64,000 bases of DNA. Source: Trypanosoma brucei (taxonomy: Eukaryota). A program made the position numbers and the translations under genes. The stretch is from contig CM000208.1 in the NCBI GenBank assembly GCA_000002445.1, positions 800,001-864,000 of the forward strand, in the 5' to 3' direction. Under the pieces are notes generated by a model. That model was not told where the DNA came from, ran no database searches, and worked only from the letters and a program-made list of their open reading frames with translations. Shown here piece after piece: positions 1 to 64,000 of the stretch (positions are counted from its first letter, which is position 1; the number at the start of each line of letters is the position of its first letter).

Positions 1-1486
1 CCATGCGAAACAGTTTGTGTTTCGCGTCTTTCCCACCTCCGACACGTTCGTTACCGGGGCATCTGAGAGTTTTGTCTGTCGTTGGTGGCACATATTTGCC
101 GTTGGTCGCTACCCCTGCTCCTTCTATCAGCATCTTGCCGTTTATCACTGGTGGAAGGGTTGGTCCCCATTCTGGGGCGTGCACCGCGTTCGAAAACTTT
201 TGATCCTTTCCCCCCTTGACAACAGTCTGGCTCCGTTATTTTTCTGGTTGTTGGAAACTTTTTTTGTAGATTGCTTTTGCCCTTGTTCTGATGTTTCTAT
301 TATTACTTGTTCCGTCATGGAAGCTTTCACACATCCTCCTCTGGCTCTGAAATCTCTTTGGCCCCTATCTGACAACCACTGCTCCGTGCTTCGCGTTGGC
401 CCTTGCCGCCGACTGGCGTGGAGTTCCGCACACCGCGTCGTTAGGACTGTTCCCACACTTTTTAGACTTGTAAAATCATTTTCACCATTCCCACCACGCT
501 TTTTTTTTTCCAGTGGTGACCAACCTGCCTTCCTCCGCCGGGAGGGATAACTTCGGCATGCACCTGGCATCATCTTTCCAACACCCGACCAAACAGTAAT
601 GCCAACAGTCGTCCATTGCTGCCGACAGGCCTGCGTACGGCGCTCCGCTGTGACACTTCAAGAAACCCCCCTGGAAATCGGCGCGGTCCGTGCCTCGTTT
701 TGCGGTTCGTCCTCCTTCGCCTGATCGCCCATGCGCTGGAGATTCCCATTCCTTCATTTACGTACCAGTCAGCAGGCGGCTCTCGCCCGCCACGTTCTTG
801 GGTATGCGTTCTCCCGGGCGAGGTGGCGAAAGCTAGCTCCCACTCCTGGGAATGGTGGCTCCTCCGGCACGTTTAGTTTTTCTGAGGTCTCCGCGTTCGC
901 GTTGAAGCCCGTCGGGAAGCGGACTGCCGTCGCACCAGTTTTTGCATTACGGTTGGGCGCTCCTACTGCGATTGGTTTTTCCGACTCTCCCGCACTTGTC
1001 GTCAATTTGGAGCCCCGCGCCGTTGCAAGCGGCGATGGGCGAACCACGCTGTTCCGTCGTGCCGAGGTCCCATGTTCTTGGAAGGACTCCTTTTTCGACG
1101 AGAAACGTCTCTTAGCAGGGAGCGTCGCATCACCTCAGAACGTCGGCACGGGGACGTGACGGAGGCTGATGGATCTTCCGTCGCAGTGTTACAACTAAAG
1201 GCGTATGTCCACTGGGGGCACGTTGCTTGACGGGTGCGGTGACACGTCGGTCGTTGGGTCTGATCGTTGTGAGACTGTTGCGGGCAGCGCACCGGTTCCC
1301 TGTGGAGGAGGGTAGAACGTGTCTTTGGCCTTCGTACAGGCGGCGCTTGACACCGACGCTACGAGGGAGTGGCCCATTTTTTAGTGATGCGTATCCTTGT
1401 CTGTTGGGCAGTTGGGGTGAAGAAGGGTCGAATGATGGCGCCTCCGTTGATTTTCTGCCTATACGTTCTTTCTGAAATTATTGACC

Positions 1487-1559
1487 GTTTCCTTTTCTTT
1501 ATACCTGATTGCTCATCCTTCGTGTGGCATATTTTTTTTCGCTTTAAATATTTTGGTAG
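1487..1559 (+). promoter_or_regulatory. Poly-pyrimidine tract plus AG dinucleotide, the candidate trans-splicing acceptor for the CDS at 1615
   Basis: 'ccttttctttatacctgattgctcatccttcgtgtggcatattttttttcgctttaaatattttggtag' lies directly upstream of the first ATG. This is the canonical kinetoplastid SL-addition signal. Confidence 0.5.
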
Positions 1560-1614
1560 GACATTAATAGACGGTACTATCTGCTATTGGTGGAGTTCTA
1601 AGGTAGCTGTAGTT

Positions 1615-2331
1615 ATGGACGCCGCAGATGCCACCGGAGGGGGCAGCGTAAAGCCATTGGCTGAATTAATTCAGCTAATCCGTGTCCGCGGTGGCGTTAC
1701 AAAGGAGTGTGCACGCCCTAGGCGTACTAACGATCATTCGAATGACCTTTGCGCTGTACCCTTTTCGTTACCTGTGTGGAAAAGGGCGCGAGGTCACAGT
1801 CCCCCAAGGGCCGCTTTACCAGTGAAGGAGTCGGTGTCAAGGCGACCTGAACTGTCAACAACAGTGAGAAGACGACGACGACGAATGGAAGGTTGCCATG
1901 CGGTGACTACGAGAAATGTTTCTACCTGTTCGGCTGACTTTCAGATTATGGAAAAATTATCAGTTGGGGCGTATCACTTGACGTACGTGCACGTCGATCT
2001 TTATCATCACGGGTTGAAACGTCTGATGGACGATGCGGTGCTTAGGACAAACCCGAAGAAAATCGTTGGACGCAAGTGCTGCTATTTAAAACCCGGCACA
2101 GATCTTGTGGTGACTGGTTGCGTAATTGAATTCACTAAGAATGATCTATCTGTGCAAGTGGCCCCGGATAAGGGCATTGACGTGGACGTGGAGTGGGTGA
2201 AGTTGGAGGATGTTTACGTCCCGGAAAACATTGATAAAGTGAGAGTACGTGTTTCCGATGAAGTGCGCTCGGGATTACAGAAAGTAAAAGAGGCTCCAAA
2301 AGAGATGAGGAGAAGGTTTGCTTCACAGTAA
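1615..2331 (+). CDS. Conserved hypothetical protein. The C-terminal part resembles a small beta-barrel (Tudor/Agenet-like) fold, which is weak.
   Basis: The ORF-track entry 1369..2331 starts at GTG. A poly-pyrimidine tract with AG at 1487-1559 precedes the first plausible ATG at 1615 (MDAADATGG...). The N-terminal 80 aa of the longer ORF is F/L-rich low complexity, typical of translated UTR. Compositionally coding, on the + strand like all neighbours. Confidence 0.5.
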   Translation: MDAADATGGGSVKPLAELIQLIRVRGGVTKECARPRRTNDHSNDLCAVPFSLPVWKRARGHSPPRAALPVKESVSRRPELSTTVRRRRRRMEGCHAVTTRNVSTCSADFQIMEKLSVGAYHLTYVHVDLYHHGLKRLMDDAVLRTNPKKIVGRKCCYLKPGTDLVVTGCVIEFTKNDLSVQVAPDKGIDVDVEWVKLEDVYVPENIDKVRVRVSDEVRSGLQKVKEAPKEMRRRFASQ

Positions 2332-5159
2332 TATTCTAATGGGCTGTACATCAAGTTCTATTGAAACGTGTGCAAGGAAGTGTTCACAAACGCACTAGTA
2401 GTCGAAAGTAATCCCTTTTAAATTAGATAAAACGTACCATACCTGTATGCCATTTACCCCTAATATGGAGCACCAACCCCCGTTGTGTGCATGGAAATGG
2501 CCCTTTGGTTACCCACTTGTATCCTTCCCTTGGGGAGGCATTCGATTGCAATATCGAAATATTTCCCTTATAAGTTTTTGCACCTTTCCGTGCAACGTTA
2601 TGTGTATGTATGGGGAAATTGGAAGCGTTGCAGCTGTTTTTGCGACGACGGTATTTCCACTAGTGTGATTCTGTAGTTAGTGGAATATTCACAGATGCTG
2701 TTTTTCAACTTTTTCTCTCTCATATATATATGTATGAGGGGGATCGGTTACTTTTCTATGAGTTTCTCCCCTCTACTAATCTGTTCACTCCACATCGGCT
2801 GTGCTGCTGCAAGTGTAAGTGATGGGGGTGGTGAGATGAAGTACCGCCTCTTGAGCTTCCAATGTGGATGACAATCACTGCCTGTGTAGCGAATTGCTGT
2901 ACATATGTATATGCGTGTGCATGTGTGTCTTGACCACCATAAGAAGTTTTCCCACTCCTTCGCATATTCTCATTCAGTTTTTCCTTACACCTACATCTCT
3001 GTTTTCGTTCACATTACGTTGTAAGGCTACTTGCTCCGGCGCTCGTCCTTTGTTGATTTGTACGGGACTATCACAAACATTTATTACATATAAGTATATA
3101 TATTTGTAAGAACCAGTCACAGTTTGCTATACGGGGCCGTACTACAGTGTCTATGCACTGTGGGCGCATTCGTCGTTGGATGGTGGTTACATGAGCGGAG
3201 CACATTAGTTTGGACTGTAGATATTGAAAGTTGTAAGAACCGTGGTATTTCAAGGAAAAGTTCGGGTTTAGTAAGCTGCATTCGGATTGTACTCCGCCTC
3301 ATTACGGGAGAGCTTCATTCGGCGGTTAATTGACTTCCGCGTTTTGACCCTCTTTTGTTATTTTACTGATGCTTTGTTTTAGCGGCGAGTGGTTGGCTGT
3401 GAAGCGCATAGCCATAAGAGTCTCATATAACTTAGACCCTCGCAACCTACTTTTCAAGTAGACCGTTTGAGCATTTTGTTTGGTGATGGAAGACATTAGC
3501 TTGCGCGGAAAGTGAGGAGATTAAGTCATAACCAGTGCTGGATGGTTTGTTGCGAAGCAACGGATCAGACTCCTGTATACGGCACCGATTTATTAGTTTT
3601 CAGGATATCGTAAATTGCTCCTCTTCAGTTGGGTGGTGCTTAATTTTCTTCAGGAGTCGCGAGCTTAATTTTGCACCATTCGTATGTTGTTTGCTCTTGT
3701 ATACGTTGTTCGTTTTTTTTTTTCGTGGGGATTCGGCGTAGAGATATCTGAGGAATGACAACAGCATGAATGAGTATGATGGATTTATGGCACTGTAAGT
3801 GTTACAAAATTATGGTGCACGTACGGTCAACCGCTGTCAGTCGACTAAAATGCCAGCACATGTTGTATAATCAGCACTTTCCTTTCCCCAATGGGATTTA
3901 TGTGAGTCCTGTGTCTCATCAGGAGGACTTTGCTGAGCCAACGGTAGACTCATTCGACACTTTATTTTTCTTTTTTTCCTGGGTGTCAAGATGGTAGGTG
4001 AAGGTGTGGAGAAAAGTGTACTCTCGGCGTGGGCACCCAAACTGCTGAAAGTATTTGCGTGACGACCCCTCCTCGTCGTAGCTATCACGGTTCCACAATC
4101 GTGATATTGCCAAAATACTGATTTTACGTAACAGCGATAGTGTGTTAACTATCTTAACTAAAGTTTTAATAAACCTAACTTCATTATTGCCACACTGCCT
4201 ACTTTATGTTCACCACTTTCGTTTTAACATTTTGATGTTGCACACGTTTTTGACGATGCGTACGAGGCAACTGGTTTAACTCACGGTGGGAAGGTGCTTA
4301 CACTGTGTGTGGTTTACGTTAGCGGAGTGCATCCATTTGTTCACCTGCTTTTGTCGTGGGGGTTCAGACTGCTTTCACTCAATGAGGGAGGGGGAAGGGG
4401 AATGTTGCCGTCTTAATTACTGGTTTCCCCTGCGTGGTTAACCTTACACTTCACGGAAAGGAAAATGTCTCCGACCACTCGTTTACACGGTAGCTGCCCC
4501 GTGATTTGCAACTTCAGAATTATGTCTGTTGTACACCTACGTTTTTTTCCTTGCATAGTTTGCTATGTGCACTTCATCGCCGGTTGGTACGTGTTGATAA
4601 GTTCATGGTTCGTTTATTGGCGAGGCATAGTTTGTGTGTTGGTAACTGTTGACATATTTTGTAGCTGTATAAGATGAAAGCTGTGTGATCGAAAGTTTTT
4701 CTGCCTCATTGATACTAGATTTTTTTGTGCCACATATATACAGGTTTTCTTGAAGATCTATTTTTTTTTTTTTTTGCGTTCTACTAATATCGTTTTTACT
4801 GCACATGAGCACTATTTTAGGTGTGAAGCACCAGCCGTTATGCACGGCTCGTATATACGAAGAGGGTGGGGACTTTATTCGCTTAAAGATGTTCTGGAGG
4901 ATATATCTGATTCACTCGTGCAAGCCTCTTACTGTCGACAAAACGTCGTACTGGGCGCTTGAGTCTAGGGTTTATTTTTTGCTTTTTCTTCGCCGATAAT
5001 GATAATAATAACACTTCTGCAGAGTTCCACCGAAGTTGTTCGTATACCTCCATAAGTGTTGCCACCGATACATTTGCAGTGTACCTCCGACGCATGCAAC
5101 GTCTCCTTCGCTCTTAGTAAAACATTTACCGAATCTTCTTTCGTTTTCACTACGAATAG

Positions 5160-6344
5160 ATGGGGATAGTCCGAGTACAGAGGCCGTTGTTGTGGCTGTT
5201 GGGTGCCGTGTTTTTGCTATGGGTTTTACGAAGACAGCGCCGATGCAGCCGATTTTTTGCTTCTTTAAAAACAAGTATTCTAAAGAAACTTACGTGCAAA
5301 CGTTTGGGGAGAAAACAACCCCGCGTGGCTGTCAGAAAAGTTGATCTATTTGTAGAGAAGGTGCTCGCCCAGGGAGGCTTACAAGACGTGGATAAGATAG
5401 TGGGTATTTTCCCGCGACACTTCGAGCTTGTAGGCCATGTGGTCGTGGTAAAACTCAACCGCGGAATAGCACGGGATGTCTTTGCACCGTATGCAAGGGC
5501 GCTGGCAGAATCCTTTTTTCCACGAGTTATTGACGTTGTGTTGTTGGATACCATGGGAATTGTCGGGGAGCTTCGGGAGCCCCACCTAGAAGTACTGTGG
5601 TCGAGTGCCACTTCCCACTTTAGTGTGAACGATAGTTTACTGAAAGTCACCAAGGAGCGAGTGCGCAAGGCATCGACCTTTACCTCAGAGGACGCGGAGT
5701 TGCTCGGCTCATGCGCAGAAGCGGTAACATTTACAACTCATGTCGAAAATGGGGTCCGGTATAGCTTTGATGCATGTAAGGTAATGTTCTGTAGTGGGAA
5801 TGTGACCGAGCGTATGCATTTTGCTTCCATCATAGCCAAGGATGAGGTGGTGGTTGATATGTTTGCTGGTATCGGTTATTTTACACTACCACTGGCCATC
5901 AATGGCGGTGTGAAAATTGTACATGCACTAGAAAAGAACAAATACAGTGCGTTGTATTTGGCATTTAACGCAGTTCAAAATAAAGTCAGTGATTTAATAG
6001 TAATTCATTGCGGCGACAATAGGGACGTGGGATCGGAGTTGTGTGGTCGGTGCGATCGAGTAATAATGGGTTATATACCATCGTGCGAGTCTTTTTTGCC
6101 CCGTGCTATTTCGTTTCTGAGGCGTTCGACGCGTGGGGAACCAATGGGGGTGGTTCATTATCATCTCCTTTCAGAGAAAGATCAGGTCATAAACACTGTA
6201 ACACATCACGTGCGGTCTACCTTGGATGAAGCAACTACATCGCTTATGCGTATCGTGAACTTTCGCATGGTGAAATCATATGCGCCGAAGCGTTTTCATT
6301 TTGTGGTTGACATGCATTTTAGCAGTTTACAGGAGCCGGAATAA
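5160..6344 (+). CDS. Class I SAM-dependent methyltransferase of the Met-10+/TRM5-TYW2 family (tRNA G37 modification or wybutosine pathway)
   Basis: True ATG start. Motif 'FELVGHVVVVKLN' resembles Trm5 'vGhiahlNl'. SAM motif I 'VVDMFAGIGYFTLPLA' is the hallmark Dx-FAG-xG-xF of Trm5/TYW2. 'DRVIMGYIP' lies at the position of the NLP catalytic motif. A poly-Y tract and AG sit immediately upstream (5125-5159). Confidence 0.65.
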   Translation: MGIVRVQRPLLWLLGAVFLLWVLRRQRRCSRFFASLKTSILKKLTCKRLGRKQPRVAVRKVDLFVEKVLAQGGLQDVDKIVGIFPRHFELVGHVVVVKLNRGIARDVFAPYARALAESFFPRVIDVVLLDTMGIVGELREPHLEVLWSSATSHFSVNDSLLKVTKERVRKASTFTSEDAELLGSCAEAVTFTTHVENGVRYSFDACKVMFCSGNVTERMHFASIIAKDEVVVDMFAGIGYFTLPLAINGGVKIVHALEKNKYSALYLAFNAVQNKVSDLIVIHCGDNRDVGSELCGRCDRVIMGYIPSCESFLPRAISFLRRSTRGEPMGVVHYHLLSEKDQVINTVTHHVRSTLDEATTSLMRIVNFRMVKSYAPKRFHFVVDMHFSSLQEPE

Positions 6345-6527
6345 GTCGCGGTCGTTTGGACGGTTGAGGAAATGGTATGTTGTGTGCTAGAGAGAATAAT
6401 AGGATGTATTAGCGTGACTATACTGTTTACATTGTTTCTTTTTTAACCTGTTTAACAACTTGTTCCTGCGGAAAGTCTTTTGTACCCACAAGTATCAATC
6501 TTCACAGTTGGTGTAAATCAAGTCATT

Positions 6528-9029
6528 ATGAGGTCGTTGGAGGTGCAGAAAGACTCCATATTGGCTGCAATAGTTATGGAATGCGTTAAAAATAAGCCAT
6601 CCAACACCAGTTATCACAGTTCTGTGTTGTACCAGCGCCTTAGTGCACCAGAGACACGGAATCTCGTTTACCAATGCTGTTTAGAGCTTGTCGACGATTC
6701 TCAACGGCGCCGAGATATAGGGCAATTGTTGCTGAACTACATTTCCAGCTTTCCACCCTCACAAACAACCCTGCAGGCGATTGCTAGTAAGTGTAAACCG
6801 CACGCAGCAAGTCGTTCCCCCTACAGCAGCATTTACCAGGAGTTGAAGGTAGTGGTTGAAACGTACCTGAACCACAAACCTCTTGGCTATATGCTTGGTC
6901 GTACACTCCAGCCTGAAAAGGAGAGCATCACATTTCGTCAAAGTGAGTTGAGCATTAATCCAGGTTACATTCAAAAGTGTAATCTGCAGCCGCCAGTGAC
7001 ACAGGGTACGGAAAAAGGCAAACACGTTGTTCCCTTTTCTGGCTGGTCTGATGATGATATCACCTCTACCGCAAGGGAAAAGAACAAGACGCGCAGTCGG
7101 CTGTGGACTGTCAAGTATCAAGTAGTTGGTTGCAAAGACTATGTCAATCAGTTGCCACTGGAATGTACTGAAACCCTTATTGAACAGCAAGTTCGCGTGC
7201 TCAATTCGTTCTGGGAAAAGTACAATACTAGCGTTGAGGTTGTTCGGGCTACGTCGTTTTTAATTAAACTTATGTGCGACGCGTATGTTTCAAAAATCCC
7301 CCTACAATCCAACTACTCATTCTTCCGTGCGGTAAGCATTTGTTATCTTCCAACATTGTTCGAGATGATGAGCAGTACTTACGCCTGCGTTCGTAGTCAC
7401 GTGTACGACATATTGTTGACTTTGGGCATGCACTTCCAGCTGGTTGACACACAAGGACTCTTCCCTGGTTGTACCGAGGCGTTGGAAGAGGAATTGATCT
7501 GGTTACTGCTGACAGTCCTTAGGAAGCAGTCCATGTGTGAGGGAGATGATGAGATGATATGGACGATAGCGGCGAAGTGCACAATTGTAGTGATACCCCG
7601 ACACAAACATCACCTTATTGACTGTCGGGCACTCTATCAGTTGATGAAACTTCCGACGGTTATCACGTTCCATCCTCATCTCTACACCACCTTTGCCGAG
7701 GCTTTTGCTAAGAGGGTGTTGAGGTGGGACCCGTCAGGTGATGATGCGGAGGACATGATCGCCCTGGATGAGGATGAGTTCAACAAATGCGGGAATCAAC
7801 CTGTCGCGAAGTTGCTCTTCCTGTACAGACAAGCAATGACATTAGGCGCGCGGCTAGCCTTTTTTCAGGTTCTCTTTACACATACGGTGATGGTGTTACA
7901 ATCCCGCGCAACGTTGCCGCGATTGTATCCACGAATATTAAGGCGATGCTACAGTGAGTTGGTAAGAGTGGGATTTCACTGGCATCTTCACTCGTTGCTT
8001 TTTTACCAGTCGCGCCAAGTTTTTCGTGAACTCCCTGGCCATATTACGTATGACATGGACGTTGAGGTTGTTAGGGATTACAAAATGGAAGTGACGGCAA
8101 TAGTACAGTGCATGTTGCAAACCGTTGAAGATAATGTGCGCCTTCCAGACGTTATAAGGAGCGCGTTTAGAAATGCGGTGGGAACGCGTGTGGAGGAGCG
8201 GACTGCCCTTGCCAGGGTGGTATCTGAATGCGTAACTTTGATTCCAGCTATGCTGAAAGAGGATACTGACGGCGTACTGTACAACATTGGGTGGCATACG
8301 GCACTATACTGTATGCGATTAAGCCGTGAAAAGTTGGATTCTGACGAGAGTGTAGCCTTGTTGGACAAATTGGCAACCAATCTGGTTTCCTTTTCTGAGT
8401 TTAAAGATCGCACGGAGCTCACAAAGATAAAGGGAGCTTGTCCAGATATATTAGCTGCGCTGATGTTCTTAGGTAGGAAACATCCCAACCAAGCTGTGGA
8501 GCCGTTCAGTATATTAATTGAAAAATTTCTCCATGACACTGCGGTAGTTGACAGCCAAAGCGTCATGCAATTGTACTACAGACTCTTTGGTTCCCTTGCC
8601 ATTCAGAATGGGCCGTTTAAGGGCGCTCAGCGGGCTGACATTTCGCAGTTGCTTTGCAGTGAGCAGCTTGTTACTGCGCAGCCCATTATAGACGGTATTG
8701 GTTCACGTGTATTGTGGGCCCTCTACCGTTCGCTCTGTACGGTGCAAACCGCTTCTGCCTGCCGGGCCCGCCACGTATTGGCTTCTTTTTTGGAGGAGTT
8801 GGATACTTCCGGTGGAAGCAGTCATTCCTACTCTTGGAAAACTATAATGGACGACCCATACCCCCCTGTGGCACTGATAGGTGCTCAAAGGATTCTGCAA
8901 ATGTGCGGCAGAACCGCCTACGACCGCTTCGACGAGGCAATGAACACACCAGAAAAAAGTGAAAAGTGTGACTCAGTGTACGTCCTCGCTCTCAAGGTCA
9001 TCCAATTAGCAGAGTCAAGGAAAGAGTGA
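6528..9029 (+). CDS. Large conserved hypothetical protein (833 aa), predicted alpha-helical
   Basis: Track ORF 6480..9029 begins with TTG. The first in-frame ATG is at 6528, after the poly-Y tract 6440-6480. The ORF is long and uninterrupted on the + strand. I recognise no domain. Confidence 0.6.
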   Translation: MRSLEVQKDSILAAIVMECVKNKPSNTSYHSSVLYQRLSAPETRNLVYQCCLELVDDSQRRRDIGQLLLNYISSFPPSQTTLQAIASKCKPHAASRSPYSSIYQELKVVVETYLNHKPLGYMLGRTLQPEKESITFRQSELSINPGYIQKCNLQPPVTQGTEKGKHVVPFSGWSDDDITSTAREKNKTRSRLWTVKYQVVGCKDYVNQLPLECTETLIEQQVRVLNSFWEKYNTSVEVVRATSFLIKLMCDAYVSKIPLQSNYSFFRAVSICYLPTLFEMMSSTYACVRSHVYDILLTLGMHFQLVDTQGLFPGCTEALEEELIWLLLTVLRKQSMCEGDDEMIWTIAAKCTIVVIPRHKHHLIDCRALYQLMKLPTVITFHPHLYTTFAEAFAKRVLRWDPSGDDAEDMIALDEDEFNKCGNQPVAKLLFLYRQAMTLGARLAFFQVLFTHTVMVLQSRATLPRLYPRILRRCYSELVRVGFHWHLHSLLFYQSRQVFRELPGHITYDMDVEVVRDYKMEVTAIVQCMLQTVEDNVRLPDVIRSAFRNAVGTRVEERTALARVVSECVTLIPAMLKEDTDGVLYNIGWHTALYCMRLSREKLDSDESVALLDKLATNLVSFSEFKDRTELTKIKGACPDILAALMFLGRKHPNQAVEPFSILIEKFLHDTAVVDSQSVMQLYYRLFGSLAIQNGPFKGAQRADISQLLCSEQLVTAQPIIDGIGSRVLWALYRSLCTVQTASACRARHVLASFLEELDTSGGSSHSYSWKTIMDDPYPPVALIGAQRILQMCGRTAYDRFDEAMNTPEKSEKCDSVYVLALKVIQLAESRKE

Positions 9030-9450
9030 TCATACGCTAGATGCAGCGGTGACCGTTTTGTCTTCATACCTTTCTTTATTCGTTCACTTTATGACCCTTA
9101 TTACTGCTGAGCTCATCGTTCTATAAGCTGCATGGAGCTTGCTGGAGTTGACCAGTAAAAAATTTTGCTTTCCTTATTTTCATGAGGGTGAAGACGCAGA
9201 AAGACGTAGAGGAACTGTATTCTTCCTTTTTCACCTGTGAACTGTTCTTTGAACTCTGTTTGTGGTGTAGCAAGCGGTTTACGACGAATTACTGTTGCAT
9301 AAATCTGGTGTTAAGTTCAAACCCCTAAGTCACTTTTAAAGAACTCTAATATTCAGGAAAGCGATATTCTGCGAGCGACTCCGTTGCTGCTGTCCGTGTA
9401 GTTGACGAAATTTAACGTATTAGGGCTTGCAGGGGTTCTCGACGCACTCA

Positions 9451-11547
9451 ATGGAGGGAAAGAGCGTAGTAGGTGGTTCTCACAAACTTGCTGATGGGAG
9501 TTCTTCCTGCGGCACGATTGGCGCAAACCCGGGTTATGCCGGTACAAGCACCCCGTTGGATGCCAGTTCTTCGTTGTATTTTGGGAAGGTAGTAGAGGAT
9601 GCCGTACCTGTGAGAGTTGAAGTTGGAGAAACCACCACACGACACACCGATCCACAGGGTGCGTCCGTTCCTCTGACCAGGAAGGCAACCGCTAAGGACC
9701 GTATAGCAGTAGAAAAGACATCGGATTTCGTATTTTGCGACGAATGTGGTCAAAACATTCCAGTCTCCGAGTGGGCGGATCACCGTGAACATCCGCGAGT
9801 GGTGGAACATGTTACCTCATGGGTGGGTAGATTGAACAAATTATTGATTCGTCTTTTCATCGATTTTTTCATGTGGGTGCTCATGAATATTTACTTTCGG
9901 GAGGTTGTGGTGGTTAACGAAAAGAGCATTCCAAAAACTGGTGGTGTTGTGTTTTATGGTAACCATCAGAATCAGTTTATCGATGCTATGATGATCCGTG
10001 CAAACTGCGGCAGGCCCGTGCGATTCGTTATGGCGGAGAAGTCGTTTCAGAGACCGATCATCGGTCTCTTCGGCCATATGACGGACGCAGTGCCGGTTAT
10101 AAGGCCGCAGGATGCTCCTCTCAACTCTGGTGAGGGGCGTCTTATTCGCATGGATGGAGATATGATTTATGGGGAGGGTACAAAGTTTACAATGTGTCTT
10201 TCCGACAGGGATGTCATAATATGGTACAGAGAGGATGTAAAGTGCACCGCACAGGTTTTGAAGATAAACTCTGACACGGTGCTGCAGTTAACTATGCCCG
10301 TTGCGGCATGTGATGCGGTGACTAAGCCTGTGGGGTTTCAAGTGTCTCGGCGCATCGACCACTCTGAAATGTACGCCAGCGTTTATCAGACGCTTCAGAG
10401 TGGGCAATGCATCGGCATCTTCCCAGAGGGTGGGTCGCATGACCGCACATCGCTGCTACCTCTCAAGGCAGGTGTCGCTTTATTTAGTCTCGGAGCGGCG
10501 GTGCGTGGCATAGACGTCAAGGTTGTGCCGTGCGGACTAACCTACTTTTACGGCCACAAGTTTCGCAGTCGGGCTCATGTTGAATTTGGCGAACCAATTA
10601 CACCCTCGGCGGAGGTTGTGGCGCTTTTCAACACTGACAAACGCAAGGCCACTGGCATTTTTTTGGAGCAACTAAACGAAGAACTACGCGGCTTTACCAT
10701 AAATGTGCCCAATATGAGTGCCCTAAACTTTCTTCATGGATTTCGACAGCTGTATCAACCACAAAATTGTATTTTGGCGACACGGGATCACCTACGTCTG
10801 ACGCGCCGTCTTAGTGTAATTATGGAGGAACAAAAGGGTAACCCAGAATTCATTGACTATCGAAGTAGAGTAGAAAACTATCAGGATTACTGTAATGCAC
10901 TGCTTGTTCGTGATAGCCAAGCGGCGACACTGGGGAAATTGGGATCTAATGAAGCGCGACAGCTTCACTTGATGTTTCGAAGGTGTTTTACTCTATTTTT
11001 GATGGGTGTTATTTTGGTACCGTTCTTTGTTGTTGGGCTCCCCATCGGTATTTTAGCAAAATCCTTATCTGAGAGGCACCGCAAGAAGGCCCTTTCGCAG
11101 AGTAATATAAAGATTGTAGGCACCGACGTAATGGGCTCGTACAAACTCATTGTAGGTTTTATCAGTGTGCCTGTCGTATTCTCAATTGTCTCAATTATCA
11201 CATACGTGTACACCGATCTCCGTACTGCGTTAACAGTCTCAGTTTGCCTTCCCATGACAATGTACGTTTCTCTGCTGATTCTCCAGGAGGCCGCAATTGA
11301 AATGCGAGCCGCTCTGCCCCTCTTCATGTCGTTGATATCCAAACACAAACAGTTTTGTAAACTGTACGAACGACGCCGTGCTTTAGTGGCATTGACTAAG
11401 GTGCTCGTGAAAAAGTGGGATCCCGAGTTAGAGGAGGAGTTGCAGCATTACGTACAGGAGTCTAAGCAGAGCATGAAACTGCGTGAACCGTCATTGTTTT
11501 CCTTGCGGCACGGCGGGCTGCGCCGGCTTGCGGATATCAAAAATTGA
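9451..11547 (+). CDS. Glycerol-3-phosphate / dihydroxyacetone-phosphate acyltransferase (GPAT/DHAPAT family, yeast SCT1/GPT2-like), putative
   Basis: Track start 9427 is TTG and the first ATG is 9451. Acyltransferase motif I 'GNHQNQFIDAMM' (H-x4-D) and motif III 'IGIFPEGGSHDR' are present. C-terminal hydrophobic segments (VILVPFFVVGLPIGILA and FISVPVVFSIVSIITYVY) are consistent with a membrane-bound GPAT. Confidence 0.75.
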   Translation: MEGKSVVGGSHKLADGSSSCGTIGANPGYAGTSTPLDASSSLYFGKVVEDAVPVRVEVGETTTRHTDPQGASVPLTRKATAKDRIAVEKTSDFVFCDECGQNIPVSEWADHREHPRVVEHVTSWVGRLNKLLIRLFIDFFMWVLMNIYFREVVVVNEKSIPKTGGVVFYGNHQNQFIDAMMIRANCGRPVRFVMAEKSFQRPIIGLFGHMTDAVPVIRPQDAPLNSGEGRLIRMDGDMIYGEGTKFTMCLSDRDVIIWYREDVKCTAQVLKINSDTVLQLTMPVAACDAVTKPVGFQVSRRIDHSEMYASVYQTLQSGQCIGIFPEGGSHDRTSLLPLKAGVALFSLGAAVRGIDVKVVPCGLTYFYGHKFRSRAHVEFGEPITPSAEVVALFNTDKRKATGIFLEQLNEELRGFTINVPNMSALNFLHGFRQLYQPQNCILATRDHLRLTRRLSVIMEEQKGNPEFIDYRSRVENYQDYCNALLVRDSQAATLGKLGSNEARQLHLMFRRCFTLFLMGVILVPFFVVGLPIGILAKSLSERHRKKALSQSNIKIVGTDVMGSYKLIVGFISVPVVFSIVSIITYVYTDLRTALTVSVCLPMTMYVSLLILQEAAIEMRAALPLFMSLISKHKQFCKLYERRRALVALTKVLVKKWDPELEEELQHYVQESKQSMKLREPSLFSLRHGGLRRLADIKN

Positions 11548-12274
11548 GGAACAACTCCACTAACTATATTACTTTCAGTAGCTTTTTTTTGCTATCTTCC
11601 ATTGAAAGTTATCGACTCTTTTCGTAGTTGGGTGGATGTTTTTAAATCGCACGATATCGTGTCACACCTTGGTCGTCCCGCGGCACCCCCTTGGAATTGA
11701 GGTGAACCTGCGTATAAATTGTCTTCGAAGTTTGCGTGTGCGTACGAGTGACGTGGCGTACGGGTGGCTGTGTTTGTGGGAAGGGATTTGCTCCGTAGTT
11801 CTCTTTGTTCTGTTAATGTTAATGGCTGTGGAGAAAGGTGGCATCGTGTGTGGGAGGTTCAAGTGGAATAGGGGAACATACCCGAGCATGGGTAGCGGCA
11901 TCTTTTTTTGCGCGGGGAATTATGTCCCTCTAATGCATGAATGATCGCACGCTTCTGGAGTTGCAGTAATTTGTTCCGTGCTGATATGGTAGTTTCTCCC
12001 CTTCGACCACGGGTAGCGGTTGGACTCATAGTGTGCACCCCCAATTGTGACATTTCACCCACCATCGTTTCGAGATGTCTTGAGGTTTTGATAGCACCTA
12101 ACTGAGGCCGCCCTCCAGGCACCATGCCCCTGCGGCATGTTGCTTAAATATGTCGTGCAAAGGTTCCCTTTTTGTTCACACGTGGTGTGTGTACTTATAT
12201 TCTCTTTCCTTCTTACTTGACTAGGGGGCAGTTAGAATCGTATACACCTGTGGACGTTGGGAGGCACAGAGGGA

Positions 12275-14008
12275 ATGCAAGCGATAGGAACTTCGCCAAA
12301 GGCGCCTCTAGAGGGTGAGAGGGATTTACTTAAAGGGAGAACTGCAATGATTTCGATGCCTGATTGGTCCACAATGTACACGTGCAACCCTGCAGGGAAT
12401 AAAACATTGTTTGAGTTAGAGGCAATTGTTGTTAAGCGGCTGGAACTTCTGGGTTGGATCGACCAGCTGCTGAACTCACCGAACATGAAGAACCTCAGTC
12501 AACTACTTGACGAAGTGGGGGCCCACCTGCCACTTGAACGACGCAAACAGTCAACTCAGCCCGCGGCAGATCACGTCGTCCTTGGGAGAGATAGTGTCGA
12601 TGGCAGCACTTCTGACACCCCAGGATCGCGTGCACCGCGGCACTCTTCTCGCTCATTAACGGCCATGTTGTCAACGCAGAATGTCTTTGTGTTTGAGGGC
12701 GACGAGGATCTTCTTTCCCATCGGCTGGCCCGTTTTGTTTTCTGCATGAGCGAAAAGTGGCGCAAATGGTTCGTGCGCACGGAAGAGATGCTCCTTCGTG
12801 CAAGGCTCAGGCTCCAGCTTGCAAAATGTGAAGCTGATTTTCTTCCCAACCTCATGAGACTGAACGGTCTTCCTTGTGACGCCCTTACGGACGATCAGCA
12901 ACAGGACCCGCGCCTGCAGAAGTATATCATCTACCATACGGCTGTGCAAGGCAAGGGCCAGCTGCGCCGGGCCGATGAGTATTTTTTGGTTCCGTTGTCT
13001 CTAGCCACACGCTTGATAAAGGCGCGTAGTGTCCTTTGCTTGCGGGGCCATGCTATCCTTCACCGAGATCAGGTTCAAGAAGTGTTTGTAACCATGTTCT
13101 TATCGAAACTTAACAAAGGACTCCACGAGGCGTACCTCGCACGCATGAAGCTGTCGTCACACGAAGATCATGATGAAAGAGAAACCGTGATGAAAATGCT
13201 GGATGCTTTTTTGGAGTATTTTATCGAGGACACCATGAATGAGGTGCAGGAAGCTTCGGCTGGTGCTGTAGGTGCTGGTGATGTGCGCCATCTTGCGCAG
13301 ACACACTTCCCCCTTTGCATGCGTCAGGTGGACGAGCACCTTCGCCGTGAAGGTCACCTTAAGCATCAAGGGCGCTTCACATACGGACTGTTCCTCAAAG
13401 CGATCGGTTTGTCGATGCAAGATTCTATGGTCCTCTTTTCTTCTTTGATGACGTTGAAGGCTGGGGCTGCCGGGAAAGGGGACCCTGAAAGTTTTGCAAA
13501 AACATCGTACGGGTACAATATACGTCACAACTACGGTATGGAGGGTAAGAAAACTAGCTATAGTTCACTCTCGTGTACATCATTGCTGGGTTTGCCCCCA
13601 GTTGTCGATAAGTTTGATTGTCACGGTTGTCCGTTTCGCTTCAAGAATGAGAGTGCATTCCGGGGGGTGTTGTTAAAAGAACAGCTCCACCCACTTGGAA
13701 AGGGCCACTCATCAATTAGGCTTGCTGCAAGTGACATTGAAGATATTATACAGGATTGTAAAGGTCAGCATTATACACGGGCCTGCTACAAATATTTCAT
13801 GGCAACCCATCCAGGCGCGCGCCGCGATACGTTGTTTCGCTCCCCACACGAATATTATGTAACAAGTCGCGAAATGACTGATAAGGTGGGGGACTCTCTA
13901 TCTGACTCAACCCCAGCACATGAAACGCCCGGCAGGGATAATTTGAAGCGTTCGATCTTCACACCCACCTTGCGCGAGGATGTAGTCCGTCCGCGTGATT
14001 CTTTGTAG
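12275..14008 (+). CDS. PRI2: DNA primase large subunit (PriL/PRIM2)
   Basis: Track start 12257 is TTG and the first ATG is 12275. Strong similarity to the eukaryotic PriL C-terminal domain: 'FPLCMRQVDEHLRREGHLKHQGRFTYGLFLKAIGL', 'YGYNIRHNYGMEGKKTSYSSLSCTSLL', 'FDCHGCPFRF' and 'QHYTRACYKYF'. These hold all four Fe-S cluster cysteines at conserved positions. Confidence 0.85.
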   Translation: MQAIGTSPKAPLEGERDLLKGRTAMISMPDWSTMYTCNPAGNKTLFELEAIVVKRLELLGWIDQLLNSPNMKNLSQLLDEVGAHLPLERRKQSTQPAADHVVLGRDSVDGSTSDTPGSRAPRHSSRSLTAMLSTQNVFVFEGDEDLLSHRLARFVFCMSEKWRKWFVRTEEMLLRARLRLQLAKCEADFLPNLMRLNGLPCDALTDDQQQDPRLQKYIIYHTAVQGKGQLRRADEYFLVPLSLATRLIKARSVLCLRGHAILHRDQVQEVFVTMFLSKLNKGLHEAYLARMKLSSHEDHDERETVMKMLDAFLEYFIEDTMNEVQEASAGAVGAGDVRHLAQTHFPLCMRQVDEHLRREGHLKHQGRFTYGLFLKAIGLSMQDSMVLFSSLMTLKAGAAGKGDPESFAKTSYGYNIRHNYGMEGKKTSYSSLSCTSLLGLPPVVDKFDCHGCPFRFKNESAFRGVLLKEQLHPLGKGHSSIRLAASDIEDIIQDCKGQHYTRACYKYFMATHPGARRDTLFRSPHEYYVTSREMTDKVGDSLSDSTPAHETPGRDNLKRSIFTPTLREDVVRPRDSL

Positions 14009-14610
14009 GTGCTGTGCTACCAGTCTTGTTACATTCTCTGTAATTGCGCACATATCACTGGTTGGGCGGGAGAGAGGGTGCGTAGGTGCTGTATAAGGTG
14101 ACTCAGGATCCTTCGTGGGTAGAAGCGTATATATATATATACTTTTTTTATATGTGTTTGTGTTTGTGATTGTTTGGTTGTTGCTACTATCGCATAGAAG
14201 TGGGGTAGTTGTGACGTATATTTTGCGAAGGTATCATAGAGAGTTCTTGTATCTTGCTTGAGCGGCCCTCTTCAACTCGTGCTTCATAGATACACATCTT
14301 TATAGATTGTGAGGGATTACAGAACTGGTTTGACATGCGCCGAGCAAACGCTTTAGGATGGCGTTGTTGGTATTGTGTCCGCTTCTTTTTTTTGCATACA
14401 GATTTTTTTTACGTTGCTTTGTTCCATACCAACAAGCGTTACCCTTGTGGTGCACACAGCCTCATAGTAGGGCTTTGCTCCAGGTGTCTTCTTTCTTACC
14501 CCTTTGATCCCTCCTTGAAATGCTTGTGAGTGACGAAAAAACATTTGAACTCAATTTCGTATAGGTGGACAAATAGTGACTTAAGAAGGAACTTTCTCCT
14601 TTCGCTTCGC

Positions 14611-15309
14611 ATGCTCCGTTCCCCGTGGACTATGCTGTGTGGTGTCGGCCCACCGGGTCTGGCGCCAAAGCGGAAGCCAAAGATACGGATCGAGAGTGGT
14701 TATGAGCGGGAGAACCAAAAATATTACGAAGAGCGTGGGCACTTTTTTTCCGCCTTTGCAAGCATATCTATTCTATCACTCGGTTGTACCTTCCTATTCG
14801 TCCCTTTGTATCGTATGTACTGCGCCCCTACCGGCCGCGGCGCAGACCCGAAGTTCTACACGCCACAGGCTCAACGGGACCGAGAACAGTTGAATGAAAT
14901 GTATCCTGTACCCAAGAAGCTCCTCAAGGTGCGTTTTCTGAGCGATGTCGGCAATACGATGCCTATTGCCTTTGTTCCACTGCAGAAGGAGGTGGAGGTC
15001 TTGATAGGTGAACCTGCTCTGGCCTTTTACTCTGCATATAACCGTAGCAACCGCACTCTTTTGGGTGTTTCGTCCTATACAATTGCACCACCGGAGGCAA
15101 CAAACTACCTGAATAAAATTCAGTGTTTCTGTTTTGAAGAACAGCGGTTTAAACCACATGAGTTAGTCGAGATGCCAGTTTTCTTTTATATTGATCGTGA
15201 CTTTCTTAATGACCCGATGGTAAACTGGCTAGACGAGGTTATTGTCAACTATACTTTCTTCAACTTAGAGAAAACTAAGGACATAATTTTTCGGTCGAAT
15301 TTAGCGTAG
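14611..15309 (+). CDS. COX11: Cytochrome c oxidase assembly protein COX11 (CtaG), mitochondrial
   Basis: Track start 14530 is GTG and the first ATG is 14611 (MLRSPWTMLCG..., presequence-like). A single TM 'ISILSLGCTFLFVPLYRMYC' is present. The conserved COX11 copper-binding 'KIQCFCFEEQ' (CFCF motif) and the C-terminal 'NYTFFNLE'-type beta region are present. Confidence 0.85.
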   Translation: MLRSPWTMLCGVGPPGLAPKRKPKIRIESGYERENQKYYEERGHFFSAFASISILSLGCTFLFVPLYRMYCAPTGRGADPKFYTPQAQRDREQLNEMYPVPKKLLKVRFLSDVGNTMPIAFVPLQKEVEVLIGEPALAFYSAYNRSNRTLLGVSSYTIAPPEATNYLNKIQCFCFEEQRFKPHELVEMPVFFYIDRDFLNDPMVNWLDEVIVNYTFFNLEKTKDIIFRSNLA

Positions 15310-15929
15310 CACATAAGCGACTACTTGTCCACATGGGGAAACTGAAGAGGCCTTAAAACCGCACATGTTACGGAAAGACGAGGGCTGCATGGACTACCAG
15401 GCGGTTTCGTACGCTGTGTGAATGAGTTGTAGTTGTCAGTCGCGGGTAGCTACCTGTGAAAAATGTCTCAGATTTTTTTTTTCCGACGCGCGCCGCGTGT
15501 ATTTTATCGTGTGTGGCGCAGGACGGTGTCGCCTACCACTTACCGGACGTTTATAAAGGTCAAATGCCTCCCTCACCCTCCGTCACATACGTGTATGTGC
15601 GTTCGAAAAATTGTGTGGTGTTATGAATGTACGGTTCCCTGCTGTGTTTGTATTTCTCTTACTTCCTTTTTGTTACGCCTTTAAAAATACATTCAGACTT
15701 TATTTTAGTCTCTGAAGTGAACTAGAATTTTTTGTTTTCGATAGTCCGCGCACCGCAATTACACGACTACGTGTGGGGACGGTACTGTTGTGTAGCTATC
15801 AGCTGTCGGAGGGGTGTGAATCAGGTGCCCCGTCCAAGGATAAGAAAAAAAATACTGAAAAGAGGAACATATATACATTAACACTAACGAAGAAAGAAAG
15901 AGACGCTCAAAAGGGGGCAATATCAGGGG

Positions 15930-18284
15930 ATGAATGTTCTCATTGGAAAACGTGAGCTTTTTGCATTCGCGGAACGCTACTCCGAGTGCCGCATAAAGGA
16001 GTATGCAGAGCTGGCAGATGGTGCCATACTGTGTTCTTTGTTCGCTGCCGTGTTTCCAAATATGCGCATTCGGACTGCAACATCGCAGACGCACACACGT
16101 TCTCAGCTTGCGCATGCAAACTGGTCAGCTTTACGCAAAGCGTTAAGTGCTGTTGGCATCCCTCCGTCGTTGCTTAACCGTGAAAGGCTGCAGTGTGGCG
16201 ATGCTGAAAGCGGCTTCTCCGCCCTTGTGCTTTTCTACTTTTTGTTTCACCTGTCGAGGCGCAGCGACTTCTCTGCAGAGTTCGCCGCTGATGTCTCTGA
16301 AGAGCTCACAGAGTTTCTTCAGTCAGTTGATTCCATCGCGGCACTTGTTGCTGGAGGCGCCATGTCCTTAAGCGCGGTTCCACTGCCTTTACAAGAGCAA
16401 TTGCGAGGTGCTATTATGAGAACACGTGAAGGATGTGGGCTTCCAGAAGGCGGGAAGGAGAGTGGAAGAAGTTGTGGTGATACGGGCTTAGACACTGCTT
16501 GTCCCTCATCTGTTGTCCTTGCTGTGCAGATGGATGGAGGAGATAATGAAAACAACGAGAAAACAACATCGGATGACCTAAAAAGGCCGCCGAGTTTCAG
16601 TTCTCCCGAAAAATTTGCTGAGAGGAAGGATGACCGAGTGCCTCAAGAGACAGGGGGAAACGAAAGGGAAGTCCACTCCGGTTATTCAGTCTGTAGGAAG
16701 TGGAAACAAGATGACAGAGAGTGTGAAGAGGCATATGACACTATCGACCACTGCGATAGCTGCAGGGGTGGCGATGCTGGGTATCGTAGAATGGCTGCTG
16801 GTGTGGCGGAGGAAGTGGGTGATGAGTTGATGGCGCCCATATTTCAACAAAATCGTGATCTTCAAGAGTTACTAATGGTCAAAGAAAAGAAGTGTGAGGA
16901 ATTAAAAGCACAGAACTTAGAACTACTTGGCCACTTAACTAAACTCCGCATCCAGTATTCGATGGAAAAAGCTTTGCCCTGGCAGGGTGACGATACAGCG
17001 AACGAATCTACCAAAGTGGAGAAGGGTGAACTTCTAGCATCGGAGGAAGTGCAACACCTGCGCTCTGTTCTGCAGACCACAAGATCGGAGCGTCGCCGAC
17101 TTGCGGCAAAGGATGGTGTTCCTATCGATGAACTTCTGGGGGGCATCGTTGATGCGGAGACGGGAGAAGTAATTGATGTTGAAAACGAGGCCACTTTGCT
17201 TAATGGTGTGCTCGCTGATGTTCTTCGTGATATTCCTCGCGATCGGCGCGAGGCCCAGAGATGTCTTTGGCGCATTGTGTCCGCCTTCAACGTTTTGGAA
17301 GAACGTCTTGCAGTTGCAGTTGGTACACAAAAACCGAATTGTGAGCGAGTGAAAAGGGAAGCAAATACGATCTTTGGTGATGACGGTGGCGAATGTGGGT
17401 CACCTGCTTCGGTTTTCCGCCCCCCCACCACTCCGTGCACCACCGCAAAACTTGTTGAGTCTTGTGATGATTCATCAATGTTTGATCTAAAGGCCCCCGC
17501 CGACCCTTCTTTGTCGCCTGAAAACATTTTCTCGCGGTTAAAGGAGGAGATGATACTGCGACAGAGGCGATTTGAACGCCAGCTTATTCAACTGCACGAC
17601 AATGAGGCACGACTGCAGAAACGTATCCATGTACTACAGAACAAAATCTGCCATTTGTGTCAGAGGTCTCTGGAACGTGATTTGACGTGGAAGTCCTTGT
17701 GCGCTGCAATCTGTGAAGCCGAACGCACTTCACTTCTTGTTGCAGATGCGGAGAGTGAGGAAGCGGTGGAACGGCTGCTGGAACAAAGGAATGCATGCTA
17801 CATACGTGCAGACGAAGTATCGGCTTCGCTTATGCGGGACCAAGAGGAGCAAGGTGATGCTCTTATTATGCCCGGTGGCCATGAGAACGACTGCCACGAT
17901 GTGTGTGAAACAATGAAGGTGCTCCTTGAGAGCGTTACGCAGGACAGAGACAAACTGTTAAAGGAACTCGAAGCTCTGCAAGACGTGGGTGAAACTGGGC
18001 GCAATCAAAGAACTGAGCACCAGCAACGGTTGTCAAAGGGTGACTTGAGAAAGTCTGTGCGAACGCTTCTGCAGGAGGAGGGTCACTCGAGCAATGGGGA
18101 GTGGTTTGCGCAAACAAGCACGTTTTTTCCCTTTGCTTCCTCACCTTCAAAACTTGTGCTGAAGAATTCGGTGTCCGCAGCACAACAGGAGGACGGTCGA
18201 CCCCTTCATGGGGGTCGTTGCCCATTGCCTCCAGGGGAAAACCTTTCTGCGCTGCTCTCATTGCCTGGAGTGATAGGACGGTAA
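15930..18284 (+). CDS. Hypothetical protein with an N-terminal calponin-homology-like (Hook/EB1/SPEF1-type) region followed by long coiled-coil segments
   Basis: True ATG. The N-terminus 'ELFAFAERYSECRIKEYAELADGAILCSLFAAVFPNM...ANWSALRKALSAVGI' fits the CH-domain hydrophobic pattern. The central and C-terminal parts are heptad-rich (E/L/R/Q). Confidence 0.55.
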   Translation: MNVLIGKRELFAFAERYSECRIKEYAELADGAILCSLFAAVFPNMRIRTATSQTHTRSQLAHANWSALRKALSAVGIPPSLLNRERLQCGDAESGFSALVLFYFLFHLSRRSDFSAEFAADVSEELTEFLQSVDSIAALVAGGAMSLSAVPLPLQEQLRGAIMRTREGCGLPEGGKESGRSCGDTGLDTACPSSVVLAVQMDGGDNENNEKTTSDDLKRPPSFSSPEKFAERKDDRVPQETGGNEREVHSGYSVCRKWKQDDRECEEAYDTIDHCDSCRGGDAGYRRMAAGVAEEVGDELMAPIFQQNRDLQELLMVKEKKCEELKAQNLELLGHLTKLRIQYSMEKALPWQGDDTANESTKVEKGELLASEEVQHLRSVLQTTRSERRRLAAKDGVPIDELLGGIVDAETGEVIDVENEATLLNGVLADVLRDIPRDRREAQRCLWRIVSAFNVLEERLAVAVGTQKPNCERVKREANTIFGDDGGECGSPASVFRPPTTPCTTAKLVESCDDSSMFDLKAPADPSLSPENIFSRLKEEMILRQRRFERQLIQLHDNEARLQKRIHVLQNKICHLCQRSLERDLTWKSLCAAICEAERTSLLVADAESEEAVERLLEQRNACYIRADEVSASLMRDQEEQGDALIMPGGHENDCHDVCETMKVLLESVTQDRDKLLKELEALQDVGETGRNQRTEHQQRLSKGDLRKSVRTLLQEEGHSSNGEWFAQTSTFFPFASSPSKLVLKNSVSAAQQEDGRPLHGGRCPLPPGENLSALLSLPGVIGR

Positions 18285-18526
18285 AATTTCCTCAAGCAAC
18301 TACCTGTTTGCCTTTCCTCAAGTAGAGTTGCTATAAAGACATAGACTTTTTACACTTATGTTTGTCCATAGAGTTGGGGAAAACATAGATTTATTTAATG
18401 AAAGGGTTAAGTGATCTCATCGATAACCTCTTTGCCAGTGGTAATAGCCCCATTTTTTTGTTCTCTCAACTCTTCCATTTCGTTTTGTTTCGCGGAAAAC
18501 CCTTTTTCCAGAAGAGATTCTGGGAA

Positions 18527-18545
18527 GTGTGTGTGTGTGTGTGTG
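18527..18545. repeat. (GT)n microsatellite
   Basis: 'gtgtgtgtgtgtgtgtgtg' in the intergenic region upstream of the LRR gene. A similar (GT)n lies at 50386-50404 and a (TA)n at 50314-50329. Confidence 0.9.
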
Positions 18546-18726
18546 ACAACCTGGTCACTGGTCTGCGGCCATAACCGCTTTTCTTTTGAGACCCAATGCG
18601 CTTCATACGTGTGACTATGTAGCGTTTTTTGTCACGTTTTGAGCGTTTCGGAAGGAGTGCATGTTTTTTTCGTTGTGCGCGAGGGCTTCTTAACCGTTTC
18701 TGTTTATTAAAGTTTATGCTTGTTTT

Positions 18727-18765
18727 ATCTCTGTCTTATCTCTTAGGTTTTAGTGCATAGCGGTA
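18727..18765 (+). promoter_or_regulatory. Poly-pyrimidine tract/AG splice-acceptor region for the LRR gene
   Basis: 'atctctgtcttatctcttaggttttag' lies 15-50 nt upstream of the ATG at 18779. Confidence 0.5.
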
Positions 18766-18778
18766 CTTTACACGTACC

Positions 18779-20671
18779 ATGTACACCGTGGCTCCTGCTC
18801 CGGGTTGTCTTTCCCGCCAACTGCACGTTTCTGGACGTAATAAAAACATTAAAGACATTGATCTTGGTGCTGTTTTCTTTACGCATGAGGATAAGGAGAC
18901 TCTGGCCCTTATTACATCGTTCGACCTTTCACATAACTGCATTGAAAAGTTACTACATCTGGATGCCCTCGTGTCTCTTACAAGTTTGGACGTGAGTCAC
19001 AACCGCATTAACGTTGTTGGCACACTCCCTATTACCATCACACGGTTGAATCTCTCTAACAACGGGTTGGTAACGCTTGACAACGTTGGGGCACTGCGAA
19101 ATCTGCGTGAGCTGGATGTGAGCCACAATAGGCTCGATTCCTTTATTGGCCTGCGGTCCATTTCCACGCTCCAGATATTGAGGGCTGACAATAACCGTAT
19201 TTTTAGTGTGTCGGAGCTGGGCTGCATGACCTCGCTGCATTTTCTCAGTCTTGATCATAACGTGATTAGAAATGTCAACGAGCTTGTCTTTCTTACATCG
19301 ACCAAGCACCTTGAGATGCTTTCGTTATGTGGTAATCCCGTTTCAAACATGAAGGGATACAAAAAACTTATAACTCAGTTGTGCCCCGGTCTTCTTTCCC
19401 TGGATGGATTGCCTCTTGCAAGCGACACATCGGAGTGTGTCGTTGATGTGCCGGACGACGACGAGGAGGATGAGGAATTACTTACTCCTGTCGCACGACT
19501 AGGGCCGTGCCCGGCCCCGCACCCGCTGTTGAAGACTAATCGTGCCGTCCATGGTGGAAATGTTCGCGTTAATGGCTTTCTTCTTGTGGAAGGACAAGGA
19601 GGTGAGTCGGCTACTGGAAAAGGCGGCCGTGCAGATTCCTCTGTTCGCCGTTCTGTAGTTGCTACCAAGTGCTGTGGAAACAAGCAGTCTGCTGCAACCG
19701 AAACAGGAAAGCCCCCGGAAAATGATCTTTCGAGCATCAAGGTTGCTAGTAGTGATACTTCCGTGTCCTCAAAGCAACGGGACTCTCTAAATGTGGGCCC
19801 AGAAGGATCAGAACGGCCCCAGCGGGGAATGCAAAAACAGCGGAAGCTGCAGCAACTGCAGACTAGAGGGTCAGGCGTTGAAGCTCCTACCATCTCTAAA
19901 ACCACTTCTTCATACGCCAGTAAGATTGCATCCAAAGTTTCTCATCATTCAAGCGAGGAAAAAGACGGGAGTTCATCTTTTTCCGGTTCCCAACCTTCGC
20001 GAGATACCGAGCGATTACTGCGGGAGACACAGGTGCTTGTAGAGGAGCTTAGGAAAGAAAATGGATACCTGCGCGCGCGCAACAAGAAGATTGAGGCCCA
20101 GCTGAGAGAGGTGCGCAGAGTTGTGACGCACCAGCTTGACGATATAACGGACCTAAGAAAGCGATGTGCTGCTGCCGAGAGCCTTGTGGCTGCGTCCAAA
20201 GAGCAAATGGAAAAAGTTAAACGGCACGCGCGTGCCACTGGAAAATACACACACAGTGCGGTGGATGCTATGGCTCTGGAGCAGGAGCGCCTGCGGGCAG
20301 GTTACGAGGCTCAGATTGCGGACCTCAACGTGCAGCTGAGGGACGCGCAGATGCGATCAAAGAAAGCGACAATGTGTCCTATCCAACAATCGAGAAGTGG
20401 GAAGGTCCTAACGTTAAACACAGAAGATATTAATGGTGCCTGCACCGAAATTGAAATATCGTTGGGAGAGGGTATGAGTAGTCCTACGAGAGAGGGATGT
20501 GAGTTATCTCTTGTTTTGTCTCCCACCGACACGACGACAAGCGACTCGGAACGCTCTGTTACACGCGACTTTTGTGATGATGCTGGAGTTTTGAATGGCA
20601 GTGTAAACACATCCGGCATCCACAAACCTAAAGGCACGAGGGACACCGAAGAGAGCGCGTGTCTTGAATGA
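18779..20671 (+). CDS. Leucine-rich repeat protein with C-terminal coiled-coil
   Basis: True ATG preceded by a poly-Y/AG at 18727-18765. At least 7 consecutive ~22-aa LRRs (LxxLxLSHNxIxxV: 'LDVSHNRINVV', 'LNLSNNGLVTL', 'LDVSHNRLDSF', 'LRADNNRIFSV', 'LSLDHNVIRNV', 'LSLCGNPV') are followed by an acidic stretch and a coiled-coil. Confidence 0.7.
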   Translation: MYTVAPAPGCLSRQLHVSGRNKNIKDIDLGAVFFTHEDKETLALITSFDLSHNCIEKLLHLDALVSLTSLDVSHNRINVVGTLPITITRLNLSNNGLVTLDNVGALRNLRELDVSHNRLDSFIGLRSISTLQILRADNNRIFSVSELGCMTSLHFLSLDHNVIRNVNELVFLTSTKHLEMLSLCGNPVSNMKGYKKLITQLCPGLLSLDGLPLASDTSECVVDVPDDDEEDEELLTPVARLGPCPAPHPLLKTNRAVHGGNVRVNGFLLVEGQGGESATGKGGRADSSVRRSVVATKCCGNKQSAATETGKPPENDLSSIKVASSDTSVSSKQRDSLNVGPEGSERPQRGMQKQRKLQQLQTRGSGVEAPTISKTTSSYASKIASKVSHHSSEEKDGSSSFSGSQPSRDTERLLRETQVLVEELRKENGYLRARNKKIEAQLREVRRVVTHQLDDITDLRKRCAAAESLVAASKEQMEKVKRHARATGKYTHSAVDAMALEQERLRAGYEAQIADLNVQLRDAQMRSKKATMCPIQQSRSGKVLTLNTEDINGACTEIEISLGEGMSSPTREGCELSLVLSPTDTTTSDSERSVTRDFCDDAGVLNGSVNTSGIHKPKGTRDTEESACLE

Positions 20672-21309
20672 CTGTCGTAGTTGCTGTTAGTGGGAACCGT
20701 AACCATCTTTGGAGTTTTTTTTTTCGCACCTCCTCCCCTAAGGCAATGTGAGTTCGACTGGATACATCACTTGATCATGCCTGCCTGGGGTGAGATACTG
20801 GTTCCTTGGGCAGACTGTGAGGCAGCCATCTGGGGCACTGGTTGATTCACGTAACATTTAGTTCTCCTGTTACCTGCAAGTGACGGAGGTGCAATTGTAG
20901 CGGCTAGGTGACGAGATCTGCCTTTGTGTTTCATGAATACATTGTGGAACTTGTAGCATCCTGCGTGTTGTCCGTGCGTTAAGGTTCACCCCTGTCTATT
21001 TGTGAGTGGTGAGTGGGGTATGAATCTCATCCCTTGAAAACATTTTTCACTTTGGAGTGCCTTGTTTTTGCTGCAAATTGGGGTCTTCTGTCCTTTGGTT
21101 GTATATTTTTTTCCTCCCCATTTACGGCCTTTTTCCAGGTTGCTTTTCGGGACTCCCCATGTTTTGTCGCTTTTGTGGTTTACGGTCGTGCTAGAGCCAT
21201 TAAACTTTTATCTCAATGATTTTTCTTCCCCGCCGTCACGGTGACAAACACAAACGTGTATGTATGTGTATCCGTGAACTGTACATTTAGAAGACAAAGG
21301 AACAAGACC

Positions 21310-21927
21310 ATGGTATCCAACGGTAAAACCAACGGCAACGAGCGGAGCATAACCGGACGGGAACTCCGACCTGTTGAAGGACTTCAGATACGTGTACTTG
21401 ACGATCCACGCTTAGTTGAACGCATCCGCGTTTTAGATGGGTATTGCTTGCCTATTAAGTACGGGGACCACTACTATGACACGTACGTGCGGCCTTGTGC
21501 TCACAGGTATAGCCAAATTGCCCTCTTTCACGACATGCTTGTGGGGAGTTGTACCTGTAGACTTGAGCGCACTGAGGATGAGGATGAGTTTTTTCTCTAT
21601 ATCATGACGATTGCAGTACTTGAGCCGTATCGGCGGCTCGGTGTTGGTAGTCGGTTGCTTGAGAGCGTCCTACGTGCAGTGGCTAGCGAGACGAAGGTAC
21701 GCGTCCGGCAGGTGACGTTGCATATGCAGGTGAGTTCTCCAGTGATTGAATTTTACAAAACGTTTGGGTTTGAAGTAATGGAAAGAGTGCCAGACTACTA
21801 TACAAACTTGGACGAATGTGACGCCTACCTCCTCCGCAAGGTGATTGACCAACCCCATCTTGAGTCAAAGCAACATCAAAATCGAAAAGCAAAGGGGGGT
21901 GCTGGAAAGGGTGGGAAGGCGAAGTGA
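21310..21927 (+). CDS. N-alpha-acetyltransferase, Naa50 (NAT5/San)-like GNAT
   Basis: Track start 21241 is GTG and the first ATG is 21310. The GNAT core aligns with Naa50: 'YIMTIAVLEPYRRLGVGSRLLESVL' against human 'YIMTLGCLAPYRRLGIGTKMLNHVL', and 'LHMQVSSPVIEFYKTFGFEVMERVPDYYTNLDECDAYLLRK' against '[42 protein letters not shown]'. A K-rich tail follows. Confidence 0.75.
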   Translation: MVSNGKTNGNERSITGRELRPVEGLQIRVLDDPRLVERIRVLDGYCLPIKYGDHYYDTYVRPCAHRYSQIALFHDMLVGSCTCRLERTEDEDEFFLYIMTIAVLEPYRRLGVGSRLLESVLRAVASETKVRVRQVTLHMQVSSPVIEFYKTFGFEVMERVPDYYTNLDECDAYLLRKVIDQPHLESKQHQNRKAKGGAGKGGKAK

Positions 21928-22335
21928 AAGCAATGGGAGTATGGTGAAGAAATAGGGTTAGCTGCGCGAATTTGTACTTCGTCGGTGCATGCGCGCCCCG
22001 GAATGAGCGTTCCATGGGACAATGACGCTGCTGCTTTCTTCCCCCCCCCCCATAACGAGGAATATAAATAGTTTAAATAAACACATAAAAGTGTGTACCT
22101 TCGGTTAAATTATATCCTCTTGAGGGCATTGTGTCGCTACCTCGTTCTTGGTCTTCAATCTCGACTCGCCATTTTTTTTTTTATACCTCCTTTGGTGCTT
22201 CGGCAATGCGTTTCGTTACCTGGTCAACAGCGGAGGGAGGTTTTCGAAGGATCGTTGGGTAAAGAGTTAGGTAGATCGTGATAATTTGCGGAGTCGGAGG
22301 GGCTGACAACAAGCAACAGCTACCGGGCAACGACA

Positions 22336-22728
22336 ATGCGTTACTATCCCACTGGTCTTGACCGTGATTCACACATTTCAGGTGTACGCCCCGGAGGAGG
22401 GGCTCCAGTTTCACACGACGTAAACAAACGAAGGGACAATTTGCCTGATCATGTGTTTGCCTCCATCCGTGAGGAGGTTCTAATGGAGGAGCGAATGCGC
22501 CATGTAAATGCGGAGGCGCGAGCCCGTGCACAGCTAATACAAGCCTCAGGCACACACGGAAAACGTATGGCCGGTGGTTCTGTTGGTGATGATCGCCGCG
22601 AGCTTGAGCGGGTGTCGAGTGCAGAGGCAGTGAATGCTCGCCATCGTGCGCTGTTGGAGTTATATTCACTGGAGATGGAGGGGTGGAAGGAAGAATTGGC
22701 AGAGCGGGGGTTGAGCATAGAGATGTAG
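22336..22728 (+). CDS. Small hypothetical protein (130 aa). Uncertain.
   Basis: ATG-initiated ORF on the transcribed strand between two confident genes. A larger antisense ORF (22181..22747, minus strand) overlaps it. I prefer the + strand only because of the unidirectional context. Confidence 0.3.
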   Translation: MRYYPTGLDRDSHISGVRPGGGAPVSHDVNKRRDNLPDHVFASIREEVLMEERMRHVNAEARARAQLIQASGTHGKRMAGGSVGDDRRELERVSSAEAVNARHRALLELYSLEMEGWKEELAERGLSIEM

Positions 22729-23193
22729 AGTGGAGGGAGCAAGGCATGATTATCCTTTCCTTTGTTTGCTGTTTTCACTGGCCGTGCCGGCGGGGGGTTG
22801 TGTGCCGTTTAGTATGTATATCAGCTGTGCTTCCCTTATGGACTGGCCGCGGCGCGCTGCCACACGTGGGGTGACCCAGCAATCAAAGTCGGCAGCAATT
22901 TGTGTTCTACCCTTTCCAGCTTTTTTTTTTACACACTGGCTTTCCGGTTAGATATTCATTACTTGGGTTTTTCTTTGGGTACCTCTTTTTTTTCCATTCT
23001 TGGAAATATGCTTTTCCTCTCTACACACACCGCTCCCCAAACACTAGTGGTTTATTGTTTGTTACGGGAGAAGGGGAGAAAGTAGAGGCGGGGGGAAGGT
23101 TTTGCACCAAGCACGCAAAAACAACAAGAGAAACAGTAGTGACAGGGCTGGGAAGGAGGAAAAGGGAAGAACAAGTTCTTATTACCTCACTAC

Positions 23194-25365
23194 ATGGATC
23201 TTGCACAGGCAAAGACTATTCTTGATGCACATGACCCCAGGGTTGTTCGTGTGTTCCAGGAGAGCGTACCGGAGCTTGGCTTGCGGCGGCTCGACGCATG
23301 CGTTCTGGAGTACCTTTTGAGGATGCTTGAGGGGCAGATGAACCCAGCATCATACCTCCCGGAAAAGACGATTGAGCAGACGCTCAGACTTTATTTGAAT
23401 GAATTCCAAGTTTGCCCGGATGAAAATGCTGTGGATTCGGCTGTGGTTTCCATATGCAACGCCATGGAGACGAGCGGGCTGGTGCAAAAACCCAAGGAGG
23501 ATTCGAGTCGTCTTGTTAATGCGGTCAGCATCGGTAGGCAATACGAGGAGAACCTGAAAAAGGCGACGATGATACGGACTGTGGGTAGGGCGGCTGTAGT
23601 TAACACAAATGCGGACTGGACTTGGGAGACAAAACGCAATGCAGCAAAGGAGACCCGCAAAAAGCGGAAAGAGGAAGAAAAGAAGTCCATGCTGGCAGAG
23701 GAATATGAGGAGTTCCTCCAAAAACGTGGTATTGCCAGTGCAACCGCCATAGTTAAAATCCATCACAAGAGTGACGGGGTACAGTACACTACGGATATAC
23801 GGTGCGAGAATATCCGTATCCACATGGGCAAGCAGGTGCTTTTGGATAACACGGAGCTCACTATACTTTCAGGTCACAAGTATGGGCTCGTTGGGCGCAA
23901 TGGAACGGGCAAAACAACACTGTTACGTGCGTTGACGGAGCGGGAGATAGAAGGCGTGAGTCCGTTTGTTCAGATTCTTCATGTAGAACAAGAGGTGGTG
24001 GCAGGAGGGGAAACTCCACTCGAAGTTATACTGTCAGCCGACGTGGAGCGCGAGCAATTACTGCGTGAGGAACAGGAACTGCTCAAGCGCAGCGACGACG
24101 AAGCCAACAACCGGTTGAAGGACGTTTATGAGCGGTTGTATGCTATCGAAGCGCATAGTGCGGAAGCACGCGCGTCAGCTATTCTTAGTGGTTTAAGTTT
24201 TACACGCGAAATGATGACCAGTCCAACGAAGAACCTTTCTGGTGGTTGGCGTATGCGTGTGGCATTGGCACGTGCACTGTTTGTGGAACCGGACGTTCTG
24301 CTGCTGGATGAGCCTACAAACCACCTTGATCTCTTTGCCGTTCTATGGCTTGAGCAGTTCTTGAGGGATTGGAAGCACACACTTGTGGTGGTTTCCCATT
24401 CTCGATCCTTCTTAAACAATGTGTGTGGCGAGATCATCCATCTTGATGACAAAAAGTTGCACTACTACACAGGCAATTACGATCAGTTTGAGATTACGCG
24501 TGTAGAGCAGTTGCGGCAGCAGCAGAAACACCACGACGCACAAGAGCGGCAGCGTGCTCACATGCAAAAATTCATCGATCGCTTTCGTTACAACGCTAAG
24601 AAGGCCAAGATGGCCCAATCGCGTATCAAAACACTTGAACGCATGGAAGTTGTGGCTGCCGTGAAATACGACCCGCAGTTTTCTTTTAAGTTTCCAGATC
24701 CAGAGCCCATTTCTGGGTCATATTTACAGTTGGTTGATTGCGAATTCGGTTACAAACCGGGGACAACGCTATTTCGCGACGTTAACATGGGTATCGACGA
24801 AAACTCTCGGATTGGTCTTCTGGGTGCGAATGGTGCAGGTAAGTCAACTTTCATGAACATTTGTTGTGGAAAATTGGAACCGCGCCAGGGCCATGTGGTG
24901 CGCAACCAAAAAATTCGTGTTGCTCATTTTGCACAACACCATCTTGAGGCGCTCACACCCCAGCTTTCTTCTGTTGAGTTCATGCGCTCAAAGTTTCCGC
25001 AAGTGGAAGATCAACAGTTACGTGCCCATTTGGGCTCTCTTGGCCTTTCGGGTGATAAGGCACTTCAACCCATATACACACTTTCTGGTGGGCAGAAATC
25101 ACGTGCCGTACTTGCTTGGATTACCTTCACGCGACCTCATCTATTGTTACTGGATGAGCCGACGAACCACCTCGATATTGACACCCTTGACGCCCTCATC
25201 GAGTCGCTTCTTGATTACAAAGGTGGGTTGGTGGTGATATCGCACGATGAACACTTTATTACATCGGTGTGCGATGAGATGTTTGTGTGTGGTAACGAGA
25301 CAATAAAGAGATTTGATGGAGACTTCTCAGAGTATCGGGATATTGTTATGAAGCAGATGCGCTGA
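23194..25365 (+). CDS. ABC-F family ATPase (GCN20/ABC50-like, two tandem nucleotide-binding domains, no TMD)
   Basis: True ATG. Walker A 'GRNGTGKTT' and 'GANGAGKST' are present. ABC signatures 'LSGGWRMRVALARAL' and 'LSGGQKSRAVLA' are present. Walker B 'LLLDEPTNHLD' occurs twice, with a K/E-rich inter-domain linker. No membrane domain. Confidence 0.85.
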   Translation: MDLAQAKTILDAHDPRVVRVFQESVPELGLRRLDACVLEYLLRMLEGQMNPASYLPEKTIEQTLRLYLNEFQVCPDENAVDSAVVSICNAMETSGLVQKPKEDSSRLVNAVSIGRQYEENLKKATMIRTVGRAAVVNTNADWTWETKRNAAKETRKKRKEEEKKSMLAEEYEEFLQKRGIASATAIVKIHHKSDGVQYTTDIRCENIRIHMGKQVLLDNTELTILSGHKYGLVGRNGTGKTTLLRALTEREIEGVSPFVQILHVEQEVVAGGETPLEVILSADVEREQLLREEQELLKRSDDEANNRLKDVYERLYAIEAHSAEARASAILSGLSFTREMMTSPTKNLSGGWRMRVALARALFVEPDVLLLDEPTNHLDLFAVLWLEQFLRDWKHTLVVVSHSRSFLNNVCGEIIHLDDKKLHYYTGNYDQFEITRVEQLRQQQKHHDAQERQRAHMQKFIDRFRYNAKKAKMAQSRIKTLERMEVVAAVKYDPQFSFKFPDPEPISGSYLQLVDCEFGYKPGTTLFRDVNMGIDENSRIGLLGANGAGKSTFMNICCGKLEPRQGHVVRNQKIRVAHFAQHHLEALTPQLSSVEFMRSKFPQVEDQQLRAHLGSLGLSGDKALQPIYTLSGGQKSRAVLAWITFTRPHLLLLDEPTNHLDIDTLDALIESLLDYKGGLVVISHDEHFITSVCDEMFVCGNETIKRFDGDFSEYRDIVMKQMR

Positions 25366-25517
25366 GAAATGTTTTCTATACGTTAAGCCTTCGATCCAGT
25401 TGATCAAGAGAGCGCTCTCAGTAATACGTATGGGGGAGGACATACGAAAAAAAAAAGATTAAACATAAATCTATCGAGGTTTTTTTTTGTATACGAAGTA
25501 AACCAGCAGGATACCAA

Positions 25518-25635
25518 GTTTTTTTTGTACCCTTCAGTCATTTTTTTTTTGCCTTTGCGTGTTGCTAATGGAAATTACAAGTACGTTATTCTGCTGTTTC
25601 CCTCCACTTTTGAGCTCTGCCGCGCTTTGGTCTAG
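25518..25635 (+). promoter_or_regulatory. Poly-pyrimidine tracts plus AG, serving ABC-F polyadenylation and the downstream zinc-finger gene's trans-splicing
   Basis: T8-T10 runs and 'ctgctgtttccctccacttttgagctctgccgcgctttggtctag' lie upstream of the ATG at 25678. Confidence 0.45.
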
Positions 25636-25677
25636 GTTGTTGTGCCCCCGGGAGTGATAGAAGAAAAAGTGGGGGAA

Positions 25678-27024
25678 ATGACAAAACAGCAGATGTGCCT
25701 CCGAGATTTTTTTCTAAAAGGGAAAAAAGGTATGATTAAAGACGCTTGTAGTGATGTGATTGATCTTCATGTTGCTGTTAAGGGGGACGAGTTGGTTGAT
25801 GCCTTTTCCTCTAAGGAGAAACATGAATTTTTGGACTCAATGCCACCCATGAAGCATTCTACCGATGTCTCTGCGTCATGTTACCTGGACGATAACGTGC
25901 CAGAAAGCTCCAGCAGTAATCACGGGGAGGGTTCCACTTTAGCAAGACCCAGTGGCGTAACCGCTTTCCCCTTTCAGACGAAACATGTTGGTAAATACGG
26001 CGCACTGACAACACGTAGTAGCAAACGCCCTCGTTCAGGGGCTCAGACATGTCTGGATTTTGGTCAAAGTGACATTGGTGGCGTGACCACCTGCAGGATA
26101 TGTGGAATGATTTATAACGCCGTTATGCCTGAAGATATACGTTTGCACAGGAGGTTCTGTCGACCCCAGGCACTCTCCAACAAAAGGCGTAAGGAATTAG
26201 ATGCTGCTGATGGTCATTGTGTGTGGCTTGCTTCAAGAGATGTTATCGTGCAACTCGATAGACTTGCTGGGTCTCAACGACAGAACTTGGCAATGCAGAG
26301 AAGATACCGCGCCGGTGCAGCGCCAGTGTGCCTTAAAGTGCAAGAGTCCACAGCAGATGAGTTCATTTGCTATGTACTTGAGTGCGGTGCACGGGGTTTA
26401 GCACGCAGCGCCGTGGTTTCTCGGTTTGTTGAAGCTCTGCAGTTCGATGACGTCACACTACAGGGTGAATCAGATTATTGCTTGGTCGCTGTTGTGCAAG
26501 TTTATTTGGAGCGACTCGTTTGTGTTGTGGCGGGGAGACCTGTCGCCCGTACACATGAACCTACGCTACTCCCGTACAAGAACCATTGCGAAACAGCACT
26601 TGGAGGGAAGCAGTATTTGGAAACTTCACAGAAGACCCTGTGTGATGTACCGTATATATGGCTACAAAGTGAGTTGGTGCTTGCCACCACATGGAGGGGG
26701 TGCTTGCAACAGCAAATAGCACCCGCAGTAAAATCGCAGCGGGACGTTACGCGAGACTTTTTCAAATGTAGGGGCATGGCAAGCGAGAAGAAGTTTGAGG
26801 ATTTGCAGCAAACTCGTTCTCTTGGCGACGCTGCCTTAAGTCGCGCCCTGTCCACTTTGGGTCGTCATGTAACGTACGGCTGCGCGTTGTGTCCGCGTAG
26901 GCAGTTTTCGTATGACAGTAGCGTAGTTAATGAAAGCGTGTTGCATCGTGTCGCTGGAGTTATGGGATGTGATGATGTTTCCACTTTGTACACCCACACC
27001 GGTGCGTCGTCTCATTTTCAATAA
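25678..27024 (+). CDS. Zinc-finger protein, possibly an ESCO/Eco1-type C2H2-like finger (candidate cohesin acetyltransferase-related), putative
   Basis: Track start 25642 is GTG and the first ATG is 25678, downstream of the poly-Y/AG at 25518-25635. 'TCRICGMIYNAVMPEDIRLHRRFC' matches the C-x2-C-G-M-x-Y...D..LH...C/H pattern of the ESCO zinc finger. The C-terminal region is not clearly assignable. Confidence 0.5.
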   Translation: MTKQQMCLRDFFLKGKKGMIKDACSDVIDLHVAVKGDELVDAFSSKEKHEFLDSMPPMKHSTDVSASCYLDDNVPESSSSNHGEGSTLARPSGVTAFPFQTKHVGKYGALTTRSSKRPRSGAQTCLDFGQSDIGGVTTCRICGMIYNAVMPEDIRLHRRFCRPQALSNKRRKELDAADGHCVWLASRDVIVQLDRLAGSQRQNLAMQRRYRAGAAPVCLKVQESTADEFICYVLECGARGLARSAVVSRFVEALQFDDVTLQGESDYCLVAVVQVYLERLVCVVAGRPVARTHEPTLLPYKNHCETALGGKQYLETSQKTLCDVPYIWLQSELVLATTWRGCLQQQIAPAVKSQRDVTRDFFKCRGMASEKKFEDLQQTRSLGDAALSRALSTLGRHVTYGCALCPRRQFSYDSSVVNESVLHRVAGVMGCDDVSTLYTHTGASSHFQ

Positions 27025-28557
27025 TCAAAGGAACGTACAATTTTCTATAGGGACTGTCCACCAATGTGGCGTTGAGAAATTCCGTCCCATGTCATAGAGA
27101 GTCGCTTTTGTATATTTCACCTTTTATTCTTTTGTTTTTTTTTTTTGAAATTCAATCTAGTTCTCCTTTTTTTTTTCTTGACATTTTGTTGTGCTGCATG
27201 CTTCCTCCTGGTCGTCTGGTGGGGTGGACGTTGTAGCGGTGATACATGGAAGGAGCTCTCTTTCTGGAGGGCCGCAATGTCGTTTTCTTTTTTGTTCCTT
27301 TTAAAAATTTATTTGTCGTTGCTGTGAAGCATGACGGTGTGGAGGAGCAGATGAGGTGTGTTTTGGTTTGGGAAGATGAGAAGGGTCTTTTCAACGTCAT
27401 AACTGCTGATGGTGGCGGGAAATGGTACCGATTAATGGGCCGTGGGCGCATACGCGTTATGTTTCGTGTGGTGGCGACGGTTGCGGGAAGGGATTTCTTT
27501 CCTCCTCTTCTTGTTCATAAATTTAAAAGACCTTCGATTTTCCCTTTCCCCTTATTTTCGTGGGAGCTGCCCCCTTCTTTCTTCCTGCCCACCCGTCCGT
27601 ACTTCGGGCCGCAGCGGTGCGGAGGCGTTTCTTATCCCTTTTATCCTTTTCCTTTTTCTTTTTTGTTTGTTTTGTTTACTGATTTATATTTTAAAGGCGT
27701 TGGGGTATTAGAATACAACAAGGACGCGATGTATCTGCTCCTGCGGTGTTTTCTTCCCCTTTTCAGTTTTGTGCATGTAATTTGTCTTCCCTTCTCTTAT
27801 GGAGGTGGTGGTTGAAGGGAAACAATGTTCGAGAGAAAGGTTAGAAAGTGTGCGAGAATTAAACGAAACTTCTGCAGAGAGAGTTGAGGTTGCATTAGAT
27901 CATTTCTTCACATAATGAAAGGTTAAAGCAAAGGGTAGGGGAAATAATCGAAAGCGTGGATGTACAAGGACATCAAGTATTCAGAGGAGACTTCTCTCAG
28001 AAGTTTACTTTCTATTTACTTTGTCTTCTTTGCTTAAAAAAAAAACTCTTGCTGTAACCTTGCGGTTACGGGAAACTGTTTTTGTTGTTAGCTTCATGGA
28101 CAAATTTTGTTCGTAGGTCTTAAAGGAAGCAACTAAAAAAAAAAAAGAAGCCAACAAAAGGAAGGTAGTTAGGTGTAACAATTTGCTTCATACTGGATTC
28201 TCTCTTGTACTATTCTTCTTTTCTTTTGCTACTTTCCCATCCTTTATTGATAATTAGGCTTCGCTACTTCGAGCAACAGTACTAATAACGTTTTTTTCTC
28301 GTGTTTGCACGTGTACGCGACTTCCGTTATCTCGTCTTGCTCACATTAGCCCGCAAGACAACGGAACCGAGGAATCCGACACAAACACTACCAGGTGATA
28401 AGGTGTACCTTTCCGCGCCGCTGCTACCACAAATTCATTCGTTCTATTGTGGAGGCAACACCTTGTGCTTGTCTGGCTAGATATACACCGCTGATTCTTT
28501 TAGGTCTTAGACAGTTAGTTAGCTCCTTCAGTTGCTTCATCTGTCTGTGGCACCGCA

Positions 28558-29301
28558 ATGTATCAAGACCGTTGCATATTTTTCTCCAAAATGGGGGCCT
28601 GTCGGCATGGGGACGGCTGCACGAAGGTTCATGTCCGGCCAACCACCTCGCCGACAGTTCTTTTTCCCTTCATGTACCCGAACCCCGCGGCTATTGAGCA
28701 CATTCAGGATAGGGAATGGAATTTTCACTTTGAAAGGAAGTATTTGAGGCGGCATTTTGAGCACTTTTACAAGGAGACGTGGCGGACGTTTATGGAACTT
28801 GGACGGATTGCTGAGCTGCGCGTTGTGAGCAACCTCGGAGACCATTTGCTTGGCAACGTTTATATCCGCTTTGAAGATAGTCACGATGCCTCTCGCATCG
28901 TACGGGAACTAAAGGCGAAGAAATTGAACGACATTGTTCTGTTGCCGGAGCTGAGTCCTGTAACAAACTTTGCTGAGGCTTGCTGTAAGGAGGACCTGGA
29001 GGGTAAATGCGAACGCGGACCGCAGTGTAATTACCTGCACATCATGAAGGTGTCTCGGAAATTAATGGAGAAGTTAGAAAAAGAGCAGGCTAAGTTTTGG
29101 AAAAAGAAGGAGAAGCACAGCAGCAGCAGCAGTAGCAGTCGCAAGAGGGAACGCTCAAAAGAACGTGGTGGAGAGCGCTCGAAGGAACGCTCGAAGGAGC
29201 GCGGGAGGGACAGGCAAAAGTCACCTCGGGGGTATTCCAGCGACATGTGCCATATTTGTGGAAAATCTGGTCACATCTCTCGCGAATGCCCCTTAAAATA
29301 A
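28558..29301 (+). CDS. U2AF35: U2 snRNP auxiliary factor small subunit U2AF35
   Basis: True ATG. N-terminal CCCH finger 'CIFFSKMGACRHGDGCTKVH' and central UHM/RRM-like 'GNVYIRFEDSHDASRIV' are present. Second CCCH 'CCKEDLEGKCERGPQCNYLH' is present. An SR/KER-like repeat 'SRKRERSKERGGERSKERSKERGRDR' is present. C-terminal CCHC knuckle 'CHICGKSGHISRECP' is present. Confidence 0.85.
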   Translation: MYQDRCIFFSKMGACRHGDGCTKVHVRPTTSPTVLFPFMYPNPAAIEHIQDREWNFHFERKYLRRHFEHFYKETWRTFMELGRIAELRVVSNLGDHLLGNVYIRFEDSHDASRIVRELKAKKLNDIVLLPELSPVTNFAEACCKEDLEGKCERGPQCNYLHIMKVSRKLMEKLEKEQAKFWKKKEKHSSSSSSSRKRERSKERGGERSKERSKERGRDRQKSPRGYSSDMCHICGKSGHISRECPLK

Positions 29302-29628
29302 GAATAGGAGCAGAAAAGAGAAAATAAACATAAAAAAATATAATATAACAAAGATGTCATTCGGGCTCGCGGCGCGGGTTCTGTTTGAGAATGCCGTATG
29401 GTAATGAACGCGTATTATGTTGTGGAGGGGATAAGGGGGGGGGGTCTTCAATTAATGAAGAAAAAAAAATAAAGAAAAATTGACTAGCGTGAAAGAAGAT
29501 GGGCGACTAAGTGAGCTAAGAACTCTGTGGGTGTAGGGCGGGGGCACCTTGTACTGTTAATGTGTCAGCTGCTATTTGAGAGTTTAAGGGTTAACTTCAC
29601 GCCGTTTCTCTCCCTCTTCAATGCGTCC

Positions 29629-29651
29629 ACACACACACACACACACACACC
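29629..29651. repeat. (AC)n microsatellite
   Basis: 'acacacacacacacacacacacac' in the U2AF35/P5CDH intergenic region. Confidence 0.9.
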
Positions 29652-30607
29652 AACTAGACCAATAGCCCCTCTCTACACTACTTGTGCATGCAAACGCTTC
29701 GAAGAGGGAGGAAAACGGCGTGTGGTTGGGCTTCACCGCGAGAGTTGTGTTGTGAGGTGTGAATTTAGGGAGACATTAAGGGGGGAGGGAAGCTCAAGCA
29801 CTGATGCGTAGGCTGGCGGTTTGGGAAGGAGTGAGCGCTTGGAATGGCCACTGTTTTGTTTTGTACCTCCTTTTCACCATCAGTGGCCTTCTGGTGCCAT
29901 CCAGTCGACGGAGCGCCACCAGACCAATCCAGTGCGTGTTTGTGGAGGGTAATGTTTGAGGACTGGGGAAACTGTGGGAAAATGACGAAAATACCGGAGA
30001 AAGAATAAAGGAGAATATGGAGAAAAGAGGGACATATAAGGTGCCTACATCTCTTTTTCCACGCGGTTGGGTGCGATATGATGATGTGCGTGGTTGTGCG
30101 TAGAGGTTGGCGGAATAATCGAGTGAGTTCCATTCGAAGATAACATTGCCATATGGACATAGTGGTGAGGAGAAGGAGTTAAAAAGGAAAAAAGATAAAT
30201 TTACCACAATCTTCAAATTGTGATGGTGCCCAAGTGCCAAGGCCCCTGTCTATTTGAATACGGTGGTGGTGCATCACCACTTTTCTTTTTTCACTTTTTT
30301 TTTTCGGTTCTTTCTTCGTCGCTGCAACTGTGACTCAGCTTCCTTTATTTTTATCATTATTATTACTGATGTTTAACAGTGCCGATAATTTCGACCTGCC
30401 CGCGTCCGAGCAGCTGTGCAGAAAATCATGTCACTGGTTGGCGCTCGTGGAGAAATACCAACAAAGGTGAAGTTGAGGGATATATGTGTACTTTCCCTCT
30501 GCTTTTGTTTCTCATTCGTTAATTAGTCAAAAGAAACCAATTTCAAGAAGAAAAGCAAACCAACGCCTGCTGAAAAAGAAAAAGAAAGCGGAATATAACA
30601 GACAGAA

Positions 30608-32293
30608 ATGCTTCGCCGTACGTTGCCTTTTGCGTTTGCCTTCGTTAAGTCACCCCCTGCGGTGAATGAGCGAATGGATTCGTTTCAACCGGGTTCGGAC
30701 TCTGCTCGTGGAACGTTGGAAGCGTGTAAGCGCCTGCGTTGTGGTGCTACTGATTGCCCAATAGTTATTGGTGGGAAGGAATACCGCACTGATAACGCCA
30801 TCAACCGCATGATTCCATCTAGTCACCAACAGCAGGTTGCGAAGGGGTATAACGCAACACCGGAGTTGGCACAAAAGGCTATTGACACAGCACTGGGTGC
30901 CGCCAAGGAGTGGAGTCAGATGCCCTTTAAAGATCGGGCGGCAATATTTCTGCACGCGGCACATCTTATCTCGACGAAATATCGTCACGAATTGCGTGCA
31001 GCCACGATGCTCGGGCAGAGCAAGAATCCCTTCCAGGCAGAAATTGATGTGATTGCTGAATCGTGCGACTTCCTTCGATTTTCGGTGAAGTACGCCGAGG
31101 AGTTGTACAATCAGCAGCCGATCTCTCCCGCAAGTGGTCCGGTTTGGAACGCTCTTGATTACCGACCACTTGAGGGGTTCGTATCCGTCATTGCGCCCTT
31201 TAACTTTTCGGCAATTGCAGCGAACCTTGTGGCATGCCCCGCACTAATGGGAAATGTGATCTTATGGAAGCCCTCACCCAATGCTGTGCTTTCAAACTAT
31301 CTTTTGTACAAGGTGTTTGAGGAGGCGGGGCTTCCCGCGGGCGTGGTGAACTTCATGCCATGTGAACCAAAGGTAATGACTGAGGTTGTTAATTCTCATC
31401 CCGAGCTTGCTGGCGTCGCCTTTACTGGCTCCACGAACGTCTTCCTCTCTATCAACAAACAGATCTACTCCCGCTTGGAGGAGTACCGCAACATCCCGCG
31501 CATCAGCGGCGAAACAGGTGGAAAGGACTTTCACCTCATCCACCCGACGGCTGATATGAAAATGACAGCTGCTCTGACGGTGCGCGGCGCGTTTGAGTAT
31601 CAGGGTCAGAAATGTAGCGCCACATCACGGATTTACGTGCCGCAGAGTCGGTGGGAGGAGCTAAAGGGGTACTTGTTGGAACTGCATGGGAAGCTGAAGA
31701 TGGGCCAACCCGATGACTTCCAGAGTTTCATGTGCGCTGTTATCGATGAGACTGCATTCGACCGAAACAAGAAGTACATTGACATTGCCAAGGCGGATTC
31801 CAGTGCCTACACCATCATTGCTGGTGGTGGCTGTGATAAGTCGGAGGGGTGGTTTATTCAACCTACCATTATTGTGGCTAAGGACCCCAACGCACAGCTT
31901 CTGCGTGAGGAGATCTTTGGACCCATACTAACAGTGCATGTGTATGATGACAGCAAGCCAGATTTCTGGTCAGAGGCATGCAACCTTGTAAACAACGCAA
32001 CAAAGTATGCTCTAACCGGCAGCATTTTTGCGCAGGACCGCAAGGCGATACGCGATGCGACGGAAAAACATTTGCGCTACGCTGCTGGCAATTATTATAT
32101 CAACGACAAGTGTACGGGGGCGGTTGTCGGGCAACAGCCATTTGGAGGCGCGCGTGCAAGCGGTTCCAACGACAAACCGGGAAGTGCTCTCTTTTTAACG
32201 CGGTGGGTGTCGGCGCGGACCATAAAGGAGAATTTTGACCACAGTGCCCAAGTTTCTTACCCTCATCAGCTACCCGACTACGTGACTCTGTGA
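30608..32293 (+). CDS. P5CDH: Delta-1-pyrroline-5-carboxylate dehydrogenase (ALDH4 family), mitochondrial proline catabolism
   Basis: True ATG. The ALDH fold carries the P5CDH-specific catalytic region 'EYQGQKCSATSRIYV', general base 'GETGGKDFHLI' and NAD-binding 'FTGSTNVF'. Length (560 aa) and 'FGGARASGSNDKPG' are typical of ALDH4A1 orthologues. Confidence 0.9.
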   Translation: MLRRTLPFAFAFVKSPPAVNERMDSFQPGSDSARGTLEACKRLRCGATDCPIVIGGKEYRTDNAINRMIPSSHQQQVAKGYNATPELAQKAIDTALGAAKEWSQMPFKDRAAIFLHAAHLISTKYRHELRAATMLGQSKNPFQAEIDVIAESCDFLRFSVKYAEELYNQQPISPASGPVWNALDYRPLEGFVSVIAPFNFSAIAANLVACPALMGNVILWKPSPNAVLSNYLLYKVFEEAGLPAGVVNFMPCEPKVMTEVVNSHPELAGVAFTGSTNVFLSINKQIYSRLEEYRNIPRISGETGGKDFHLIHPTADMKMTAALTVRGAFEYQGQKCSATSRIYVPQSRWEELKGYLLELHGKLKMGQPDDFQSFMCAVIDETAFDRNKKYIDIAKADSSAYTIIAGGGCDKSEGWFIQPTIIVAKDPNAQLLREEIFGPILTVHVYDDSKPDFWSEACNLVNNATKYALTGSIFAQDRKAIRDATEKHLRYAAGNYYINDKCTGAVVGQQPFGGARASGSNDKPGSALFLTRWVSARTIKENFDHSAQVSYPHQLPDYVTL

Positions 32294-33667
32294 ACCCGCT
32301 GTCTTTCTTGACATTAAAAAATAGCGGAGGAAGCAGATCAGAGGATTACAACTATCGTGAATAAAGCCCGGAAGGCAATCGTTGCAACACACACACACAC
32401 ACAAGAAAAAAAAACGGATACCGAAGGAAAGTTAAAATTAAGGGATCAACGACATGAACATCAGCCTTGACAAAAGGCATTGAAGTATCGATACGGTGGT
32501 GGTGAAGAAAATGGGAGTGGACACTCGACATGTTAAATGGCGAAAGAGGAACAAGCTAAAAAATGCAAAAAAATACGTCGGCGGGCGAATGGTAAGGAAA
32601 AATGAGAAAAAAAATGTGGATAACATGAGGTGAAAGACGAAAATCAAAATAACAACAGAATAGTGGTGACGCGCCCCTCTCAACATTTAGAGAGTGCGTC
32701 TCGTATTCCTTTTTTTTTCTTTGTTATATATATATATATATATATTATTTTTTTACCCTTTTAGTTTTGTAAGTAACACGTGTGCAGATTCCGCTTTCAT
32801 GTTGTAAAGATGTGGAAGAGGAAAAAGGGAAGGAACTACAGACACAAAATATGTAGAAGTTCAGATTTAAAAAAAAAGGAATTCTCTTGTGCATGTGTGC
32901 GTGTGACGGGATACCGTGGGGATGCGGCCGCTTCCTTATATTCCCCGTTACATTGTTGTTATCGATAAAATTTCCCCATGTTTGGCGTCTTAAATTATCT
33001 TTGTGTTGGTTTAATTACCATTATTGTTACCACTATTTATTTGGTTATTATTTTTTTTCCACGCAAATTGGGTCAATCGGTGTTCCATAAACAATGCAAA
33101 AAATCCGTCACGTGAGGGGCGCTAAAGGGTGAAGCGGGAATGGGAGGGGAGGGGAGAGCGACACAAAATGACGGTTTGTTTGATTGTAGACAGTTGTTTT
33201 TAGTGTTGTGTGTGAATAAAAAAAGAAGGAGGGCAATCGAAATTTAACATAAGAATAATGATAGTAGTGCAAACAATATATATATATATATATATATATA
33301 AAGTGATTTGTCGTGCGCCCTGAGGGGACATGCCATGTGTACTCTTCCATTTTTTCCTCTTTTCCCTTTGGTCATTATTTTCTTTTTTTTTTGTTTTCTT
33401 GTATTCCTGCTTTTAAGACACATCCACTCACTCTGATACAGACATATCGTACGGCAGTGACTAACAAGGGCAGTCTATTGAGTCGTGGAGTTTCTCGCAC
33501 CAGAGCAGTGCGCGCATTTTTCGGCGCAAGCCTCGTGCGGATTGCATAGCGAGATATCGTGTGGTTGAACGAAACAGCAGTCAGACACACGCACGCACGT
33601 ACGCACTCATACAATTTTATATACCTTTATTCGTCATCTCCATTCACGTTTATAAACCGCAACACTC

Positions 33668-34114
33668 ATGGCGAAAGGCAGAGACAGTACTGCTCATATG
33701 CGTGAATTTATCAAACGCCTCCGAGCCCGTTCCAACGTTTCTGAAAGTCCTCAGCCGCAAGAAGGGGAAGCGCCGCCCCGTTACGCTCGCTCTGCCATTA
33801 CTGGTGAGGTAAGAGTTGTTGGTCAAAAGGGACCTCTCACAACATCGTTTCCATCACCCCACCGCCGACTGTTGAGTCATGTGGAAAATATAACTGCCAC
33901 CACCACCTCGAAGCCCGAAGAACCTCCGCTGCCTCCTGCGCTTCAAATAGTGCCGGATGCCGCGGAATGGGAGCAGAACACCGGGACAAAACAACAAAGT
34001 TGCAGGGAGAAACCCGTAAACCCGGCAGCAAAGTCGGAGCCTCGACATGGTGCGAAAAAAGTCAGCAAATCAGGGAATGCCAGCGATGTATTGGAGAGAC
34101 ACAAGAAGCGATGA
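33668..34114 (+). CDS. Small low-complexity hypothetical protein (148 aa). Uncertain.
   Basis: ATG-initiated, on the transcribed strand, inside a 4.4-kb gene-poor stretch. The composition is P/E/K/S-rich and no domain is recognisable. No clean poly-Y/AG lies directly upstream. Confidence 0.3.
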   Translation: MAKGRDSTAHMREFIKRLRARSNVSESPQPQEGEAPPRYARSAITGEVRVVGQKGPLTTSFPSPHRRLLSHVENITATTTSKPEEPPLPPALQIVPDAAEWEQNTGTKQQSCREKPVNPAAKSEPRHGAKKVSKSGNASDVLERHKKR

Positions 34115-34405
34115 AATGTCTAAGGTTGCAGCAAGCAGGAAAAAGAAGAAAAGAAAAGAGAAGAAAAGACACGAATGTTGCTCCGCGGCGCGAAAGTCTG
34201 AATATGAAACACATCAAGTATCAGAGTGATATCACAAGTTGGCGGAGTCGGGACTATTAAAGCATTGCTCTACATTTTTTCCCCCTCATCCGTGTTGTTG
34301 TGCCCTCGGTATCTTTTATAACCATTAGCGACAATGTGCGCGTGGGGGCAAATGGGTGGAGGGAAAGAACACGAGTATGTATATTTATATTTATTTATTT
34401 TATTG

Positions 34406-34441
<36 letters not shown>
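34406..34441. repeat. Compound (TA)n(TG)n microsatellite
   Basis: 'atatatatatatatatatatatgtgtgtgtgtgtgtg' within the 32.3-36.7 kb gene-poor stretch. Further (TA)n runs lie at 32726-32745, 33276-33300, 34988-35005 and 36291-36340. Confidence 0.9.
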
Positions 34442-36722
34442 AGGCTTATGTGTGTATATATGCGTGTATATACTCATACGTGTTATTGATAATGATTTTC
34501 CTCTTTTAGTTGTTGCTTTCGCTTAGTGCTGGGTTGGTGGTCAAGGTATTTAACCGTCCGCTCTCGCAGATATTTTTGTTTTTATTTTCAAAGCTGCTAT
34601 GATGTTATTTTTTTTTTTTACCATGTATATATGTATATTTATATCTTCTGTGTTTCTTGCGTCTAAAGCACTCTTTCTCAAACGATATTTTTATTCCCTG
34701 CGCGCATCGTCATTGGTATAATGCTTTCCTTCATTTAGCCTCGGATACTATTGTTTATGAGCACGTGGCAGTATCTTTTTTTTTTTTTACAAAAAGAAAA
34801 AGAAAAAGAGAAAGCAAAGAGATGGTTGGAAGAGAAGGGGAGTAAAAGGGTGTAGAGAGAGAGAAAGAGAGAAATGGACCGAGACTATTAGTTATAATCA
34901 GATGGAGAATTTATTTCATCCTTTTTTTTCTCATTTTTGTACCCCTTCCTGAATGTTATCTTCTAGTCAATGTTTTTTTTTATACAAATATATATATATA
35001 TATATGTATTTATATACGCTTATTTTTACTTTATTTTTCTTTTTGCTAGAATCTTTATTATTATTATTTGTGATTTTATGATGTGTGTCGTTTTTTCTTC
35101 TTTTCTTTTTGCATTTCAGTCGCTATCTTTTCCACGCGGTGGTGTTTGTACATTTTTGTCTGGTGATGCTAAAATACTGAGAATATTTTGTACAACTCGT
35201 CGCCACTCAAAGCTTCATCATGTGTATTGCAATTATTATTTATGCTTTGTCACGCTCTTTTATTATTATTATTCCCACACTATATTAATAAAGAAAAACG
35301 ATTATTTGTTTCTTTTTTTTTAAAAAAAAGCGGAAAAAAAGACAGTTTTTGCGTGCGTTTCCCTTTTTTTTGTTGTTGTTGTTGCTTTGTCATATCATTT
35401 TTTTTGACTACCCTCATTTTTTTTTATTTCTTCTGTTGTATGAGTGAGACAGAGGAGGGTAGTTGTTGCTCTTTTTTGTTTTTTTTCGTTTTCCCTTTCA
35501 CGTGTTGTTATACCTTTCAAGTCCTTTTTTCTTTTTTTTTTTTTAAAGGATAATAAAGGATTTGAGATGATGCTATTTGTATATATTTTCGTATTTGTCT
35601 TCTGTTTTTTTTTCTTTTCAGTTGCTTCAGGGAAGTTCCCCGGATGTGACTGCTGGATTTTCGTCGTAGTCTTTATTATTCCTTTTCCTTTTTCCTCATT
35701 TCCATCCTTCTGTCTCGCAGCATCGGTGATTTAAAAAAAAAAAAGAAATAGCAACCGATAAGTTATGGTGTGAGGGAGATTAGTTAGTGATGGAATGGGG
35801 ACGGGATGTGTTGGAGAAGTGATAATAATAAAAGAAAGAGATTAAATTTAATAAATACAAAAAAAAAAGCGACGGTGCAAGTGTATTCATGTAAAAGTAA
35901 TCCGTATCGCTGTTGGAGACAATATTCTCACCTTTTTTGTCTCCCTTCTTTTTTTTTAAAAAAAAAAACAATATGCTTTAACCATATTCCCACTAAATCA
36001 ATGACTAACTGACTACCTGTTTGTTTCCTCCTCATTTTTGCTATACGCATGTTTCCCTTCTTTTCTTTTCTCTTTTCCTTTCCTTTTTGTTTTGATTTAT
36101 TCTCTACTCACCATTCAGGTTCTTTGCATATAGATGTTCATATAAGGAATCTGATATGTGGTCAGGTAATTTTGACTAATGGTAGTAACATCCACATTTT
36201 ATGGACTCTTTCTTAATTATTTTTTTCTTTAAATAGTTTAACTACTCTGCGAGTGGACATTGCGAGAATTATTGAACCCTTGGCTAATAGATATATATTA
36301 TATGTATAAATAATATATATATATATATAATATATATTCATGTAATTTGTTTCGCCTGTGTGTTGCACTGGTACAGACCACCATAACTGATGTTACTACT
36401 AATGACAGTATTATTGTTGTCTCTACCTGCCACCTTTTTTTCTTTCTTTTTTTTTAAATACATTTTTTTTTTCCTGCACAGTCTTTTGACTCACGCGGAT
36501 ACGTGGTGAGGCATACAAGAGGAAGTTTTTTTTTTTAAAAAAAAGGGAGGAGGAAACTTGGAAGACGAAGGAAGGAGCTAAGAGTAGGCGAGGGAAGTAG
36601 AATTTGAGGCGTGTACGTATATTTGTGTGTGACAATAATAACATCGATATAAAAGGAAAACGAGTTGGAAACGGTTACGAGTAGGTTGACAGGAACAGGC
36701 GGAGGTCAAGTGATTAAGCTGT

Positions 36723-36751
36723 GTTTTTTTTTTTTTACACGCAACATAATA
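36723..36751 (+). promoter_or_regulatory. T16 poly-pyrimidine run immediately 5' of the kinase ATG
   Basis: 'gtgtttttttttttttttacacgcaacataata' precedes ATG 36752. The GTG/TTG-initiated extension in the ORF track spans this tract. Confidence 0.4.
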
Positions 36752-37873
36752 ATGAACAGTAATGCTCCGCTTATCTTTGATGTGCCTCCTGTGTTTAAGG
36801 TGGAGTCCATAATTGGGCAAGGCTCATACGGTGTGGTTTGCAAGGCGTTGTATGGAATTGATCAAATTGCCATCAAGAAAATACCGAACTACACGAAAAG
36901 TGACGAGACCGCGCGGCGTGTGTTACGTGAAATAGAAATTTTACAGAACTTACAGTTCTGCGAGCAGGTCGTAGAGTGCCGACTTCTTTTTCGGCCGACT
37001 AGTCGTGAAAAGGATGTGTATGTCGTAATGAACTTTCTTCCTTCTGACCTCTCCTCCGTTATCAAGAACAAATCCGTCCCGCTCAATGAGAAAATTATCT
37101 GCTACATTACATGTCAACTTTTACTAGCTCTTCGTGCCATGCACCGCTGTAATGTACTTCACCGTGACTTGTCTCCACGTAACATCCTCGTCAATCACGA
37201 TTCGCAGGTATTTGTGTGTGATTTCGGTCTCAGTCGTTTCTTTGATCCCGACGAGCAATTGTCATTTGGTGTTGTAACGCAGTGGTATCGGGCGCCAGAG
37301 ATTATTTTGGATGCCGAGTACGACGCTGCCAATGATATTTGGGGCGTTGGCGTTATCGTGTGTGAGTTGGTGCTCAGACGTCATCTTTTCCCTGGAAAGT
37401 GGAACGACTCTGCGGATCAACTTAATCACATCTTCCACCTTGTTGGCACCCCGCCAGCATCTGTGTTTGAGCAGGGGCAACCGTTTGCTAGGGCTTCTGC
37501 GAATGCAAGAAAATATGCTCTTTCTGTTGTGGAGAAGAAACCGTGCTCTCCGATGTTGCAGGAGTTGCTGAGAAGTTCACCACTTTTTCAGAGCAATGAG
37601 GTGGAGTCGCATTCGGTGATTGACCTTGCCGTAAAGCTTCTTTCATTTAACCCACGTGACAGACCGACAGCTGATGATGCGTTGCGTCACCCATGGTTTG
37701 ATCAGTTTCGCTCCTTCATTGGTGAAATGATTGAGACTCAGGACGGTCACGGTGTGGGGACTATGCAACTTTCAGCCTGTGGTACACTTCCTGTGGAGGA
37801 TGTGGTGAAGAGGATCGAGGAACTCGTTCCAATTTTCTCACAAGACCTACTAGTTAGCGATGATGAGGATTGA
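36752..37873 (+). CDS. CMGC-group (MAPK/CDK-like) serine/threonine protein kinase with a non-canonical catalytic loop
   Basis: Track start 36665 is TTG. The first ATG, 36752, follows a T16 tract. Gly-loop 'IGQGSYGVVCKA', 'IAIKKI', catalytic loop 'HRDLSPRNILV', 'VCDFGLSRFF', and 'QWYRAPEIIL' (CMGC-type) and 'DIWGVGVIVCEL' are present. No TxY dual-phosphorylation motif. Confidence 0.8.
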   Translation: MNSNAPLIFDVPPVFKVESIIGQGSYGVVCKALYGIDQIAIKKIPNYTKSDETARRVLREIEILQNLQFCEQVVECRLLFRPTSREKDVYVVMNFLPSDLSSVIKNKSVPLNEKIICYITCQLLLALRAMHRCNVLHRDLSPRNILVNHDSQVFVCDFGLSRFFDPDEQLSFGVVTQWYRAPEIILDAEYDAANDIWGVGVIVCELVLRRHLFPGKWNDSADQLNHIFHLVGTPPASVFEQGQPFARASANARKYALSVVEKKPCSPMLQELLRSSPLFQSNEVESHSVIDLAVKLLSFNPRDRPTADDALRHPWFDQFRSFIGEMIETQDGHGVGTMQLSACGTLPVEDVVKRIEELVPIFSQDLLVSDDED

Positions 37874-39079
37874 GAAGTGTATTGTGGGTCTTTCGGTACT
37901 ATTACTTTTATTATTTTTATTATTATCATCAATTATTTTTAATGTTTTATTATTCTCGTTTTCCCCCTTTGCTTTGTTTTACTTTACTCTGCTTTGTTCT
38001 GTTCTGTTCTGTTTTATTTTTATTTTTCTTTTTTATCTTTATCTCTGTGTCTGTGCATTTCTTTCTTCTCCATTGTCACGAGAGAACACATGGATATCGG
38101 TCGTTATTTAATAACGCATGTAAAGGGAAGAGATCGCCCCATTTCCCCGAGTTTTATACCCTTTACTGCATGTTTGTTTTCCGTTTTCCCACACCTCTGA
38201 GCGTACCGCCACACGTTCAATTTTTTTCTTTCTTCTCTTCCTCCATCTGAGAAGCCTCCTTATTTTTTTGTTTCTTAAAGAAACCACCACCGAAAGTAAG
38301 ACACAAGAAACAGGAGAGGGAGGAGTGAACAGTAGTTGGCATTTCATGCAAATAAACAAAACAAGGCTTTTCTTTTCTTTTTTTCTTTTCCTTTTCCTTC
38401 AATTTAAAGATAAACAAAAAGCAAAAGATGAGTTTTTTTTTCCTTAAAAAGAAAAAAGAAAAACAACAACAGCTGTACTGAAAAGCAACCTCATTGGTGT
38501 CAGCACTCGCAAGCAGCAGTAATGAGGCTTAACGTGCACACCAGTGGTGATGGCGGAGGTTTTCATTGGATGTTCCATCCTCTTCTGTTTTGTTTTGTTT
38601 TCCGTCTCTGGACTAAAGGAGACTCGATTAAAATTCTTCCTGTCTGCCTTTCTGTCTCTCCCTCTTTTTTTATTATGACATTAAACCACACCGTCAGTAC
38701 ATTTTTGCTTTGTTTTTCCATTCGATGTCTCGTGTCGTTCTGGTCAGCGATTACTTACTTTCTTTCGGATTTTATCTCTTTGTCTCTCCCTTTGTGTGTC
38801 TTTGTGTGTGTGCTTCACGACATTTCCGTATTATTATGCAATTTATTCTATTTAGGGCGCCTGCACTACGCGCACTCCAAACAAAGCAAGTGGGAGGGTA
38901 AAGGTGGTGAGGAGGGGTGGTGGTGAAGGGGAAGGAGAAAAGAAAAAGAAAAGAAAAGAGCAGACATAATAGCGAAAGCAAAAACAGTAACAGCAAATAA
39001 CGATCCATTGTAGGGTTGCTGCAATCTGCGTACAAGTTATATTAGCGTTCAAGCATAGACTGGCAACGTCAGGATCACG

Positions 39080-40003
39080 ATGCGATGTAGTTGCGCTTTT
39101 CTTGATAAGTCCGTGTTTGCGGCGAAGCGGCGTGTAATTGTGCCTATCCACCCGACACCGAACTTTCCTGCACATTTCATCAAATCAGCCTTCACAACAG
39201 ACCCGTTGAAGGAAAAGCAGAAGGCGCGTTTTTCCTCCGGTGGTGAGGCCATGCGTGAGGTTCAGGATATTCCCAAGAACCTCGAGGGTGAGCGATCAAG
39301 GCGGGACCTGGCCAGTCGCGGCGACACCGAGTTCCAAGCTCTTGTGGAATTCATAGAAGGTGCTTCATACGATCAACTTATCTCGGGGCGACGGTTTAAA
39401 AAGGTATATGACGTTTTATCGGAAAATGATGACATGTTCATTTGGTTGTGTCACACGGCAATGTCTGTCCTGAACCCAGGCGACATGCGGTCTCGCTTGA
39501 TATATAACCATCTGCGCATACTGGCAGAATCTGTCGCAAGTGGTGAGATGACTCAACGGACGGCGTTTCGCTTCTTTGAATCGGCAGTGCGCAGCCCAGC
39601 TTACCGTGAAATCGCAAAGCGGCAGCTCGAAGGTGGAGCGGCAACGCGACTCGCTGGCATTTCTGCAGCAGCAGACGTGATGCGACGAATGGGTCTTACA
39701 CGGCGGCCTATGTCATCATACTTTGAGTTGTATCAGCGGATTGTGGAGCGCTCCGAAGCCATGACACCGTGGGGATTTCCTCCATTGTTTCAATTTGAGG
39801 AGCGACTGTCGCTGGAGCCGCGGTTAAAGTTTTTCTCCCGTGCATCGCAACAATCACTTGAGCGGCGGCGGCGGGGGCATGTGATGACACCACACACAGC
39901 ACTTCACGGGCGACGCATATTCTGGATTCCACCCACGTGGAATCGTGCCGGTCGGTTCCTTGGCCCCCATGTGACACTTTACCCGGGAATGACTCCAGAT
40001 TGA
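39080..40003 (+). CDS. Conserved hypothetical protein (307 aa)
   Basis: True ATG. Uninterrupted + strand ORF, predicted helical, no recognisable domain. Confidence 0.5.
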   Translation: MRCSCAFLDKSVFAAKRRVIVPIHPTPNFPAHFIKSAFTTDPLKEKQKARFSSGGEAMREVQDIPKNLEGERSRRDLASRGDTEFQALVEFIEGASYDQLISGRRFKKVYDVLSENDDMFIWLCHTAMSVLNPGDMRSRLIYNHLRILAESVASGEMTQRTAFRFFESAVRSPAYREIAKRQLEGGAATRLAGISAAADVMRRMGLTRRPMSSYFELYQRIVERSEAMTPWGFPPLFQFEERLSLEPRLKFFSRASQQSLERRRRGHVMTPHTALHGRRIFWIPPTWNRAGRFLGPHVTLYPGMTPD

Positions 40004-40585
40004 AGGTCTTGTATTTGTATTTTCGCAGTGGTGTAGTGGTGGATGTTGTAGGGATGAGAGAGGTGATGCAGGGAAGTGAAACAAAGGCCAATCTGCGTTA
40101 TTGTTGCGCCTTACTCTCACCTGTGAATACTGTTCGGGTTGTTTTTGTTTTGTGAAGCAACACCTTTCAGCACCTATTATTTACCTCCGACCCATTTGGT
40201 GGAACCGGCAGCGGAATGTAACGGCACATTACATTTTTTTGTTTTTGCGCAATCACAAAGGACTTTCTTGTATCTTTCACTGCTTTTCTTTTTTTGGACC
40301 CGACTCTTCTTCTCCCTTACACTCTTTACGATATCTTTTTTTTTTTCGTTTTTCTGGTTTCCGTTCTGTAAATAACCTTCAAATTGACTTTTCGCTAATA
40401 TTGTGCCTTTCAGCTGAGGAAAACCACCGAAAGAAAGGGGAAGGGAGGACACGTCAAGAAGAGAAGAATAGAAGGTAAAGGCTCGTAAAAACAAAGTTGC
40501 AAATAATACATAGCGTGTGACGTAGGCAAGCCGCAGAGTAATCATCGGCGAGTCGCAATCGCACGTTGTTTAAAGAACAAAAAAA

Positions 40586-42697
40586 ATGGGTGGCTGCGTT
40601 GCATCCCTTATTGAGAGCAGAAACACAAAATCTCTTGTCGATAACGATGACATTCTGCAATACAACAAACTGCCATGCCAAATCCGTGTAGTTGCGGGAA
40701 CAGAACGGGAGGATGCATCACCGGTCTACCGTAAGTTTGACGTTACTGATGAGGATTTCGAAAAGATGTCACATGATGCGTACCATGGGGAGCCACTAAT
40801 ACAACTAATCCGTGAGATTTGTGGGCTACGGGGGGAGAAGGTTGCAATGGCCTACCGCAATATGCAGCGGGTAGAGAGAAATGTGGTGAAGGATGCGAGC
40901 GGCAAGTCAAAAACGATGGATATGTATGTTTTCTCACCGGGGCGCCGAAATATAAGCTATAAGCAGCTTTGGGAAACCGTCGAAAATTTTTCTAAAGGTC
41001 TCTGTGAAATTGGGCTTCAGGAGCGACAATGCCTTGCTCTGTTTGAAGAGACGCGTTGGGAGTGGTATGCGTCGTTGCTTTCCGCCTGGTGCCACAACAT
41101 GATTGTGGCAACAGTGTACGCCAATCTGGGTGAGGATGCACTCCGTTACGCGTTAAGGGAAGCTCAATGCGGCTGCATCATCTGTAACGGGAAGAATGTC
41201 CCCGTACTCCTTGACAAAGTGAAGTTGAAAGAAATGGGAAATCCAGTGGTTATTTACTTGGATGATTTACCCACTAACGTAGATATTATGGACCTAAGGG
41301 TGTACAAATGGTCTACCGTGGTGGAGATGGGTGCGAAGAGCGAAAAGGCTCAGTTAAACATCCCAACTTGTGAAAATTGTGATGATACCGCTCTTATCAT
41401 GTACACAAGCGGCACTACGGGGGATCCAAAGGGTGTAGTGCACACACACGGAAGCCTTGCTAGTGGCGTCTATGCGCTCAGCATTCGACTGTCCGAAGTA
41501 TTTGGTGACCCACGAGATGACGAAACGTACTGCTCGTACCTTCCTTTGGCCCACATTATGGAACTGGCTGTGCTGTCAATCCTTATGCTCAGGGGATGCC
41601 TCATTGGTTTCGGTTCTCCTCGAACAATTACCAACACTTTTTCTAAACCACACGGTGATTTGGTCGAATATCGACCGTTTGTTCTCTCTGCTGTCCCGCG
41701 TGTGTTCGATACCATTAAAAAAAATGTTGAGGCAATGCTACCCAGTCCCGGGTCAATAAAGCGTACAGTCTTTGAAAGGGGATATCAGGCCCGTCTCAAG
41801 GCTCTGAGGGATGGGAAGGAGACTCCCTACCTCAATGAAAAAGTTTTCAATAAGGTCCGTCAGGCAACAGGTGGGAATGTGCGGCTTTACTTTTCTGGTG
41901 GGGCGCCACTGTCTCCAGCTACTCAGGAGTTCATCAACGTGGTACTGGGGACTGTTATTCAGGGTTGGGGCCTAACGGAGACTGTGTGTTGTGGAGGGAC
42001 TCAGTTCCCAGGCAGCCTCGAGTCCGAAAGTATTGGTCGGATGATCGACACTGTGGAGTTGCGCCTTCTCGACACTCCCGAATATCGGCATACGGATAAA
42101 CCAGAACCTCGTGGAGAAATTTTGTTGCGCGGGCCATTCCTCTTTAAAGAGTATTACAAACAGAAGGCCCTGACGGAGGAGGTTATTGATTCCGAGGGAT
42201 GGTTCCACACGGGTGATGTTGGCTGCGTTTCGAAAAACGGTACCTTGCGCATCATTGGTCGCGTGAAGGCCCTTGTAAAGAATTCCAACGGCGAGTATTT
42301 GGCTTTGGAGTCCTTGGAGGCCACTTACGGGCAAAACAAGTTGTGCACACCAAACGGCGTGTGTGTGCTCGTTCATCCACAGCGCAGTTATATAGCTGCA
42401 CTGGCCCTCACAACAGAGCAACTTATCATGCCCTTCGCAAAGGAGCATAAAATCCGCGGAACATATCCCGAGATACTCGAAAATGTTGAACTCCGCAAGA
42501 AGGTGTGTGAATCATTTCAAGAAACTGGAAGGGCCGCTGGAAAGAAAAGCTTCGAAATTGTGCGGGACGTGCGCCTACTGAGTGATGAATGGACCCCAGA
42601 AAATGGGGTTCTAACAGCGGCCGCCAAGTTGAAGAGGCGAATCATTGATGAACGTTACAAAGAACTGATCGAAGAGATATTCCGCAATGATGTTTGA
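40586..42697 (+). CDS. Long-chain fatty acyl-CoA synthetase (ANL superfamily), with an N-terminal MGGC acylation signal
   Basis: True ATG. AMP-binding motif 'YTSGTTGDPKGVVHTHGS', 'GWGLTET', 'WFHTGDVG', 'GRVKALVKNSNGEYL' and C-terminal 'AAAKLKRRII' are typical of eukaryotic LACS. The N-terminus is 'MGGCVAS'. Confidence 0.85.
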   Translation: MGGCVASLIESRNTKSLVDNDDILQYNKLPCQIRVVAGTEREDASPVYRKFDVTDEDFEKMSHDAYHGEPLIQLIREICGLRGEKVAMAYRNMQRVERNVVKDASGKSKTMDMYVFSPGRRNISYKQLWETVENFSKGLCEIGLQERQCLALFEETRWEWYASLLSAWCHNMIVATVYANLGEDALRYALREAQCGCIICNGKNVPVLLDKVKLKEMGNPVVIYLDDLPTNVDIMDLRVYKWSTVVEMGAKSEKAQLNIPTCENCDDTALIMYTSGTTGDPKGVVHTHGSLASGVYALSIRLSEVFGDPRDDETYCSYLPLAHIMELAVLSILMLRGCLIGFGSPRTITNTFSKPHGDLVEYRPFVLSAVPRVFDTIKKNVEAMLPSPGSIKRTVFERGYQARLKALRDGKETPYLNEKVFNKVRQATGGNVRLYFSGGAPLSPATQEFINVVLGTVIQGWGLTETVCCGGTQFPGSLESESIGRMIDTVELRLLDTPEYRHTDKPEPRGEILLRGPFLFKEYYKQKALTEEVIDSEGWFHTGDVGCVSKNGTLRIIGRVKALVKNSNGEYLALESLEATYGQNKLCTPNGVCVLVHPQRSYIAALALTTEQLIMPFAKEHKIRGTYPEILENVELRKKVCESFQETGRAAGKKSFEIVRDVRLLSDEWTPENGVLTAAAKLKRRIIDERYKELIEEIFRNDV

Positions 42698-43673
42698 TGT
42701 TTTCCTCCTTTTTACTTTTTTTTTGTCACTTCGTTATTTATTTTACGTTTGCGACTTTTCTCACTTCGTTTCTTTGGTCTCATTTTTTTTGTTTTCCCAT
42801 ATTACCTCTCCCTCACCTCTACCAAACTATTCTTTTCCTACCCTTTTTTTCACCTCATCTTTCATTTTCATTCAACTTCATTTTCGCCTTCTCCGAAATC
42901 TACTTTTTTTTCCCCCTCTCTCGTTTCATCGCGTTTTGTTTTTCTCGTCTTTTCGATTATCGTACTTGTACTAATGAGTCAAGTGGTTTGCTGTTACGTT
43001 TCTTTGCATTTGTAAAACCGTGTGTGCGTATGCGATTACCTTCCTACCGTTTCTCCTCCTTCACTGATTCTTCTTTTTTTTTTGTTTCACCCCTTCGATT
43101 CCACCCTTTCACTGTACCAATGCCACACATGTGGTGGCGAGATGCTCATTTTTTCTTTTTTGTTGAGAGTTGTGCCTGTCCCACCCGCGGTTCTATTTTT
43201 TTTTGTTTCTTACCCCCTTTTTTTCTTTTTCTTTATTGCCTTCATTTTTTCGTACCTTTACTTTGATTTTTTTTTCTTCTTTCGGTTACCGACAGGCGGA
43301 AAGTTAACTTTCTTCTCCATTCATCCTTCTGTTTCCCCCCTTATCTTTGCGTTGCTTCACATCATTCGTTGCGCGTAGTGTATGATTATTTATTTATATA
43401 TGATATATGTAAAGATGGGAAGGTGAAGGTGCCTGCTCGCGTTTTTCAAAGGAAAAAAAATAAATAAAAGGGAAGAGAACTTCAATTAACTTTTTTTCTC
43501 ATTTGTTCGTAAACCGTTTGCATTCATAGGGGGTTGCATGTGGCAGGTCACTAAAGATATGACGCAGGGAGAGAAAAAAAAAGGGGAAGGTTTGTATGTA
43601 AAACTGCTGAGGTGAAGGAAAGAAACTAAATTAATATTGAAAAGAGAGAAGCCTTAGGGGAAAAAGGGAATTG

Positions 43674-43692
43674 AGAGAGAGAGAGAGAGAGA
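43674..43692. repeat. (GA)n microsatellite
   Basis: 'gagagagagagagagagag' in the LACS downstream region. Confidence 0.9.
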
Positions 43693-44665
43693 CAACTGAG
43701 AGATGAATTAATACTGGAAAGAAATACTACAAGCGTACACACACGTGCAAAGAAAAAAAAGAAAAAAAAGAAGGAAAGGTTCGTGGGTTAGAGTGATCAA
43801 CTCTGAAACCAGGGAGGCAACTGGGGAAAACGTGATTTACCTTTTTTTTTTTTTGTTTTCCCTTCCCACCATTTCTGTTTGTTAGCAGCAGTGGATTCAC
43901 CAAATGGTCACGGGAATCATAGTGTGAGTAGTGACAAAAAAAACGGATAAGAAAAAGAAAACAGATGAATCAAATGCAATTAGAAGAAAAAAAAAAGGCA
44001 AAGGTGAGAGGAAAGAACCATATTTGAGAAATACCATAAGTGATAATGTTGTGCATGGTTTATTCTTATTCTTCTTCCGTGGTTCCTCTTCTGTAAATAT
44101 GGAGGGTGATTAGTAACGAGAAAAGGGAAACATATGGAGTGACGGAGGAAAATGTGCGGAAGGGGGGTGTTTATATACATATATTATTTTGCTTTCGTTA
44201 GAGGTTCGCTCAAGAAGAGGATGAGTGACTTCAACTTTCACAATGTACACACGTTGCAATCGTTGTGTCTGATGATGTCACTTGGGGGGGGGTTTTAGGG
44301 AGAGGTGAGGAGAGGACGTGGACGAAAAAGAGTAGTGTTGCTTAACCACGGTGTTGGGTTACCCACTACCATAACTGTTCCCTTTTGTTTTGTTTTTGTG
44401 GTTTAGCCTCTTTACGCCCTTTTTTTTCCCCCTACTTTTTCATGTTCATTATTTTGTCCTGTATAATTTTTTTCCCCGTCGAGCACTAACTCGTGCATCC
44501 ATGTACATGTGTGTGCATGTGCATATATATATATATATATATATATTGTTAATTTATATACGGCAATAAATCCCTTAAGTACACGCTAATATGATGACTT
44601 GTCTTCTCTTTTAGTCCTTCCTGTTACCCAAATGTTTACGGCGACTTTTAGTGTTGCTGAGGGCC

Positions 44666-45099
44666 GTGTGTGTATACGTCTGTGTGTGTGTGCGTGTGAT
44701 CGAAAGGATGTTGAGAGGAAGATGATTAAGGGAATTGTAGTGTTTGATTTGTCCGGTTGTTGGGCTCCTCCATCTTTTTTCAGAAGCCCATACCTGAGGT
44801 AATTACAAAAGTGGGAGAGGGCTGGCACCACTGGGACACAAATACACACACACACACACACACCTCGTACAAATACAACCACAAACGCCAATGTGAAGTT
44901 GACGGCATCCGAAGAGGCGTGAGATGGATATGAAGAGACTACCGTAATCATAGGTTTGTTTGTTTGTTTTTTTAGGTATGAATGTTCTTTTCCTTCTTCC
45001 ATTGCAGCGCTGTGTGTAGGTGAGGTGATGGAAACAGTCACCACGTGGTGTTTGTGTTTGTACGAGGTGTGTGTGTGTGCGTGTGTGTGTGTGTGTGTG
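44666..45099. repeat. Cluster of (GT)n, (CA)n and (GT)n microsatellites arranged as inverted repeats
   Basis: Imperfect (GT)n at 44666-44699, (CA)n at 44844-44863, and (GT)n/(GTGC) at 45067-45099. The (CA)n and the distal (GT)n are reverse complements about 200 bp apart. The minus-strand ORFs translated here (HTHTHAHTH...) are artefacts. Confidence 0.85.
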
Positions 45100-45393
45100 C
45101 ATGAGGAGGAAGGAGGACACTTGGTTCCCGTGACAACGCACACATGAACCCCCTAACAGATTTTTTGTGTGTGCGCAAAAACGCAGGGACACTGTATGAA
45201 TTTTACTACATAAATATCATGAGCTCACTGTTTTTGTGCTTCACATTTCTTCCTTTTACTGTCTTTCCTCCATGAAACATGCATCCTTATTGTTGGAGCC
45301 TATTAACTTGCGTAATTTTCACTGCACTGCATCCCTCTACGTTTTGCAGGTTTTATACACCGTAGACATCTTGTTTTCTTACGCTGACGGAGC

Positions 45394-45858
45394 ATGTTGA
45401 GGCGTGTCCGTCCACTTCGCGCTTGGAACAACCGCCAACACAGTGATAGGGAGCGTGACCGCATTGCCCGGGAGCGGCAGCGGCATATTCTGTACGACAA
45501 CGCCGGTAATGTGAAGCTGTATGGTATCTTGTTTCTGTTGTGGGAGGAATTCCGTGTTCCCATTATTGCAGTAGCCACAGGTTTCTTTGTTTTGCTCGCA
45601 TATAATAAGATTGTGCTGTATTACTCCGCACGGCAGCTAGCTGGTGAGCGGGAGCTTGATCAAAAGAGCGAGTCGGAGGCGAGGCTTTCTGGAAAACTCA
45701 AGGGTGATCGTTATTTGATCAAACCGTGGCGACAAGTCGAGGACCCCGACTTTTTAAACATCCCATCATACGCAGGTAAGGGAGTGTACTCAAGCAAATT
45801 ATTTGAGGATGACGTGGCAAGCACCGACCCACTTTTCAGTGAGCGACGCCGAAACTGA
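45394..45858 (+). CDS. Hypothetical single-pass membrane protein (154 aa)
   Basis: True ATG with poly-Y upstream. A basic N-terminus (RERDRIARERQR) is followed by one TM 'LYGILFLLWEEFRVPIIAVATGFFVLLAY'. Confidence 0.45.
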   Translation: MLRRVRPLRAWNNRQHSDRERDRIARERQRHILYDNAGNVKLYGILFLLWEEFRVPIIAVATGFFVLLAYNKIVLYYSARQLAGERELDQKSESEARLSGKLKGDRYLIKPWRQVEDPDFLNIPSYAGKGVYSSKLFEDDVASTDPLFSERRRN

Positions 45859-46546
45859 GCGTGTGTGAAGTCATTACGAAGGCAATGTGAAGGAGAAGTT
45901 GATGTGTGACCACATACGCAAATACAGTGGCGACGGGAACCATAACCAAGTGAGCACAGTTTCGCGTCTGTGCTGCCGTCCCGAATAAGTTATATCATCA
46001 TATCTGCTTACGATGTGTTGTGCAGGGATTTTTATTTGTTAAGTTTATAGCGGTATCAAATATCTGTTATTATTATTATTATTATTATCGTCATTTCATT
46101 CATCTTGGGTGTGACGGCGTGGACCTCCCGTACAATAACGGGAGGGGCGTGGGAATGACGGGGAGCTCCCTCGCCTTCCCACTCGTGGTCTTTATTTTCT
46201 TGGTGATTCCCGAGTTGTGCGCGTCAGTAGATCCGAGTATCGTTCGTTAGTTGTACATTTGCAACGTGTTCCTCACATTTGTTTTTTTTTCCGCACTTGT
46301 TGGCCGTAGAGGAGGAGTGTTTATGCCATTACGGGTACTTGTACGTTGCTTCACAGCAGCACTTTTCTACTTCCGCCCTCTAAGATGTAGGCCCCATGCG
46401 TTCATTCCTGTCTGCTGATTCATACACATTACCTCGATACCAATAAGATTGTCGTAACAGTTTCCAACATTTACTTTTTTTTTTTTGTTTTATTTTATTT
46501 TTACTGCATGATTTAAACAGAGAAGCACCATTGCGAAGAAGGACAG

Positions 46547-46795
46547 ATGCCCCGAGAGATCAAGAACCTCAAGGAGTTCCTCGCCATTTGCAGCCGTAAG
46601 GACGTCCGCTGTGTGAAGGTTAAGCACAACCCAAAGGTAACCAAATTCAAGGTACGCTGCAGCCGCTACCTTTACACCCTCGTGATGGCTGACAAAAAGA
46701 AGGCTGACAAGATCGAGCGGTCCATTCACCCGACTGTGAAGAAGATAACCGTCACTGCTCGCTCCCACGCCAAGAAGAACACACCAAGCAAGTAA
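46547..46795 (+). CDS. RPL38: 60S ribosomal protein L38 (eL38)
   Basis: True ATG. 82 aa '[57 protein letters not shown]' aligns along its length with eukaryotic eL38 ([60 protein letters not shown]). The overlapping minus-strand ORF 46490..47197 is spurious. Confidence 0.9.
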
Positions 46796-47230
46796 GTTGT
46801 ACGACTCCGTGCGCTGGGTGGAATTATAGGGGGATGAAGGAAGAGCCGAGCAAAGTTTCACAATGGAGTGCTTTTGTAACCATAACCCATGGACGGTTGC
46901 TCTTTCCTTCGTCACCAAGAAAGTGGCACGCTTCTCAATCAATAGTTGCTTCGTTTTTTCCTTTTCCGTACTTTTTTTTTGTTTCATTTGAAAAATGAGT
47001 ACATTACTGTATTCAATCCCCACATCCCCTTGTCGATGTGCCCCTCTCTGTTCGCCTACACCAAATGGGCAGTACTTGTGCATTTGGTGACGCTCTGTGT
47101 TACTCTCACCTGGCGTTTTTGTCATTTCTTTTTTTCTCCTTTTCCATTCAACTATGGAACATGCCGCCTTCGGGTTCGTTTTATTAAAGTGCAGCACACT
47201 TTCGCCCGCAGGAACAAGCGGGATTTTATT

Positions 47231-48052
47231 ATGCGCAGCCTCCGCTCAATTTGCGCTTCGGAGCCCCGGTGCTCGCGCTTTAATACTCATAGTTTTCGGT
47301 TGAGAGCGGCGGGCACGTCTCCGGGGGCGGGAGTCTCCGCGTCTCGAACCACCGACTGCGTTACTGCCCTATTCGACGTGGGCGTGGGATCTGTGGAGGA
47401 GATATTTTCATTGCCTGCACCTCAATTGCAGAAAAATTGTGGGGATGTAGTGGGGTCTGTGTTCCGGAAGGAACTGAAAAACGCGAGAGTTGGTAATCAA
47501 GACTTTAGCGAAGTACTGTGGATGGCAACGACACGCGGGGAATTGCTTTCGGATATCAGGAAGCTTTTTCGCCACGCCGGAGTCGAGGAAGCATATGCAG
47601 ATCCCAACGTAACTACTCACCCCTCAGGAGTGCCGATTGGTATCAGGGACGAGCATAATGGTTGGTATTCCCAACAGCCACATTATTCCCCTCCAGTTTT
47701 TCCTTCTACGGCAGCAGTATCTCCTCGCAGTCCATGGGCAGCAGGAATGGATGTGTTTAGTTACGCTTTTGCGTATGGTTTTTGGCAGCAGCGGCGGGAG
47801 TCGCTTCAGCTGGCGCACCATCAGATGCAGAAACTTTCTTCCGATATTCAATATGTCAAAGAAGCTTTGGATGGGGACCACCGAAATAGACTGAGGTTAA
47901 GCTTGAGGCTGTGGTGCATGTTTTTATTCCCTTTCTCCTTGTTGGTTCTCCTCCTTCTATCCACAGATCAAATTCTCTACGTTGCAGAACTGAAACGAGT
48001 TGGTTTGTGTGATTATGATGCGTGGCAGAGGCGCTACCCCAGAGGCCGTTAA
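47231..48052 (+). CDS. Hypothetical protein with a C-terminal transmembrane anchor
   Basis: Track start 46946 is TTG and its first 95 aa are poly-pyrimidine translation. The first ATG is 47231. The C-terminus 'LRLWCMFLFPFSLLVLLLLS' suggests a tail-anchored protein. Confidence 0.45.
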   Translation: MRSLRSICASEPRCSRFNTHSFRLRAAGTSPGAGVSASRTTDCVTALFDVGVGSVEEIFSLPAPQLQKNCGDVVGSVFRKELKNARVGNQDFSEVLWMATTRGELLSDIRKLFRHAGVEEAYADPNVTTHPSGVPIGIRDEHNGWYSQQPHYSPPVFPSTAAVSPRSPWAAGMDVFSYAFAYGFWQQRRESLQLAHHQMQKLSSDIQYVKEALDGDHRNRLRLSLRLWCMFLFPFSLLVLLLLSTDQILYVAELKRVGLCDYDAWQRRYPRGR

Positions 48053-48518
48053 TTCTTATACGAGGTGCATGTGTTTCAGTTTTTCACAGGCATAATGCAG
48101 AGAAATACCTTTGCCCACATCCCCAACAATTGTTGTTGTCGCAGGCGACGGCGGTGTGGAGACAAAAGTTCTCCCACCATCTTTTTCACCTTTTACAATT
48201 ATTCGTGACGCTCATGTGTGATGTGCGGTTGTACACAGTTTCTCGTCGACGGATGTGGGTCCAACGTTTGAGTGTTGCGCGCACATGTGAGTCCATGGAA
48301 TAACAACGATGTCGTCTAAATATGGTGGAACTCAGTGCATATCTGAGTTATGTCTGCTCCACGGATTTCGAACGTGTGGACGCGTACGTTTAGGTCTGTA
48401 TACGTTCTGTAAATTTAGCTTTCTTTGGCCTCTTCCTTTCCTTCGGCGCATTTCTCTCTCCCTCTCCCTATATGGTAATGTCAATAGTAGGTTTTGACTA
48501 AGAGCTGGTGCCTACGGG

Positions 48519-50144
48519 ATGACAGAGGTAGCCGTTGATTGTTTCCCGACTCCAACCGTCAGCAGCCACAGTTTATCCAACGAAGTGAACAACAACGGGC
48601 GTGGTGGAGTGTCCTCTGGTGGCATGGTAGCGGTGGAAGACAAAGTGGCGCTGTTGCTGGCCGGTGCGAGGAAGTTGCTTGAGGAACCAACACCATCATT
48701 ATCGTGTCATGCCGAAGAGGTGTTGCCATGTGATGATGAGGAGGAGTGCCGACGCCGCTTGCGGTTTCTAGAGGCAGCCCATGCTTTTGTGGAGCAACAA
48801 CATGTAACTCAGAGGTATTTGAAGCGGGCTGTGGTTTCCTCACGATCAATAGGTGTGAACGCATGGACCAGCGAACAGACGCGAGGGGGCTTGCCTCACT
48901 GTTCAGCACGCGACTTGCCAGCAGTCGCTGTTATGATAGATGGGGAGCTAACTGATTGTGAAACTGAGGAGTGCCCAACAAGACACAACTTGTGCTTTTC
49001 CACTGTCTTACACATAAAGCCACGCGGTTTGTGGGCGAAGGACGCGGCTGTGCGGCGTCAGGGTCAGTACTGTAAGCAGTGCTTGGATCCGTTACACAGG
49101 TATAAGATCCCTCTTCCTGTGTGGAAGGAGGCTCGTTTTTGTTATTTCACTGGGATGTACTACTGTAATATGTGTAACTCTAGCCGCTATTCGGTGATTC
49201 CTGCGTTTGTTTTGAAGAAGTGGGATTTTAAACCGCGACCAGTGTGCAACGACGCGTATGAATTCTTGAAGTATCACCATAAGCATCCAATTTATCGCGT
49301 GTGTGCTCTTAATCCACGACTATACGAGCGAGTGGCACTGCTGCGGGTGGCCCGGAACCTGCGATCGCAGTTGATGAAATTGCGTGATGTGGGCATGAAG
49401 TGTGCTGTGCTGCGTCACCTTCTCTACCTTCACGACGCTCCTGTCGAACTTGAAAGGGACAGCAATCGTCGCCCCTCCAGAACCACAACCAACGCCTCAG
49501 CTACCAACCATGTAGCCACCTTTGTTGCCAGTGATGGTGATGCCGCCTCGTTTGCCGCTGATTGCTACGTGCCACGCACCCGGCGGTATTTATTGGAGAA
49601 CTGTGAACTTTGGTCATTATCTGACCTTGAGGATGTACGCCGTGGGCAGTTGTTGTTCCGTCAGGAGAGCGCTGGGCGCACAATGGCTTTTATAAAAGAT
49701 ACTTCCCTTATCTCGCAGTTGGCGGCATACAGCAAAGGTACAGCCGCTTTGTGTGGTGAATGCGATACGACTGTTTACCTCAAGCAAGTGCGATCTCGAA
49801 TTTTACGGCACATTCTTGTACACAGTTGTGCGACTTGCCTTGTTAATAGTGTTGACGTGTGTAGCATCTGTTGCCCTGCGGAGGTGGCTCAAAAGTTAGA
49901 GTGCATTAATGAGCAAACTCGAGGAGGTACACCGTTCGGAACCTGTGAGCATTTTTTTGGCTCGTTGATCAAAGATGTTTCAGTGTTGCCTTTTCTTGTT
50001 TATGTTTTCGACACATTGCATGTGTTCTGTTGCACCGGGTGTGGTAGTGCTTATCACAGACGCTGTTTTAAGGAAATGCAACATACCAAGGGCGATTTAA
50101 CATGCTGCCCGCGCTGCAGAGCAACACAGTTGATAAAAGAGTGA
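48519..50144 (+). CDS. Cysteine-rich protein with a Rubicon-homology (RH/DUF4206, DEF8/PLEKHM1/Rubicon-type) zinc-binding domain
   Basis: True ATG. 'QYCKQCLDPLHRYKIPLPVWKEARFCYFTGMYYCNMCNSSRYSVIPAFVLKKWDFKPRPVCNDAYEFL' parallels the Rubicon RH core '[45 protein letters not shown]'. Further C/H clusters 'CGECDTTVYL', 'CATCLVNSVDVCSICC' and 'CCTGCGSAYHRRCF...CCPRCRATQ' complete a multi-zinc module. Confidence 0.7.
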   Translation: MTEVAVDCFPTPTVSSHSLSNEVNNNGRGGVSSGGMVAVEDKVALLLAGARKLLEEPTPSLSCHAEEVLPCDDEEECRRRLRFLEAAHAFVEQQHVTQRYLKRAVVSSRSIGVNAWTSEQTRGGLPHCSARDLPAVAVMIDGELTDCETEECPTRHNLCFSTVLHIKPRGLWAKDAAVRRQGQYCKQCLDPLHRYKIPLPVWKEARFCYFTGMYYCNMCNSSRYSVIPAFVLKKWDFKPRPVCNDAYEFLKYHHKHPIYRVCALNPRLYERVALLRVARNLRSQLMKLRDVGMKCAVLRHLLYLHDAPVELERDSNRRPSRTTTNASATNHVATFVASDGDAASFAADCYVPRTRRYLLENCELWSLSDLEDVRRGQLLFRQESAGRTMAFIKDTSLISQLAAYSKGTAALCGECDTTVYLKQVRSRILRHILVHSCATCLVNSVDVCSICCPAEVAQKLECINEQTRGGTPFGTCEHFFGSLIKDVSVLPFLVYVFDTLHVFCCTGCGSAYHRRCFKEMQHTKGDLTCCPRCRATQLIKE

Positions 50145-51198
50145 AAAAGTCTTGATGCCGATGCTGATGCGGGCGATTTCTGCCACCTGACTATGCCACC
50201 TCGCGCAACGCGGTGTGAAAGCAAGGGGGATGCTGTGGTGGCTTCTGCTATTTGTTTATTTGTATCAACTGTATTTTGTTTATTCTTTATTATTTGTTTT
50301 ATTATATATATATATATATTTATTTATTTATTTAAAAATTGCACGATTGTTATTTTACAATTATCATTGCGAGAGAGGAACTGAGGTGTGTGTGTGTGTG
50401 TGTGCCATAGGGAAGGAATGGCCGTGGTAGTTGTGAGCGTCGATTCTGTGGTGACCCCGTGGGCCACGAAAGCGTTACATTTGAAAGCTTTTTATTTTTT
50501 TTTCTTCGTCCCTACTCTCACCATGTATTTTGTGGGAATACTGTTGGGTCCATGAAGAAACATGTGCATTGTTAACGTTGATGTGAGTGGAAATATTGAG
50601 ATTTGGCAATGACAATCATTATTGCTGTTACTTTCTTGTCTTATTCTTTGTTGTTACTGCAGCCATTACCGTTACCTTCCACGGTGAAGGAATTATCTTT
50701 AATGGTGCTTCGTGCTAATTCGATTGCCACGGCGGGTCATTTCACCCTGCCGATCTTCCTTTGATGTAGCGGTCGTTTACTGCCATAGTTTCTGTTCGTG
50801 TGAGGACCGCTGTTGTGCACCCAGTGGGTGTTCACTCAGTAACCCCTTTTGTGACCCTCGATTATTTGTGTCACGCAGTTGCGTGACACCCCCTCCGCCC
50901 TCAATTAAATTGTTACCTAATGCGGCACCAGTTAAACTTTTGTTCTTTCTCCGTCTCGTATATTCCACACCCCCATCTCTTCCCCTTATATTCTCTACTT
51001 TCTTTTTTGTTGTTCTTTTACCTTCATCTTCCACCTAGTGGGTAGTGACCAAAAACATATTGTAGTAGCGCCACTCATACCGGTGGCGGCGGGAAACGTT
51101 GTTAACTAAGTGTCATATTAGTTCCCTCTAGTGGATACCTGGAATTGGCGCACGGCCATTTCTACTGCTTTGTCTAATTTGCCACCTCACACCACGCC

Positions 51199-54039
51199 AT
51201 GAGTACCGAGAACGAGGGCGAATCAAAAGAAAACCCCTCGTATCTCACTGTAGAATTAGAGCATGTCGGCCATGTCTCCATCGATGCAATTGAGCACCAC
51301 TACATGGAGTTGCAAAAGGAACTAGCGATGGAGCCACATTTGCGACCACTGCGTGAGGAATATGAGAAGATCCACCGCCTCCTCCGTAAAAGTCACGATG
51401 GGGAGAAGCGCTTGATGGCAAAGATAAAGGAATTAGATCATGACTTGATTACACATGCGGCGAACGTTGAAAGTGCGCTGAAACTCGCTCGGCAAGATGA
51501 GGACGTGATTGAGGCCCTGAGGAGGGAAATAGAAAAGGCCTGGTCACTTGCTGACAGCGCGCATGCTCGTGAAAAGGAAACGCGGGAACAAATACAGGAG
51601 TTGCGCCAGCAGGTGGTGCGTCTTAATGGGTTAGTGGATAAAAACACAAGCAGTACATTGGGACAGGAAAACTTTCTCCGCGATCTTATTAAGGCGAAGA
51701 AAGAGTTTGAAAACGAGCGTCTAATGGCACAAGCTAAGGCGGAGCGGCTCGTGGATGAACGGCTATTTGCTCAGAGGAAGATGCACAAACTGCGAGAGGA
51801 TAGTGAATGTGTGCGGCATAGCCTTGAGAACACGCTCAAGAACTATGAAGGCTGTCTACGTAACCTCTCCGATACCAAACGGGATCGCGAGAGTCTGGAG
51901 CAGCAGGTGCGGGAGTACCGTGTAGAAGCGGATGAACATTTGAAAGAGATAGCAAGCGTCCGTCAATCGGTGGCCGAGTTAGCAAAAGAGGAGGAAAAGC
52001 TGAAAGCACTTGCGCTTTCAGAACGGGATTCTGTGGGGCAATTAGCTAAGCAATTGGAAGAACAACAGGACCGATTTAAGAAAGAGGCTGACAAACTTGC
52101 CGCTGTTGAGGCGCACAATGCAGAAATGAAGCAGGAGATACCAAAGATGAGAATGACGCTAAAGGGCCGGCATGCAGAGGTGGAGCGACTTGCCTTATCC
52201 TTACGAAAGGCTCGTAAAGGAGCCGGGGTCCAGCAGACCGAAATAGACAAGCAGATGCAGACGAGGGCTTCGCTGATGGAACAAACGGAGAAAATGCACA
52301 CCGCTATTGAAGAGCTTCTGCGTACATTAGACGACCACGTCAAAGCGTTGCATGATGAAGAGGTCCGATTGAAGGGAGCCATGCCCATAAAAACAAAACT
52401 CCTCACTGAAAATTCGCGCGTTGATAGTGAGAAGGCTATGATGGAGGGCCAGCGGATGCTGGAAGAGGGTAAGCGACGTAACTTAACCCAACAACTAGAA
52501 AAACTTCTTCGGGATAACGAAACAATGCGAAAGAAAATATTTGAACTGGAACAAAATCAGGCGAAAATCCTTGACAATGGACAGCGAGAGGCTTTGCAGT
52601 ATCATCGGGTGCTTGAGCAAACACGTAAGCAACAAGGACAGGCTAAGTTACTGCAGCAGCAGTTGGAGGACAATGAAAAGCGTCTTAAAGCGCAACAGGA
52701 TTTGCTTGACCGAGTCTCCGCAGACCGCGCACGAACGGAAAAGCGGTTGAAGGAAAGTGAACTTGAGTGTTCTGGGTTGAAGCAGCGGTATAATCACAAT
52801 GGGGAGGAGATTCAGTTGTTGAAGATGCAAATTATAGGCAAGGAGGGCGCACTTTGCCGCATTCATATGGTACGCAAGCAACTTCAGCGTGACATCGCCA
52901 ATGCTGAGGAGCGCGCAAGCCACCTGAAGGAAGACGGTACGAGCGCTACCAACCGCTACGAGACGCTAAAGGGAGAGGTAAAGCAACTCAGTCACTTAAT
53001 AGCCGAGTGTGACGCAGAGAAGAGTAAGTACCAATCTAAATTTGCTGCACTTGTTAACGAACGGAATGTACTTGCTACCCAGTTGGTTCGTCGTAACGAA
53101 GAGCTGCGCCTCCTCCACAGCAAAATACGTTTGCAGGAGTGTAGTATTGAAAAAGGTGCGGAGGACTACAACAAGCGTGTGCGGGCTGTGATGGGGAAGC
53201 GAAGTGAACTTGAAGAGCTGCGACTGCGTTGTCGAGTTGCCCTTGCCCGCATGCTTCACGCGGAAAAACTGAGACGGCGAAAACAAAAAATCGAGCGTGA
53301 CCTCTTTACTGAAAAGCGTCGCTCTCGTGCCCTCGCTGACGAGCTTCAACGTCCTGTAAATGTGCACCGATGGCGGCGACTTGAAGGCAATGCCCCCGAG
53401 ATTCTCGACGGCATTTACAAAGTTCACACTCTAGAACGACAGATACTTAAGAAACAAGATTTGCTCGTGGAAAAGACAAAACAATTGGCTGCTCGCAATG
53501 CAGAATATGAGACTGTTAGGAAAAAGCTTGCCGAACTTCAAGGCCCGGAGGTAGCGGGGGAGTTGAGCTTATATGACGAAAACTTGCAATGTCGTCGCGA
53601 ACAAATACGGGGTCTTGACACCGAACTTCAGGAGGTTGAACAGCACGTGGACGTAGTGGCTGAGGAAGTGAAGCAACTGACAGTAGAGTTATGTGAGGTA
53701 AAGCGGCGGTATTATAATGCGAAGCATAAGAATGACCTGCTCCGCCGTGAGCAAGGTGCTTTCCGCGCCATGTGGGGTGGGTCTTCAGCGGTCGCTAGGA
53801 CTGCACTCGCCGCAATCGAAAACGCTTCGGAGCGCCGGCAGCTCCAGCAACAAGGATCAATTTCCAGTCGTCGGCAACCGCTATGGCGCACGCGGGCGCA
53901 AAAGCGCCGCGAGCAAATTAAACAGGAGGAACAAATCGTTCAGGTACTATCGACTGGTGCACCAGCGCCAAGTTTTCCTCTTCAAGTCCCACCAGGTCAG
54001 CGCATTTTCTTGGGGGGTGGTTTTGCGCTAACTCGGTGA
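51199..54039 (+). CDS. Large coiled-coil protein (946 aa), likely cytoskeletal or flagellar
   Basis: True ATG. Almost the entire ORF is E/K/R/L/Q-rich heptad repeats. There is no enzymatic motif. Confidence 0.65.
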   Translation: MSTENEGESKENPSYLTVELEHVGHVSIDAIEHHYMELQKELAMEPHLRPLREEYEKIHRLLRKSHDGEKRLMAKIKELDHDLITHAANVESALKLARQDEDVIEALRREIEKAWSLADSAHAREKETREQIQELRQQVVRLNGLVDKNTSSTLGQENFLRDLIKAKKEFENERLMAQAKAERLVDERLFAQRKMHKLREDSECVRHSLENTLKNYEGCLRNLSDTKRDRESLEQQVREYRVEADEHLKEIASVRQSVAELAKEEEKLKALALSERDSVGQLAKQLEEQQDRFKKEADKLAAVEAHNAEMKQEIPKMRMTLKGRHAEVERLALSLRKARKGAGVQQTEIDKQMQTRASLMEQTEKMHTAIEELLRTLDDHVKALHDEEVRLKGAMPIKTKLLTENSRVDSEKAMMEGQRMLEEGKRRNLTQQLEKLLRDNETMRKKIFELEQNQAKILDNGQREALQYHRVLEQTRKQQGQAKLLQQQLEDNEKRLKAQQDLLDRVSADRARTEKRLKESELECSGLKQRYNHNGEEIQLLKMQIIGKEGALCRIHMVRKQLQRDIANAEERASHLKEDGTSATNRYETLKGEVKQLSHLIAECDAEKSKYQSKFAALVNERNVLATQLVRRNEELRLLHSKIRLQECSIEKGAEDYNKRVRAVMGKRSELEELRLRCRVALARMLHAEKLRRRKQKIERDLFTEKRRSRALADELQRPVNVHRWRRLEGNAPEILDGIYKVHTLERQILKKQDLLVEKTKQLAARNAEYETVRKKLAELQGPEVAGELSLYDENLQCRREQIRGLDTELQEVEQHVDVVAEEVKQLTVELCEVKRRYYNAKHKNDLLRREQGAFRAMWGGSSAVARTALAAIENASERRQLQQQGSISSRRQPLWRTRAQKRREQIKQEEQIVQVLSTGAPAPSFPLQVPPGQRIFLGGGFALTR

Positions 54040-54849
54040 CTTTGCTCTGCTTGTTTCACATCGTCGGGTAAAGGATGTGTGTAGAGAGTTTGTGAATGCT
54101 GTGGTGTTGTTCCTGCGTCTTATGTGTGAAAAATAGGCGTGGAAATGTGAGACTGGCGGGGCTCCCTAGTGTAATTATTGTATGAGTGACTGAGGGCATA
54201 TACAGAGGAGGCGAGGAAGTCAGCGGAGTGGATGAGACCCAAGCAACGAAAATGTCGTGCGATGATTATTCTCTCCCATTTTAATGTCCAACAGTAGTAG
54301 ACTATTCAGCTTTCAATGTATGCAATTTTTTTGTTGTTTTTTTTGTTGTGTCTCCTTCCTTGTTATCTTCGTTGGACCTGACGAATGGTGGGAGGGAGCC
54401 TGCGGAACATGAGGCGCACCCGTTCGTCCACTTGTCGCTGAAACCAAATTGGTATGTATATTACAGGGAGGGGGGAGAAAGGTGAGAGGTGTTGTTTTGT
54501 TAGCAGTCGTTGAGAAGGGTGTCGTCGTATACAGAATTATATAATATATATACATATATATATATATATTATGTATGGGAAGCATATACTTGTATTTACT
54601 GTGAGTGTATTGTGGACGTGTGTTGTGCGGTTCCTTTTGAACTTTTTTCTGGCGTAGGCGGCCATTCTGCCTTTTGTATTCCCCCCCTTCCTCTTCACCA
54701 AATTTTTACTACAACACCGAAAGGAAAAAAATAATTATTATTGGACGACGTAAGTCAAATGGCGGACTCAAATATTTTTGCATACCCTGTGCATGTGATT
54801 TATTATTATTTCGTCTTTCTATCCCAATATGACGTTTATATAGAATGCG

Positions 54850-56520
54850 ATGCGAGGGTGTGCAAAAGGCATCGGTGCTATATTTGCTGCTGATGCCTCG
54901 AATCATGTAAGGGGGAAATCCGTGAACGCGGATGAGAGCTGCTTTGGTGTTTTTCAAAATATGCATATCAACCCTTTTCCCGTTCGCGCCGCTATTGACA
55001 TTGGTACTGGTGGAATGATTACCATGGTGGTTGCTCGCGTTGACGCCGCAGCCAACGCCGTGCGCAATTTCATGTATCAGACGCAGCTACCGTTACACCT
55101 GGAATCTGTAGCCGCAGGGTTGGGCGACTCATCATCGTTCGTTCTTTCCGAAGCAACTCGAGCGGACATACGCAATAAAATGCGTGTGTTTCACGGTGCA
55201 CTCCGTCGTGATAATTATGATGGTCTTAGCGAACGTGCCGCTGTTATGTCGTGGCCGCTGTGCGAAGCCGCTGATGCACTGGCGTTAGCTGAGGACCTAA
55301 CGCGTGAGTTTAAGGTGGATGTGCGTGTTCTGGGGAAAACGTTTAATGTAAGTATGCCGTTCTGTGGTTCAGTTGGGTTATCAGCTAATGCGAGCCAGGA
55401 ATCAATGGAGGTTGACGTGCGGCGGGGTAGGCGCTGTTCTAATGCCTGCACCACTGCTGTTACTGGCGGCAGTGAAAGCGGTTCTGTTCAGTCTTTCTTG
55501 CATCATACTAATCGTCGTCGGAAGGAAAGGCAAGCGAAATTAGATTCACAGCGAGAGGTGCGTACTGTTACTGATGGTGATCGTGTGCCCAATGTACCGG
55601 CAGCTCAGCAGATGGAGCAGTTGGCCTTCCTTGCGCACGCCGCTGTGAGCAAGTGTGTTGCTCCGCAACGCTTGCTCATTCTTGCGGAGGATTGTCATAA
55701 AGGAATATGTGTGCTAGGCGCAGATACAGCTGAACCCGAAGAAGTAACCGACGACGAGACGGCGGCTAACACTAAAGGTATCAACAATAATAGCAAGGAT
55801 GCCGTTACGCACCAAGGAGTTGGGTCACCCACTGGATTACTTGTACATGCGTTGCCGGTCGATTTAGCGATGGCACACCGACTATTGGTTACGACGGTGC
55901 AACGTCGGTCGCAAACTACGGATGAAGGCGCCAACCAACGAAGCCCCAACCCTGTTCTTCGTGAGGAGTTTAGGAGGTTGCGCTGTCTGTTGGAGGAGGC
56001 AATGCACCACACATTGCCTCAGTGGGTTCTTGATAAGTCAAACACTGGTGGGGTCATATGTGGGTCAAGTTTTAACGGTGGCGTGCTAAACGTCGCTGCA
56101 CGAATAGCCCAGCGGTCTAGTGTCTCATTGGATCACCTCGAGACGCATGCGGAGATGCACTATTGTGGTTTAACGGATGTTCTGATGTCAGTCAACTATC
56201 CTAACGCGGCGACGGTAATACCCTGTGCTGCGCTGGCCAGTGCATTGTTACGGTCATTAGATGCACAGCGGTTTGAATATCTACCCGAGGTTCATATTCC
56301 TGCTGCTCTCCTCCTTCAGCCCTCACTGTGGACGTACACAAGGCGTGATCAGGTACGGAAGGCATTGAAGCAAAAACCATTTTACGCGGCCGGGAGCCTG
56401 CGGCGCACATTTCAGCGTCCCCACGCACGTGAAAATCCAACAGCTGCTCCAACGGCTTCGTGGCAGAAGAACAAGGAGTGGAATGCACTCTCATACGACA
56501 ATAGCACGAAAGGTACTTGA
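54850..56520 (+). CDS. Ppx/GppA-family (actin-like ATPase fold) protein, putative exopolyphosphatase-related
   Basis: ATG at 54850. An alternative in-frame ATG at 54961 sits just before the conserved core. 'RAAIDIGTGGMITMVVARVD...LHLESVAAGLGDSSSFVLSEATRADIRNKMRVFHGAL' parallels E. coli PPX 'FAAVDLGSNSFHMVIARVV...[32 protein letters not shown]'. Confidence 0.6.
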   Translation: MRGCAKGIGAIFAADASNHVRGKSVNADESCFGVFQNMHINPFPVRAAIDIGTGGMITMVVARVDAAANAVRNFMYQTQLPLHLESVAAGLGDSSSFVLSEATRADIRNKMRVFHGALRRDNYDGLSERAAVMSWPLCEAADALALAEDLTREFKVDVRVLGKTFNVSMPFCGSVGLSANASQESMEVDVRRGRRCSNACTTAVTGGSESGSVQSFLHHTNRRRKERQAKLDSQREVRTVTDGDRVPNVPAAQQMEQLAFLAHAAVSKCVAPQRLLILAEDCHKGICVLGADTAEPEEVTDDETAANTKGINNNSKDAVTHQGVGSPTGLLVHALPVDLAMAHRLLVTTVQRRSQTTDEGANQRSPNPVLREEFRRLRCLLEEAMHHTLPQWVLDKSNTGGVICGSSFNGGVLNVAARIAQRSSVSLDHLETHAEMHYCGLTDVLMSVNYPNAATVIPCAALASALLRSLDAQRFEYLPEVHIPAALLLQPSLWTYTRRDQVRKALKQKPFYAAGSLRRTFQRPHARENPTAAPTASWQKNKEWNALSYDNSTKGT

Positions 56521-56870
56521 ATGTCGAAGTAGAAGGGGAAATGGGAGTAATGGTAGCGCTATCCTCCACTCCCCTGCCTCGTTCGCGCTCACTTCATATC
56601 CAATTCGCACATTGTGTGCGGTTGTATCATACCATTCCCCCCGTATTAAAGTTTCAGCGATACGTCATTGGAGTTTCGGTTCTGCAGACACTGATAACGC
56701 CAGCTCTCTTAGTACCCTTTCTCCCTTCTAATATATGGTGTTCATGCCACTTACTGGCGTTCCCGCCTCTTTTATGCTGCATTAAAAAAAGAAAACTATT
56801 CGTTACCTCCATCTCAATGCACGTTGGTGCGTGTGTGAAAAATCGTTTGTGTTCAGGTTAAGTTGTGTGT

Positions 56871-57920
56871 ATGCTTCTTATAGTGTTCGTAGTCGGATTT
56901 CTGCTCCTTCTTACTGCGTTCGTTGCACTGCAACTGCGGAGGAGTCAACAGTTCCCGACATTTAGCGATGCAACCCCATCTCGAGTTGCGGCGAGGCGTT
57001 CAGAAACGCGACGGAGTCAATACAATGACGGAGATTATTGGAGTAATGAAAGTTCTGATGAGGGTAGCGACGACGATGATAATGATGACTGTGAAGTAGG
57101 CCACAAACGTGAAGAGAGGCGTAAGCTGCGCGGTGGAACCAGTGGCAGCGCCGGACCATTGCGGCACCGCCGCACGAGGCGCGGTGCAGGGAATGCTGCT
57201 GAGGCAGACGGGGACGGTGAGGAAGATAAAAATGGTTCTCAGACGAAATTATCTCGATTACAAAGAAAGAAACAAGAAAAAGAGAGAGAACGACAGGAGC
57301 GGCAGCAGGCGCAGGAAGCACTGCTAGAGAATCGGCGAGTGAAGCAGGAGGAGGAGCAGCGGCAACAGAAAGACCGCGAGCGTGAAGAGAGGGAGCGAGA
57401 GATTGCCGAAGAAGCAGCACTGCAGGAGTTGCGCGAGGAAAAAAAGCGTCAAGAAGATGAGGAGTATGCAAAGTGGGTTGAAGGCATTGGGGTGGTAGAG
57501 CGCGGTGAAATTGGAGACGAGGAGCGAAAGAAGCATGACAATCTTGTCAAGTACTTAATCACCATGGCGGGTAACGGCGGTGAGCGCCAACAGCAGCGGG
57601 TGATTGATGCAGAAAACTTTGGTGAGGGTGAGAAGGTCGGTGACGAGACAATAACAAGGGGTACCGAGTCAAGCAGCCGTGGAAATATACTGATTCTCAA
57701 CGACGTCGCACGAACGCATGGGTTGTCAGTGGAAGTCACTGTTCAGGTGATAGAAAAGCTTTTGGAGGACGGTGTTATCAGCGGTGTTTTTGATGACCGT
57801 GGAAAGTTTGTTATGCTTTCCGAGGAGCACTATAAGCAAATCGCAGAGTTTGTTAAACTCCGCGGCCGCGTTTCGATGAAGGAGCTTGCACGAGAGTGTA
57901 ACAGGATAATCATGTTGTGA
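56871..57920 (+). CDS. DDRGK1: DDRGK domain-containing protein 1 (DDRGK1/UFBP1) homologue, UFMylation pathway
   Basis: Track start 56865 is GTG and the ATG is at 56871. The N-terminal TM 'LLIVFVVGFLLLLTAFVALQL' is followed by a long E/R/K/Q-rich charged region. The C-terminus carries the eponymous 'GVFDDRGKFVMLSEEHYKQIAEFVKLRGRVSMKELARECN' (DDRGK motif plus winged-helix/PCI-like region). Confidence 0.8.
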   Translation: MLLIVFVVGFLLLLTAFVALQLRRSQQFPTFSDATPSRVAARRSETRRSQYNDGDYWSNESSDEGSDDDDNDDCEVGHKREERRKLRGGTSGSAGPLRHRRTRRGAGNAAEADGDGEEDKNGSQTKLSRLQRKKQEKERERQERQQAQEALLENRRVKQEEEQRQQKDREREEREREIAEEAALQELREEKKRQEDEEYAKWVEGIGVVERGEIGDEERKKHDNLVKYLITMAGNGGERQQQRVIDAENFGEGEKVGDETITRGTESSSRGNILILNDVARTHGLSVEVTVQVIEKLLEDGVISGVFDDRGKFVMLSEEHYKQIAEFVKLRGRVSMKELARECNRIIML

Positions 57921-58528
57921 CGAGAACCCCAGTCGTTGTTGACGGTCCTTCTGTTGTGCCATGATTTGGTTATTTGTACGCGACGTCTTGCCAAACCTCC
58001 TTATCTGGAAGCAGAATCCATAAACACTGAGAGGGAAAGCGGCGGGTCCGTTACTCGCCTTGTTGTTGTTCCCCAATGGCTGAATCTCTGCGGGGAAATG
58101 CACATGTTTGTGTTTGTAACCCTCTTGAGTTCACGGGTAAGTGATTGGTGGCGTTCGAAGTTTTGCCTTGAATTTTTCCCATGTGGTGCCCACAAATCCT
58201 AACCCTTCACCTTTCTTGCTCTGACATTTGTGTAAAGGAAAGTAAGCGTATACTCAGTCACTCCTCGCGTAAGATCACAAGTGGTCAAAAAATAAAAAGA
58301 ATACATATATTTGCACGTATCGTTGTCCTATTTGTGCTGAGCGTATTTGTAGAAGCGTACTGCGTAAACTGGAAACCGTGAGGAAATACTCGTTTAGGAG
58401 ACTGCTCTGCCAGAGGGGAGGGGGAAGAGTGAAGAGTGCTGACCGAGTGTTATCATCATCATTGTGTCAGCTTGTAAGGATACATTTAATTTTTTTTATT
58501 ATTGGAGCACCGTTAGCGTTACGACCAA

Positions 58529-61204
58529 ATGTCCTCACAGGACAGTGAAAGCTGGGGGAATTCGAGACAACATTATCAGTATTCGGATGCTTCCGAGGAG
58601 CATAGGCCAGAGGCGACAAAATTAAAATCTGAATGTTTTCAAAACGCTGGTCGCACCTCTCCAAATCGTCGCCGTGACTCCCCAGCGATACAGCAGGAAA
58701 GTAGTGACTTTGCGACAACATCAGATTCGCCTGTGCCTTGCCACTACAGCCAACGAGGGCCTGCAAGTCAAAACGCACAGCAGAAGGGGAAGGATAGAGG
58801 TGATGTTTTTTGCTCGACGGTTACGTCTTCAGACCTGTTTCCCACTGTTGAACTCGGCCCACGGATGCTTCCGACTAACTCCACGTCAATGAAAGGAGGA
58901 CGTTACGCCGCAGGCGACAGGTTACCCCAGACGCAGGAAACAGATAAAACTGACAAACCTGTACGTAACAGGTCTGAGCGCTCCGAAGGAACACCTCTTC
59001 CCAACTGTGGAACCGCACTTCGCGATGGTTCAAGACATTCTCATTCGCCAGCGAGTTCCTGCAGAGGGAACGACAGCTTAGTAACAAACGGGACTGCTAG
59101 CCAGAGAGAAACAAATGAAGAATCGTGCGATGTGTGTGGCAGCTGCTCAACACACTACGTGAGCGTTAGTCTGGGGTTGAGTGAGTGGGAGACGCTTTCT
59201 CCAAATCAAATAAAACTGCGGCAGTGTTTTGATGCGCCTATTGATTCGATCGCTGTGCCCTCTAGCGAAACGCACCGTTCATTAGCACATGAACAGCAGC
59301 GACAGCTACTGGAAACGATTATGCAAAAGCATTCAAGGAAACGGATCAAGAGGGTGACGGATTATATCCTTGGGCCCATCTGTGGTGAGGGTACATTAAG
59401 CACTGTTCGAGACGCGATTAACATATCATCAAACAATGTTGATCCGTTTCGGTTTCAACGTGTAGCCATCAAGTGCTATAAACAATCCGATTCTAAACTT
59501 AGCGAAGGGGCAGGCAGCTCTGATTGTTCACAACTGTCTTCACTGGCGTCTGCAACGAGGCGTCAGCAGGACGAGCTGCAGCGTTTGCGTGAGGCTGAGA
59601 AACGAAATTTGCAGTGCTTCTACTCCACAAATATTGTCCGCAGTATTGACGTCTTCTCGCATGAGGGGAAGCAGTACATCGTGCTACCTGCGGCTATTTG
59701 TAACTTGGAACAACTGGTGCAACTCGCCAAATGCCAGAACCGTTGTGCTTCTTGTGATTCAGTGAGAGGCAAACGAAATATGATTCCATCTTCAAAGGAT
59801 GGAGTTGATGGCAGATTTGAATTGATGCCCTCTCTGGGGAAACCAGCAGGAAAGTTGCCCCAAAATGATGTCAGCCTCTGCACAGGCGCTGCGAGTTTGC
59901 AAAAAATGTCCCCATATAGGAAAGTTACCTCACTTTTTGCGGCGGAGGTGGTGAGGAGCATTATGAACCAACTGCTTCGCGGAGTTGCATATTTACACCG
60001 TCAGGGCGTAGCTCACAATGACCTGAAACCGCAAAACATACTTCTGTTTGCCGATGGCTTGGTAAAGATAGGCGATTTGGCGAGCGTGTCTGTGAACTAC
60101 ACTGGTCATGGAACTCCAATGTACTTGTCTCCAGAGATCTGTAGATATTTTTATGATGCGGGGAATGAGACGAACGGTAGGGTTGCAGTGGTGGATGCCC
60201 TCAAGAACGACATGTGGGGGTGCGGCGCCATCCTTTACTATCTGTTGACGGGGAACACCCTGTGGGAGGACGGAGCGAACTGCCAGAACGTATATCAATT
60301 ATATCGTATAATTGCGGAGCGGAACACGCCTGTTAGCCTTTCTCATATTAATATACCTGCGGAAACCGAGGATGAACTGATATCCCGTCTTACAGAGTCA
60401 GAGAATATTTCTTTTAGGGCCACGGGTGGGTTGCGTCGCCCAACCGCTTTTCCACACACATCTCTTTTACACTTGGCGGCGGGTTTGTTGGACGTCAATC
60501 CCGCTACGCGATTAACTGCTGAGGAGGCTGTTCGACACCCATCGCTGCAAGCCCCTCCGGTAGATGATGTGCATGATGCCTTTCCAACTGATATGACACA
60601 AGGGGATGTGATGAAGGTGATGTTGGAGTCGCCGTATTACCAGCAGCTCATTAAGTGGGATCGGGAACGACATTTACAGTTTGCAGCGGAATGTTCCCAT
60701 GTTTTGGGTTTGCAGATACCAGAGGAGATATGCGTTTCAGCTCAAAAGCGTGCGGCCGATGGTTGTGGCATGGAGGCGGATGTGACGGACCCGCTGCTGA
60801 GATTACCAAGTTCAATTTACCGTTTAGTGGGGACTGTAAACCCTTCACTTTTCCTCCCCACGGATGAGTTTCATCACTACTTGAGGAAGTTGAAGGTGCC
60901 AAACTATGATGTATCGTCTCTAAGGGCAAATCCCTCTGCTGTGAAGATGATGGAGGATTATCTTCATACCGTGATGATGGAGTGCGGCTACACCGGAAGC
61001 GTCAATACACGGGAGCGGAGCGGGTCGAAAGAAGACCAAAACGGCATAAAGCTTTCGACAAGTCAGCTGACAACACGCTCCAGGGAGGACACGTCGCATG
61101 GTTTGGCCACTTTTAAAGACGATGATCAACCAGAAACTTTGGATCGTGTCTTAACTGACATGCCAAGTGACGGTCGCCCTAACTTCTGCTGCATTATCAT
61201 GTGA
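58529..61204 (+). CDS. Divergent serine/threonine protein kinase (NEK-like features) with a long S-rich N-terminal extension and non-canonical HND / DLA motifs
   Basis: True ATG. The kinase core is present: 'GPICGEGTLSTV' (Gly loop), 'VAIKCYK', 'VAHNDLKPQNILL' (HRD replaced by HND), 'VKIGDLASVS' (DFG replaced by DLA) and 'GTPMYLSPEI' (NEK-like APE region), then 'DMWGCGAILYYLLTG'. Low-complexity inserts occur between subdomains. Confidence 0.75.
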   Translation: MSSQDSESWGNSRQHYQYSDASEEHRPEATKLKSECFQNAGRTSPNRRRDSPAIQQESSDFATTSDSPVPCHYSQRGPASQNAQQKGKDRGDVFCSTVTSSDLFPTVELGPRMLPTNSTSMKGGRYAAGDRLPQTQETDKTDKPVRNRSERSEGTPLPNCGTALRDGSRHSHSPASSCRGNDSLVTNGTASQRETNEESCDVCGSCSTHYVSVSLGLSEWETLSPNQIKLRQCFDAPIDSIAVPSSETHRSLAHEQQRQLLETIMQKHSRKRIKRVTDYILGPICGEGTLSTVRDAINISSNNVDPFRFQRVAIKCYKQSDSKLSEGAGSSDCSQLSSLASATRRQQDELQRLREAEKRNLQCFYSTNIVRSIDVFSHEGKQYIVLPAAICNLEQLVQLAKCQNRCASCDSVRGKRNMIPSSKDGVDGRFELMPSLGKPAGKLPQNDVSLCTGAASLQKMSPYRKVTSLFAAEVVRSIMNQLLRGVAYLHRQGVAHNDLKPQNILLFADGLVKIGDLASVSVNYTGHGTPMYLSPEICRYFYDAGNETNGRVAVVDALKNDMWGCGAILYYLLTGNTLWEDGANCQNVYQLYRIIAERNTPVSLSHINIPAETEDELISRLTESENISFRATGGLRRPTAFPHTSLLHLAAGLLDVNPATRLTAEEAVRHPSLQAPPVDDVHDAFPTDMTQGDVMKVMLESPYYQQLIKWDRERHLQFAAECSHVLGLQIPEEICVSAQKRAADGCGMEADVTDPLLRLPSSIYRLVGTVNPSLFLPTDEFHHYLRKLKVPNYDVSSLRANPSAVKMMEDYLHTVMMECGYTGSVNTRERSGSKEDQNGIKLSTSQLTTRSREDTSHGLATFKDDDQPETLDRVLTDMPSDGRPNFCCIIM

Positions 61205-61305
61205 GGTGGTTGATAGGTAGTTCAACTCATTGAATAACATGCAGAAAGACAAACTTCCTTTTTCGTTTGTTTTATCTATTATTTTACTTTCTCAAATATT
61301 ATGAT

Positions 61306-61332
<27 letters not shown>
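61306..61332. repeat. (TA)n microsatellite
   Basis: 'atatatatatatatatatatatatat' downstream of the kinase stop. Confidence 0.9.
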
Positions 61333-61336
<4 letters not shown>

Positions 61337-64000
61337 TTGTGTCTACGAGGTTCTGTTTTCTTAGCATCCCCTTCTCATCTTTGTGTTTGATTTAGCAGTT
61401 TTATGCTGGTGGTGCAGTTTTGGTACGTCTTTTTCTTCCATCTGTTATGTGAGCCATGTGAGAGTGAAAGGGATCGGAATTTATTTTGCAGGAATTGTTG
61501 CAGATACGAAGCGGCTAAACGTTGATACGTTACGGTGTGTTGGTTGTAAAATGAGGGGTAGCTGCTGATCTTCACTTGTGCATGCTTCGTTGCTTGCGCC
61601 CTTTTTTTTCTTTTTTCCCACAAATACTTTATGTTTCCTACTTTTAGTGGGTGCATCGCCACCGAGGTGCATTTTGCAAAGAGAAAAAGAAAAGACTGTA
61701 AAGTGGCTGTGCCTCACTTTTAAGTGGGAGCAAAATGGTTTGTTGTTAGTTAATGTACATGCTGAGGGAACTGTGTAGATGAGGGGGGAAATAGTCACAT
61801 GAGTAGGTTGTAATAACGGAACTAAGTTTTTGTAAACTCTTGTGGCGTTAGGGTAGAAAGAGAGGGGGAAATAAAGAATTACTTAAAATAATACAACTTT
61901 AGAGCACCATATACCAAGAATCCACAACTAGGGAAGATGCTTATTTAGTTTCCTTTTTTTTTAAATTTGCGCATGTGTTTGCTCTATTGATTTGAAGGAA
62001 GAAGTGAGGAAATGTATGCTAATAAATTTGTTACCTATGAATGTATGGAGGAGGGGTGTGGGGAGAGAAAATGCGTAAGTATTGTTCGCTCGTGGTATCG
62101 AGTACAGCACCGTGGTAGGCATCCTTCTATCGTGTTTATACTCGTAAAACTTATTTACTTTTTTGTTTATATATTTTGCTTATTGTTTTTTTTTAAAATA
62201 TTCTTCCTACTTCATCTCCGATATGTCATAACAATGAATCAGTGGAGGTAGGACTACCATATGCGCATACTCATGCAACCGTAGTACATATATGTAATTA
62301 TAAGTATGATATAATACTATTAACTATTTCACGCATAACTCGTGCAGTTGGTCACAATAATCTTCCAGACCATTTTTTTATTTTTCTTTTCAAATAGCCT
62401 TACCACTCGCGACATCCACTGAGACATCGAGCCAACTATTATTGTTATTATTTTTATCATAAACGTTACTATATTTATTCATCTACTTGGTTTGATTTCT
62501 TTCAGTTTTGATTCATTATGTTTATTGCTTTGGTGGATAGGTAGCATTTGCCTTACCTCCTTGCATATATGTTTAATGAAAAGAAAAAATAAAAGAAAAA
62601 AAAGCAACTGGAAGCTCCACCATTCAAATATCTCTTCCATCTTTTCTTTTCTGATGGTAATTTTATATTTAAAAAAAATGTGTTTTCTCCCTCCCTCCCC
62701 CTTTCCCTTTTTCTAGCAATCGATGTTTCTTCTCTTCTCTTTTCTTTTTTTTGTTTTTACCCGTCTCTGATTTTTTTTTTTTGAGGGAAAAATTTAGGGT
62801 GTCGGTATATTTACTCCCCTCTTCTCTCCCTTCCTTTCCTTTCCTTTCTTTCATTCTTTTGTTTTACAGGTGATCAACATAAAAAAATAGGACGATTTAG
62901 AAGTTTTAATGAGTCTGTGTCCAATATTTTTATTGGAGATTTGCTGAAGTGGAAATACCAAATCACCCTTGTGAATGAGAGAAAAATGGCAAAATCAAAT
63001 ACAAAAAAGAAGAAAAAGCCAAAATCAAATACAACAAGGAATTAAATTTATTTGTTTATTTAAAGACTATATGGCTTCTGGTCCATGTGTCAGTTAAGGC
63101 GTGTGAGGAAATATTAAATTGTGATGTATGATATCACATTATGGTGCGTGCGAACTGGACCATGTTATGCTCATTTTCTTTTATTTTTAATGAGGGGAGA
63201 TCATTTAATACTCCATTAATTTTCCTCAGTGATGTAATTTGCGTGGGCAGCTCTGCTTTATGTCGTGTTTATCATGGAAGCGTGTGTTTGTGTGTGGGAC
63301 ACAACGACAAAATATGATCCGTGTGGTTAAATACTGATACAAATGTATGCACATATGTAATATCGTTACTTAAAGTTGTGATAATTTAGTTGGAGTTTAG
63401 TAGAGATTTATTTCTTTCGTTTTCTCCCCCTTCATCTGGTGTGTTCCTGTTGTTGTTTCCCTATTTTTTTTTGTGTGGTAGCAGGCATATTCCAGCCCTT
63501 TTATTCTTTATTTTTATGTCGGAGAACCGCTTACTGGTGTCTGTTTTTTTTTAATTTTTAAATTTCGCACACACTATTGTTATCTAAGTTAATTCTTACC
63601 TCCTTGCTCTCTTTATTAATTTAATTTTTTTTTTGTGTCGAAAAGCGGTGAAACCGTCTGGAGTCATAAAGATGCATCTGCAAGCCCGGAAGTATTCCCT
63701 TTCTTCTCCGTATGTTTCTTGTTGTTCGTTTTTCTGCTGCTGCTGTTGCTTACTGGAAAGAGGGAAAAGAAAATTTAAAAAAATTACTCTTAACCTACTT
63801 TGGGGAAATAAGCAAACTAACTATACAGAGAAAGCGAAGAAGAAGAAATACAAAGAGGGAAAAAGAAAAGGGGGGGAAAAAAAAGAGGTGACAAGTGCGT
63901 CAAAAAGGGATGTGCCAAACTTTAACTACGGACGGTCTGTCAGGTGAGGTGAGGCCCGCTTTCACTGAAGAGGAACAAAATCCCAACAGATGCAGCGATG

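What the first reader, a model, noticed from the sequence alone, without database searches (positions are those of the whole stretch)
25678..27024. Candidate ESCO/Eco1-type zinc finger
'TCRICGMIYNAVMPEDIRLHRRFC' matches my recollection of the ESCO acetyltransferase zinc-finger signature (C-x2-C-G-M-x-Y ... D-x2-LH-x3-H/C). If the C-terminal half is a divergent acetyltransferase domain ('VPYIWLQSELVLATTWRG' may correspond to the 'RIWV' core), this would be a cohesin-acetyltransferase candidate. Eco1 is poorly characterised in kinetoplastids, and the assignment is tentative.
Basis: inference. Interest (0 to 1): 0.5.

Follow-up and report, generated by a model that had tools for sequence, protein, structure and literature searches.

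The report
Trypanosome Eco1/ESCO cohesin acetyltransferase homologue
This gene is the Trypanosoma brucei counterpart of Eco1/ESCO, the enzyme that locks sister chromosomes together after DNA replication; its zinc finger is textbook, but its acetyltransferase half is so altered that whether it still works in the usual way is an open question.

Summary
ORF 25678-27024 (+) encodes 448 aa. Residues 123-162 match Pfam PF13878, the ESCO zinc finger, at E=7e-15 (55 bits, cut-off 27).

An N-terminal PIP box (QMCLRDFF, residues 5-12) completes the Eco1 layout.

The domain departs from the canonical one. There is a 48-residue helical insertion where the acetyl-CoA loop sits: Trp-to-Gly spacing is 73, against an almost invariant 25. 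Only one mapped catalytic residue is kept, Ser411. Asp323 and His440 are invariant in the 21 orthologues.

Most likely it is a PCNA-tethered SMC3 acetyltransferase with a rewired active site. A pseudoenzyme is not excluded.

Public databases already name the zinc finger, and no functional study was found. I rate it a new member of a known kind, of moderate-low interest.

The parts
25678..27024 (+). Complete coding sequence (448 aa plus stop) of the T. brucei Eco1/ESCO homologue. It lies between ABCF1 (Tb927.10.3170) and U2AF35 (Tb927.10.3200), so it is presumably Tb927.10.3180 or Tb927.10.3190.
   Evidence: ORF. 99% identity to a T. b. gambiense protein. Neighbours identified by Pfam and by gene IDs and lengths in papers. 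The gene ID itself is inferred.
25690..25713 (+). N-terminal PIP box (PCNA-interacting peptide) QMCLRDFF, residues 5-12, pattern Q-x-x-L-x-x-F-F.
   Evidence: It is the only strict PIP match in the protein. Only 0.055% of shuffles place one in the first 20 residues. Q5 and L8 are invariant in Trypanosoma and the motif sits at the same N-terminal place in most trypanosomatid orthologues. 15 of 29 canonical Eco1 proteins have a strict PIP box upstream of the zinc finger. PCNA binding is inferred.
25714..26043 (+). Low-complexity, poorly conserved linker (residues 13-122), predicted disordered. It ends in a basic KRPR patch (residues 116-119, nt 26023-26034) that could be a nuclear localisation signal.
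   Evidence: pLDDT is below 50 for residues 13-116 in the better model, 13-97 and 99-116, with 120-128 also below 50. The region is variable in length and sequence in the alignments. R117 is invariant in Trypanosoma. The NLS role is inferred.
26044..26163 (+). ESCO-type zinc finger, residues 123-162 (QTCLDFGQ...C139-x2-C142-G-M...D153-x3-H157-x3-C161).
   Evidence: Pfam PF13878 at E=7e-15. hhalign of the trypanosomatid profile against the canonical Eco1 profile gives probability 98.5%, E=2.8e-15 over this segment. The model shows two short strands plus a helix.
26164..26319 (+). Helical linker (residues 163-214) between the zinc finger and the GNAT core. It contains the conserved W183-L-A-S186 and is longer than in canonical ESCO.
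   Evidence: Helices 151-185 and 187-207 in the model. W183 and S186 are invariant in Trypanosoma.
26320..26670 (+). N-terminal part of the divergent GNAT acetyltransferase core (residues 215-331). It holds the strands and helix equivalent to ESCO beta3-beta7, including VEALQF (canonical ELGF), VVAG286R...R291, and CD323VPYIW328 (canonical GISRIW).
26671..26823 (+). Lineage-specific insertion (residues 332-382): a helix that starts straight after beta7, a turn containing the conserved F361-F362, and the N-terminal extension of helix alpha3. It replaces the short canonical R-R-x-(G/K/R)-I-A acetyl-CoA loop.
   Evidence: The spacing from the beta7 Trp to the Gly that ends alpha3 is 73 here and 53-229 in the 31 trypanosomatid-type sequences. 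It is 25 in 27 of 29 canonical Eco1 proteins and in mouse ESCO2. The model shows helices 332-361 and 367-397, with pLDDT 92 at 331-340 and 91 at 371-380.
26824..27006 (+). C-terminal part of the GNAT core (residues 383-443): alpha3 (ALSRALSTLGRHVTY400G401), beta8 (QFS411Y412D413, canonical AFSDPT), alpha4, and the last strand LYTH440.
   Evidence: hhalign aligns this segment with canonical 'RRkGIAsrLvD-AR---vFG-vVp---VAFSSPT'. pLDDT is 90-97. S411 and H440 are invariant, and Y400, G401 and Y412 nearly invariant, in 21 orthologues.

Best explanation
This is the Trypanosoma brucei orthologue of the cohesin acetyltransferase Eco1/Ctf7/ESCO. Shown here: it has the three-part Eco1 layout, namely an N-terminal PIP box, a disordered basic linker, and an ESCO-type C2HC zinc finger packed next to a C-terminal GNAT-fold domain whose closest known structures are ESCO1 and xEco2. 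The whole arrangement is conserved across trypanosomatids. Inferred mechanism, taken from the established role of Eco1/ESCO: the PIP box tethers the protein to PCNA at replication forks. The zinc finger plus GNAT domain then acetylate the conserved lysine pair on the SMC3 ATPase head, which stabilises cohesin on DNA and establishes sister-chromatid cohesion in S phase. The catalytic domain is a strongly divergent version. A helical hairpin of about 48 residues is inserted where canonical enzymes have the short beta7-alpha3 acetyl-CoA pyrophosphate loop. Of the mapped canonical catalytic residues only the relay serine is kept (Ser411, equivalent to mouse Esco2 S566). The general-base Asp (D567) is Tyr412 and the second serine (S527) is Pro325. 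Asp323, on the same strand two positions before the S527-equivalent position, and His440, on the last strand, are invariant in the 21 orthologues. I therefore propose that catalysis is retained through a rewired active site (Ser411 with Asp323 and/or His440). That step is inference only.
Against: No sequence HMM recognises the acetyltransferase domain: PF13880 is absent at E<=10 in this protein and in all 21 orthologues. A profile search of PDB sequences aligns only the zinc finger. The canonical 25-residue Trp-to-Gly spacing, which contains the acetyl-CoA loop, is broken, and the model places the equivalent residues inside a continuous helix. In mouse Esco2 the E491Q;D567A and S527A;S566A double mutants are dead (PMC7300003). 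The T. brucei protein naturally lacks D567 and S527, and in one of two hhalign registers it also has Thr where most orthologues have Glu (E292). The mapping of E491 is ambiguous. I had no model coordinates, so the proximity of Asp323, Ser411 and His440 is not verified. The SMC3 acceptor lysines of T. brucei could not be checked. No experimental data exist for this gene in the searched literature.
Confidence: 0.68

Rival explanations
1. Pseudo-acetyltransferase. The protein is a true Eco1 descendant that keeps the PIP box, the zinc finger and the GNAT scaffold but has lost acetyl-CoA-dependent catalysis. It would act non-catalytically, for example as a PCNA- or cohesin-binding adaptor at forks.
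For: PF13880 is undetectable in 21 of 21 orthologues. A 48-residue insertion lies exactly at the pyrophosphate-binding loop, and the canonical loop residues are modelled inside a helix. The D567 and S527 equivalents are missing, and comparable double mutants are inactive in mouse. The R-x-x-G-x-A pattern at residues 380-385 is seen only in T. brucei; Gly is replaced by Val in its closest relatives. In the phylogenomic table of PMC3195147, Wapl, the factor Eco1 normally counteracts, appears to have no entry for Excavata, although the flattened table text is hard to read.
Against: Ser411 (the S566 equivalent), Asp323, His440, Arg291 and Gly286 are invariant across very divergent orthologues, and the GNAT core is the best-conserved and best-modelled part. 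Yeast Eco1 also lacks the Asp (it has Gln) yet is active. Vertebrate ESCO1 and ESCO2 also lack the Gly of the loop (RRKKIA, RRKRIA). Pyrophosphate binding uses backbone amides, so sequence loss is weak evidence.
Confidence: 0.2
2. An active acetyltransferase of Eco1 ancestry whose main substrate in trypanosomes is not SMC3, for example another replisome or chromatin protein, or histones.
For: The substrate-facing wall (beta5-beta7) and catalytic residues differ from the canonical enzyme. Two lineage-specific helical insertions could create a new binding surface. The SMC3 acceptor site could not be examined here.
Against: The PIP box, zinc finger and GNAT architecture is the one dedicated to cohesion establishment in all studied eukaryotes. 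The zinc finger is highly conserved. The related diplonemids are reported to keep Eco1 and the SMC3 lysine pair (PMC12324889).
Confidence: 0.1
3. An unrelated zinc-finger protein whose similarity to ESCO is limited to a chance C-x2-C...H-x3-C motif, with an unrelated C-terminal domain.
For: Sequence searches align only about 40-75 residues to ESCO.
Against: The zinc-finger match scores twice the Pfam cut-off and covers the flanking QTxLDFGQ box, not just the ligands. The C-terminal domain independently retrieves ESCO1 and xEco2 as top structural matches with two programs. The motif order is colinear. The N-terminal PIP box is shared with canonical Eco1.
Confidence: 0.02

Closest known systems
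Fungal Eco1/Ctf7 (S. cerevisiae Eco1 and the canonical Eco1 proteins of alignment A3)
   Same: Both have an N-terminal PIP box, a disordered basic linker, a C2HC zinc finger (C-x2-C-G-M...D-x3-H-x3-C) and a C-terminal GNAT domain in a small protein of about 300-450 aa. Like yeast Eco1, this protein lacks the general-base Asp after the relay Ser (Gln in yeast, Tyr here).
   Different: Canonical proteins match PF13880 (28 of 29) and have a fixed 25-residue spacing between the beta7 Trp and the end of alpha3, containing R-R-x-G-I-A. Here PF13880 is not detected and the spacing is 73, with a helical hairpin inserted. The canonical G-I-S-R-I-W strand is D-V-P-Y-I-W, and AFSSPT is QFSYDS.
Vertebrate ESCO1/ESCO2 (PDB 4mxe, 5t53, 6sp0; Xenopus Eco2 5n1u, 5n1w, 5n22)
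   Different: The vertebrate enzymes have long N-terminal extensions, an H-x3-H finger ending, and the catalytic E491/S527/D567 set. The trypanosome protein is short, ends the finger with Cys, lacks the S527 and D567 equivalents, and carries two helical insertions (residues 163-214 and 332-382).
Other GNAT lysine acetyltransferases (HAT1, ATAT, MYST/Tip60) and the kinetoplastid kinetochore acetyltransferase KKT23
   Different: They have no ESCO zinc finger and no PIP box, and they score clearly below ESCO. They are not candidates for family membership.

Membership tests
Eco1/Ctf7/ESCO cohesin acetyltransferases | ESCO-type zinc finger (Pfam PF13878; QxxLDxGQ box, C-x2-C-G-M, D-x3-H-x3-C/H) directly N-terminal to the catalytic domain | tested here: met
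   PF13878 at E=7e-15, 55 bits against a cut-off of 27, residues 123-162. hhalign against the canonical Eco1 profile gives probability 98.5%. The ligands are conserved in orthologues.
Eco1/Ctf7/ESCO cohesin acetyltransferases | Sequence-level match to the ESCO acetyltransferase domain model (Pfam PF13880, Acetyltransf_13) | tested here: not met
   There is no PF13880 hit at E<=10 for the full protein or for its C-terminal 274 aa. 0 of 21 trypanosomatid orthologues match, against 28 of 29 canonical Eco1 proteins.
Eco1/Ctf7/ESCO cohesin acetyltransferases | C-terminal GNAT fold that is structurally closest to solved ESCO1, ESCO2 or Eco2 domains | tested here: met
Eco1/Ctf7/ESCO cohesin acetyltransferases | Colinear core motifs: ELGF helix, VVG strand, GIxRIWV strand, alpha3 ending in (F/Y)G, and the AFS(D/S)PT strand | tested here: inconclusive
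   All motifs can be placed in the right order: VEALQF, VVAGR, DVPYIW, RHVTYG, QFSYD. The profile-profile support is modest: E=0.02 raw, and E=3.8e-4 with probability 36% after the insertion is removed.
Eco1/Ctf7/ESCO cohesin acetyltransferases | Short beta7-alpha3 acetyl-CoA loop (R-R-x-G/K/R-I-A) with a fixed spacing of 25 residues from the beta7 Trp to the Gly that ends alpha3 | tested here: not met
   The spacing is 25 in 27 of 29 canonical proteins and in mouse ESCO2. It is 73 here and 53-229 in the 31 trypanosomatid-type sequences. The R380-S-L-G-D-A385 pattern exists in T. brucei only and is not conserved.
Eco1/Ctf7/ESCO cohesin acetyltransferases | Catalytic residues defined in mouse Esco2: E491, S527, S566 (invariant in Esco) and D567 (PMC7300003) | tested here: not met
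   The S566 equivalent, Ser411, is invariant in 21 orthologues. The D567 equivalent is Tyr412. The S527 equivalent (Trp minus 3) is Pro325 and is variable. The E491 equivalent cannot be placed unambiguously; the candidate E292 is Thr in T. brucei. So one of four is clearly kept. Asp323 and His440 are invariant in those 21 orthologues.
Eco1/Ctf7/ESCO cohesin acetyltransferases | PCNA-interacting (PIP) motif in the N-terminal region | tested here: met
   QMCLRDFF at residues 5-12. Only 0.055% of shuffles give one in the first 20 residues. It is conserved in orthologues and present in 15 of 29 canonical Eco1 proteins. Actual PCNA binding was not tested.
Eco1/Ctf7/ESCO cohesin acetyltransferases | Acetyl-CoA binding and acetylation of the SMC3 head lysine pair; requirement for cohesion establishment | not testable with these tools
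   This needs biochemistry and genetics. T. brucei SMC3 could not be retrieved with the available collections, so even conservation of the acceptor lysines was not checked.
Eco1/Ctf7/ESCO cohesin acetyltransferases | Being the only Eco1-like gene of the genome (orthologue rather than divergent paralogue) | not tested
   The exhaustive profile search gave one protein per trypanosomatid species among the named hits. However, a T. brucei proteome could not be scanned directly for a second, canonical PF13880 protein.
Generic GNAT superfamily (Pfam Acetyltransf_1 and related) | Motif A, Q/R-x-x-G-x-G/A, at the beta4-alpha3 junction, and a match to GNAT HMMs | tested here: not met
   There are no GNAT-clan Pfam hits. 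The motif-A pattern is not conserved. The fold nevertheless matches GNAT enzymes.

The most novel reading that the evidence does not exclude
Trypanosomatid Eco1 has lost canonical acetyl-CoA-dependent catalysis. The acetyl-CoA loop is replaced by a helical hairpin and at least two of the four canonical catalytic residues are gone (a third could not be placed). On this reading cohesion establishment in kinetoplastids, which may also lack Wapl, would not rely on SMC3 acetylation by Eco1. The protein would act as a PCNA-tethered, non-catalytic cohesin regulator.
Probability: 0.2. Interest if true: 0.6.

Novelty: new member of a known kind. Interest (0 to 1): 0.35.

Why it matters
Cohesin is essential in T. 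brucei and has been linked to monoallelic VSG expression (reference listed in PMC3866873). No cohesion-establishment factor has been studied there. Fixing this gene as the Eco1/ESCO orthologue gives a concrete handle for asking how cohesion is established in a lineage with unconventional kinetochores and possibly no Wapl. That handle consists of PIP-box, zinc-finger and Ser411/Asp323/His440 mutants, plus SMC3 acetylation read-outs. The unusual catalytic domain is a natural experiment on which features of ESCO enzymes are dispensable. It has an insertion at the acetyl-CoA loop, replaced catalytic residues, and is invisible to Pfam PF13880. It also explains why automatic annotation names only the zinc finger. 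Because it is so diverged from human ESCO1 and ESCO2, it could in principle be selectively targetable, but that is speculative.

Tried and rejected
1. Pfam scans of the C-terminal half alone and of all orthologues for PF13880 or any GNAT model found nothing.
2. phmmer and profile hmmsearch against PDB sequences aligned only the zinc finger.
3. hhalign of the full trypanosomatid profile against the canonical profile aligned only the zinc finger. C-terminal halves alone gave a colinear but weak match, E=0.02. Global mode was uninformative.
4. The first AlphaFold2 run, with 5 sequences, was unusable at mean pLDDT 43. The 21-sequence alignment was needed.
5. The AlphaFold-database fold library was not available. 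Model coordinates are not exposed to scripts. I therefore could not measure distances between Asp323, Ser411 and His440, and I could not obtain a residue-level structural alignment to place E491.
6. Literature searches for a trypanosome or Leishmania Eco1/ESCO study found none. An apparent 'ESCO' hit in PMC12749359 was the surname Escobar.
7. Naming the more distant relatives (P0024, P0027, P0028, P0031, P0032, P0035, P0041, P0135) failed. They come from unnamed assemblies.
8. I considered fetching T. brucei SMC3 to check the acceptor lysines. No collection available here holds trypanosome genomes, and a word-indexed search with human SMC3 would be swamped by closer homologues, so I did not spend the search.
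9. The overlapping ORFs 26426-26719 (+) and 26502-26855 (-) were dismissed as frame artefacts inside a conserved coding sequence.
Full report
**1. The observation**

The region holds one long + strand ORF. Read from the first ATG it spans 25678-27024 and encodes 448 aa. An in-frame stop lies 15 codons upstream of that ATG.

The protein is 99% identical to a 'hypothetical protein, conserved' of Trypanosoma brucei gambiense. Three neighbours fix the locus:
- The upstream 723-aa ABC-F ATPase matches ABCF1, Tb927.10.3170.
- The downstream CCCH/CCHC protein matches U2AF35, Tb927.10.3200.
- The aldehyde dehydrogenase matches P5CDH, Tb927.10.3210.

The window is therefore T. brucei chromosome 10, and the gene is presumably Tb927.10.3180 or Tb927.10.3190. 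That ID is inferred. Neither ID occurs in the main text of any paper in the library. All but two of the ORFs of 200 aa or more lie on the + strand, as expected for one polycistronic unit.

**2. The zinc finger**

[quoted passage not shown] The score is 55 bits against a cut-off of 27, over profile positions 1-39 of 40. It is the only Pfam family reported even at E<=10.

The only PDB sequences found by phmmer are ESCO2 (6sp0) and ESCO1 (5t53). The ligands C139, C142, H157 and C161 give the C2HC spacing. That spacing is also nearly invariant in canonical, motif-selected Eco1 proteins. Vertebrate ESCO1 and ESCO2 end the finger in His.

**3. Relatives**

A word-indexed search found orthologues in T. 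congolense, T. theileri, T. melophagium and T. cruzi marinkellei. An exhaustive HMMER profile search of 1.84 billion representatives gave 211 hits at E<=1e-3. The hits fall into two groups.

- P0001-P0023 share the whole length, including the C-terminal half. Those that carry names are other Trypanosoma species, Phytomonas, Leptomonas and Angomonas.
- Most of the remaining hits match only the N-terminal PIP-box-to-zinc-finger part of the profile. Of 29 that I selected by motif, 29 have PF13878 and 28 have PF13880, so they are canonical Eco1/ESCO.

A few unnamed assembly proteins also carry the ESCO finger plus the trypanosomatid-type C-terminal domain, and none has PF13880. These are P0024, P0027, P0031, P0032, P0035, P0041 and P0135.

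Database names already point to ESCO. UniRef uses 'N-acetyltransferase ESCO zinc-finger domain-containing protein'. NCBI uses 'N-acetyltransferase ESCO' for T. melophagium. [quoted passage not shown]

**4. The C-terminal half**

Sequence models fail. PF13880 and every GNAT-clan model are absent from this protein, from its C-terminal 274 aa alone, and from all 21 trypanosomatid orthologues. Profile searches of PDB sequences and hhalign on the full profiles align only the finger.

Structure prediction settles the fold. With 5 sequences AlphaFold2 failed (pLDDT 43). With 21 sequences it gave mean pLDDT 70.8, with residues 180-443 mostly at 83-97. Two programs compared this model with solved structures:
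- Foldseek's nine hits with E<=1e-3 are all ESCO1 or Xenopus Eco2, with target TM-scores of 0.52-0.61. HAT1 comes next.

hhalign on the C-terminal halves gives a weak but colinear alignment (E=0.02). After I added the distant relatives and spliced out the insertion, E improved to 3.8e-4 with probability 36%. The aligned motif pairs, trypanosome first, are:
- VEALQF with ELGF
- VVAGR with VVG
- DVPYIW with GIxxIW
- ALSRALSTLGRHVTYG...QFSYD with RRkGIAsrLvD-AR---vFG...VAFSSPT

**5. How it differs from canonical ESCO**

I used the mouse Esco2 sequence recovered, where chain index plus 366 equals residue number. This reproduces E491, S527, S566 and D567 of PMC7300003.

In canonical enzymes the beta7 Trp (GIS527RIW) and the Gly that ends alpha3 are exactly 25 residues apart. 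This holds in 27 of 29 Eco1 proteins and in mouse ESCO2, and the stretch contains the R-R-x-(G/K/R)-I-A acetyl-CoA loop. In T. brucei the spacing is 73, and it is 53-229 in the 31 trypanosomatid-type sequences.

The model shows a helix (332-361) starting two residues after beta7. A turn follows with the conserved F361-F362, then a long helix (367-397) whose C-terminal half is alpha3. The bases of both helices are confident, with pLDDT 91-92. A second helical addition (163-214) lies between the finger and the GNAT core.

The four canonical catalytic residues map as follows:

| Mouse Esco2 residue | T. brucei equivalent | Status |
|---|---|---|
| S566 | Ser411 | invariant in the 21 orthologues |
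| D567 | Tyr412 | replaced (Gln in yeast Eco1) |
| S527 (Trp minus 3) | Pro325 | replaced; variable among orthologues |
| E491 | not placed | see below |

For E491, one hhalign register pairs it with the Glu of the family motif R291-E-Q-D/E-P, where T. brucei has Thr. Two other registers are my own by-eye alternatives.

The family's own invariant residues in this domain are Gly286, Arg291, Asp323, Ser411 and His440. Asp323 lies on beta7, two positions before the S527-equivalent position, which by strand alternation should put it on the same face. His440 lies on the last strand. An R-x-x-G-x-A pattern at 380-385 exists only in T. brucei.

**6. The N-terminus**

QMCLRDFF (residues 5-12) is a strict PIP box. 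Only 0.055% of shuffles of the protein place one within the first 20 residues. Q5 and L8 are invariant in Trypanosoma, and strict or relaxed versions sit at the same place in most orthologues. 15 of 29 canonical Eco1 proteins have a strict PIP box upstream of the finger. Many profile hits aligned from profile position 2-5 through the finger. Residues 13-116 are predicted disordered, apart from residue 98, as are 120-128. The linker ends in a basic KRPR patch at residues 116-119.

**7. Mechanism**

Shown: the architecture is PIP box, linker, ESCO zinc finger and an ESCO-like GNAT fold, conserved across trypanosomatids.

Inferred from established Eco1/ESCO biology (PMC7300003; PMC9884251 abstract; PMC5349539 abstract): PCNA-dependent recruitment to replication forks and acetylation of the SMC3 head lysine pair stabilise cohesin and establish cohesion.

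Given the missing canonical residues, activity would have to run through a rewired site. I suggest Ser411 with Asp323 and/or His440, which is pure inference. My estimates are:
- about 0.9 that the gene is the Eco1/ESCO orthologue;
- about 0.68 for the whole statement, including retained SMC3 acetyltransferase activity.

The main rival is a pseudo-acetyltransferase (0.2). It is supported by the insertion at the CoA loop and by the natural equivalent of mouse mutants that are inactive in double combinations. The invariant polar residues in the cleft region and the precedents in yeast (Gln for Asp) and vertebrates (no Gly in the loop) argue against it. A change of substrate gets 0.1. An unrelated zinc-finger protein gets 0.02 and is effectively excluded.

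**8. Novelty and score**

The ESCO link of the finger is already in public annotation. A phylogenomic survey scored Eco1 as present in most Excavata (PMC3195147). The basic identification is therefore not new.

What I did not find described in the papers searched is:
- the structural assignment of the PF13880-negative C-terminal half to the ESCO GNAT fold;
- the family-wide insertion at the acetyl-CoA loop;
- the altered catalytic set;
- the conserved PIP box.

No functional study of the gene was found. I rate it a new, uncharacterised and divergent member of a known kind, with interest 0.35. The finding is solid and useful to trypanosome chromosome biologists. It would surprise a specialist only if the domain proved to be catalytically dead.

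Noticed in passing
window 21241-21927 (+): A 228-aa ORF two genes upstream is a conventional GNAT acetyltransferase (Pfam Acetyltransf_1 E=1e-10, Acetyltransf_7 E=1.3e-9). It has no ESCO finger and looks unrelated to the finding, but it is a second acetyltransferase in the same transcription unit.
   Followed up: no
window 23194-25365, 28558-29301, 30608-32293 (+): The neighbours are an ABC-F ATPase of 723 aa (ABCF1, Tb927.10.3170), a CCCH/CCHC zinc-finger protein (U2AF35, Tb927.10.3200) and an aldehyde dehydrogenase (P5CDH, Tb927.10.3210). Together they place the window on T. brucei chromosome 10.
   Followed up: partly
window 1-64000: 22 of the 24 ORFs of 200 aa or more are on the + strand, and cumulative GC skew rises steadily. 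This is consistent with a single polycistronic transcription unit. The two minus-strand ORFs (16862-17527, 46490-47197) overlap + strand ORFs and look spurious.
   Followed up: no
window 34001-36000 and 62001-64000: Two stretches have markedly lower G+C (0.34-0.35 against about 0.47 elsewhere) and no long ORF. They may be long intergenic or UTR regions or repeats.
   Followed up: no
C-termini of orthologues P0003-P0007, P0009-P0012, P0015-P0019 (alignment A2): Most trypanosomatid orthologues end in an acidic tract followed by a conserved L-S-V-V-S-Y motif. The tail is absent from T. brucei, T. congolense and T. vivax, suggesting it was lost in salivarian trypanosomes. Its function is unknown.
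   Followed up: no
proteins P0024, P0027, P0028, P0031, P0032, P0035, P0041, P0135 (unnamed assemblies): These more distant proteins carry the ESCO zinc finger without PF13880. All but P0028 also match the trypanosomatid-type C-terminal domain. Some are very long (up to 1229 aa), and in P0031 229 residues lie between the beta7 Trp and the end of alpha3. P0028 has an 'ALAFSS' strand intermediate between the two types. The source organisms could not be identified.
   Followed up: partly
window 15930-18284 and 39080-40003 (+): Two sizeable ORFs (784 aa and 307 aa) have no Pfam match at E<=1e-5.
   Followed up: no
window 25366-25677: The 312-bp intergenic region upstream of the gene contains several T-runs of 8-10 bases (about 25478-25552). 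This is what one expects for a trans-splicing polypyrimidine tract. The splice acceptor was not mapped.
   Followed up: no

What the first reader, a model, noticed from the sequence alone, without database searches (positions are those of the whole stretch)
36752..37873. CMGC/MAPK-like kinase lacking the catalytic-loop lysine (HRDLSPRN) and the TxY motif
The kinase is otherwise canonical (GxGxxG, VAIK-like 'IAIKK', DFG, 'WYRAPE'). The conserved lysine of HRDLKPxN, which contacts the ATP gamma-phosphate, is serine ('HRDLSPRN'). The activation segment has no TEY/TDY-type dual phosphorylation site ('EQLSFGVVTQWYRAPE'). This suggests an unusual phospho-transfer or regulatory mechanism, or reduced activity.
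Basis: seen in the sequence. Interest (0 to 1): 0.5.

Follow-up and report, generated by a model that had tools for sequence, protein, structure and literature searches.

The report
MAPK-like kinase with relocated catalytic charge
This Trypanosoma brucei gene (Tb927.10.3230) encodes a MAP-kinase-like enzyme whose normally essential catalytic-loop lysine is serine, always with an arginine two residues later as in tyrosine kinases, and this has been conserved across its whole clade, so it is most likely an active but unusually wired and unusually regulated kinase.

Summary
The 373-aa ORF at 36752-37873 (+) has every canonical kinase motif, but reads HRDLSPRN (Ser141, codon TCT) and L-S-F-G where MAPKs have T-x-Y.

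The gene is T. brucei Tb927.10.3230 (old ID Tb10.70.4250). Published RNAi primers match the window exactly. Kinome catalogues already list it as a CMGC/MAPK that 'lacks MAPK regulatory sequences'.

- **Arg143.** K->S never occurs alone. All 57 best unfiltered homologues have H-R-D-x-[S/T]-x-R-N, while nearly all canonical MAPKs scanned (every listed hit below the clade in the first search) have HRDLKPxN. This is the tyrosine-kinase arrangement (HRDLAARN/HRDLATRN).
- **Ser171.** S-F-G aligns without gaps to T-E-Y, so an invariant Ser sits at the primary activation-loop phospho-acceptor position. The basic residues that bind pThr in ERK2 are kept. One residue of the pTyr pocket is lost (Arg189->Gln177).

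All other catalytic residues are invariant across 70 clade members, down to 32% identity.

Best reading: an active atypical MAPK. Arg143 replaces the lysine's charge, and a single Ser is the activation switch, resembling ERK3/4 by convergence.

Nothing here tests activity or specificity. Knock-down or knock-out phenotypes reported so far are null. Moderate interest.

The parts
36752..37873 (+). CDS of the MAPK-like kinase, 373 aa plus stop. It is T. brucei Tb927.10.3230 (old ID Tb10.70.4250; UniProt Q38BS3).
   Evidence: ORF and translation. 100% identical to the T. brucei/T. equiperdum protein. Pfam Pkinase 2.3e-55. Q38BS3 linked to Tb927.10.3230.
36973..37448 (+). Amplicon of the published Tb927.10.3230 RNAi construct (primers TLO189/TLO190, Jones 2014). 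It fixes the gene identity.
   Evidence: Primer sequences from PMC3894213 suppl. file 6. Each matches the window exactly once.
36815..36832 (+). Glycine-rich loop GQGSYG (residues 22-27).
   Evidence: G22/G24/G27 conserved in 68/70 clade members.
36875..36877 (+). Lys42 of the IAIK motif (beta3 lysine). Its partner Glu60 is at 36929-36931.
   Evidence: K42 and E60 are 70/70 in the clade.
37160..37183 (+). Catalytic loop H137-R-D-L-S141-P-R143-N144. Ser141 is TCT at 37172-37174 and Arg143 is CGT at 37178-37180.
   Evidence: Gapless alignment to ERK2 HRDLKPSN. H-R-D-x-[S/T]-x-R-N in all 57 top hits. Matches the Tyr-kinase active-site pattern and not the Ser/Thr pattern (patterns written from memory).
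37220..37300 (+). Activation segment D157-F-G ... A-P-E183: DFGLSRFFDPDEQLSFGVVTQWYRAPE. It is the most conserved stretch of the protein.
   Evidence: AF2 gives it low confidence, residues 161-176 pLDDT <50.
37262..37270 (+). S171-F172-G173, in register with T-E-Y of MAPKs. Ser171 is the inferred single activation-loop phospho-acceptor.
   Evidence: Alignment to ERK2 and MPK6. S171 is 70/70 and G173 is 68/70.
37280..37282 (+). Gln177 in VVTQWYRAPE, where canonical MAPKs have Arg (ERK2 Arg189, a pTyr185 ligand).
   Evidence: Q in all clade members, R in canonical MAPKs. The role of ERK2 R189 is from established knowledge.
37397..37423 (+). K216-WNDSADQL-224. This is a clade-specific two-residue insertion relative to ERK2 'KHYLDQL'.
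37691..37870 (+). C-terminal extension after the kinase core (residues 314-373), with predicted helices 314-332 and 348-358. It is MAPK L16-like.
   Evidence: AF2 model. Foldseek alignments to ERK2/JNK1 span about 365 columns.
37856..37858 (+). Ser369 in LLVS*DDED, an experimentally observed phosphosite of Tb10.70.4250.
   Evidence: Nett 2009, PMC2716717. The residue number fits this 373-aa protein.

Best explanation
The gene encodes a catalytically competent, atypical MAP-kinase-like Ser/Thr kinase of a clade so far named only in kinetoplastids. Its unnamed environmental relatives are probably euglenozoan.

**Catalysis.** The positive charge that canonical kinases place on the catalytic-loop lysine (HRDLK) has moved two residues downstream to Arg143 (HRDLS-P-R-N). 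This is the arrangement of tyrosine kinases (HRDLAARN/HRDLATRN). LIM kinases are a partial precedent (HRDLNSHN). Phosphoryl transfer can therefore still proceed.

**Regulation.** It has shifted from MAP2K-type dual Thr/Tyr phosphorylation to a single switch at Ser171. This residue is in register with Thr of TxY, Thr160 of CDK2 and Ser189 of ERK3. It would be phosphorylated by a Ser/Thr kinase or by the enzyme itself, and read by the retained basic pocket (Arg56/Arg59 in helix C, Arg138 of HRD, Arg162 after DFG).

**Shown here:** the motifs, their register, their fixation, and the co-occurrence of S141, R143, S171-x-G and Q177.

**Inferred:** that Arg143 reaches the gamma-phosphate or catalytic Asp, that the enzyme is active, and that Ser171 is phosphorylated.
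For: 1. **Linked traits.** All 57 best unfiltered homologues carry H-R-D-x-[S/T]-x-R-N together with S-x-G and VVTQWYR[A/S]PE. Two weaker hits further down that list (P0060, P0061, which belong to the divergent sister subfamily) also read HRDLSSRN. Every other listed hit below the clade carries HRDLKPxN, plus TxY wherever its activation loop could be parsed.
2. **Single origin.** A neighbour-joining tree puts the S..R sequences in one clade, apart from the K-containing MAPKs.
3. **Intact catalytic machinery.** In 70 clade members (median 54%, minimum 32% identity to the window protein), K42, E60, H137, R138, D139, R143, N144, D157-F-G, R162, S171, T176, P182, E183, D195 and R304 are 100% conserved. 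Mean column conservation is only 63%.
4. **MAPK fold.** The AF2 model has pLDDT 86 and pTM 0.88. Its best structural matches are ERK2, JNK1, p38 and Fus3 over about 365 columns.
5. **TK-type loop.** The loop VLHRDLSPRNILV fits the classical Tyr-kinase active-site pattern and not the Ser/Thr pattern; controls behave as expected. A 43-aa query around the loop brings EGFR to rank 4 among PDB sequences.
6. **Literature.** The HRDLAARN Arg hydrogen-bonds the catalytic Asp and substrate hydroxyl, and its mutation abolishes activity (PMC4771162; PMC12206127). LIMK1 has HRDLNSHN in place of the HRDxKxxN consensus, and LIM kinases phosphorylate Ser/Thr as well as Tyr, which is attributed to that motif.
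7. **Register of Ser171.** S-F-G aligns gaplessly to T-E-Y.
8. **Expression.** The protein is detected and phosphorylated at Ser369 in vivo. It is transiently up-regulated during differentiation.
Against: - No enzymatic data exist for this protein or any orthologue in the literature I could search.
- Phospho-Ser171 was not listed in the one phosphoproteome table I could read. Only pSer369 was.
- Knock-down in bloodstream T. brucei and knock-out in L. mexicana promastigotes gave no phenotype. This gives no functional read-out and would also fit a weakly active protein.
- The 70-sequence conservation figures for R143 and Q177 are partly circular, because those motifs were used to pick the set. 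The unfiltered list is the independent support.
- The tree has no bootstrap support values.
Confidence: 0.55

Rival explanations
1. Low-activity kinase or pseudokinase. Without the catalytic-loop lysine, phosphoryl transfer is crippled. The protein would then act mainly as an ATP-binding scaffold, docking partner or allosteric regulator.
For: The HRDxK lysine is almost universal in Ser/Thr kinases. All 119 nearest relatives of one MAPK query keep it, as do the canonical MAPKs. No loss-of-fitness phenotype was seen in T. brucei bloodstream forms or L. mexicana promastigotes. AF2 leaves the activation loop disordered.
Against: Every other catalytic residue is invariant across 70 sequences down to 32% identity: K42, E60, D139, N144, DFG, APE and R304. 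Pseudokinases typically drift at several of these. The substitution is always paired with Arg at +2. That is the arrangement of fully active tyrosine kinases, and LIMK is an active kinase without the lysine.
Confidence: 0.2
2. The enzyme is active, but Arg143 is mainly a substrate-specificity residue. It would recognise an acidic or phosphorylated residue near the phospho-acceptor, occupying the position of PKA Glu170, which reads P-2 Arg. Catalysis would proceed without any direct replacement of the lysine.
For: The +2 position faces the substrate in Ser/Thr kinases (established knowledge for PKA Glu170). Some K-containing MAPKs also carry R or K there (K..R 9 and K..K 13). Arg at +2 is therefore not by itself a sign of compensation.
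Against: Within the clade, Ser141 and Arg143 are co-fixed with no exception among the 57 top hits. Among non-K catalytic loops in the wider hit list, most carry a basic residue at +2 (13 of 19, not phylogenetically independent).
Confidence: 0.15
3. Tyrosine-directed or dual-specificity kinase. The small Ser plus distal Arg deepen the active site as in tyrosine kinases. This MAPK scaffold could then phosphorylate Tyr in organisms that lack conventional tyrosine kinases.
For: The loop matches the Tyr-kinase active-site signature and not the Ser/Thr one. It differs from TrkA-type HRDLATRN by one conservative change (consensus HRDLSTRN). LIMKs, with a non-Lys loop, are reported to phosphorylate Ser/Thr and Tyr. 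Trypanosomatids have Tyr phosphorylation but no TK or TKL group kinases (PMC1266030). Database GO terms include 'protein tyrosine kinase activity', which is almost certainly automatic.
Against: The P+1 loop is the Ser/Thr/CMGC type (VVT176QWYRAPE), with the conserved Thr and CMGC Arg, not the P-[IV]-[KR]-W-x-APE of tyrosine kinases. Overall similarity is to Pkinase (188 bits) and ERK2, not to tyrosine kinases. Known dual-specificity CMGC/STE kinases keep the lysine (own knowledge).
Confidence: 0.1
4. Artefact: a sequencing or assembly error, a strain-specific mutation, or a mis-registered alignment.
For: None found.
Against: TCT versus AAR differs at all three codon positions. Four independent Trypanozoon assemblies give the identical motif. 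It is fixed in all orthologues. There is no Lys within residues 115-215. The alignment to ERK2 is gapless here.
Confidence: 0.01

Closest known systems
Classical ERK-type MAP kinases (ERK1/2, plant MPK6, Fus3)
   Same: Best sequence match (ERK2 8.6e-53) and best structural matches. Same length class. MAPK insert and C-terminal extension are predicted. It is an RD kinase with the CMGC Arg in WYRAPE. The residues equivalent to ERK2 pThr183 ligands are retained (R56, R59, R138, R162).
   Different: HRDLSxRN instead of HRDLKPxN. S-F-G instead of T-x-Y. Gln instead of the pTyr-binding Arg189. The activation loop is 4 residues shorter than in ERK2. There is a two-residue insertion in 'PGKWNDSADQL'. 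It forms a separate clade.
Atypical MAPKs ERK3/ERK4 (S-E-G activation loop; own knowledge)
   Same: A single Ser phospho-acceptor followed by x-Gly, in register with TxY (L-S-x-G-[LV]-V-T-x-W-Y-R). A non-Arg residue follows the P+1 Thr. By analogy, activation would be by a non-MAP2K kinase.
   Different: ERK3/4 keep HRDLKPxN and have SPR instead of APE. They are metazoan and have long C-terminal tails. ERK3 was not among the best 60 PDB sequences for the whole protein or for the activation segment. The resemblance is therefore convergent, not orthology.
Protein tyrosine kinase catalytic loop (HRDLAARN / HRDLATRN)
   Same: A small residue at the Lys position plus Arg two residues later. It matches the classical Tyr-kinase active-site pattern. 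The Arg is essential and contacts the catalytic Asp and substrate hydroxyl in tyrosine kinases.
   Different: Everything else is CMGC/Ser-Thr type: P+1 loop, overall sequence, MAPK insert and fold. No evidence for Tyr specificity.
LIM kinases / TESK (HRDLNSHN, HRDLTSKN)
   Same: Active kinases that lack the catalytic-loop Lys and carry a basic residue at +2 (the TESK motif is from my own knowledge).
   Different: They belong to the TKL group, are unrelated in the rest of the domain, and have His or Lys rather than Arg.

Membership tests
CMGC group / MAPK family (broad sense) | Kinase domain most similar to MAPKs in sequence and fold | tested here: met
   Pfam Pkinase 2.3e-55. The best PDB sequences are all ERK1/2 or MPK6. 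Foldseek top hits are ERK2, JNK1, p38 and Fus3 with TM 0.7-0.8. Kinome papers classify it as CMGC/MAPK.
CMGC group / MAPK family (broad sense) | MAPK insert and C-terminal (L16-type) extension packing on the kinase core | tested here: met
   AF2 helices at 236-274 (insert region), 314-332 and 348-358. Structural alignments to ERK2 span about 365 of 373 residues. Based on a predicted model only.
Conventional MAPK (MAP2K-activated) | T-x-Y dual phosphorylation motif in the activation loop | tested here: not met
   S171-F-G is in register with T-E-Y. This is fixed in the clade. Also noted as 'lack MAPK regulatory sequences' in PMC1266030.
Conventional MAPK (MAP2K-activated) | Catalytic loop HRDLKPxN with the gamma-phosphate-contacting Lys | tested here: not met
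   HRDLSPRN in the window and H-R-D-x-[S/T]-x-R-N in all 57 orthologues.
Conventional MAPK (MAP2K-activated) | Activation by a dual-specificity STE7 MAP2K; proline-directed substrate specificity | not testable with these tools
   Needs biochemistry.
Atypical MAPKs of the ERK3/4 type | Single Ser in an S-x-G activation-loop motif | tested here: met
   S171-F172-G173. S is 70/70 and G is 68/70.
Atypical MAPKs of the ERK3/4 type | Orthology or closest similarity to ERK3/4 (SPR instead of APE, long C-terminal tail) | tested here: not met
   APE is retained. ERK3 is absent from the best 60 PDB matches. The clade contains only kinetoplastid and unnamed environmental sequences.
Protein tyrosine kinases | Catalytic loop HRDL[AR]A[AR]N-type (Tyr-kinase active-site signature) | tested here: met
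   VLHRDLSPRNILV matches the Tyr pattern and not the Ser/Thr pattern. ERK2, IRK, TrkA and Src controls behave as expected (patterns written from memory).
Protein tyrosine kinases | P+1 loop P-[IV]-[KR]-W-x-APE and overall TK-group similarity | tested here: not met
   The P+1 loop is VVTQWYRAPE. Pkinase scores 188 bits against 101 for PK_Tyr_Ser-Thr. The nearest relatives are MAPKs.
Pseudokinases | Loss of one or more of the beta3 Lys, HRD Asp or DFG Asp | tested here: not met
   K42, D139 and D157 are present and 70/70 conserved.

The most novel reading that the evidence does not exclude
The S-x-R catalytic loop is a convergent, tyrosine-kinase-like active site built on a MAPK scaffold. It would give this clade tyrosine or dual specificity. 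That would make it a dedicated source of phosphotyrosine in organisms that have no TK or TKL kinases.
Probability: 0.1. Interest if true: 0.75.

Novelty: new variant of a known kind. Interest (0 to 1): 0.4.

Why it matters
**If Arg143 substitutes for the catalytic-loop lysine.** This clade would be a natural, anciently fixed example of the Ser/Thr-to-Tyr-kinase type of active-site rewiring occurring inside the CMGC group. It would be useful for understanding which catalytic-loop features are needed for phosphoryl transfer and which for phospho-acceptor choice.

**For trypanosomatid biology.** It defines a MAPK-like kinase that cannot be wired into a classical MAP2K cascade. It also carries a distinctive active site that host kinases of the same family lack, which could in principle be exploited for selective inhibition.

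**Limits on practical importance.** Reported knock-down and knock-out phenotypes are null in cultured bloodstream T. brucei and L. mexicana promastigotes. The only functional hint so far is transient up-regulation during differentiation.

Tried and rejected
- **Alignment shift or sequencing error: rejected.** The alignment to ERK2 is gapless, there is no Lys in residues 115-215, the codon differs from Lys at three bases, and independent assemblies give identical motifs.
- **Orthology with ERK3/4: rejected.** ERK3 is not among the top PDB matches.
- **Second trypanosomatid MAPK-like gene.** I asked whether the divergent S..R sister subfamily (P0060/61/185/207) is the other trypanosomatid MAPK-like gene without regulatory motifs (LmjF13.0780). 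A search with P0060 returned only environmental sequences and no named trypanosomatid, so the link is unsupported.
- **Independent K loss.** P0198 (HRDVTPRN with TEY) is a singleton. All 119 of its nearest relatives keep Lys, so it is weak support at best.
- **Arg143 geometry: not possible.** Model coordinates are not exposed to the scripting environment.
- **Taxonomy of environmental clade members: not obtained.** No names or DNA were available.
- **Literature.** Searches for the motif strings, the UniProt accession and the Leishmania gene IDs in main texts found nothing. One phosphoproteome paper was not held.
Full report
**1. What is in the sequence**

Window 36752-37873 (+) is an intact 373-codon ORF. 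It has a full-length Pfam protein-kinase domain (2.3e-55).

- GQGSYG (22-27)
- IAIKK (Lys42)
- Glu60
- HRDLSPRN (137-144)
- DFG (157-159)
- EQLSFGVVTQWYRAPE (168-183)

Ser141 is TCT at 37172-37174. It differs from either Lys codon at all three positions. There is no lysine between residues 115 and 215, so no register shift can restore it.

**2. Identity of the gene**

The protein is 100% identical to 'protein kinase, putative' of T. brucei TREU927 and T. equiperdum (XP_822575.1, UniProt Q38BS3).

The gene-specific parts of the RNAi primers published for Tb927.10.3230 (Jones et al. 2014, PMC3894213, suppl. file 6) each match the window once and exactly. They fall at 36973-36992 (+) and 37429-37448 (-). 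A proteome table links Tb927.10.3230 to Q38BS3 (PMC6907760).

The old identifier is Tb10.70.4250. Parsons et al. 2005 list it with LmjF03.0210 as CMGC/MAPK that 'lack MAPK regulatory sequences' and 'must be regulated in a distinct manner' (PMC1266030). I take Tb10.70.4250 and Tb927.10.3230 to be the same gene from converging evidence, not from an ID table:
- It is the only T. brucei MAPK-like gene without regulatory motifs.
- The Leishmania orthologues lie on contigs of about 375-390 kb, the size of chromosome 3 (the chromosome size is my own knowledge).
- The phosphosite reported for Tb10.70.4250, Ser369 (Nett 2009, PMC2716717), falls exactly on the Ser of the C-terminal LLVS-DDED in this 373-aa protein.
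- The L. mexicana tagging primer for LmxM.03.0210 encodes MQESNTLIFD (read from the primer by eye), which is the N-terminus of the Leishmania orthologue P0011.

**3. What is already known functionally**

- No loss of fitness on RNAi in bloodstream T. brucei, in either of two screens.
- LmxM.03.0210 is dispensable in L. mexicana promastigotes. It localises to the cytoplasm, nucleus and flagellum (PMC7902614 supplements).
- The protein is detected by mass spectrometry.
- It is transiently up-regulated during bloodstream-to-procyclic differentiation (PMC4765897).
- No paper in the searchable library contains the motif strings HRDLS[TPS]RN. I found no description of the catalytic-loop change.

**4. 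The substitution is fixed and is part of a linked set of changes**

In the unfiltered hit list of the homology search, the 57 best proteins cover Trypanosoma, Leishmania, Phytomonas, Porcisia, Novymonas, Angomonas and Strigomonas. They also include many unnamed metagenome and transcriptome sequences down to about 41% identity.

All 57 have H-R-D-x-[S/T]-x-R-N (56 Ser, 1 Thr). All 57 also have [LM]-S-x-G followed by VVTQWYR[A/S]PE. Two weaker hits further down the same list, P0060 and P0061, also read HRDLSSRN; they belong to the divergent sister subfamily described below. Every other listed hit below the clade is a canonical MAPK with HRDLKPxN, with T-x-Y and VxTRWYRAPE wherever its activation loop could be parsed (alignment).

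Four changes therefore travel together:
- Lys->Ser at the catalytic loop
- Ser/Gly->Arg two residues later
- TxY->SxG
- Arg->Gln after the P+1 Thr

A neighbour-joining tree (no bootstrap) places all S..R sequences in one clade. That clade includes a divergent, purely environmental sister subfamily (P0060, P0061, P0185, P0207). It is separate from the K-containing MAPKs.

Among canonical MAPKs the lysine is almost never lost. It is retained in 119 of 119 relatives of one query. The exceptions seen were a singleton with HRDVTPRN plus TEY (P0198) and a red-algal-type pair with HRDLNPxN.

**5. Signs of retained catalysis**

I aligned 70 distinct clade members (median 54%, minimum 32% identity to the window protein). 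The following are invariant, while mean column conservation is 63%:
- Lys42, Glu60
- His137-Arg138-Asp139, Arg143, Asn144
- Asp157-Phe-Gly, Arg162, Ser171, Thr176
- Pro182-Glu183, Asp195, Arg304

The set was chosen with a pattern that included [ST]x[RK] and TQWYR. The figures for Arg143 and Gln177 are therefore partly circular, and one search is the independent evidence for those two.

The AF2 model is confident (pLDDT 86, pTM 0.88), except in the activation loop at residues 161-176. It superposes on ERK2, JNK1, p38 and Fus3 over nearly the full length, including the C-terminal extension. This pattern is what one expects of an enzyme under selection for activity, not of a drifting pseudokinase.

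**6. Why Arg143 matters**

The consensus loop of the clade is HRDLSTRN (HRDLSPRN in T. brucei). It differs by one conservative change from the HRDLATRN/HRDLAARN loop that defines tyrosine kinases.

The window's VLHRDLSPRNILV matches the classical Tyr-kinase active-site pattern and fails the Ser/Thr pattern. ERK2, insulin receptor, TrkA and Src control strings behave as expected (the patterns were written from memory). A 43-residue query centred on the loop ranks EGFR fourth among all PDB sequences.

In tyrosine kinases that Arg hydrogen-bonds the catalytic Asp and the substrate hydroxyl, and it is required for activity (PMC4771162; PMC12206127). It is textbook knowledge that it takes over the role of PKA Lys168.

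LIM kinases give a second precedent. They have HRDLNSHN, are active, and reportedly phosphorylate Ser/Thr and Tyr.

I therefore infer that the charge has been relocated, not lost.

**7. The activation loop**

S171-F-G aligns to T-E-Y of ERK2, and gaplessly to plant MPK6. Ser171 therefore occupies the primary CMGC activation-loop phospho-acceptor position. By counting five residues before the conserved P+1 Thr, this is ERK2 Thr183 and CDK2 Thr160.

The ERK2 residues that bind pThr183 have conserved equivalents:

| ERK2 residue | Equivalent here | Conservation |
|---|---|---|
| Arg65 | Arg56 | R or K in 68/70 |
| Arg68 | Arg59 | 68/70 |
| Arg146 | Arg138 | 70/70 |
| Arg170 | Arg162 | 70/70 |
| Arg189 (pTyr185 ligand) | Gln177 | Gln in all clade members |

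The ERK2 contacts are from established structural knowledge of phospho-ERK2.

The most economical reading is a single-Ser switch, functionally like the S-E-G loop of ERK3/4. The resemblance is convergent: ERK3 is not among the closest solved relatives, and APE is retained. Phospho-Ser171 has not been reported in the one table I could read.

**8. Rivals**

- **Pseudokinase or weak-kinase scaffold** remains possible (about 0.2). No activity data exist and the phenotypes are null.
- **Arg143 as purely a specificity determinant** is possible (about 0.15).
- **Tyrosine or dual specificity** is the most novel reading (about 0.1). The loop favours it, but the Ser/Thr-type P+1 loop VVTQWYRAPE and the overall CMGC character argue against it.
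- **Artefact** is excluded.

**9. Verdict**

The gene and its lack of TxY are already catalogued.

The co-fixed Ser141/Arg143 tyrosine-kinase-type catalytic loop, and the invariant Ser171 with a retained phospho-binding pocket, appear to be undescribed. Together they point to an active, differently regulated MAPK variant, not a defective one.

This is a new variant of a known kind and of moderate interest. It can be tested directly with a handful of point mutants.

Noticed in passing
window 1-64000: All 20 ORFs of at least 250 aa lie on the + strand. This is one long polycistronic unit, as expected for a trypanosomatid chromosome core.
   Followed up: no
window 28558-29301, 30608-32293, 39080-40003, 40586-42697: Neighbouring ORFs are a CCCH/CCHC zinc-finger protein, an aldehyde-dehydrogenase-family enzyme (561 aa), a 307-aa ORF with no Pfam hit, and an AMP-binding (acyl-CoA-synthetase-like) enzyme. 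There is no obvious functional link to the kinase.
   Followed up: partly
window 36724-36760 and 36526-36550: A 13-T tract ends 15 nt before the ATG. The first AG after it (36758-36759) lies inside codon 3, so using it as a trans-splice acceptor would remove the start codon. An 11-T tract at 36526-36536, followed by several AGs, is the likelier acceptor for the full-length mRNA. Alternative splicing that yields an N-terminally truncated product is conceivable.
   Followed up: no
P0025 / P0039 (JGI sample 3300059473, 12.5-kb contig): Two members of the S..R clade sit in tandem on one environmental contig. All genes there are intronless and on the same strand, suggesting a lineage-specific duplication in an unidentified kinetoplastid-like organism.
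   Followed up: partly
P0060, P0061, P0185, P0207: This divergent environmental sister subfamily keeps HRDLSS[RK]N. P0060, P0061 and P0207 also keep an M-S-x-[G/R] V-I-T-Q-W-Y-R-A-P-E activation loop (no loop could be parsed for P0185). P0060 and P0061, the two sequences read, have no recognisable GxGxxG loop at the N-terminus. No named trypanosomatid member was found.
   Followed up: partly
P0198; P0186 / P0199 (Hildenbrandia rubra): These are other MAPKs that lost the catalytic-loop Lys. One is a singleton with HRDVTPRN but an intact TEY. The other is a red-algal-type pair with HRDLNPxN plus T[DN]Y and no basic residue at +2.
   Followed up: partly
window 37397-37423 (residues 216-224): There is a clade-specific two-residue insertion, 'KWNDSADQL', where ERK2 has 'KHYLDQL'. 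In ERK2 this stretch contributes to the F-site/DEF docking pocket (own knowledge), so docking interactions may also differ.
   Followed up: no
window 37175-37177 (Pro142): Only the T. brucei group has Pro at the middle position (HRDLSPRN, 3 of 70). Other clade members have Thr, Ser or Cys. Pro is the canonical MAPK residue at this position.
   Followed up: no

What the first reader, a model, noticed from the sequence alone, without database searches (positions are those of the whole stretch)
40586..42697. Long-chain acyl-CoA synthetase with an N-terminal MGGCVAS dual-acylation signal
Gly2 is followed by a small residue at position 6, and Cys4 fits the consensus for N-myristoylation plus adjacent palmitoylation. 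In trypanosomes this combination targets proteins to the flagellar or plasma membrane, as with calflagins. This would place fatty-acid activation at a specific membrane, possibly linked to myristate remodelling of GPI anchors.
Basis: partly seen in the sequence, partly recalled or inferred. Interest (0 to 1): 0.5.

Follow-up and report, generated by a model that had tools for sequence, protein, structure and literature searches.

The report
Lipid-anchored trypanosome fatty acyl-CoA synthetase (LACS5)
This is the already annotated Trypanosoma brucei acyl-CoA synthetase LACS5, whose conserved MGGCVAS start very probably takes two lipid anchors that hold the enzyme on the cell-surface membranes; public data already point to this, so it is correct but ordinary.

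Summary
Window 40586-42697 (+) is a 703-aa ORF starting MGGCVASLIESRN. It has an AMP-binding domain and the long-chain acyl-CoA synthetase signature motifs. It is 100% identical to T. brucei TREU927 "fatty acyl CoA synthetase, putative" (Tb927.10.3260, LACS5/ACS5).

The MGGC cannot be buried: an in-frame TAA lies 15 nt upstream, and this ATG is the first ATG after the predicted splice-acceptor AG.

The motif is not a chance feature of one gene.
- All 10 full-length Trypanosoma orthologues start MGGC.
- Of 120 kinetoplastid ACS homologues, 99 have Gly2 and 78 have MG.C.
- About a third of the 147 distant-homologue cluster representatives carry an N-terminal transmembrane-like segment instead. 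This protein has none.

Published data agree.
- The T. cruzi orthologue was enriched by azidomyristate, and the L. donovani orthologue by YnMyr.
- Leishmania MGGCV paralogues carried a probe-modified N-terminal Gly and a predicted palmitoyl-Cys4.
- C-terminally tagged LACS5 (TrypTag) sits on the flagellar pocket membrane, pellicular membrane and ER. The N-terminally tagged protein is cytoplasmic/nucleoplasmic.

Still untested: palmitoylation of Cys4 in this protein, true flagellar targeting, and any link to GPI myristate remodelling. Verdict: real, largely already known, modest interest.

The parts
40586..42697 (+). Complete CDS (703 aa plus stop) of the T. brucei long-chain-type fatty acyl-CoA synthetase LACS5/ACS5 (Tb927.10.3260)
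   Evidence: The ORF is listed. It is 100% identical over 100% of its length to 'fatty acyl CoA synthetase, putative [T. brucei brucei TREU927]' on a 4.05 Mb contig. The gene ID and name come from PMC9719944 and PMC6117152.
40586..40606 (+). Codons 1-7, M-G-G-C-V-A-S: predicted dual-acylation signal (Met1 removed, Gly2 N-myristoylated, Cys4 S-palmitoylated)
   Evidence: Sequence. The PROSITE PS00008 pattern is met. MGGC is kept in 10/10 full-length Trypanosoma orthologues, with 0.93 mean column identity for residues 1-7. The family-wide motif is MGGCVxS.
40571..40573 (+). In-frame TAA stop, 5 codons upstream of the ATG
   Evidence: Translation (...V*RTKKMGGC...) and sequence. This excludes any upstream in-frame start.
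40283..40347 (+). Three polypyrimidine tracts (40283-95, 40304-18, 40334-47): predicted trans-splicing signal
   Evidence: This is inferred from the usual kinetoplastid rule (polypyrimidine tract followed by the first AG). No RNA data were available.
40412..40413 (+). First AG downstream of the polypyrimidine tracts: predicted spliced-leader acceptor, giving a 5'UTR of about 172 nt with no upstream ATG in any frame
   Evidence: there is no ATG between 40250 and 40585, so the MGGC ATG is the first AUG of the predicted mRNA.
40925..42157 (+). AMP-binding (ANL adenylate-forming) domain, residues 114-524
   Evidence: Pfam PF00501, E=9.7e-71. The AlphaFold model has mean pLDDT 86, and its best PDB matches are ANL enzymes at E down to 5e-42.
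41396..41431 (+). ATP/AMP signature motif IMYTSGTTGDPK (residues 271-282)
   Evidence: Regex match. These are the lowest-entropy windows of the family alignment and are invariant columns in A1.
42197..42268 (+). Fatty acyl-CoA synthetase (FACS) signature GWFHTGDVGCVSKNGTLRIIGRVK (residues 538-561)
   Evidence: Regex match. G538, T542, G543, D544, R559 and K561 are invariant in A1.

Best explanation
The ORF is T. brucei LACS5, an ANL-superfamily long-chain-type fatty acyl-CoA synthetase. It has no transmembrane segment. Its first seven residues, MGGCVAS, most likely act as a dual-lipidation membrane anchor.

Proposed steps:
1. Methionine aminopeptidase removes Met1.
2. N-myristoyltransferase attaches myristate to Gly2 during translation.
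3. The weak myristate-driven membrane contact lets a DHHC palmitoyl-acyltransferase S-acylate the neighbouring Cys4.
4. The double anchor holds the enzyme stably on the cytoplasmic face of the flagellar pocket and pellicular plasma membrane, and on the ER en route.
5. Incoming or membrane-released fatty acids are therefore converted to acyl-CoA at the membrane (vectorial 'trapping').

What is shown: the ORF, the motif and the start codon; the enzyme family; strong conservation of Gly2 across the family and of Cys4 in Trypanosoma; capture of orthologues by myristate analogues; and a localisation that depends on which end is tagged.

What is inferred: that NMT and a DHHC palmitoyl-acyltransferase (PAT) actually modify this protein, that Cys4 is palmitoylated, and the physiological role of membrane placement.

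The anchor is ancestral to the kinetoplastid ACS family. Functionally it takes the place of the N-terminal transmembrane helix found in many other eukaryotic long-chain ACSs.
For: The start is fixed:
- An in-frame TAA lies 15 nt upstream.
- The ATG is the first ATG after the polypyrimidine tracts and the first AG.
- Residues 37-50 (PGTE..AS.IYR) upstream of the next Met (M61) are conserved as protein.

The motif:
- PS00008 is met, with Cys two residues after Gly2.

Conservation:
- MGGC is present in 10/10 full-length Trypanosoma orthologues, and residues 1-7 are more conserved than the next 100 residues.
- In the full family alignment, residues 1-7 have mean entropy 1.46 bits. Residues 8-36 have 2.70, residues 51-113 have 2.51, and the catalytic domain has 1.55.
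- In clades defined from the catalytic domain alone, 22/25 members of the LACS5 clade keep Gly2.

No alternative anchor:
- The maximum 19-residue Kyte-Doolittle mean in the first 120 residues is 0.68, so there is no transmembrane segment. About 55 of 147 distant-homologue cluster representatives have an N-terminal transmembrane-like segment.
- There is no PTS1 or PTS2.

Experiments in relatives:
- T. cruzi orthologue K4E1L2 (MGGCVTSMM..., the same N-terminal sequence and 703-aa length as P0007) was enriched by azidomyristate pull-down (p=0.003, log2 difference 6.5). It was modestly reduced by the NMT inhibitor in SILAC (PMC4974623 supplement).
- L. donovani orthologue LdBPK_030220.1 was YnMyr-enriched in both life stages, and both predictors were positive (PMC4372256 supplement).
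- A YnMyr-modified N-terminal Gly was detected on two L. donovani fatty acyl-CoA ligases.
- Cys4 of the MGGCVVS paralogues scored strongly in the palmitoylation prediction table of that paper's supplement (2.9 and 2.5 against a cut-off of 1.2).

Localisation in T. brucei (TrypTag, quoted in PMC9719944):
- LACS5 with a C-terminal tag is at the flagellar pocket membrane, pellicular membrane and ER. With an N-terminal tag, which blocks Gly2, it is in the cytoplasm/nucleoplasm.
- ACS1 (MGMYVT, no Cys) is cytoplasmic with either tag. ACS2 (MNTAS, no Gly2) with a C-terminal tag is at the ER.
- The T. brucei flagellar membrane is described as enriched in dually acylated proteins (PMC5617996).
Against: - I could not read any direct acylation data for the T. 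brucei protein. The T. brucei lipidation proteome (Wright et al. 2016, PMC4906374) and the palmitoyl proteome (Emmer et al. 2011) are not held.
- Position 6 is Ala, not the optimal Ser/Thr. One orthologue has Glu6 (T. rangeli) and another has Val6.
- The 2007 TriTryp bioinformatic survey listed no T. brucei fatty acyl-CoA synthetase among its high-confidence NMT substrates.
- In L. donovani, YnMyr labelling of the ACS paralogues did not respond clearly to NMT inhibition.
- Leishmaniinae orthologues lack Cys4, so palmitoylation is not essential to the orthologue group.
- AlphaFold predicts residues 2-16 as a helix with pLDDT about 75. A structural role could therefore contribute to the conservation.
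- TrypTag data come from a high-throughput screen in procyclic forms, and the review says the localisations remain to be confirmed.
Confidence: 0.68

Rival explanations
1. The protein is myristoylated only. Gly2 is myristoylated, but Cys4 is not S-acylated in vivo. Membrane contact is then weak or reversible and is helped by the N-terminal helix or by partner proteins. Cys4 is conserved for some other reason.
For: - Leishmaniinae orthologues have lost Cys4 and instead have a textbook MGxxxS myristoylation motif.
- TrypTag reports a mixed location that includes the ER.
- No palmitoylation data exist for this protein in the material I could read.
Against: - Cys4 is kept in 10/10 full-length Trypanosoma orthologues and in 78/120 family members across paralogues of about 45% identity.
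- The palmitoylation prediction table in the supplement of PMC4372256 scores Cys4 of the MGGCV paralogues well above its cut-off.
- From general knowledge of SH4-type signals, a single myristate rarely gives stable plasma-membrane residence.
- S-acylation by the probe would explain why YnMyr labelling of these ACSs is insensitive to NMT inhibitor.
Confidence: 0.15
2. The protein is not lipidated. The conserved N-terminal heptapeptide is the start of a structural helix that packs on the N-terminal domain or mediates protein-protein contact. Membrane association comes from substrate or lipid binding or from a partner. An N-terminal tag mislocalises the protein simply by disturbing this helix.
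For: - AlphaFold predicts helix 2-16 at moderate confidence.
- Position 6 is non-canonical in much of the family: V/I/L in 50/78.
- T. brucei ACSs were absent from the 2007 high-confidence NMT substrate prediction.
Against: - The T. cruzi and L. donovani orthologues were enriched by myristate analogues.
- A probe-modified N-terminal Gly was observed directly on two Leishmania family members.
- Gly2 is the most conserved non-Met residue of the N-terminal extension (entropy 0.56 bits). That pattern is typical of NMT substrates and is not needed for a helix.
- The helix has a low hydrophobic moment (0.14).
Confidence: 0.08
3. N-terminal acylation is real but at least partly independent of NMT. 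The enzyme's own product (acyl-AMP or acyl-CoA) or a PAT first acylates Cys4, and the acyl group then migrates to, or is placed directly on, the free Gly2 amine. This would be self- or product-driven lipidation.
For: - L. donovani MGGCV ACSs carried a YnMyr-modified N-terminal Gly but did not respond clearly to NMT inhibition. The authors themselves raised 'a mechanism distinct from NMT'.
- The family conserves Ser7 rather than the NMT-critical position 6.
Against: - The simpler explanation is additional S-acylation by the probe at Cys4, or labelling at the active site.
- The T. cruzi orthologue did fall on NMT inhibition in one SILAC comparison.
- The L. donovani orthologue is rated 'reliable'/'high' by NMT predictors.
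- As far as I know, there is no precedent for long-range S-to-N transfer across Gly-Gly in cells.
Confidence: 0.05
4. The annotated start is wrong and translation begins elsewhere (upstream, or at Met61), so MGGC is never an N-terminus.
For: Nothing positive. I considered it only because start codons in trypanosome gene models are sometimes misassigned.
Against: - There is an in-frame TAA 15 nt upstream.
- There is no ATG in any frame in the predicted 5'UTR, and no polypyrimidine tract between 40413 and the ATG.
- Residues 1-60 are conserved at the protein level in all orthologues, and full-length orthologues have the same 703-aa length.
Confidence: 0.02

Closest known systems
T. cruzi K4E1L2 / TCSYLVIO_004512 and L. 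donovani LdBPK_030220.1 (orthologues of LACS5)
   Same: - They fall in the same clade on the catalytic domain alone and have the same length.
- The Leishmania gene has the same neighbourhood, next to the P5C-dehydrogenase-type aldehyde dehydrogenase.
- Both start with MG.
- Both were captured by myristate-analogue chemical proteomics.
   Different: - The T. cruzi protein has Thr6 (MGGCVTS), a more canonical NMT site.
- The Leishmania protein has lost Cys4 (MGGAVSFC), has gained Ser6, and has a Cys at position 8 instead.
T. brucei ACS3/ACS4 (Tb927.9.4210/4230) and the Leishmania chromosome-1 ACS array (LdBPK_010490/010510)
   Same: - About 51% identity.
- The same MGGCVxS N-terminus.
- ACS3/4 is the membrane-associated ACS activity of bloodstream forms.
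- The Leishmania members were YnMyr-labelled on the N-terminal Gly, with predicted palmitoyl-Cys4.
   Different: - They are a different paralogue clade.
- Their position 6 is hydrophobic (I/V), whereas LACS5 has Ala.
- ACS1-4 have measured chain-length preferences, while LACS5 is enzymatically uncharacterised.
Calflagins and other dually acylated kinetoplastid membrane proteins (for example HASPB, CAP5.5, PPEF)
   Same: An N-terminal Met-Gly followed by a nearby Cys. The general rule is that myristate plus palmitate gives stable association with the surface or flagellar membrane. The flagellar membrane is enriched in dually acylated proteins (PMC5617996). PPEF dual acylation is described in PMC1885993.
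   Different: - Those are small Ca-binding, structural or signalling proteins with MGC-type motifs. This is a 78-kDa metabolic enzyme with an MGGC motif.
- The reported LACS5 location is the flagellar pocket and pellicular membrane plus ER, not the flagellum proper.
Long-chain acyl-CoA synthetases of other eukaryotes that are anchored by an N-terminal transmembrane helix (mammalian ACSL type; this comparison is from my own knowledge)
   Same: - The same ANL fold, P-loop and FACS signature.
- The same logic of placing fatty-acid activation on a membrane.
- About 55 of 147 distant-homologue cluster representatives show an N-terminal transmembrane-like hydrophobic segment.
   Different: The kinetoplastid enzymes have no hydrophobic segment (maximum Kyte-Doolittle mean 0.68). 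They carry a lipidation motif instead, which makes the anchor post-translational and potentially reversible.

Membership tests
[quoted passage not shown] | AMP-binding (adenylate-forming) domain | tested here: met
   Pfam PF00501, E=9.7e-71, 239 bits against a cut-off of 29.9, residues 114-524. [quoted passage not shown]
[quoted passage not shown] | ATP/AMP P-loop signature and the FACS signature motif (GW.HTGD...L.I..R.K) | tested here: met
   IMYTSGTTGDPK at 271-282, WGLTE at 461, GWFHTGDVGCVSKNGTLRIIGRVK at 538-561, and the C-terminal catalytic-Lys region LTAAAKLKR at 676. These columns are invariant in alignment A1.
[quoted passage not shown] | Two-domain ANL fold | tested here: met
   AlphaFold model with mean pLDDT 86.1 and pTM 0.76. 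Foldseek PDB hits at E values of 5e-42 to 1e-29 to CAR A-domains, luciferases, Drosophila long-chain ACS 7kyd and Thermus LC-FACS 1ult.
[quoted passage not shown] | [quoted passage not shown] | not testable with these tools
   Recombinant ACS1-4 were assayed (Jiang and Englund, cited in PMC9719944). LACS5 is described as uncharacterised.
N-myristoyltransferase substrates | Gly at position 2 of the true translation product | tested here: met
   GGT at 40589-91 directly follows the ATG. An upstream start is excluded by the TAA at 40571-73. The ATG is the first ATG of the predicted mRNA. The start itself is inferred, not mapped by RNA data.
N-myristoyltransferase substrates | Permissive residues at positions 3, 6 and 7 (PROSITE PS00008: G-{EDRKHPFYW}-x(2)-[STAGCN]-{P}) | tested here: met
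   GGCVAS matches the pattern. Ala6 is allowed but is not the preferred Ser/Thr. Across MG.C family members, position 6 is V/I/L in 50/78 and Ser7 is present in 71/78.
N-myristoyltransferase substrates | Myristate (or analogue) detected on the protein, sensitive to NMT inhibition | not testable with these tools
   Evidence exists only for relatives. T. cruzi orthologue K4E1L2 was enriched, with a modest drop on inhibitor. L. donovani orthologue LdBPK_030220.1 was enriched, with no inhibitor data. The paralogue LdBPK_010510.1 had an N-terminal YnMyr modification but an unclear inhibitor response. The T. brucei data set (PMC4906374) is not held.
Dually acylated (myristoyl + palmitoyl) kinetoplastid membrane proteins (calflagin type) | Cys within a few residues of the myristoylated Gly | tested here: met
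   Cys4 (TGC, 40595-97). It is conserved in 10/10 full-length Trypanosoma orthologues and in 78/120 family members, but it is lost in Leishmaniinae orthologues.
Dually acylated (myristoyl + palmitoyl) kinetoplastid membrane proteins (calflagin type) | Thioester-linked palmitate demonstrated on that Cys | not testable with these tools
   The only evidence is the palmitoylation prediction scores for Cys4 of Leishmania MGGCV paralogues, in the supplement of PMC4372256. The T. brucei palmitoyl proteome paper is not held.
Dually acylated (myristoyl + palmitoyl) kinetoplastid membrane proteins (calflagin type) | Surface or flagellar membrane localisation that needs a free N-terminus | not testable with these tools
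   Literature only. TrypTag places the C-terminally tagged protein at the flagellar pocket membrane, pellicular membrane and ER, and the N-terminally tagged protein in the cytoplasm/nucleoplasm (PMC9719944). This is consistent with a membrane anchor. The flagellum proper is not reported, so it does not behave like calflagin in that respect.

The most novel reading that the evidence does not exclude
The kinetoplastid long-chain ACS family carries a self-referential lipid anchor. Membrane attachment of the enzyme depends on the very acyl-CoAs it produces: myristoyl-CoA for Gly2 and palmitoyl-CoA for Cys4.

Part of the N-terminal acylation may also be NMT-independent. It could be driven by the enzyme's own acyl-AMP or acyl-CoA through Cys4, followed by transfer to the Gly2 amine. 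That would explain two observations. The family conserves MGGCVxS with a non-canonical position 6. And Leishmania members kept their N-terminal YnMyr label under NMT inhibition.

The anchor would then act as a feedback sensor that couples acyl-CoA supply to the amount of ACS at the uptake membrane.
Probability: 0.06. Interest if true: 0.7.

Novelty: already known. Interest (0 to 1): 0.27.

Why it matters
T. brucei lacks FATP and CD36-type fatty-acid transporters (PMC9719944). Membrane-resident acyl-CoA synthetases are therefore leading candidates for trapping host fatty acids, including the myristate needed for VSG GPI anchors.

A lipid-anchored LACS5 at the flagellar pocket and pellicular membrane would be well placed for that role. 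It would also be one of the metabolic clients whose mislocalisation contributes to the lethality of N-myristoyltransferase inhibitors, which are a validated drug-target class.

However, the gene, its family-wide MG(GC) N-terminus, the capture of its orthologues by myristate probes and its tag-dependent localisation are all already in public data. What remains is a confirmatory experiment, not a discovery. The modest added value of this analysis is threefold:
- the motif is ancestral to the whole kinetoplastid ACS family;
- it stands where other eukaryotes have a transmembrane helix;
- Trypanosoma kept Cys4 while Leishmaniinae orthologues swapped it for a canonical Ser6.

Tried and rejected
- **Upstream start burying MGGC:** rejected. 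There is a TAA 15 nt upstream in frame.
- **Downstream start at Met61:** rejected. Residues 1-60 are conserved as protein, and the predicted 5'UTR has no ATG and no internal polypyrimidine tract.
- **Alternative anchors or targeting signals:** no transmembrane-like segment and no PTS1 or PTS2.
- **Amphipathic-helix anchoring:** the hydrophobic moment of residues 2-16 is low at 0.14, so this is unlikely on its own.
- **Non-coding RNA or repeat explanations for the locus:** no Rfam family reaches its gathering score anywhere in the window. The only tandem repeat is a (GT)16 far downstream.
- **Literature I could not reach:**
  - The T. brucei lipidation proteome (Wright et al. 2016, PMC4906374, doi 10.1021/acsinfecdis.6b00034) and the palmitoyl proteome (Emmer et al. 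2011) are not held. Direct T. brucei acylation data could therefore not be checked.
  - Full-text searches combining palmitoyl proteome, trypanosome and ACS terms, and Leishmania, CoA ligase and myristoylation terms, gave nothing useful.
  - The lipid-raft proteome paper does not mention ACSs in its main text.
- **Peptide search:** searching the L. donovani supplement for GGCV as a word start failed. It worked with 'anywhere' matching.
- **GPI-remodelling link:** I found no evidence for or against it, so it stays as speculation.
Full report
**1. What is in the sequence**

One search lists one ORF at exactly 40586..42697 on the + strand. It is 703 aa and begins MGGCVASLIESRNTKSLVDN. From, the ATG is at 40586-88, Gly2 at 40589-91, Cys4 at 40595-97, Ala6 at 40601-03 and Ser7 at 40604-06.

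An in-frame TAA lies at 40571-73, with only four sense codons before the ATG. No upstream start can bury the MGGC.

Upstream there are three polypyrimidine tracts (40283-40347). The first AG after them is at 40412-13. There is no ATG in any frame between 40250 and 40585, and no further polypyrimidine tract before the ATG. Under the usual kinetoplastid trans-splicing rule (an inference, since I had no RNA data), the MGGC ATG is the first AUG of an mRNA with a 5'UTR of about 172 nt. The next in-frame Met is residue 61. Residues 1-60, including a PGTE..AS.IYR block at 37-50, are conserved as protein in all orthologues.

**2. What the protein is**

- Pfam AMP-binding scores E=9.7e-71 over residues 114-524.
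- NCBIfam fatty-acid-CoA ligase models match at about 1e-50.
- The ATP/AMP P-loop IMYTSGTTGDPK (271-282) and the fatty acyl-CoA synthetase signature GWFHTGDVGCVSKNGTLRIIGRVK (538-561) are present. They fall in invariant columns of the family alignment.
- An AlphaFold model built on a 32-sequence alignment (mean pLDDT 86, pTM 0.76) matches ANL enzymes in the PDB at E values down to 5e-42.
- The protein is 100% identical over its full length to 'fatty acyl CoA synthetase, putative' of T. brucei brucei TREU927, on a 4.05 Mb contig.
- Two papers name the gene: Tb927.10.3260, ACS5 or LACS5, described as uncharacterised (PMC6117152; PMC9719944).

The window is a single + strand gene array. An aldehyde dehydrogenase lies about 8 kb upstream. 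This mirrors the L. donovani order LdBPK_030190 (P5C dehydrogenase) then LdBPK_030220 (long-chain ACS), seen.

**3. Is the N-terminal motif more than chance?**

A single MG.C.[small] start is not rare. My rough estimate from residue frequencies is 1-2 per 1000 proteins. It is the only such start among the 22 long ORFs of the window; the only other MG start, MGIVRVQRP, fails the pattern. Conservation is what carries the argument.

- All 10 full-length Trypanosoma orthologues (54-75% identical overall) begin MGGC. For them, mean column identity is 0.93 for residues 1-7, 0.67 for residues 8-60 and 0.60 for residues 61-113.
- Among 120 kinetoplastid and bodonid ACS homologues, 99 have Gly2, 78 have MG.C and 69 have MGGC.
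- In the full family alignment, residues 1-7 have the same low entropy as the catalytic domain (1.46 against 1.55 bits). They sit in front of a variable N-terminal extension at 2.5-2.7 bits.
- Among the 147 other cluster representatives in the 50%-identity library search (mostly 31-40% identical to the query), only 18 have Gly2 and 3 have a nearby Cys. About 55 have an N-terminal transmembrane-like hydrophobic segment. The query has none: its maximum 19-residue Kyte-Doolittle mean in the first 120 residues is 0.68.

I therefore read MGGCVxS as an ancestral feature of the kinetoplastid ACS family. It stands where many other eukaryotic long-chain ACSs have a transmembrane helix.

**4.

The family consensus is M-G-G-C-V-x-S. 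Among MG.C members, Ser7 is nearly invariant (71/78). Position 6 is the classical NMT Ser/Thr position when Met is counted as 1. It is variable in this family and is V/I/L in 50/78. LACS5 has Ala6, which PROSITE PS00008 allows but which is not optimal.

I defined clades from the catalytic domain only, so they are independent of the N-terminus.
- In the LACS5 clade, 22/25 members keep Gly2. The three exceptions look like truncated gene calls.
- Trypanosoma and Strigomonas keep Cys4.
- Leishmaniinae orthologues read MG[AQ]AVS..: Cys4 is lost and a canonical Ser6 is gained, with Cys8 in Leishmania proper.
- One paralogue type has lost Gly2 altogether. It includes T. brucei ACS2 (MNTAS...) and the MDTPSY group.
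- T. brucei ACS1 is MGMYVT, with no Cys.

**5. Experimental evidence in the literature I could read**

- *T. cruzi.* The N-myristoylome study lists 'Fatty acyl CoA synthetase 2' (K4E5P0, MGGLIST) among proteins enriched in at least two experiments (PMC4974623). Its supplement also shows the direct orthologue of our protein, K4E1L2/TCSYLVIO_004512. This is 703 aa and starts MGGCVTSMMERQNERSLVDF, the same N-terminal sequence and length as P0007. It was significantly enriched by azidomyristate in one experiment (p=0.003, log2 difference 6.5). It was modestly reduced by the NMT inhibitor DDD85646 in SILAC.
- *L. donovani.* The orthologue LdBPK_030220.1 (MGGAVSFCLQ) was YnMyr-enriched in promastigotes and amastigotes, and both predictors were positive. 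No usable inhibitor data exist for it (PMC4372256 supplement).
[quoted passage not shown] Cys4 of the MGGCV paralogues scores 2.9 and 2.5 against a cut-off of 1.2 in the palmitoylation prediction table.
- *T. brucei.* A 2022 review tabulates TrypTag data (PMC9719944).
  - LACS5 with a C-terminal tag is at the flagellar pocket membrane, pellicular membrane and ER. With an N-terminal tag it is in the cytoplasm and nucleoplasm.
  - ACS1 is cytoplasmic with either tag.
  - ACS2 with a C-terminal tag is at the ER.

The tag-dependent behaviour is what a free-N-terminus lipid anchor predicts.

I could not read the T. brucei lipidation proteome (Wright et al. 2016) or the palmitoyl proteome (Emmer et al. 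2011). The T. cruzi supplement shows that at least ACS3 (Tb927.9.4210) is in the former data set.

**6. Most likely mechanism**

My confidence in this mechanism is about 0.68.
1. Met1 is removed.
2. NMT myristoylates Gly2 during translation.
3. A DHHC acyltransferase palmitoylates Cys4 at a membrane.
4. The double anchor retains this otherwise soluble enzyme, which has no transmembrane segment, on the cytoplasmic face of the pocket and pellicular membrane.
5. Fatty acids are thio-esterified there as they enter.

Shown here or in cited data: the ORF, start, motif and family; the conservation; probe capture of orthologues; and the tag-dependent localisation. Inferred: the identity of the modifying enzymes, palmitoylation of Cys4 in this protein, and the physiological consequence.

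**7. Rivals**

- Myristoylation only (0.15). Leishmaniinae do without Cys4.
- No lipidation, with a structural N-terminal helix instead (0.08). AlphaFold predicts helix 2-16 at pLDDT about 75. Against this stand the probe data on relatives and a low hydrophobic moment.
- Partly NMT-independent or self-driven N-terminal acylation (0.05). This is prompted by the inhibitor-insensitive Leishmania labelling and the non-canonical position 6. Probe incorporation at Cys4 explains both more simply.
- A wrong start codon (0.02). This is effectively excluded.

**8.

The identification of the enzyme and of a dual-acylation-type N-terminus is right, and membrane targeting is well supported by public data. 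Three parts are not supported:
- The reported localisation is not flagellar in the calflagin sense.
- The family conserves Ser7, not position 6.
- The proposed link to GPI myristate remodelling has no evidence. LACS5 substrate preference is unknown, and ACS1, ACS3 and ACS4 already activate myristate.

**9. Novelty and interest**

The gene is annotated. Its orthologues are already in published myristoylome data sets. Palmitoyl-Cys4 was already predicted for paralogues in published supplementary tables. A public localisation resource already shows the expected membrane pattern.

I file it as already known. No dedicated G2A/C4A study of this protein turned up in the material I could search, so that remains a gap.

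Interest is modest (0.27). It is a sensible, testable detail of trypanosome lipid-uptake biology and NMT-inhibitor pharmacology, not a surprise.

Noticed in passing
window 40586-40606; homologues P0001-P0120: The family motif is M-G-G-C-V-x-S. Ser7 is nearly invariant (71/78 of MG.C members). Position 6, the canonical NMT position, is V/I/L in 50/78. This is unusual for NMT substrates. It may relate to the NMT-inhibitor-insensitive YnMyr labelling of Leishmania ACSs reported in PMC4372256.
   Followed up: partly
homologues P0013-P0026, P0035 (Leishmaniinae orthologues of the window gene): Within the LACS5 clade, Trypanosoma keeps Cys4 (MGGCV[ATEV]S). Leishmaniinae orthologues read MG[AQ]AVS..: Cys4 is lost and a canonical Ser6 is gained, with a Cys at position 8 in Leishmania proper. 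This looks like a lineage-specific switch from a dual-acylation motif to a myristoylation-only or shifted-Cys motif.
   Followed up: partly
window 42698-46900: A stretch of about 4.2 kb downstream of the ACS stop codon has no ORF of 200 aa or more (the longest are 190 and 185 aa). It contains a (GT)16 microsatellite at 45067-45099. It is probably an unusually long 3'UTR or intergenic region. I did not examine it further.
   Followed up: no
window 9427-11547 (+): An ORF with a PF01553 acyltransferase domain (glycerolipid acyltransferase type) lies in the same + strand gene array, about 30 kb upstream of the acyl-CoA synthetase. Kinetoplastid polycistrons are not operons, so co-location is probably coincidental.
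   Followed up: no
window 1-64000: All 22 ORFs of 200 aa or more that start with ATG lie on the + strand, forming one directional gene cluster. No Rfam family reaches its gathering score anywhere in the window.
   Followed up: yes
distant homologues P0124, P0187, P0235-P0237: A few non-kinetoplastid relatives also start with lipidation-type N-termini: MGGCISCCDGCC, MGAGCVAGC, MGNSFSS, MGASASN and MGGSQSV. About a third of the representatives have an N-terminal transmembrane-like segment. Lipid anchors seem to have arisen repeatedly in long-chain ACSs. The source organisms are unknown because the library carries no names.
   Followed up: no
window 40589-40633 (residues 2-16): AlphaFold predicts the extreme N-terminus (residues 2-16) as an alpha-helix with pLDDT about 75, not as a disordered tail. 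Its hydrophobic moment is low (0.14). I could not inspect whether it packs on the N-terminal domain.
   Followed up: partly
homologue P0015 (Neobodo transcriptome, 1031 aa): A bodonid homologue with the same MGGCAIS start is about 330 residues longer than the rest of the family. Only 43% of the query is covered by the best local alignment. It could be a fusion or a mis-assembled transcript.
   Followed up: no

What the first reader, a model, noticed from the sequence alone, without database searches (positions are those of the whole stretch)
56871..57920. DDRGK1/UFBP1 homologue, the ER anchor of the UFMylation machinery
Architecture and motif match DDRGK1: an N-terminal signal-anchor TM, a long E/R/K/Q-rich charged segment (EREREIAEEAALQELREEKKRQEDEEY), then the C-terminal 'FDDRGKFVML...KLRGRVSMKELA' winged-helix segment containing the eponymous DDRGK motif. 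Established knowledge: Ufm1, Uba5 and Ufc1 exist in trypanosomatids and have been studied in Leishmania. A DDRGK1 orthologue would imply that the ER-ribosome (RPL26) UFMylation branch is conserved. The ORF-track start is GTG, and the real ATG is 6 nt downstream.
Basis: partly seen in the sequence, partly recalled or inferred. Interest (0 to 1): 0.6.

Follow-up and report, generated by a model that had tools for sequence, protein, structure and literature searches.

The report
Trypanosoma brucei DDRGK1/UFBP1 orthologue, already annotated
This gene is the Trypanosoma brucei version of DDRGK1/UFBP1, the membrane anchor of the enzyme complex that tags stalled ribosomes with UFM1; the call is correct, but public databases already name it and published surveys already cover the pathway, so it is an ordinary finding.

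Summary
The ORF at 56871-57920 (+) encodes a 349-aa protein. It hits Pfam DDRGK (PF09756) at 88.8 bits against a cut-off of 27.8. Human DDRGK1 is its best match in the PDB by sequence (1.8e-14) and by predicted fold (the top 7 Foldseek hits are all DDRGK1; C-terminal ~80 residues at 1.5-2.6 A). The whole architecture is kept: N-terminal TM helix, disordered acidic/basic linker, ~77-residue charged helix, UFIM-like linker, winged helix with an invariant DDRGK loop, and the C-terminal partial winged helix that binds UFL1 in human. The exact sequence is XP_822584.1 of T. b. brucei TREU927, which UniProt (Q38BR4) names "DDRGK domain-containing protein 1". Orthologues occur across the trypanosomatids. 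Published work already reports T. brucei Ufm1, Uba5, Ufc1 and a UFM1-binding C53, conserved RPL26 tail lysines, and a 153-species survey that included DDRGK1. The only lineage-specific features are a ~22-39-residue insertion before the winged-helix core and Ile in place of the UFIM Phe. I could not test for a T. brucei UFL1 or for localisation. No experimental work on a trypanosomatid DDRGK1 was found. Interest is low.

The parts
56871..57920 (+). Complete CDS of the DDRGK1/UFBP1 orthologue (349 aa plus TGA stop)
   Evidence: ORF. ATG at 56871 with an in-frame TAA at 56859-56861. PF09756 at 88.8 bits. Exact sequence equals XP_822584.1 / UniProt Q38BR4.
56871..56945 (+). N-terminal transmembrane signal-anchor (aa 1-25), followed by RR
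   Evidence: Kyte-Doolittle 19-mer mean 3.09, the only hydrophobic segment. AF2 helix 2-25 with pLDDT 93-97. A hydrophobic N-terminus is present in the trypanosomatid and metazoan orthologues. ER targeting and C-terminus-in-cytosol topology are inferred from human UFBP1.
56946..57248 (+). Disordered linker (aa 26-126) with an acidic Ser/Asp run (SNESSDEGSDDDDNDD) and basic RRxR patches
   Evidence: pLDDT below 50 over 29-126. Only 18% identity among trypanosomatids.
57255..57485 (+). Long charged single helix (aa 129-205), equivalent to the UFBP1 NTR helical arm
   Evidence: AF2 helix 129-205 with pLDDT 88-98. 57% identity among trypanosomatids. It aligns with the K/E/R-rich helix of metazoan DDRGK1. 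Ribosome contact is inferred from the human structure.
57486..57515 (+). UFIM-like linker (aa 206-215, IGVVERGEIG), preceded by the conserved EEY (aa 197-199)
   Evidence: It aligns without gaps to human 196-205 / metazoan F-x-V-E-E-x-G. It is non-helical between the two helices in the model. The 197-215 block is the most conserved region among trypanosomatids (73%). F196 becomes I206 in 17/17 trypanosomatids, V198 stays V208, and G202 stays G212 in 86/87 sequences. UFM1 binding was not tested.
57567..57674 (+). Trypanosomatid-specific insertion (about aa 233-268) between winged-helix helix alpha1 and strand beta1
   Evidence: 46 residues lie between aa 226 and 273, against 10 in metazoa, 32-49 in trypanosomatids, and 10-12 in the unnamed more distant relatives. 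Identity is 11%. The first part extends helix 213-249 and the rest has low pLDDT. The boundaries depend on the alignment.
57687..57821 (+). Winged-helix domain WH1' (aa 273-317; PCI-like)
   Evidence: AF2 elements E273-275, H276-283, H287-300, E304-307, E312-316 with pLDDT above 90. It superposes on human DDRGK1 at 1.5-2.6 A (8b9x_B, 8c0d_E). phmmer gives 1.8e-14.
57792..57806 (+). DDRGK motif (aa 308-312): R310 equals human R265, K312 equals human K267
   Evidence: D308 and G311 are invariant, and R310 and K312 are conserved in 85/87 sequences. The numbering offset comes from the 8ohd_C alignment. The roles of R265 (UFC1 D50 / CDK5RAP3 contact) and K267 (reported UFMylation site) come.
57822..57917 (+). 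C-terminal partial winged helix pWH' (aa 318-349; two helices, RGRVS block at 331-335), the predicted UFL1-binding half-domain
   Evidence: AF2 helices H318-331 and H336-348 with no strands. It aligns to human 273-302, within the 268-298 region that binds UFL1. RGRVS is nearly invariant, and I283 becomes V328, aliphatic in all sequences. Trypanosomatid identity is 58%.
56715..56870 (+). Upstream intergenic stretch with polypyrimidine tracts (56715-56729, 56760-56773) followed by AG dinucleotides; a candidate trans-splice acceptor region and 5' UTR
   Evidence: Read directly from the sequence. This is inference from the usual trypanosomatid gene structure and was not tested.

Best explanation
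The ORF is the Trypanosoma brucei orthologue of DDRGK1/UFBP1. What is shown: it belongs to PF09756, it is closest in sequence and predicted fold to human DDRGK1, and it keeps the whole domain order of TM, disordered linker, long charged helix, UFIM-like linker, WH1' with the DDRGK loop, and pWH'. What is inferred from the human UREL complex: the N-terminal TM helix anchors the protein in the ER membrane with the rest in the cytosol; the C-terminal half-domain (aa 318-349) pairs with the N-terminal half-domain of a UFL1 orthologue to form a composite winged helix that stabilises UFL1; the DDRGK loop (R310) helps position charged UFC1~UFM1 and contacts C53/CDK5RAP3; the long helix lies along the 60S subunit; and the UFIM-like strand (I206, V208) binds UFM1 once it is attached to the RPL26/uL24 tail, helping to release 60S subunits from the translocon. 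My confidence that it is the DDRGK1 orthologue is about 0.97. My confidence that it acts as the ER anchor for ribosome UFMylation in trypanosomes is about 0.7.
For: PF09756 at 88.8 bits against a cut-off of 27.8, E=4.5e-25. Human DDRGK1 chains are the best PDB sequence matches, at 1.8e-14 to 2.9e-13. All 106 homologues carry PF09756, and the orthologues are named across Trypanosoma, Leishmania, Leptomonas, Phytomonas and Porcisia. The architecture aligns end to end. In the AF2 model the structured parts have pLDDT above 90. The top 7 Foldseek PDB hits are all DDRGK1, including ribosome-bound UREL (8qfc_D, 8ohd_C) and UFL1/DDRGK1-UFC1 (8c0d), with rmsd 1.5-2.6 A over 76-81 columns. The functional residues R265, K267, I283 and RGRVS are conserved, and the UFIM block is the most conserved region within trypanosomatids. 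The rest of the pathway is documented in T. brucei: Ufm1 Tb927.8.5380, Ufc1 Tb09.160.4150 and Uba5; a TbUfm1 structure with TbUba5 binding (cited); TbC53 binding UFM1 and ATG8; and T. brucei RPL26 listed among the 'UFM1 present' species in the tail alignment whose UFMylated lysines the authors report as conserved in such species.
Against: No localisation, interaction or UFMylation data exist for any trypanosomatid DDRGK1 in the searchable literature. A T. brucei UFL1 was not verified here; the literature says only that these genomes 'may encode an ortholog'. In L. donovani, Ufm1, Uba5, Ufc1 and Ufsp were reported as mitochondrion-associated, with a mitochondrial substrate. UFIM residues that were tested experimentally in human differ here (F196 to I, K193 to V), and a 36-residue insertion sits next to the UFM1-binding site. 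UFL1-DDRGK1 can persist without UFM1 in other lineages.
Confidence: 0.85

Rival explanations
1. It is a true DDRGK1 orthologue, but in trypanosomatids it anchors the UFM1 ligase at the mitochondrial outer membrane or at ER-mitochondrion contacts. There it would serve the mitochondrion-associated UFMylation reported in Leishmania (for example of the mitochondrial trifunctional protein), not ribosome UFMylation at the ER.
For: L. donovani Ufm1, Uba5, Ufc1 and Ufsp were localised to mitochondria, and a mitochondrial substrate was confirmed. An N-terminal TM flanked by basic residues is also the format of signal-anchored outer-membrane proteins (inference).
Against: The TM is very hydrophobic (KD 3.09) and starts at residue 2, which favours SRP/ER insertion (inference). 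The ribosome-branch partners are retained in T. brucei: C53 that binds UFM1, and T. brucei RPL26 sits in the 'UFM1 present' group of the tail alignment. The Leishmania 'mitochondrial fraction' was a digitonin heavy-membrane pellet, which would be expected to carry ER membranes too (my inference). The long helix that contacts the 60S subunit in human is well conserved (57%).
Confidence: 0.1
2. It is a DDRGK1 orthologue whose main role with UFL1 does not depend on UFM1 conjugation, for example as a structural or ribosome-binding scaffold. This ancestral role has been suggested for the Asgard-derived UFL1-DDRGK1 pair.
For: [quoted passage not shown]
Against: T. brucei has UFM1, E1, E2 and C53. 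The UFM1-facing UFIM block is the most conserved part of the protein among trypanosomatids. The UFC1-contacting R310 is conserved in all 17 named trypanosomatid sequences and in 85 of the 87 aligned.
Confidence: 0.04
3. It is a generic PCI/winged-helix protein, or a chance ORF in a charged low-complexity region, that only resembles DDRGK1.
For: Most of the N-terminal two thirds is compositionally biased (74% E/K/R/Q/D in aa 120-200). Generic MarR and PCI winged helices also appear in the fold search.
Against: The significant matches lie in the unbiased C-terminal domain (bias 0.0). DDRGK1 chains score 1e-7 to 3e-6 against at least 6e-3 for any other fold. The Pfam score is three times the cut-off. 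The protein is conserved with the same architecture in more than 25 trypanosomatid sequences.
Confidence: 0.01

Closest known systems
Human DDRGK1 / UFBP1 / C20orf116 (PDB 8ohd_C, 8qfc_D, 8c0d_B, 8b9x_A)
   Same: Same domain order: N-terminal TM, disordered linker, long charged helix, UFIM-position linker, WH1' with the DDRGK loop, and C-terminal pWH'. About 40% identity over the last ~80 residues, with rmsd 1.5-2.6 A. R265, K267, RGRVS and the aliphatic residue at position 283 are conserved.
   Different: 349 aa against 314 aa. There is a ~36-residue insertion between WH1' alpha1 and beta1. UFIM F196 is Ile and K193 is Val. The protein ends about 10 residues earlier after pWH'. The linker has an acidic Ser/Asp run. 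Overall identity outside the C-terminal domain is low. Function and localisation are untested in trypanosomes.
Trypanosomatid DDRGK domain-containing proteins (T. b. gambiense CBH15335.1; T. vivax, T. cruzi, T. rangeli; Leishmania donovani and L. panamensis; Leptomonas; Phytomonas)
   Same: Orthologues with 39-98% identity to the T. brucei protein (alignment A2), the same architecture, the same Ile in the UFIM position, and an insertion at the same site. The exact window sequence is the TREU927 / T. equiperdum entry.
   Different: Only the length and sequence of the disordered linker and of the insertion differ (32-49 residues). Some database entries (T. theileri, T. conorhini) lack the TM, probably because they are truncated or their start is mis-called.
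UFMylation pathway survey of Picchianti et al. 2023 (EMBO J, PMC10183829)
   Same: It already surveys DDRGK1, UFL1, C53, UFM1, UBA5, UFC1 and UFSP2 across 153 eukaryotes including Discoba, uses T. brucei C53 in binding assays, and aligns the T. brucei RPL26 tail.
   Different: It does not analyse the trypanosomatid DDRGK1 protein itself. The insertion and the F-to-I UFIM change are not described in the text I could read, and the figures are not held.

Membership tests
DDRGK1/UFBP1 (Pfam PF09756, DDRGK domain) | Match to the PF09756 profile above its gathering score | tested here: met
   88.8 bits against a cut-off of 27.8, E=4.5e-25. The best stretch is aa 273-347 matching profile positions 113-187 of 188.
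DDRGK1/UFBP1 | Closest solved or characterised relative is DDRGK1 and not another PCI/WH protein | tested here: met
   The top PDB sequence hits are all DDRGK1. The top 7 Foldseek hits are all DDRGK1, and the next class is at least 6e-3. BLASTP against eel DDRGK1 gives 4e-18. All 106 homologues carry PF09756.
DDRGK1/UFBP1 | Single N-terminal transmembrane anchor | tested here: met
   Hydrophobic aa 1-22, KD 3.09, the only such segment. AF2 helix 2-25. Aligned with the TM of the metazoan orthologues. The membrane identity (ER) was not testable.
DDRGK1/UFBP1 | Long charged helical N-terminal region (NTR) | tested here: met
   AF2 helix 129-205 with pLDDT 88-98. 74% E/K/R/Q/D. The feature is defined.
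DDRGK1/UFBP1 | UFIM (human 196-205) linking the long helix to WH1' and binding UFM1 | tested here: inconclusive
   A gap-free aligned, non-helical linker is present and is the most conserved block in trypanosomatids. However, F196 is Ile and K193 is Val, while V198 and G202 are kept. Binding to TbUfm1 cannot be tested here.
DDRGK1/UFBP1 | WH1' winged helix carrying the DDRGK loop, with the Arg (R265) and Lys (K267) | tested here: met
   DDRGK at aa 308-312. R310 and K312 are conserved in 85/87 sequences. The WH fold superposes at 1.5-2.6 A.
DDRGK1/UFBP1 | C-terminal partial winged helix (pWH') that complements the UFL1 pWH | tested here: met
   Two terminal helices without strands, aligned to human 273-302. 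RGRVS is nearly invariant and I283 becomes V328. Only the structural feature is met; actual pairing with UFL1 is not testable here.
UFM1 E3 ligase (UREL) system | UFL1 orthologue (PF09743) in the same genome | not testable with these tools
   A search with validated human UFL1 returned only the best 120 of 1312 hits, all mammalian. [quoted passage not shown] Trypanosoma is not among the lineages listed as having lost the pathway.
UFM1 E3 ligase (UREL) system | UFM1, E1 (UBA5), E2 (UFC1), C53/CDK5RAP3 and RPL26 tail lysines in the same species | tested here: met
   Met by literature look-up only, not by sequence search: Tb927.8.5380 (Ufm1), Tb09.160.4150 (Ufc1) and Uba5; a TbUfm1 structure with TbUba5 binding (cited); TbC53 binding UFM1 and ATG8; T. 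brucei RPL26 tail listed under 'UFM1 present', with lysine conservation in such species stated by the authors.
UFM1 E3 ligase (UREL) system | ER localisation and RPL26 UFMylation that depends on this protein | not testable with these tools
   No experimental data were found for any trypanosomatid DDRGK1. The Leishmania pathway components were reported as mitochondrion-associated.

The most novel reading that the evidence does not exclude
Trypanosomatid DDRGK1 is a lineage-adapted ER anchor. Its conserved insertion site next to the UFM1-binding pocket, together with the fixed Phe-to-Ile change in the UFIM, would retune how the ligase reads UFMylated ribosomes. That retuning might fit the unusual trypanosomatid 60S subunit; the link to the 60S is my speculation and was not checked here. 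The existence of this anchor would also mean that the 'mitochondrial' UFM1 pathway described in Leishmania is at least partly an ER/heavy-membrane pathway that should be re-examined.
Probability: 0.15. Interest if true: 0.4.

Novelty: already known. Interest (0 to 1): 0.12.

Why it matters
It matters little as a discovery. The gene is already named in UniProt and GenBank, and its family's distribution across eukaryotes has been published. Its residual value is practical. UFMylation has been studied in Leishmania only at the E1, E2, protease and modifier level, with a reported mitochondrial location, and no one appears to have examined the E3 membrane anchor in a trypanosomatid. This well-defined, single-copy gene is a simple handle (tagging, RNAi, knock-out) for asking whether ribosome UFMylation at the ER operates in trypanosomes, and for reconciling the ER and mitochondrial pictures.

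Tried and rejected
1. UFL1 in T. brucei.
2. Literature on trypanosomatid DDRGK1 or UFL1. Five searches and a further one found no experimental study. They turned up only the 2011 remark that an ufl1 orthologue 'may' exist.
3. The presence/absence matrix of Picchianti et al. (Fig 1A/EV1E) is an image and is not held as text, so the per-species DDRGK1/UFL1 call for T. brucei could not be read.
4. Other UFM1-pathway genes in the window. Pfam scans of the 20 other large ORFs found none.
5. Chance ORF, low-complexity artefact, or generic winged-helix protein: rejected.
6. The antisense ORFs overlapping the gene (56962-57471, 57449-57739 and 57726-58103, all on the - strand) are most likely by-products of the coding strand. 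This is my inference from the overlap with a conserved CDS; I did not search them against any library.
7. No tRNA genes in the window.

Full report
**Observation.**
The + strand ORF reported at 56871-57920 exists. The ORF listing gives 56865..57920 from a GTG. The sequence shows GTG-TGT-ATG with the ATG at 56871 and an in-frame TAA at 56859-56861, so the first ATG gives a 349-aa protein ending at a TGA at 57918-57920. The protein has one strongly hydrophobic segment (aa 1-22, Kyte-Doolittle 19-mer mean 3.09, followed by RR), and aa 120-200 are 74% E/K/R/Q/D.

**Family tests.**
- The protein hits Pfam DDRGK (PF09756) at 88.8 bits against a curated cut-off of 27.8 (E=4.5e-25). The best stretch is aa 273-347, covering the end of the profile.
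- phmmer against all PDB chains puts human DDRGK1 first (8c0d_B 1.8e-14, 8b9x_A, 8qfc_D, 8ohd_C). Residues 269-347 align to human 224-302 with no compositional bias.
- BLASTP against a vertebrate DDRGK1 (eel, P0061) gives 4e-18 and 39% identity over 77 residues.

**Organism and prior annotation.**
- The homologue search returned 106 proteins, all carrying PF09756. The closest are Trypanosoma brucei gambiense (98%), T. vivax, T. rangeli, T. cruzi, Leptomonas, Phytomonas, Leishmania and Porcisia. More distant are metazoan DDRGK1 proteins.
- The exact 349-aa sequence is already public. It is XP_822584.1/EAN77756.1 of T. b. brucei TREU927 ("hypothetical protein, conserved"), UniProt Q38BR4 ("DDRGK domain-containing protein 1"), and T. 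equiperdum SCU66772.1 ("DDRGK domain containing protein, putative"). It sits on a 4.05-Mb contig.
- The window is therefore a T. brucei-group chromosome segment.
- All large ORFs lie on the + strand, as expected for a trypanosomatid polycistronic unit. None of the other 20 large ORFs belongs to the UFM1 pathway.

**Anatomy.**
A 13-sequence alignment shows that the whole architecture aligns between trypanosomatids and metazoa. The shared elements are the N-terminal hydrophobic segment, a variable linker, a charged helix, the EEY and V-E-E-x-G block, the winged helix with (D)DRGK, and the RGRVS block. An AF2 model built on 87 sequences (mean pLDDT 75.7; 181 residues at 90 or above) gives the following elements:
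- a TM helix at 2-25;
- disorder at 29-126;
- a single helix at 129-205;
- a short non-helical linker at 206-212;
- a helix at 213-249;
- a low-confidence loop;
- a compact winged helix (E273-275, H276-283, H287-300, E304-307, E312-316);
- two terminal helices (H318-331, H336-348) with no strands.

Foldseek against the PDB returns only human DDRGK1 chains in the top seven. These include the ribosome-bound E3 complex (8qfc_D, 8ohd_C), UFL1/DDRGK1-UFC1 (8c0d) and the DDRGK1-UFL1 chimera (8b9x). The C-terminal 76-81 columns superpose at 1.5-2.6 A. Generic PCI and MarR winged helices follow at E of at least 6e-3.

**Mapping of functional residues.**
The defining features of human UFBP1 were taken from the structural papers. 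They are an N-terminal TM anchoring the ligase at the ER, and a long helix (NTR). A ten-residue UFIM (196-205) joins the helix to WH1' and binds UFM1, and F196A blocks 60S release from the translocon. R265 of the DDRGK loop contacts UFC1 D50 or CDK5RAP3. A partial winged helix, pWH' (aa 268-298, with I283 against UFL1 L45), completes the UFL1 pWH. K267 is the reported UFMylation site. In the window protein these map as follows:

| Human residue | Window protein | Conservation |
|---|---|---|
| R265 | R310 | 85/87 sequences |
| K267 | K312 | 85/87 sequences |
| I283 | V328 | aliphatic in all |
| RGRVS block | aa 331-335 | nearly invariant |
| G202 | G212 | 86/87 sequences |
| V198 | V208 | kept |
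| F196 | I206 | Ile in 17/17 named trypanosomatids, Phe in 19/19 metazoa |
| K193 | V203 | changed |

Among trypanosomatids the EEY/UFIM block is the most conserved region (73% identity to T. brucei). Next come pWH' (58%), the long helix (57%) and WH1' (52%). The linker (18%) and the insertion (11%) are not conserved.

**Lineage-specific feature.**
Between WH1' helix alpha1 and strand beta1, T. brucei has 46 residues where metazoa have 10. Named trypanosomatids have 32-49, and the unnamed, more distant relatives in the hit list have 10-12. The insertion site is thus a trypanosomatid character. Its sequence is not conserved and most of it is predicted with low confidence.

**Pathway context from the literature.**
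- Gannavaram et al. 2011 identified T. brucei Ufm1 (Tb927.8.5380), Ufc1 (Tb09.160.4150) and Uba5. [quoted passage not shown]
- A TbUfm1 solution structure with TbUba5 binding is cited in a 2026 review.
- Picchianti et al. 2023 searched 153 eukaryotes for the whole pathway, including DDRGK1 and UFL1, and did not list Trypanosoma among the lineages that lost it.
- The same paper showed that T. brucei C53 binds UFM1 and ATG8. [quoted passage not shown] It also showed ER-linked RPL26 UFMylation in a unicellular alga.
- The paper also warns that UFL1-DDRGK1 is often retained without UFM1.
- The Leishmania studies report a mitochondrion-associated pathway. Their "mitochondrial" fraction was a digitonin heavy-membrane pellet, which I would expect to carry ER membranes too; this is my inference.
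- No paper on a trypanosomatid DDRGK1 was found.

**What could not be done.**
I could not show a UFL1 orthologue in T. brucei. Localisation, UFL1 binding and UFM1 binding are experimental questions.

**Verdict.**
The most likely mechanism is the canonical one. A TM anchor at the ER recruits and stabilises UFL1 through a composite winged helix. The DDRGK loop helps position UFC1~UFM1. The helix and the UFIM-like strand engage the 60S subunit and RPL26-linked UFM1. I put this at about 0.7, since it is inferred from conservation of the relevant surfaces and from the published presence of the partners. The main rival is a mitochondrion-associated role, as proposed for Leishmania (about 0.1). The finding is already known at the level of annotation and phylogenomics. 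The only new details are the insertion and the Phe-to-Ile UFIM change, both minor. Interest is low.

Noticed in passing
window 1-64000: All 22 non-overlapping ORFs of at least 200 aa lie on the + strand. The only two on the - strand overlap larger + strand ORFs. This is consistent with a single trypanosomatid polycistronic transcription unit. No tRNA genes were found.
   Followed up: partly
window 48519-50144 (+): A 541-aa ORF with a Rubicon Homology domain (PF13901, E=8.9e-29), which suggests a trypanosome member of the Rubicon-homology family. It lies three genes upstream of DDRGK1, but adjacency carries no functional meaning in these genomes.
   Followed up: no
window 54850-56520 (+): The 556-aa ORF immediately upstream has only a marginal Pfam hit (Aminotran_1_2, 21.5 bits against a cut-off of 19.7, a partial match of aa 54-187 to profile 225-355). 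It is effectively an uncharacterised protein.
   Followed up: no
window 58529-61204 (+): The 891-aa ORF immediately downstream reads like a protein kinase (HNDLKPQN and GTPMYLSPE motifs visible in the translation), with long low-complexity N- and C-terminal extensions. It was not scanned against Pfam.
   Followed up: no
window 57036-57086 (aa 56-72 of the DDRGK1 protein): An acidic Ser/Asp run (YWSNESSDEGSDDDDNDD) lies in the disordered linker. Other trypanosomatid orthologues also have acidic patches here, but with no conserved sequence. It could be a phosphorylation or charge patch.
   Followed up: no
P0008 (T. theileri, 275 aa) and P0007 (T. conorhini, 225 aa): These database orthologues lack the N-terminal TM segment that the others have. 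The likely cause is a truncated model or a mis-called start, not a real loss.
   Followed up: no
window 5160-32293 (+): The other genes in the unit are an unrelated housekeeping mix: TRM5/TYW2 methyltransferase, acyltransferase, DNA primase large subunit, Cox11, an LRR protein, GNAT, an ABCF-type ABC ATPase, an ESCO-type zinc-finger protein, a CCCH/CCHC zinc-finger protein and an aldehyde dehydrogenase.
   Followed up: partly
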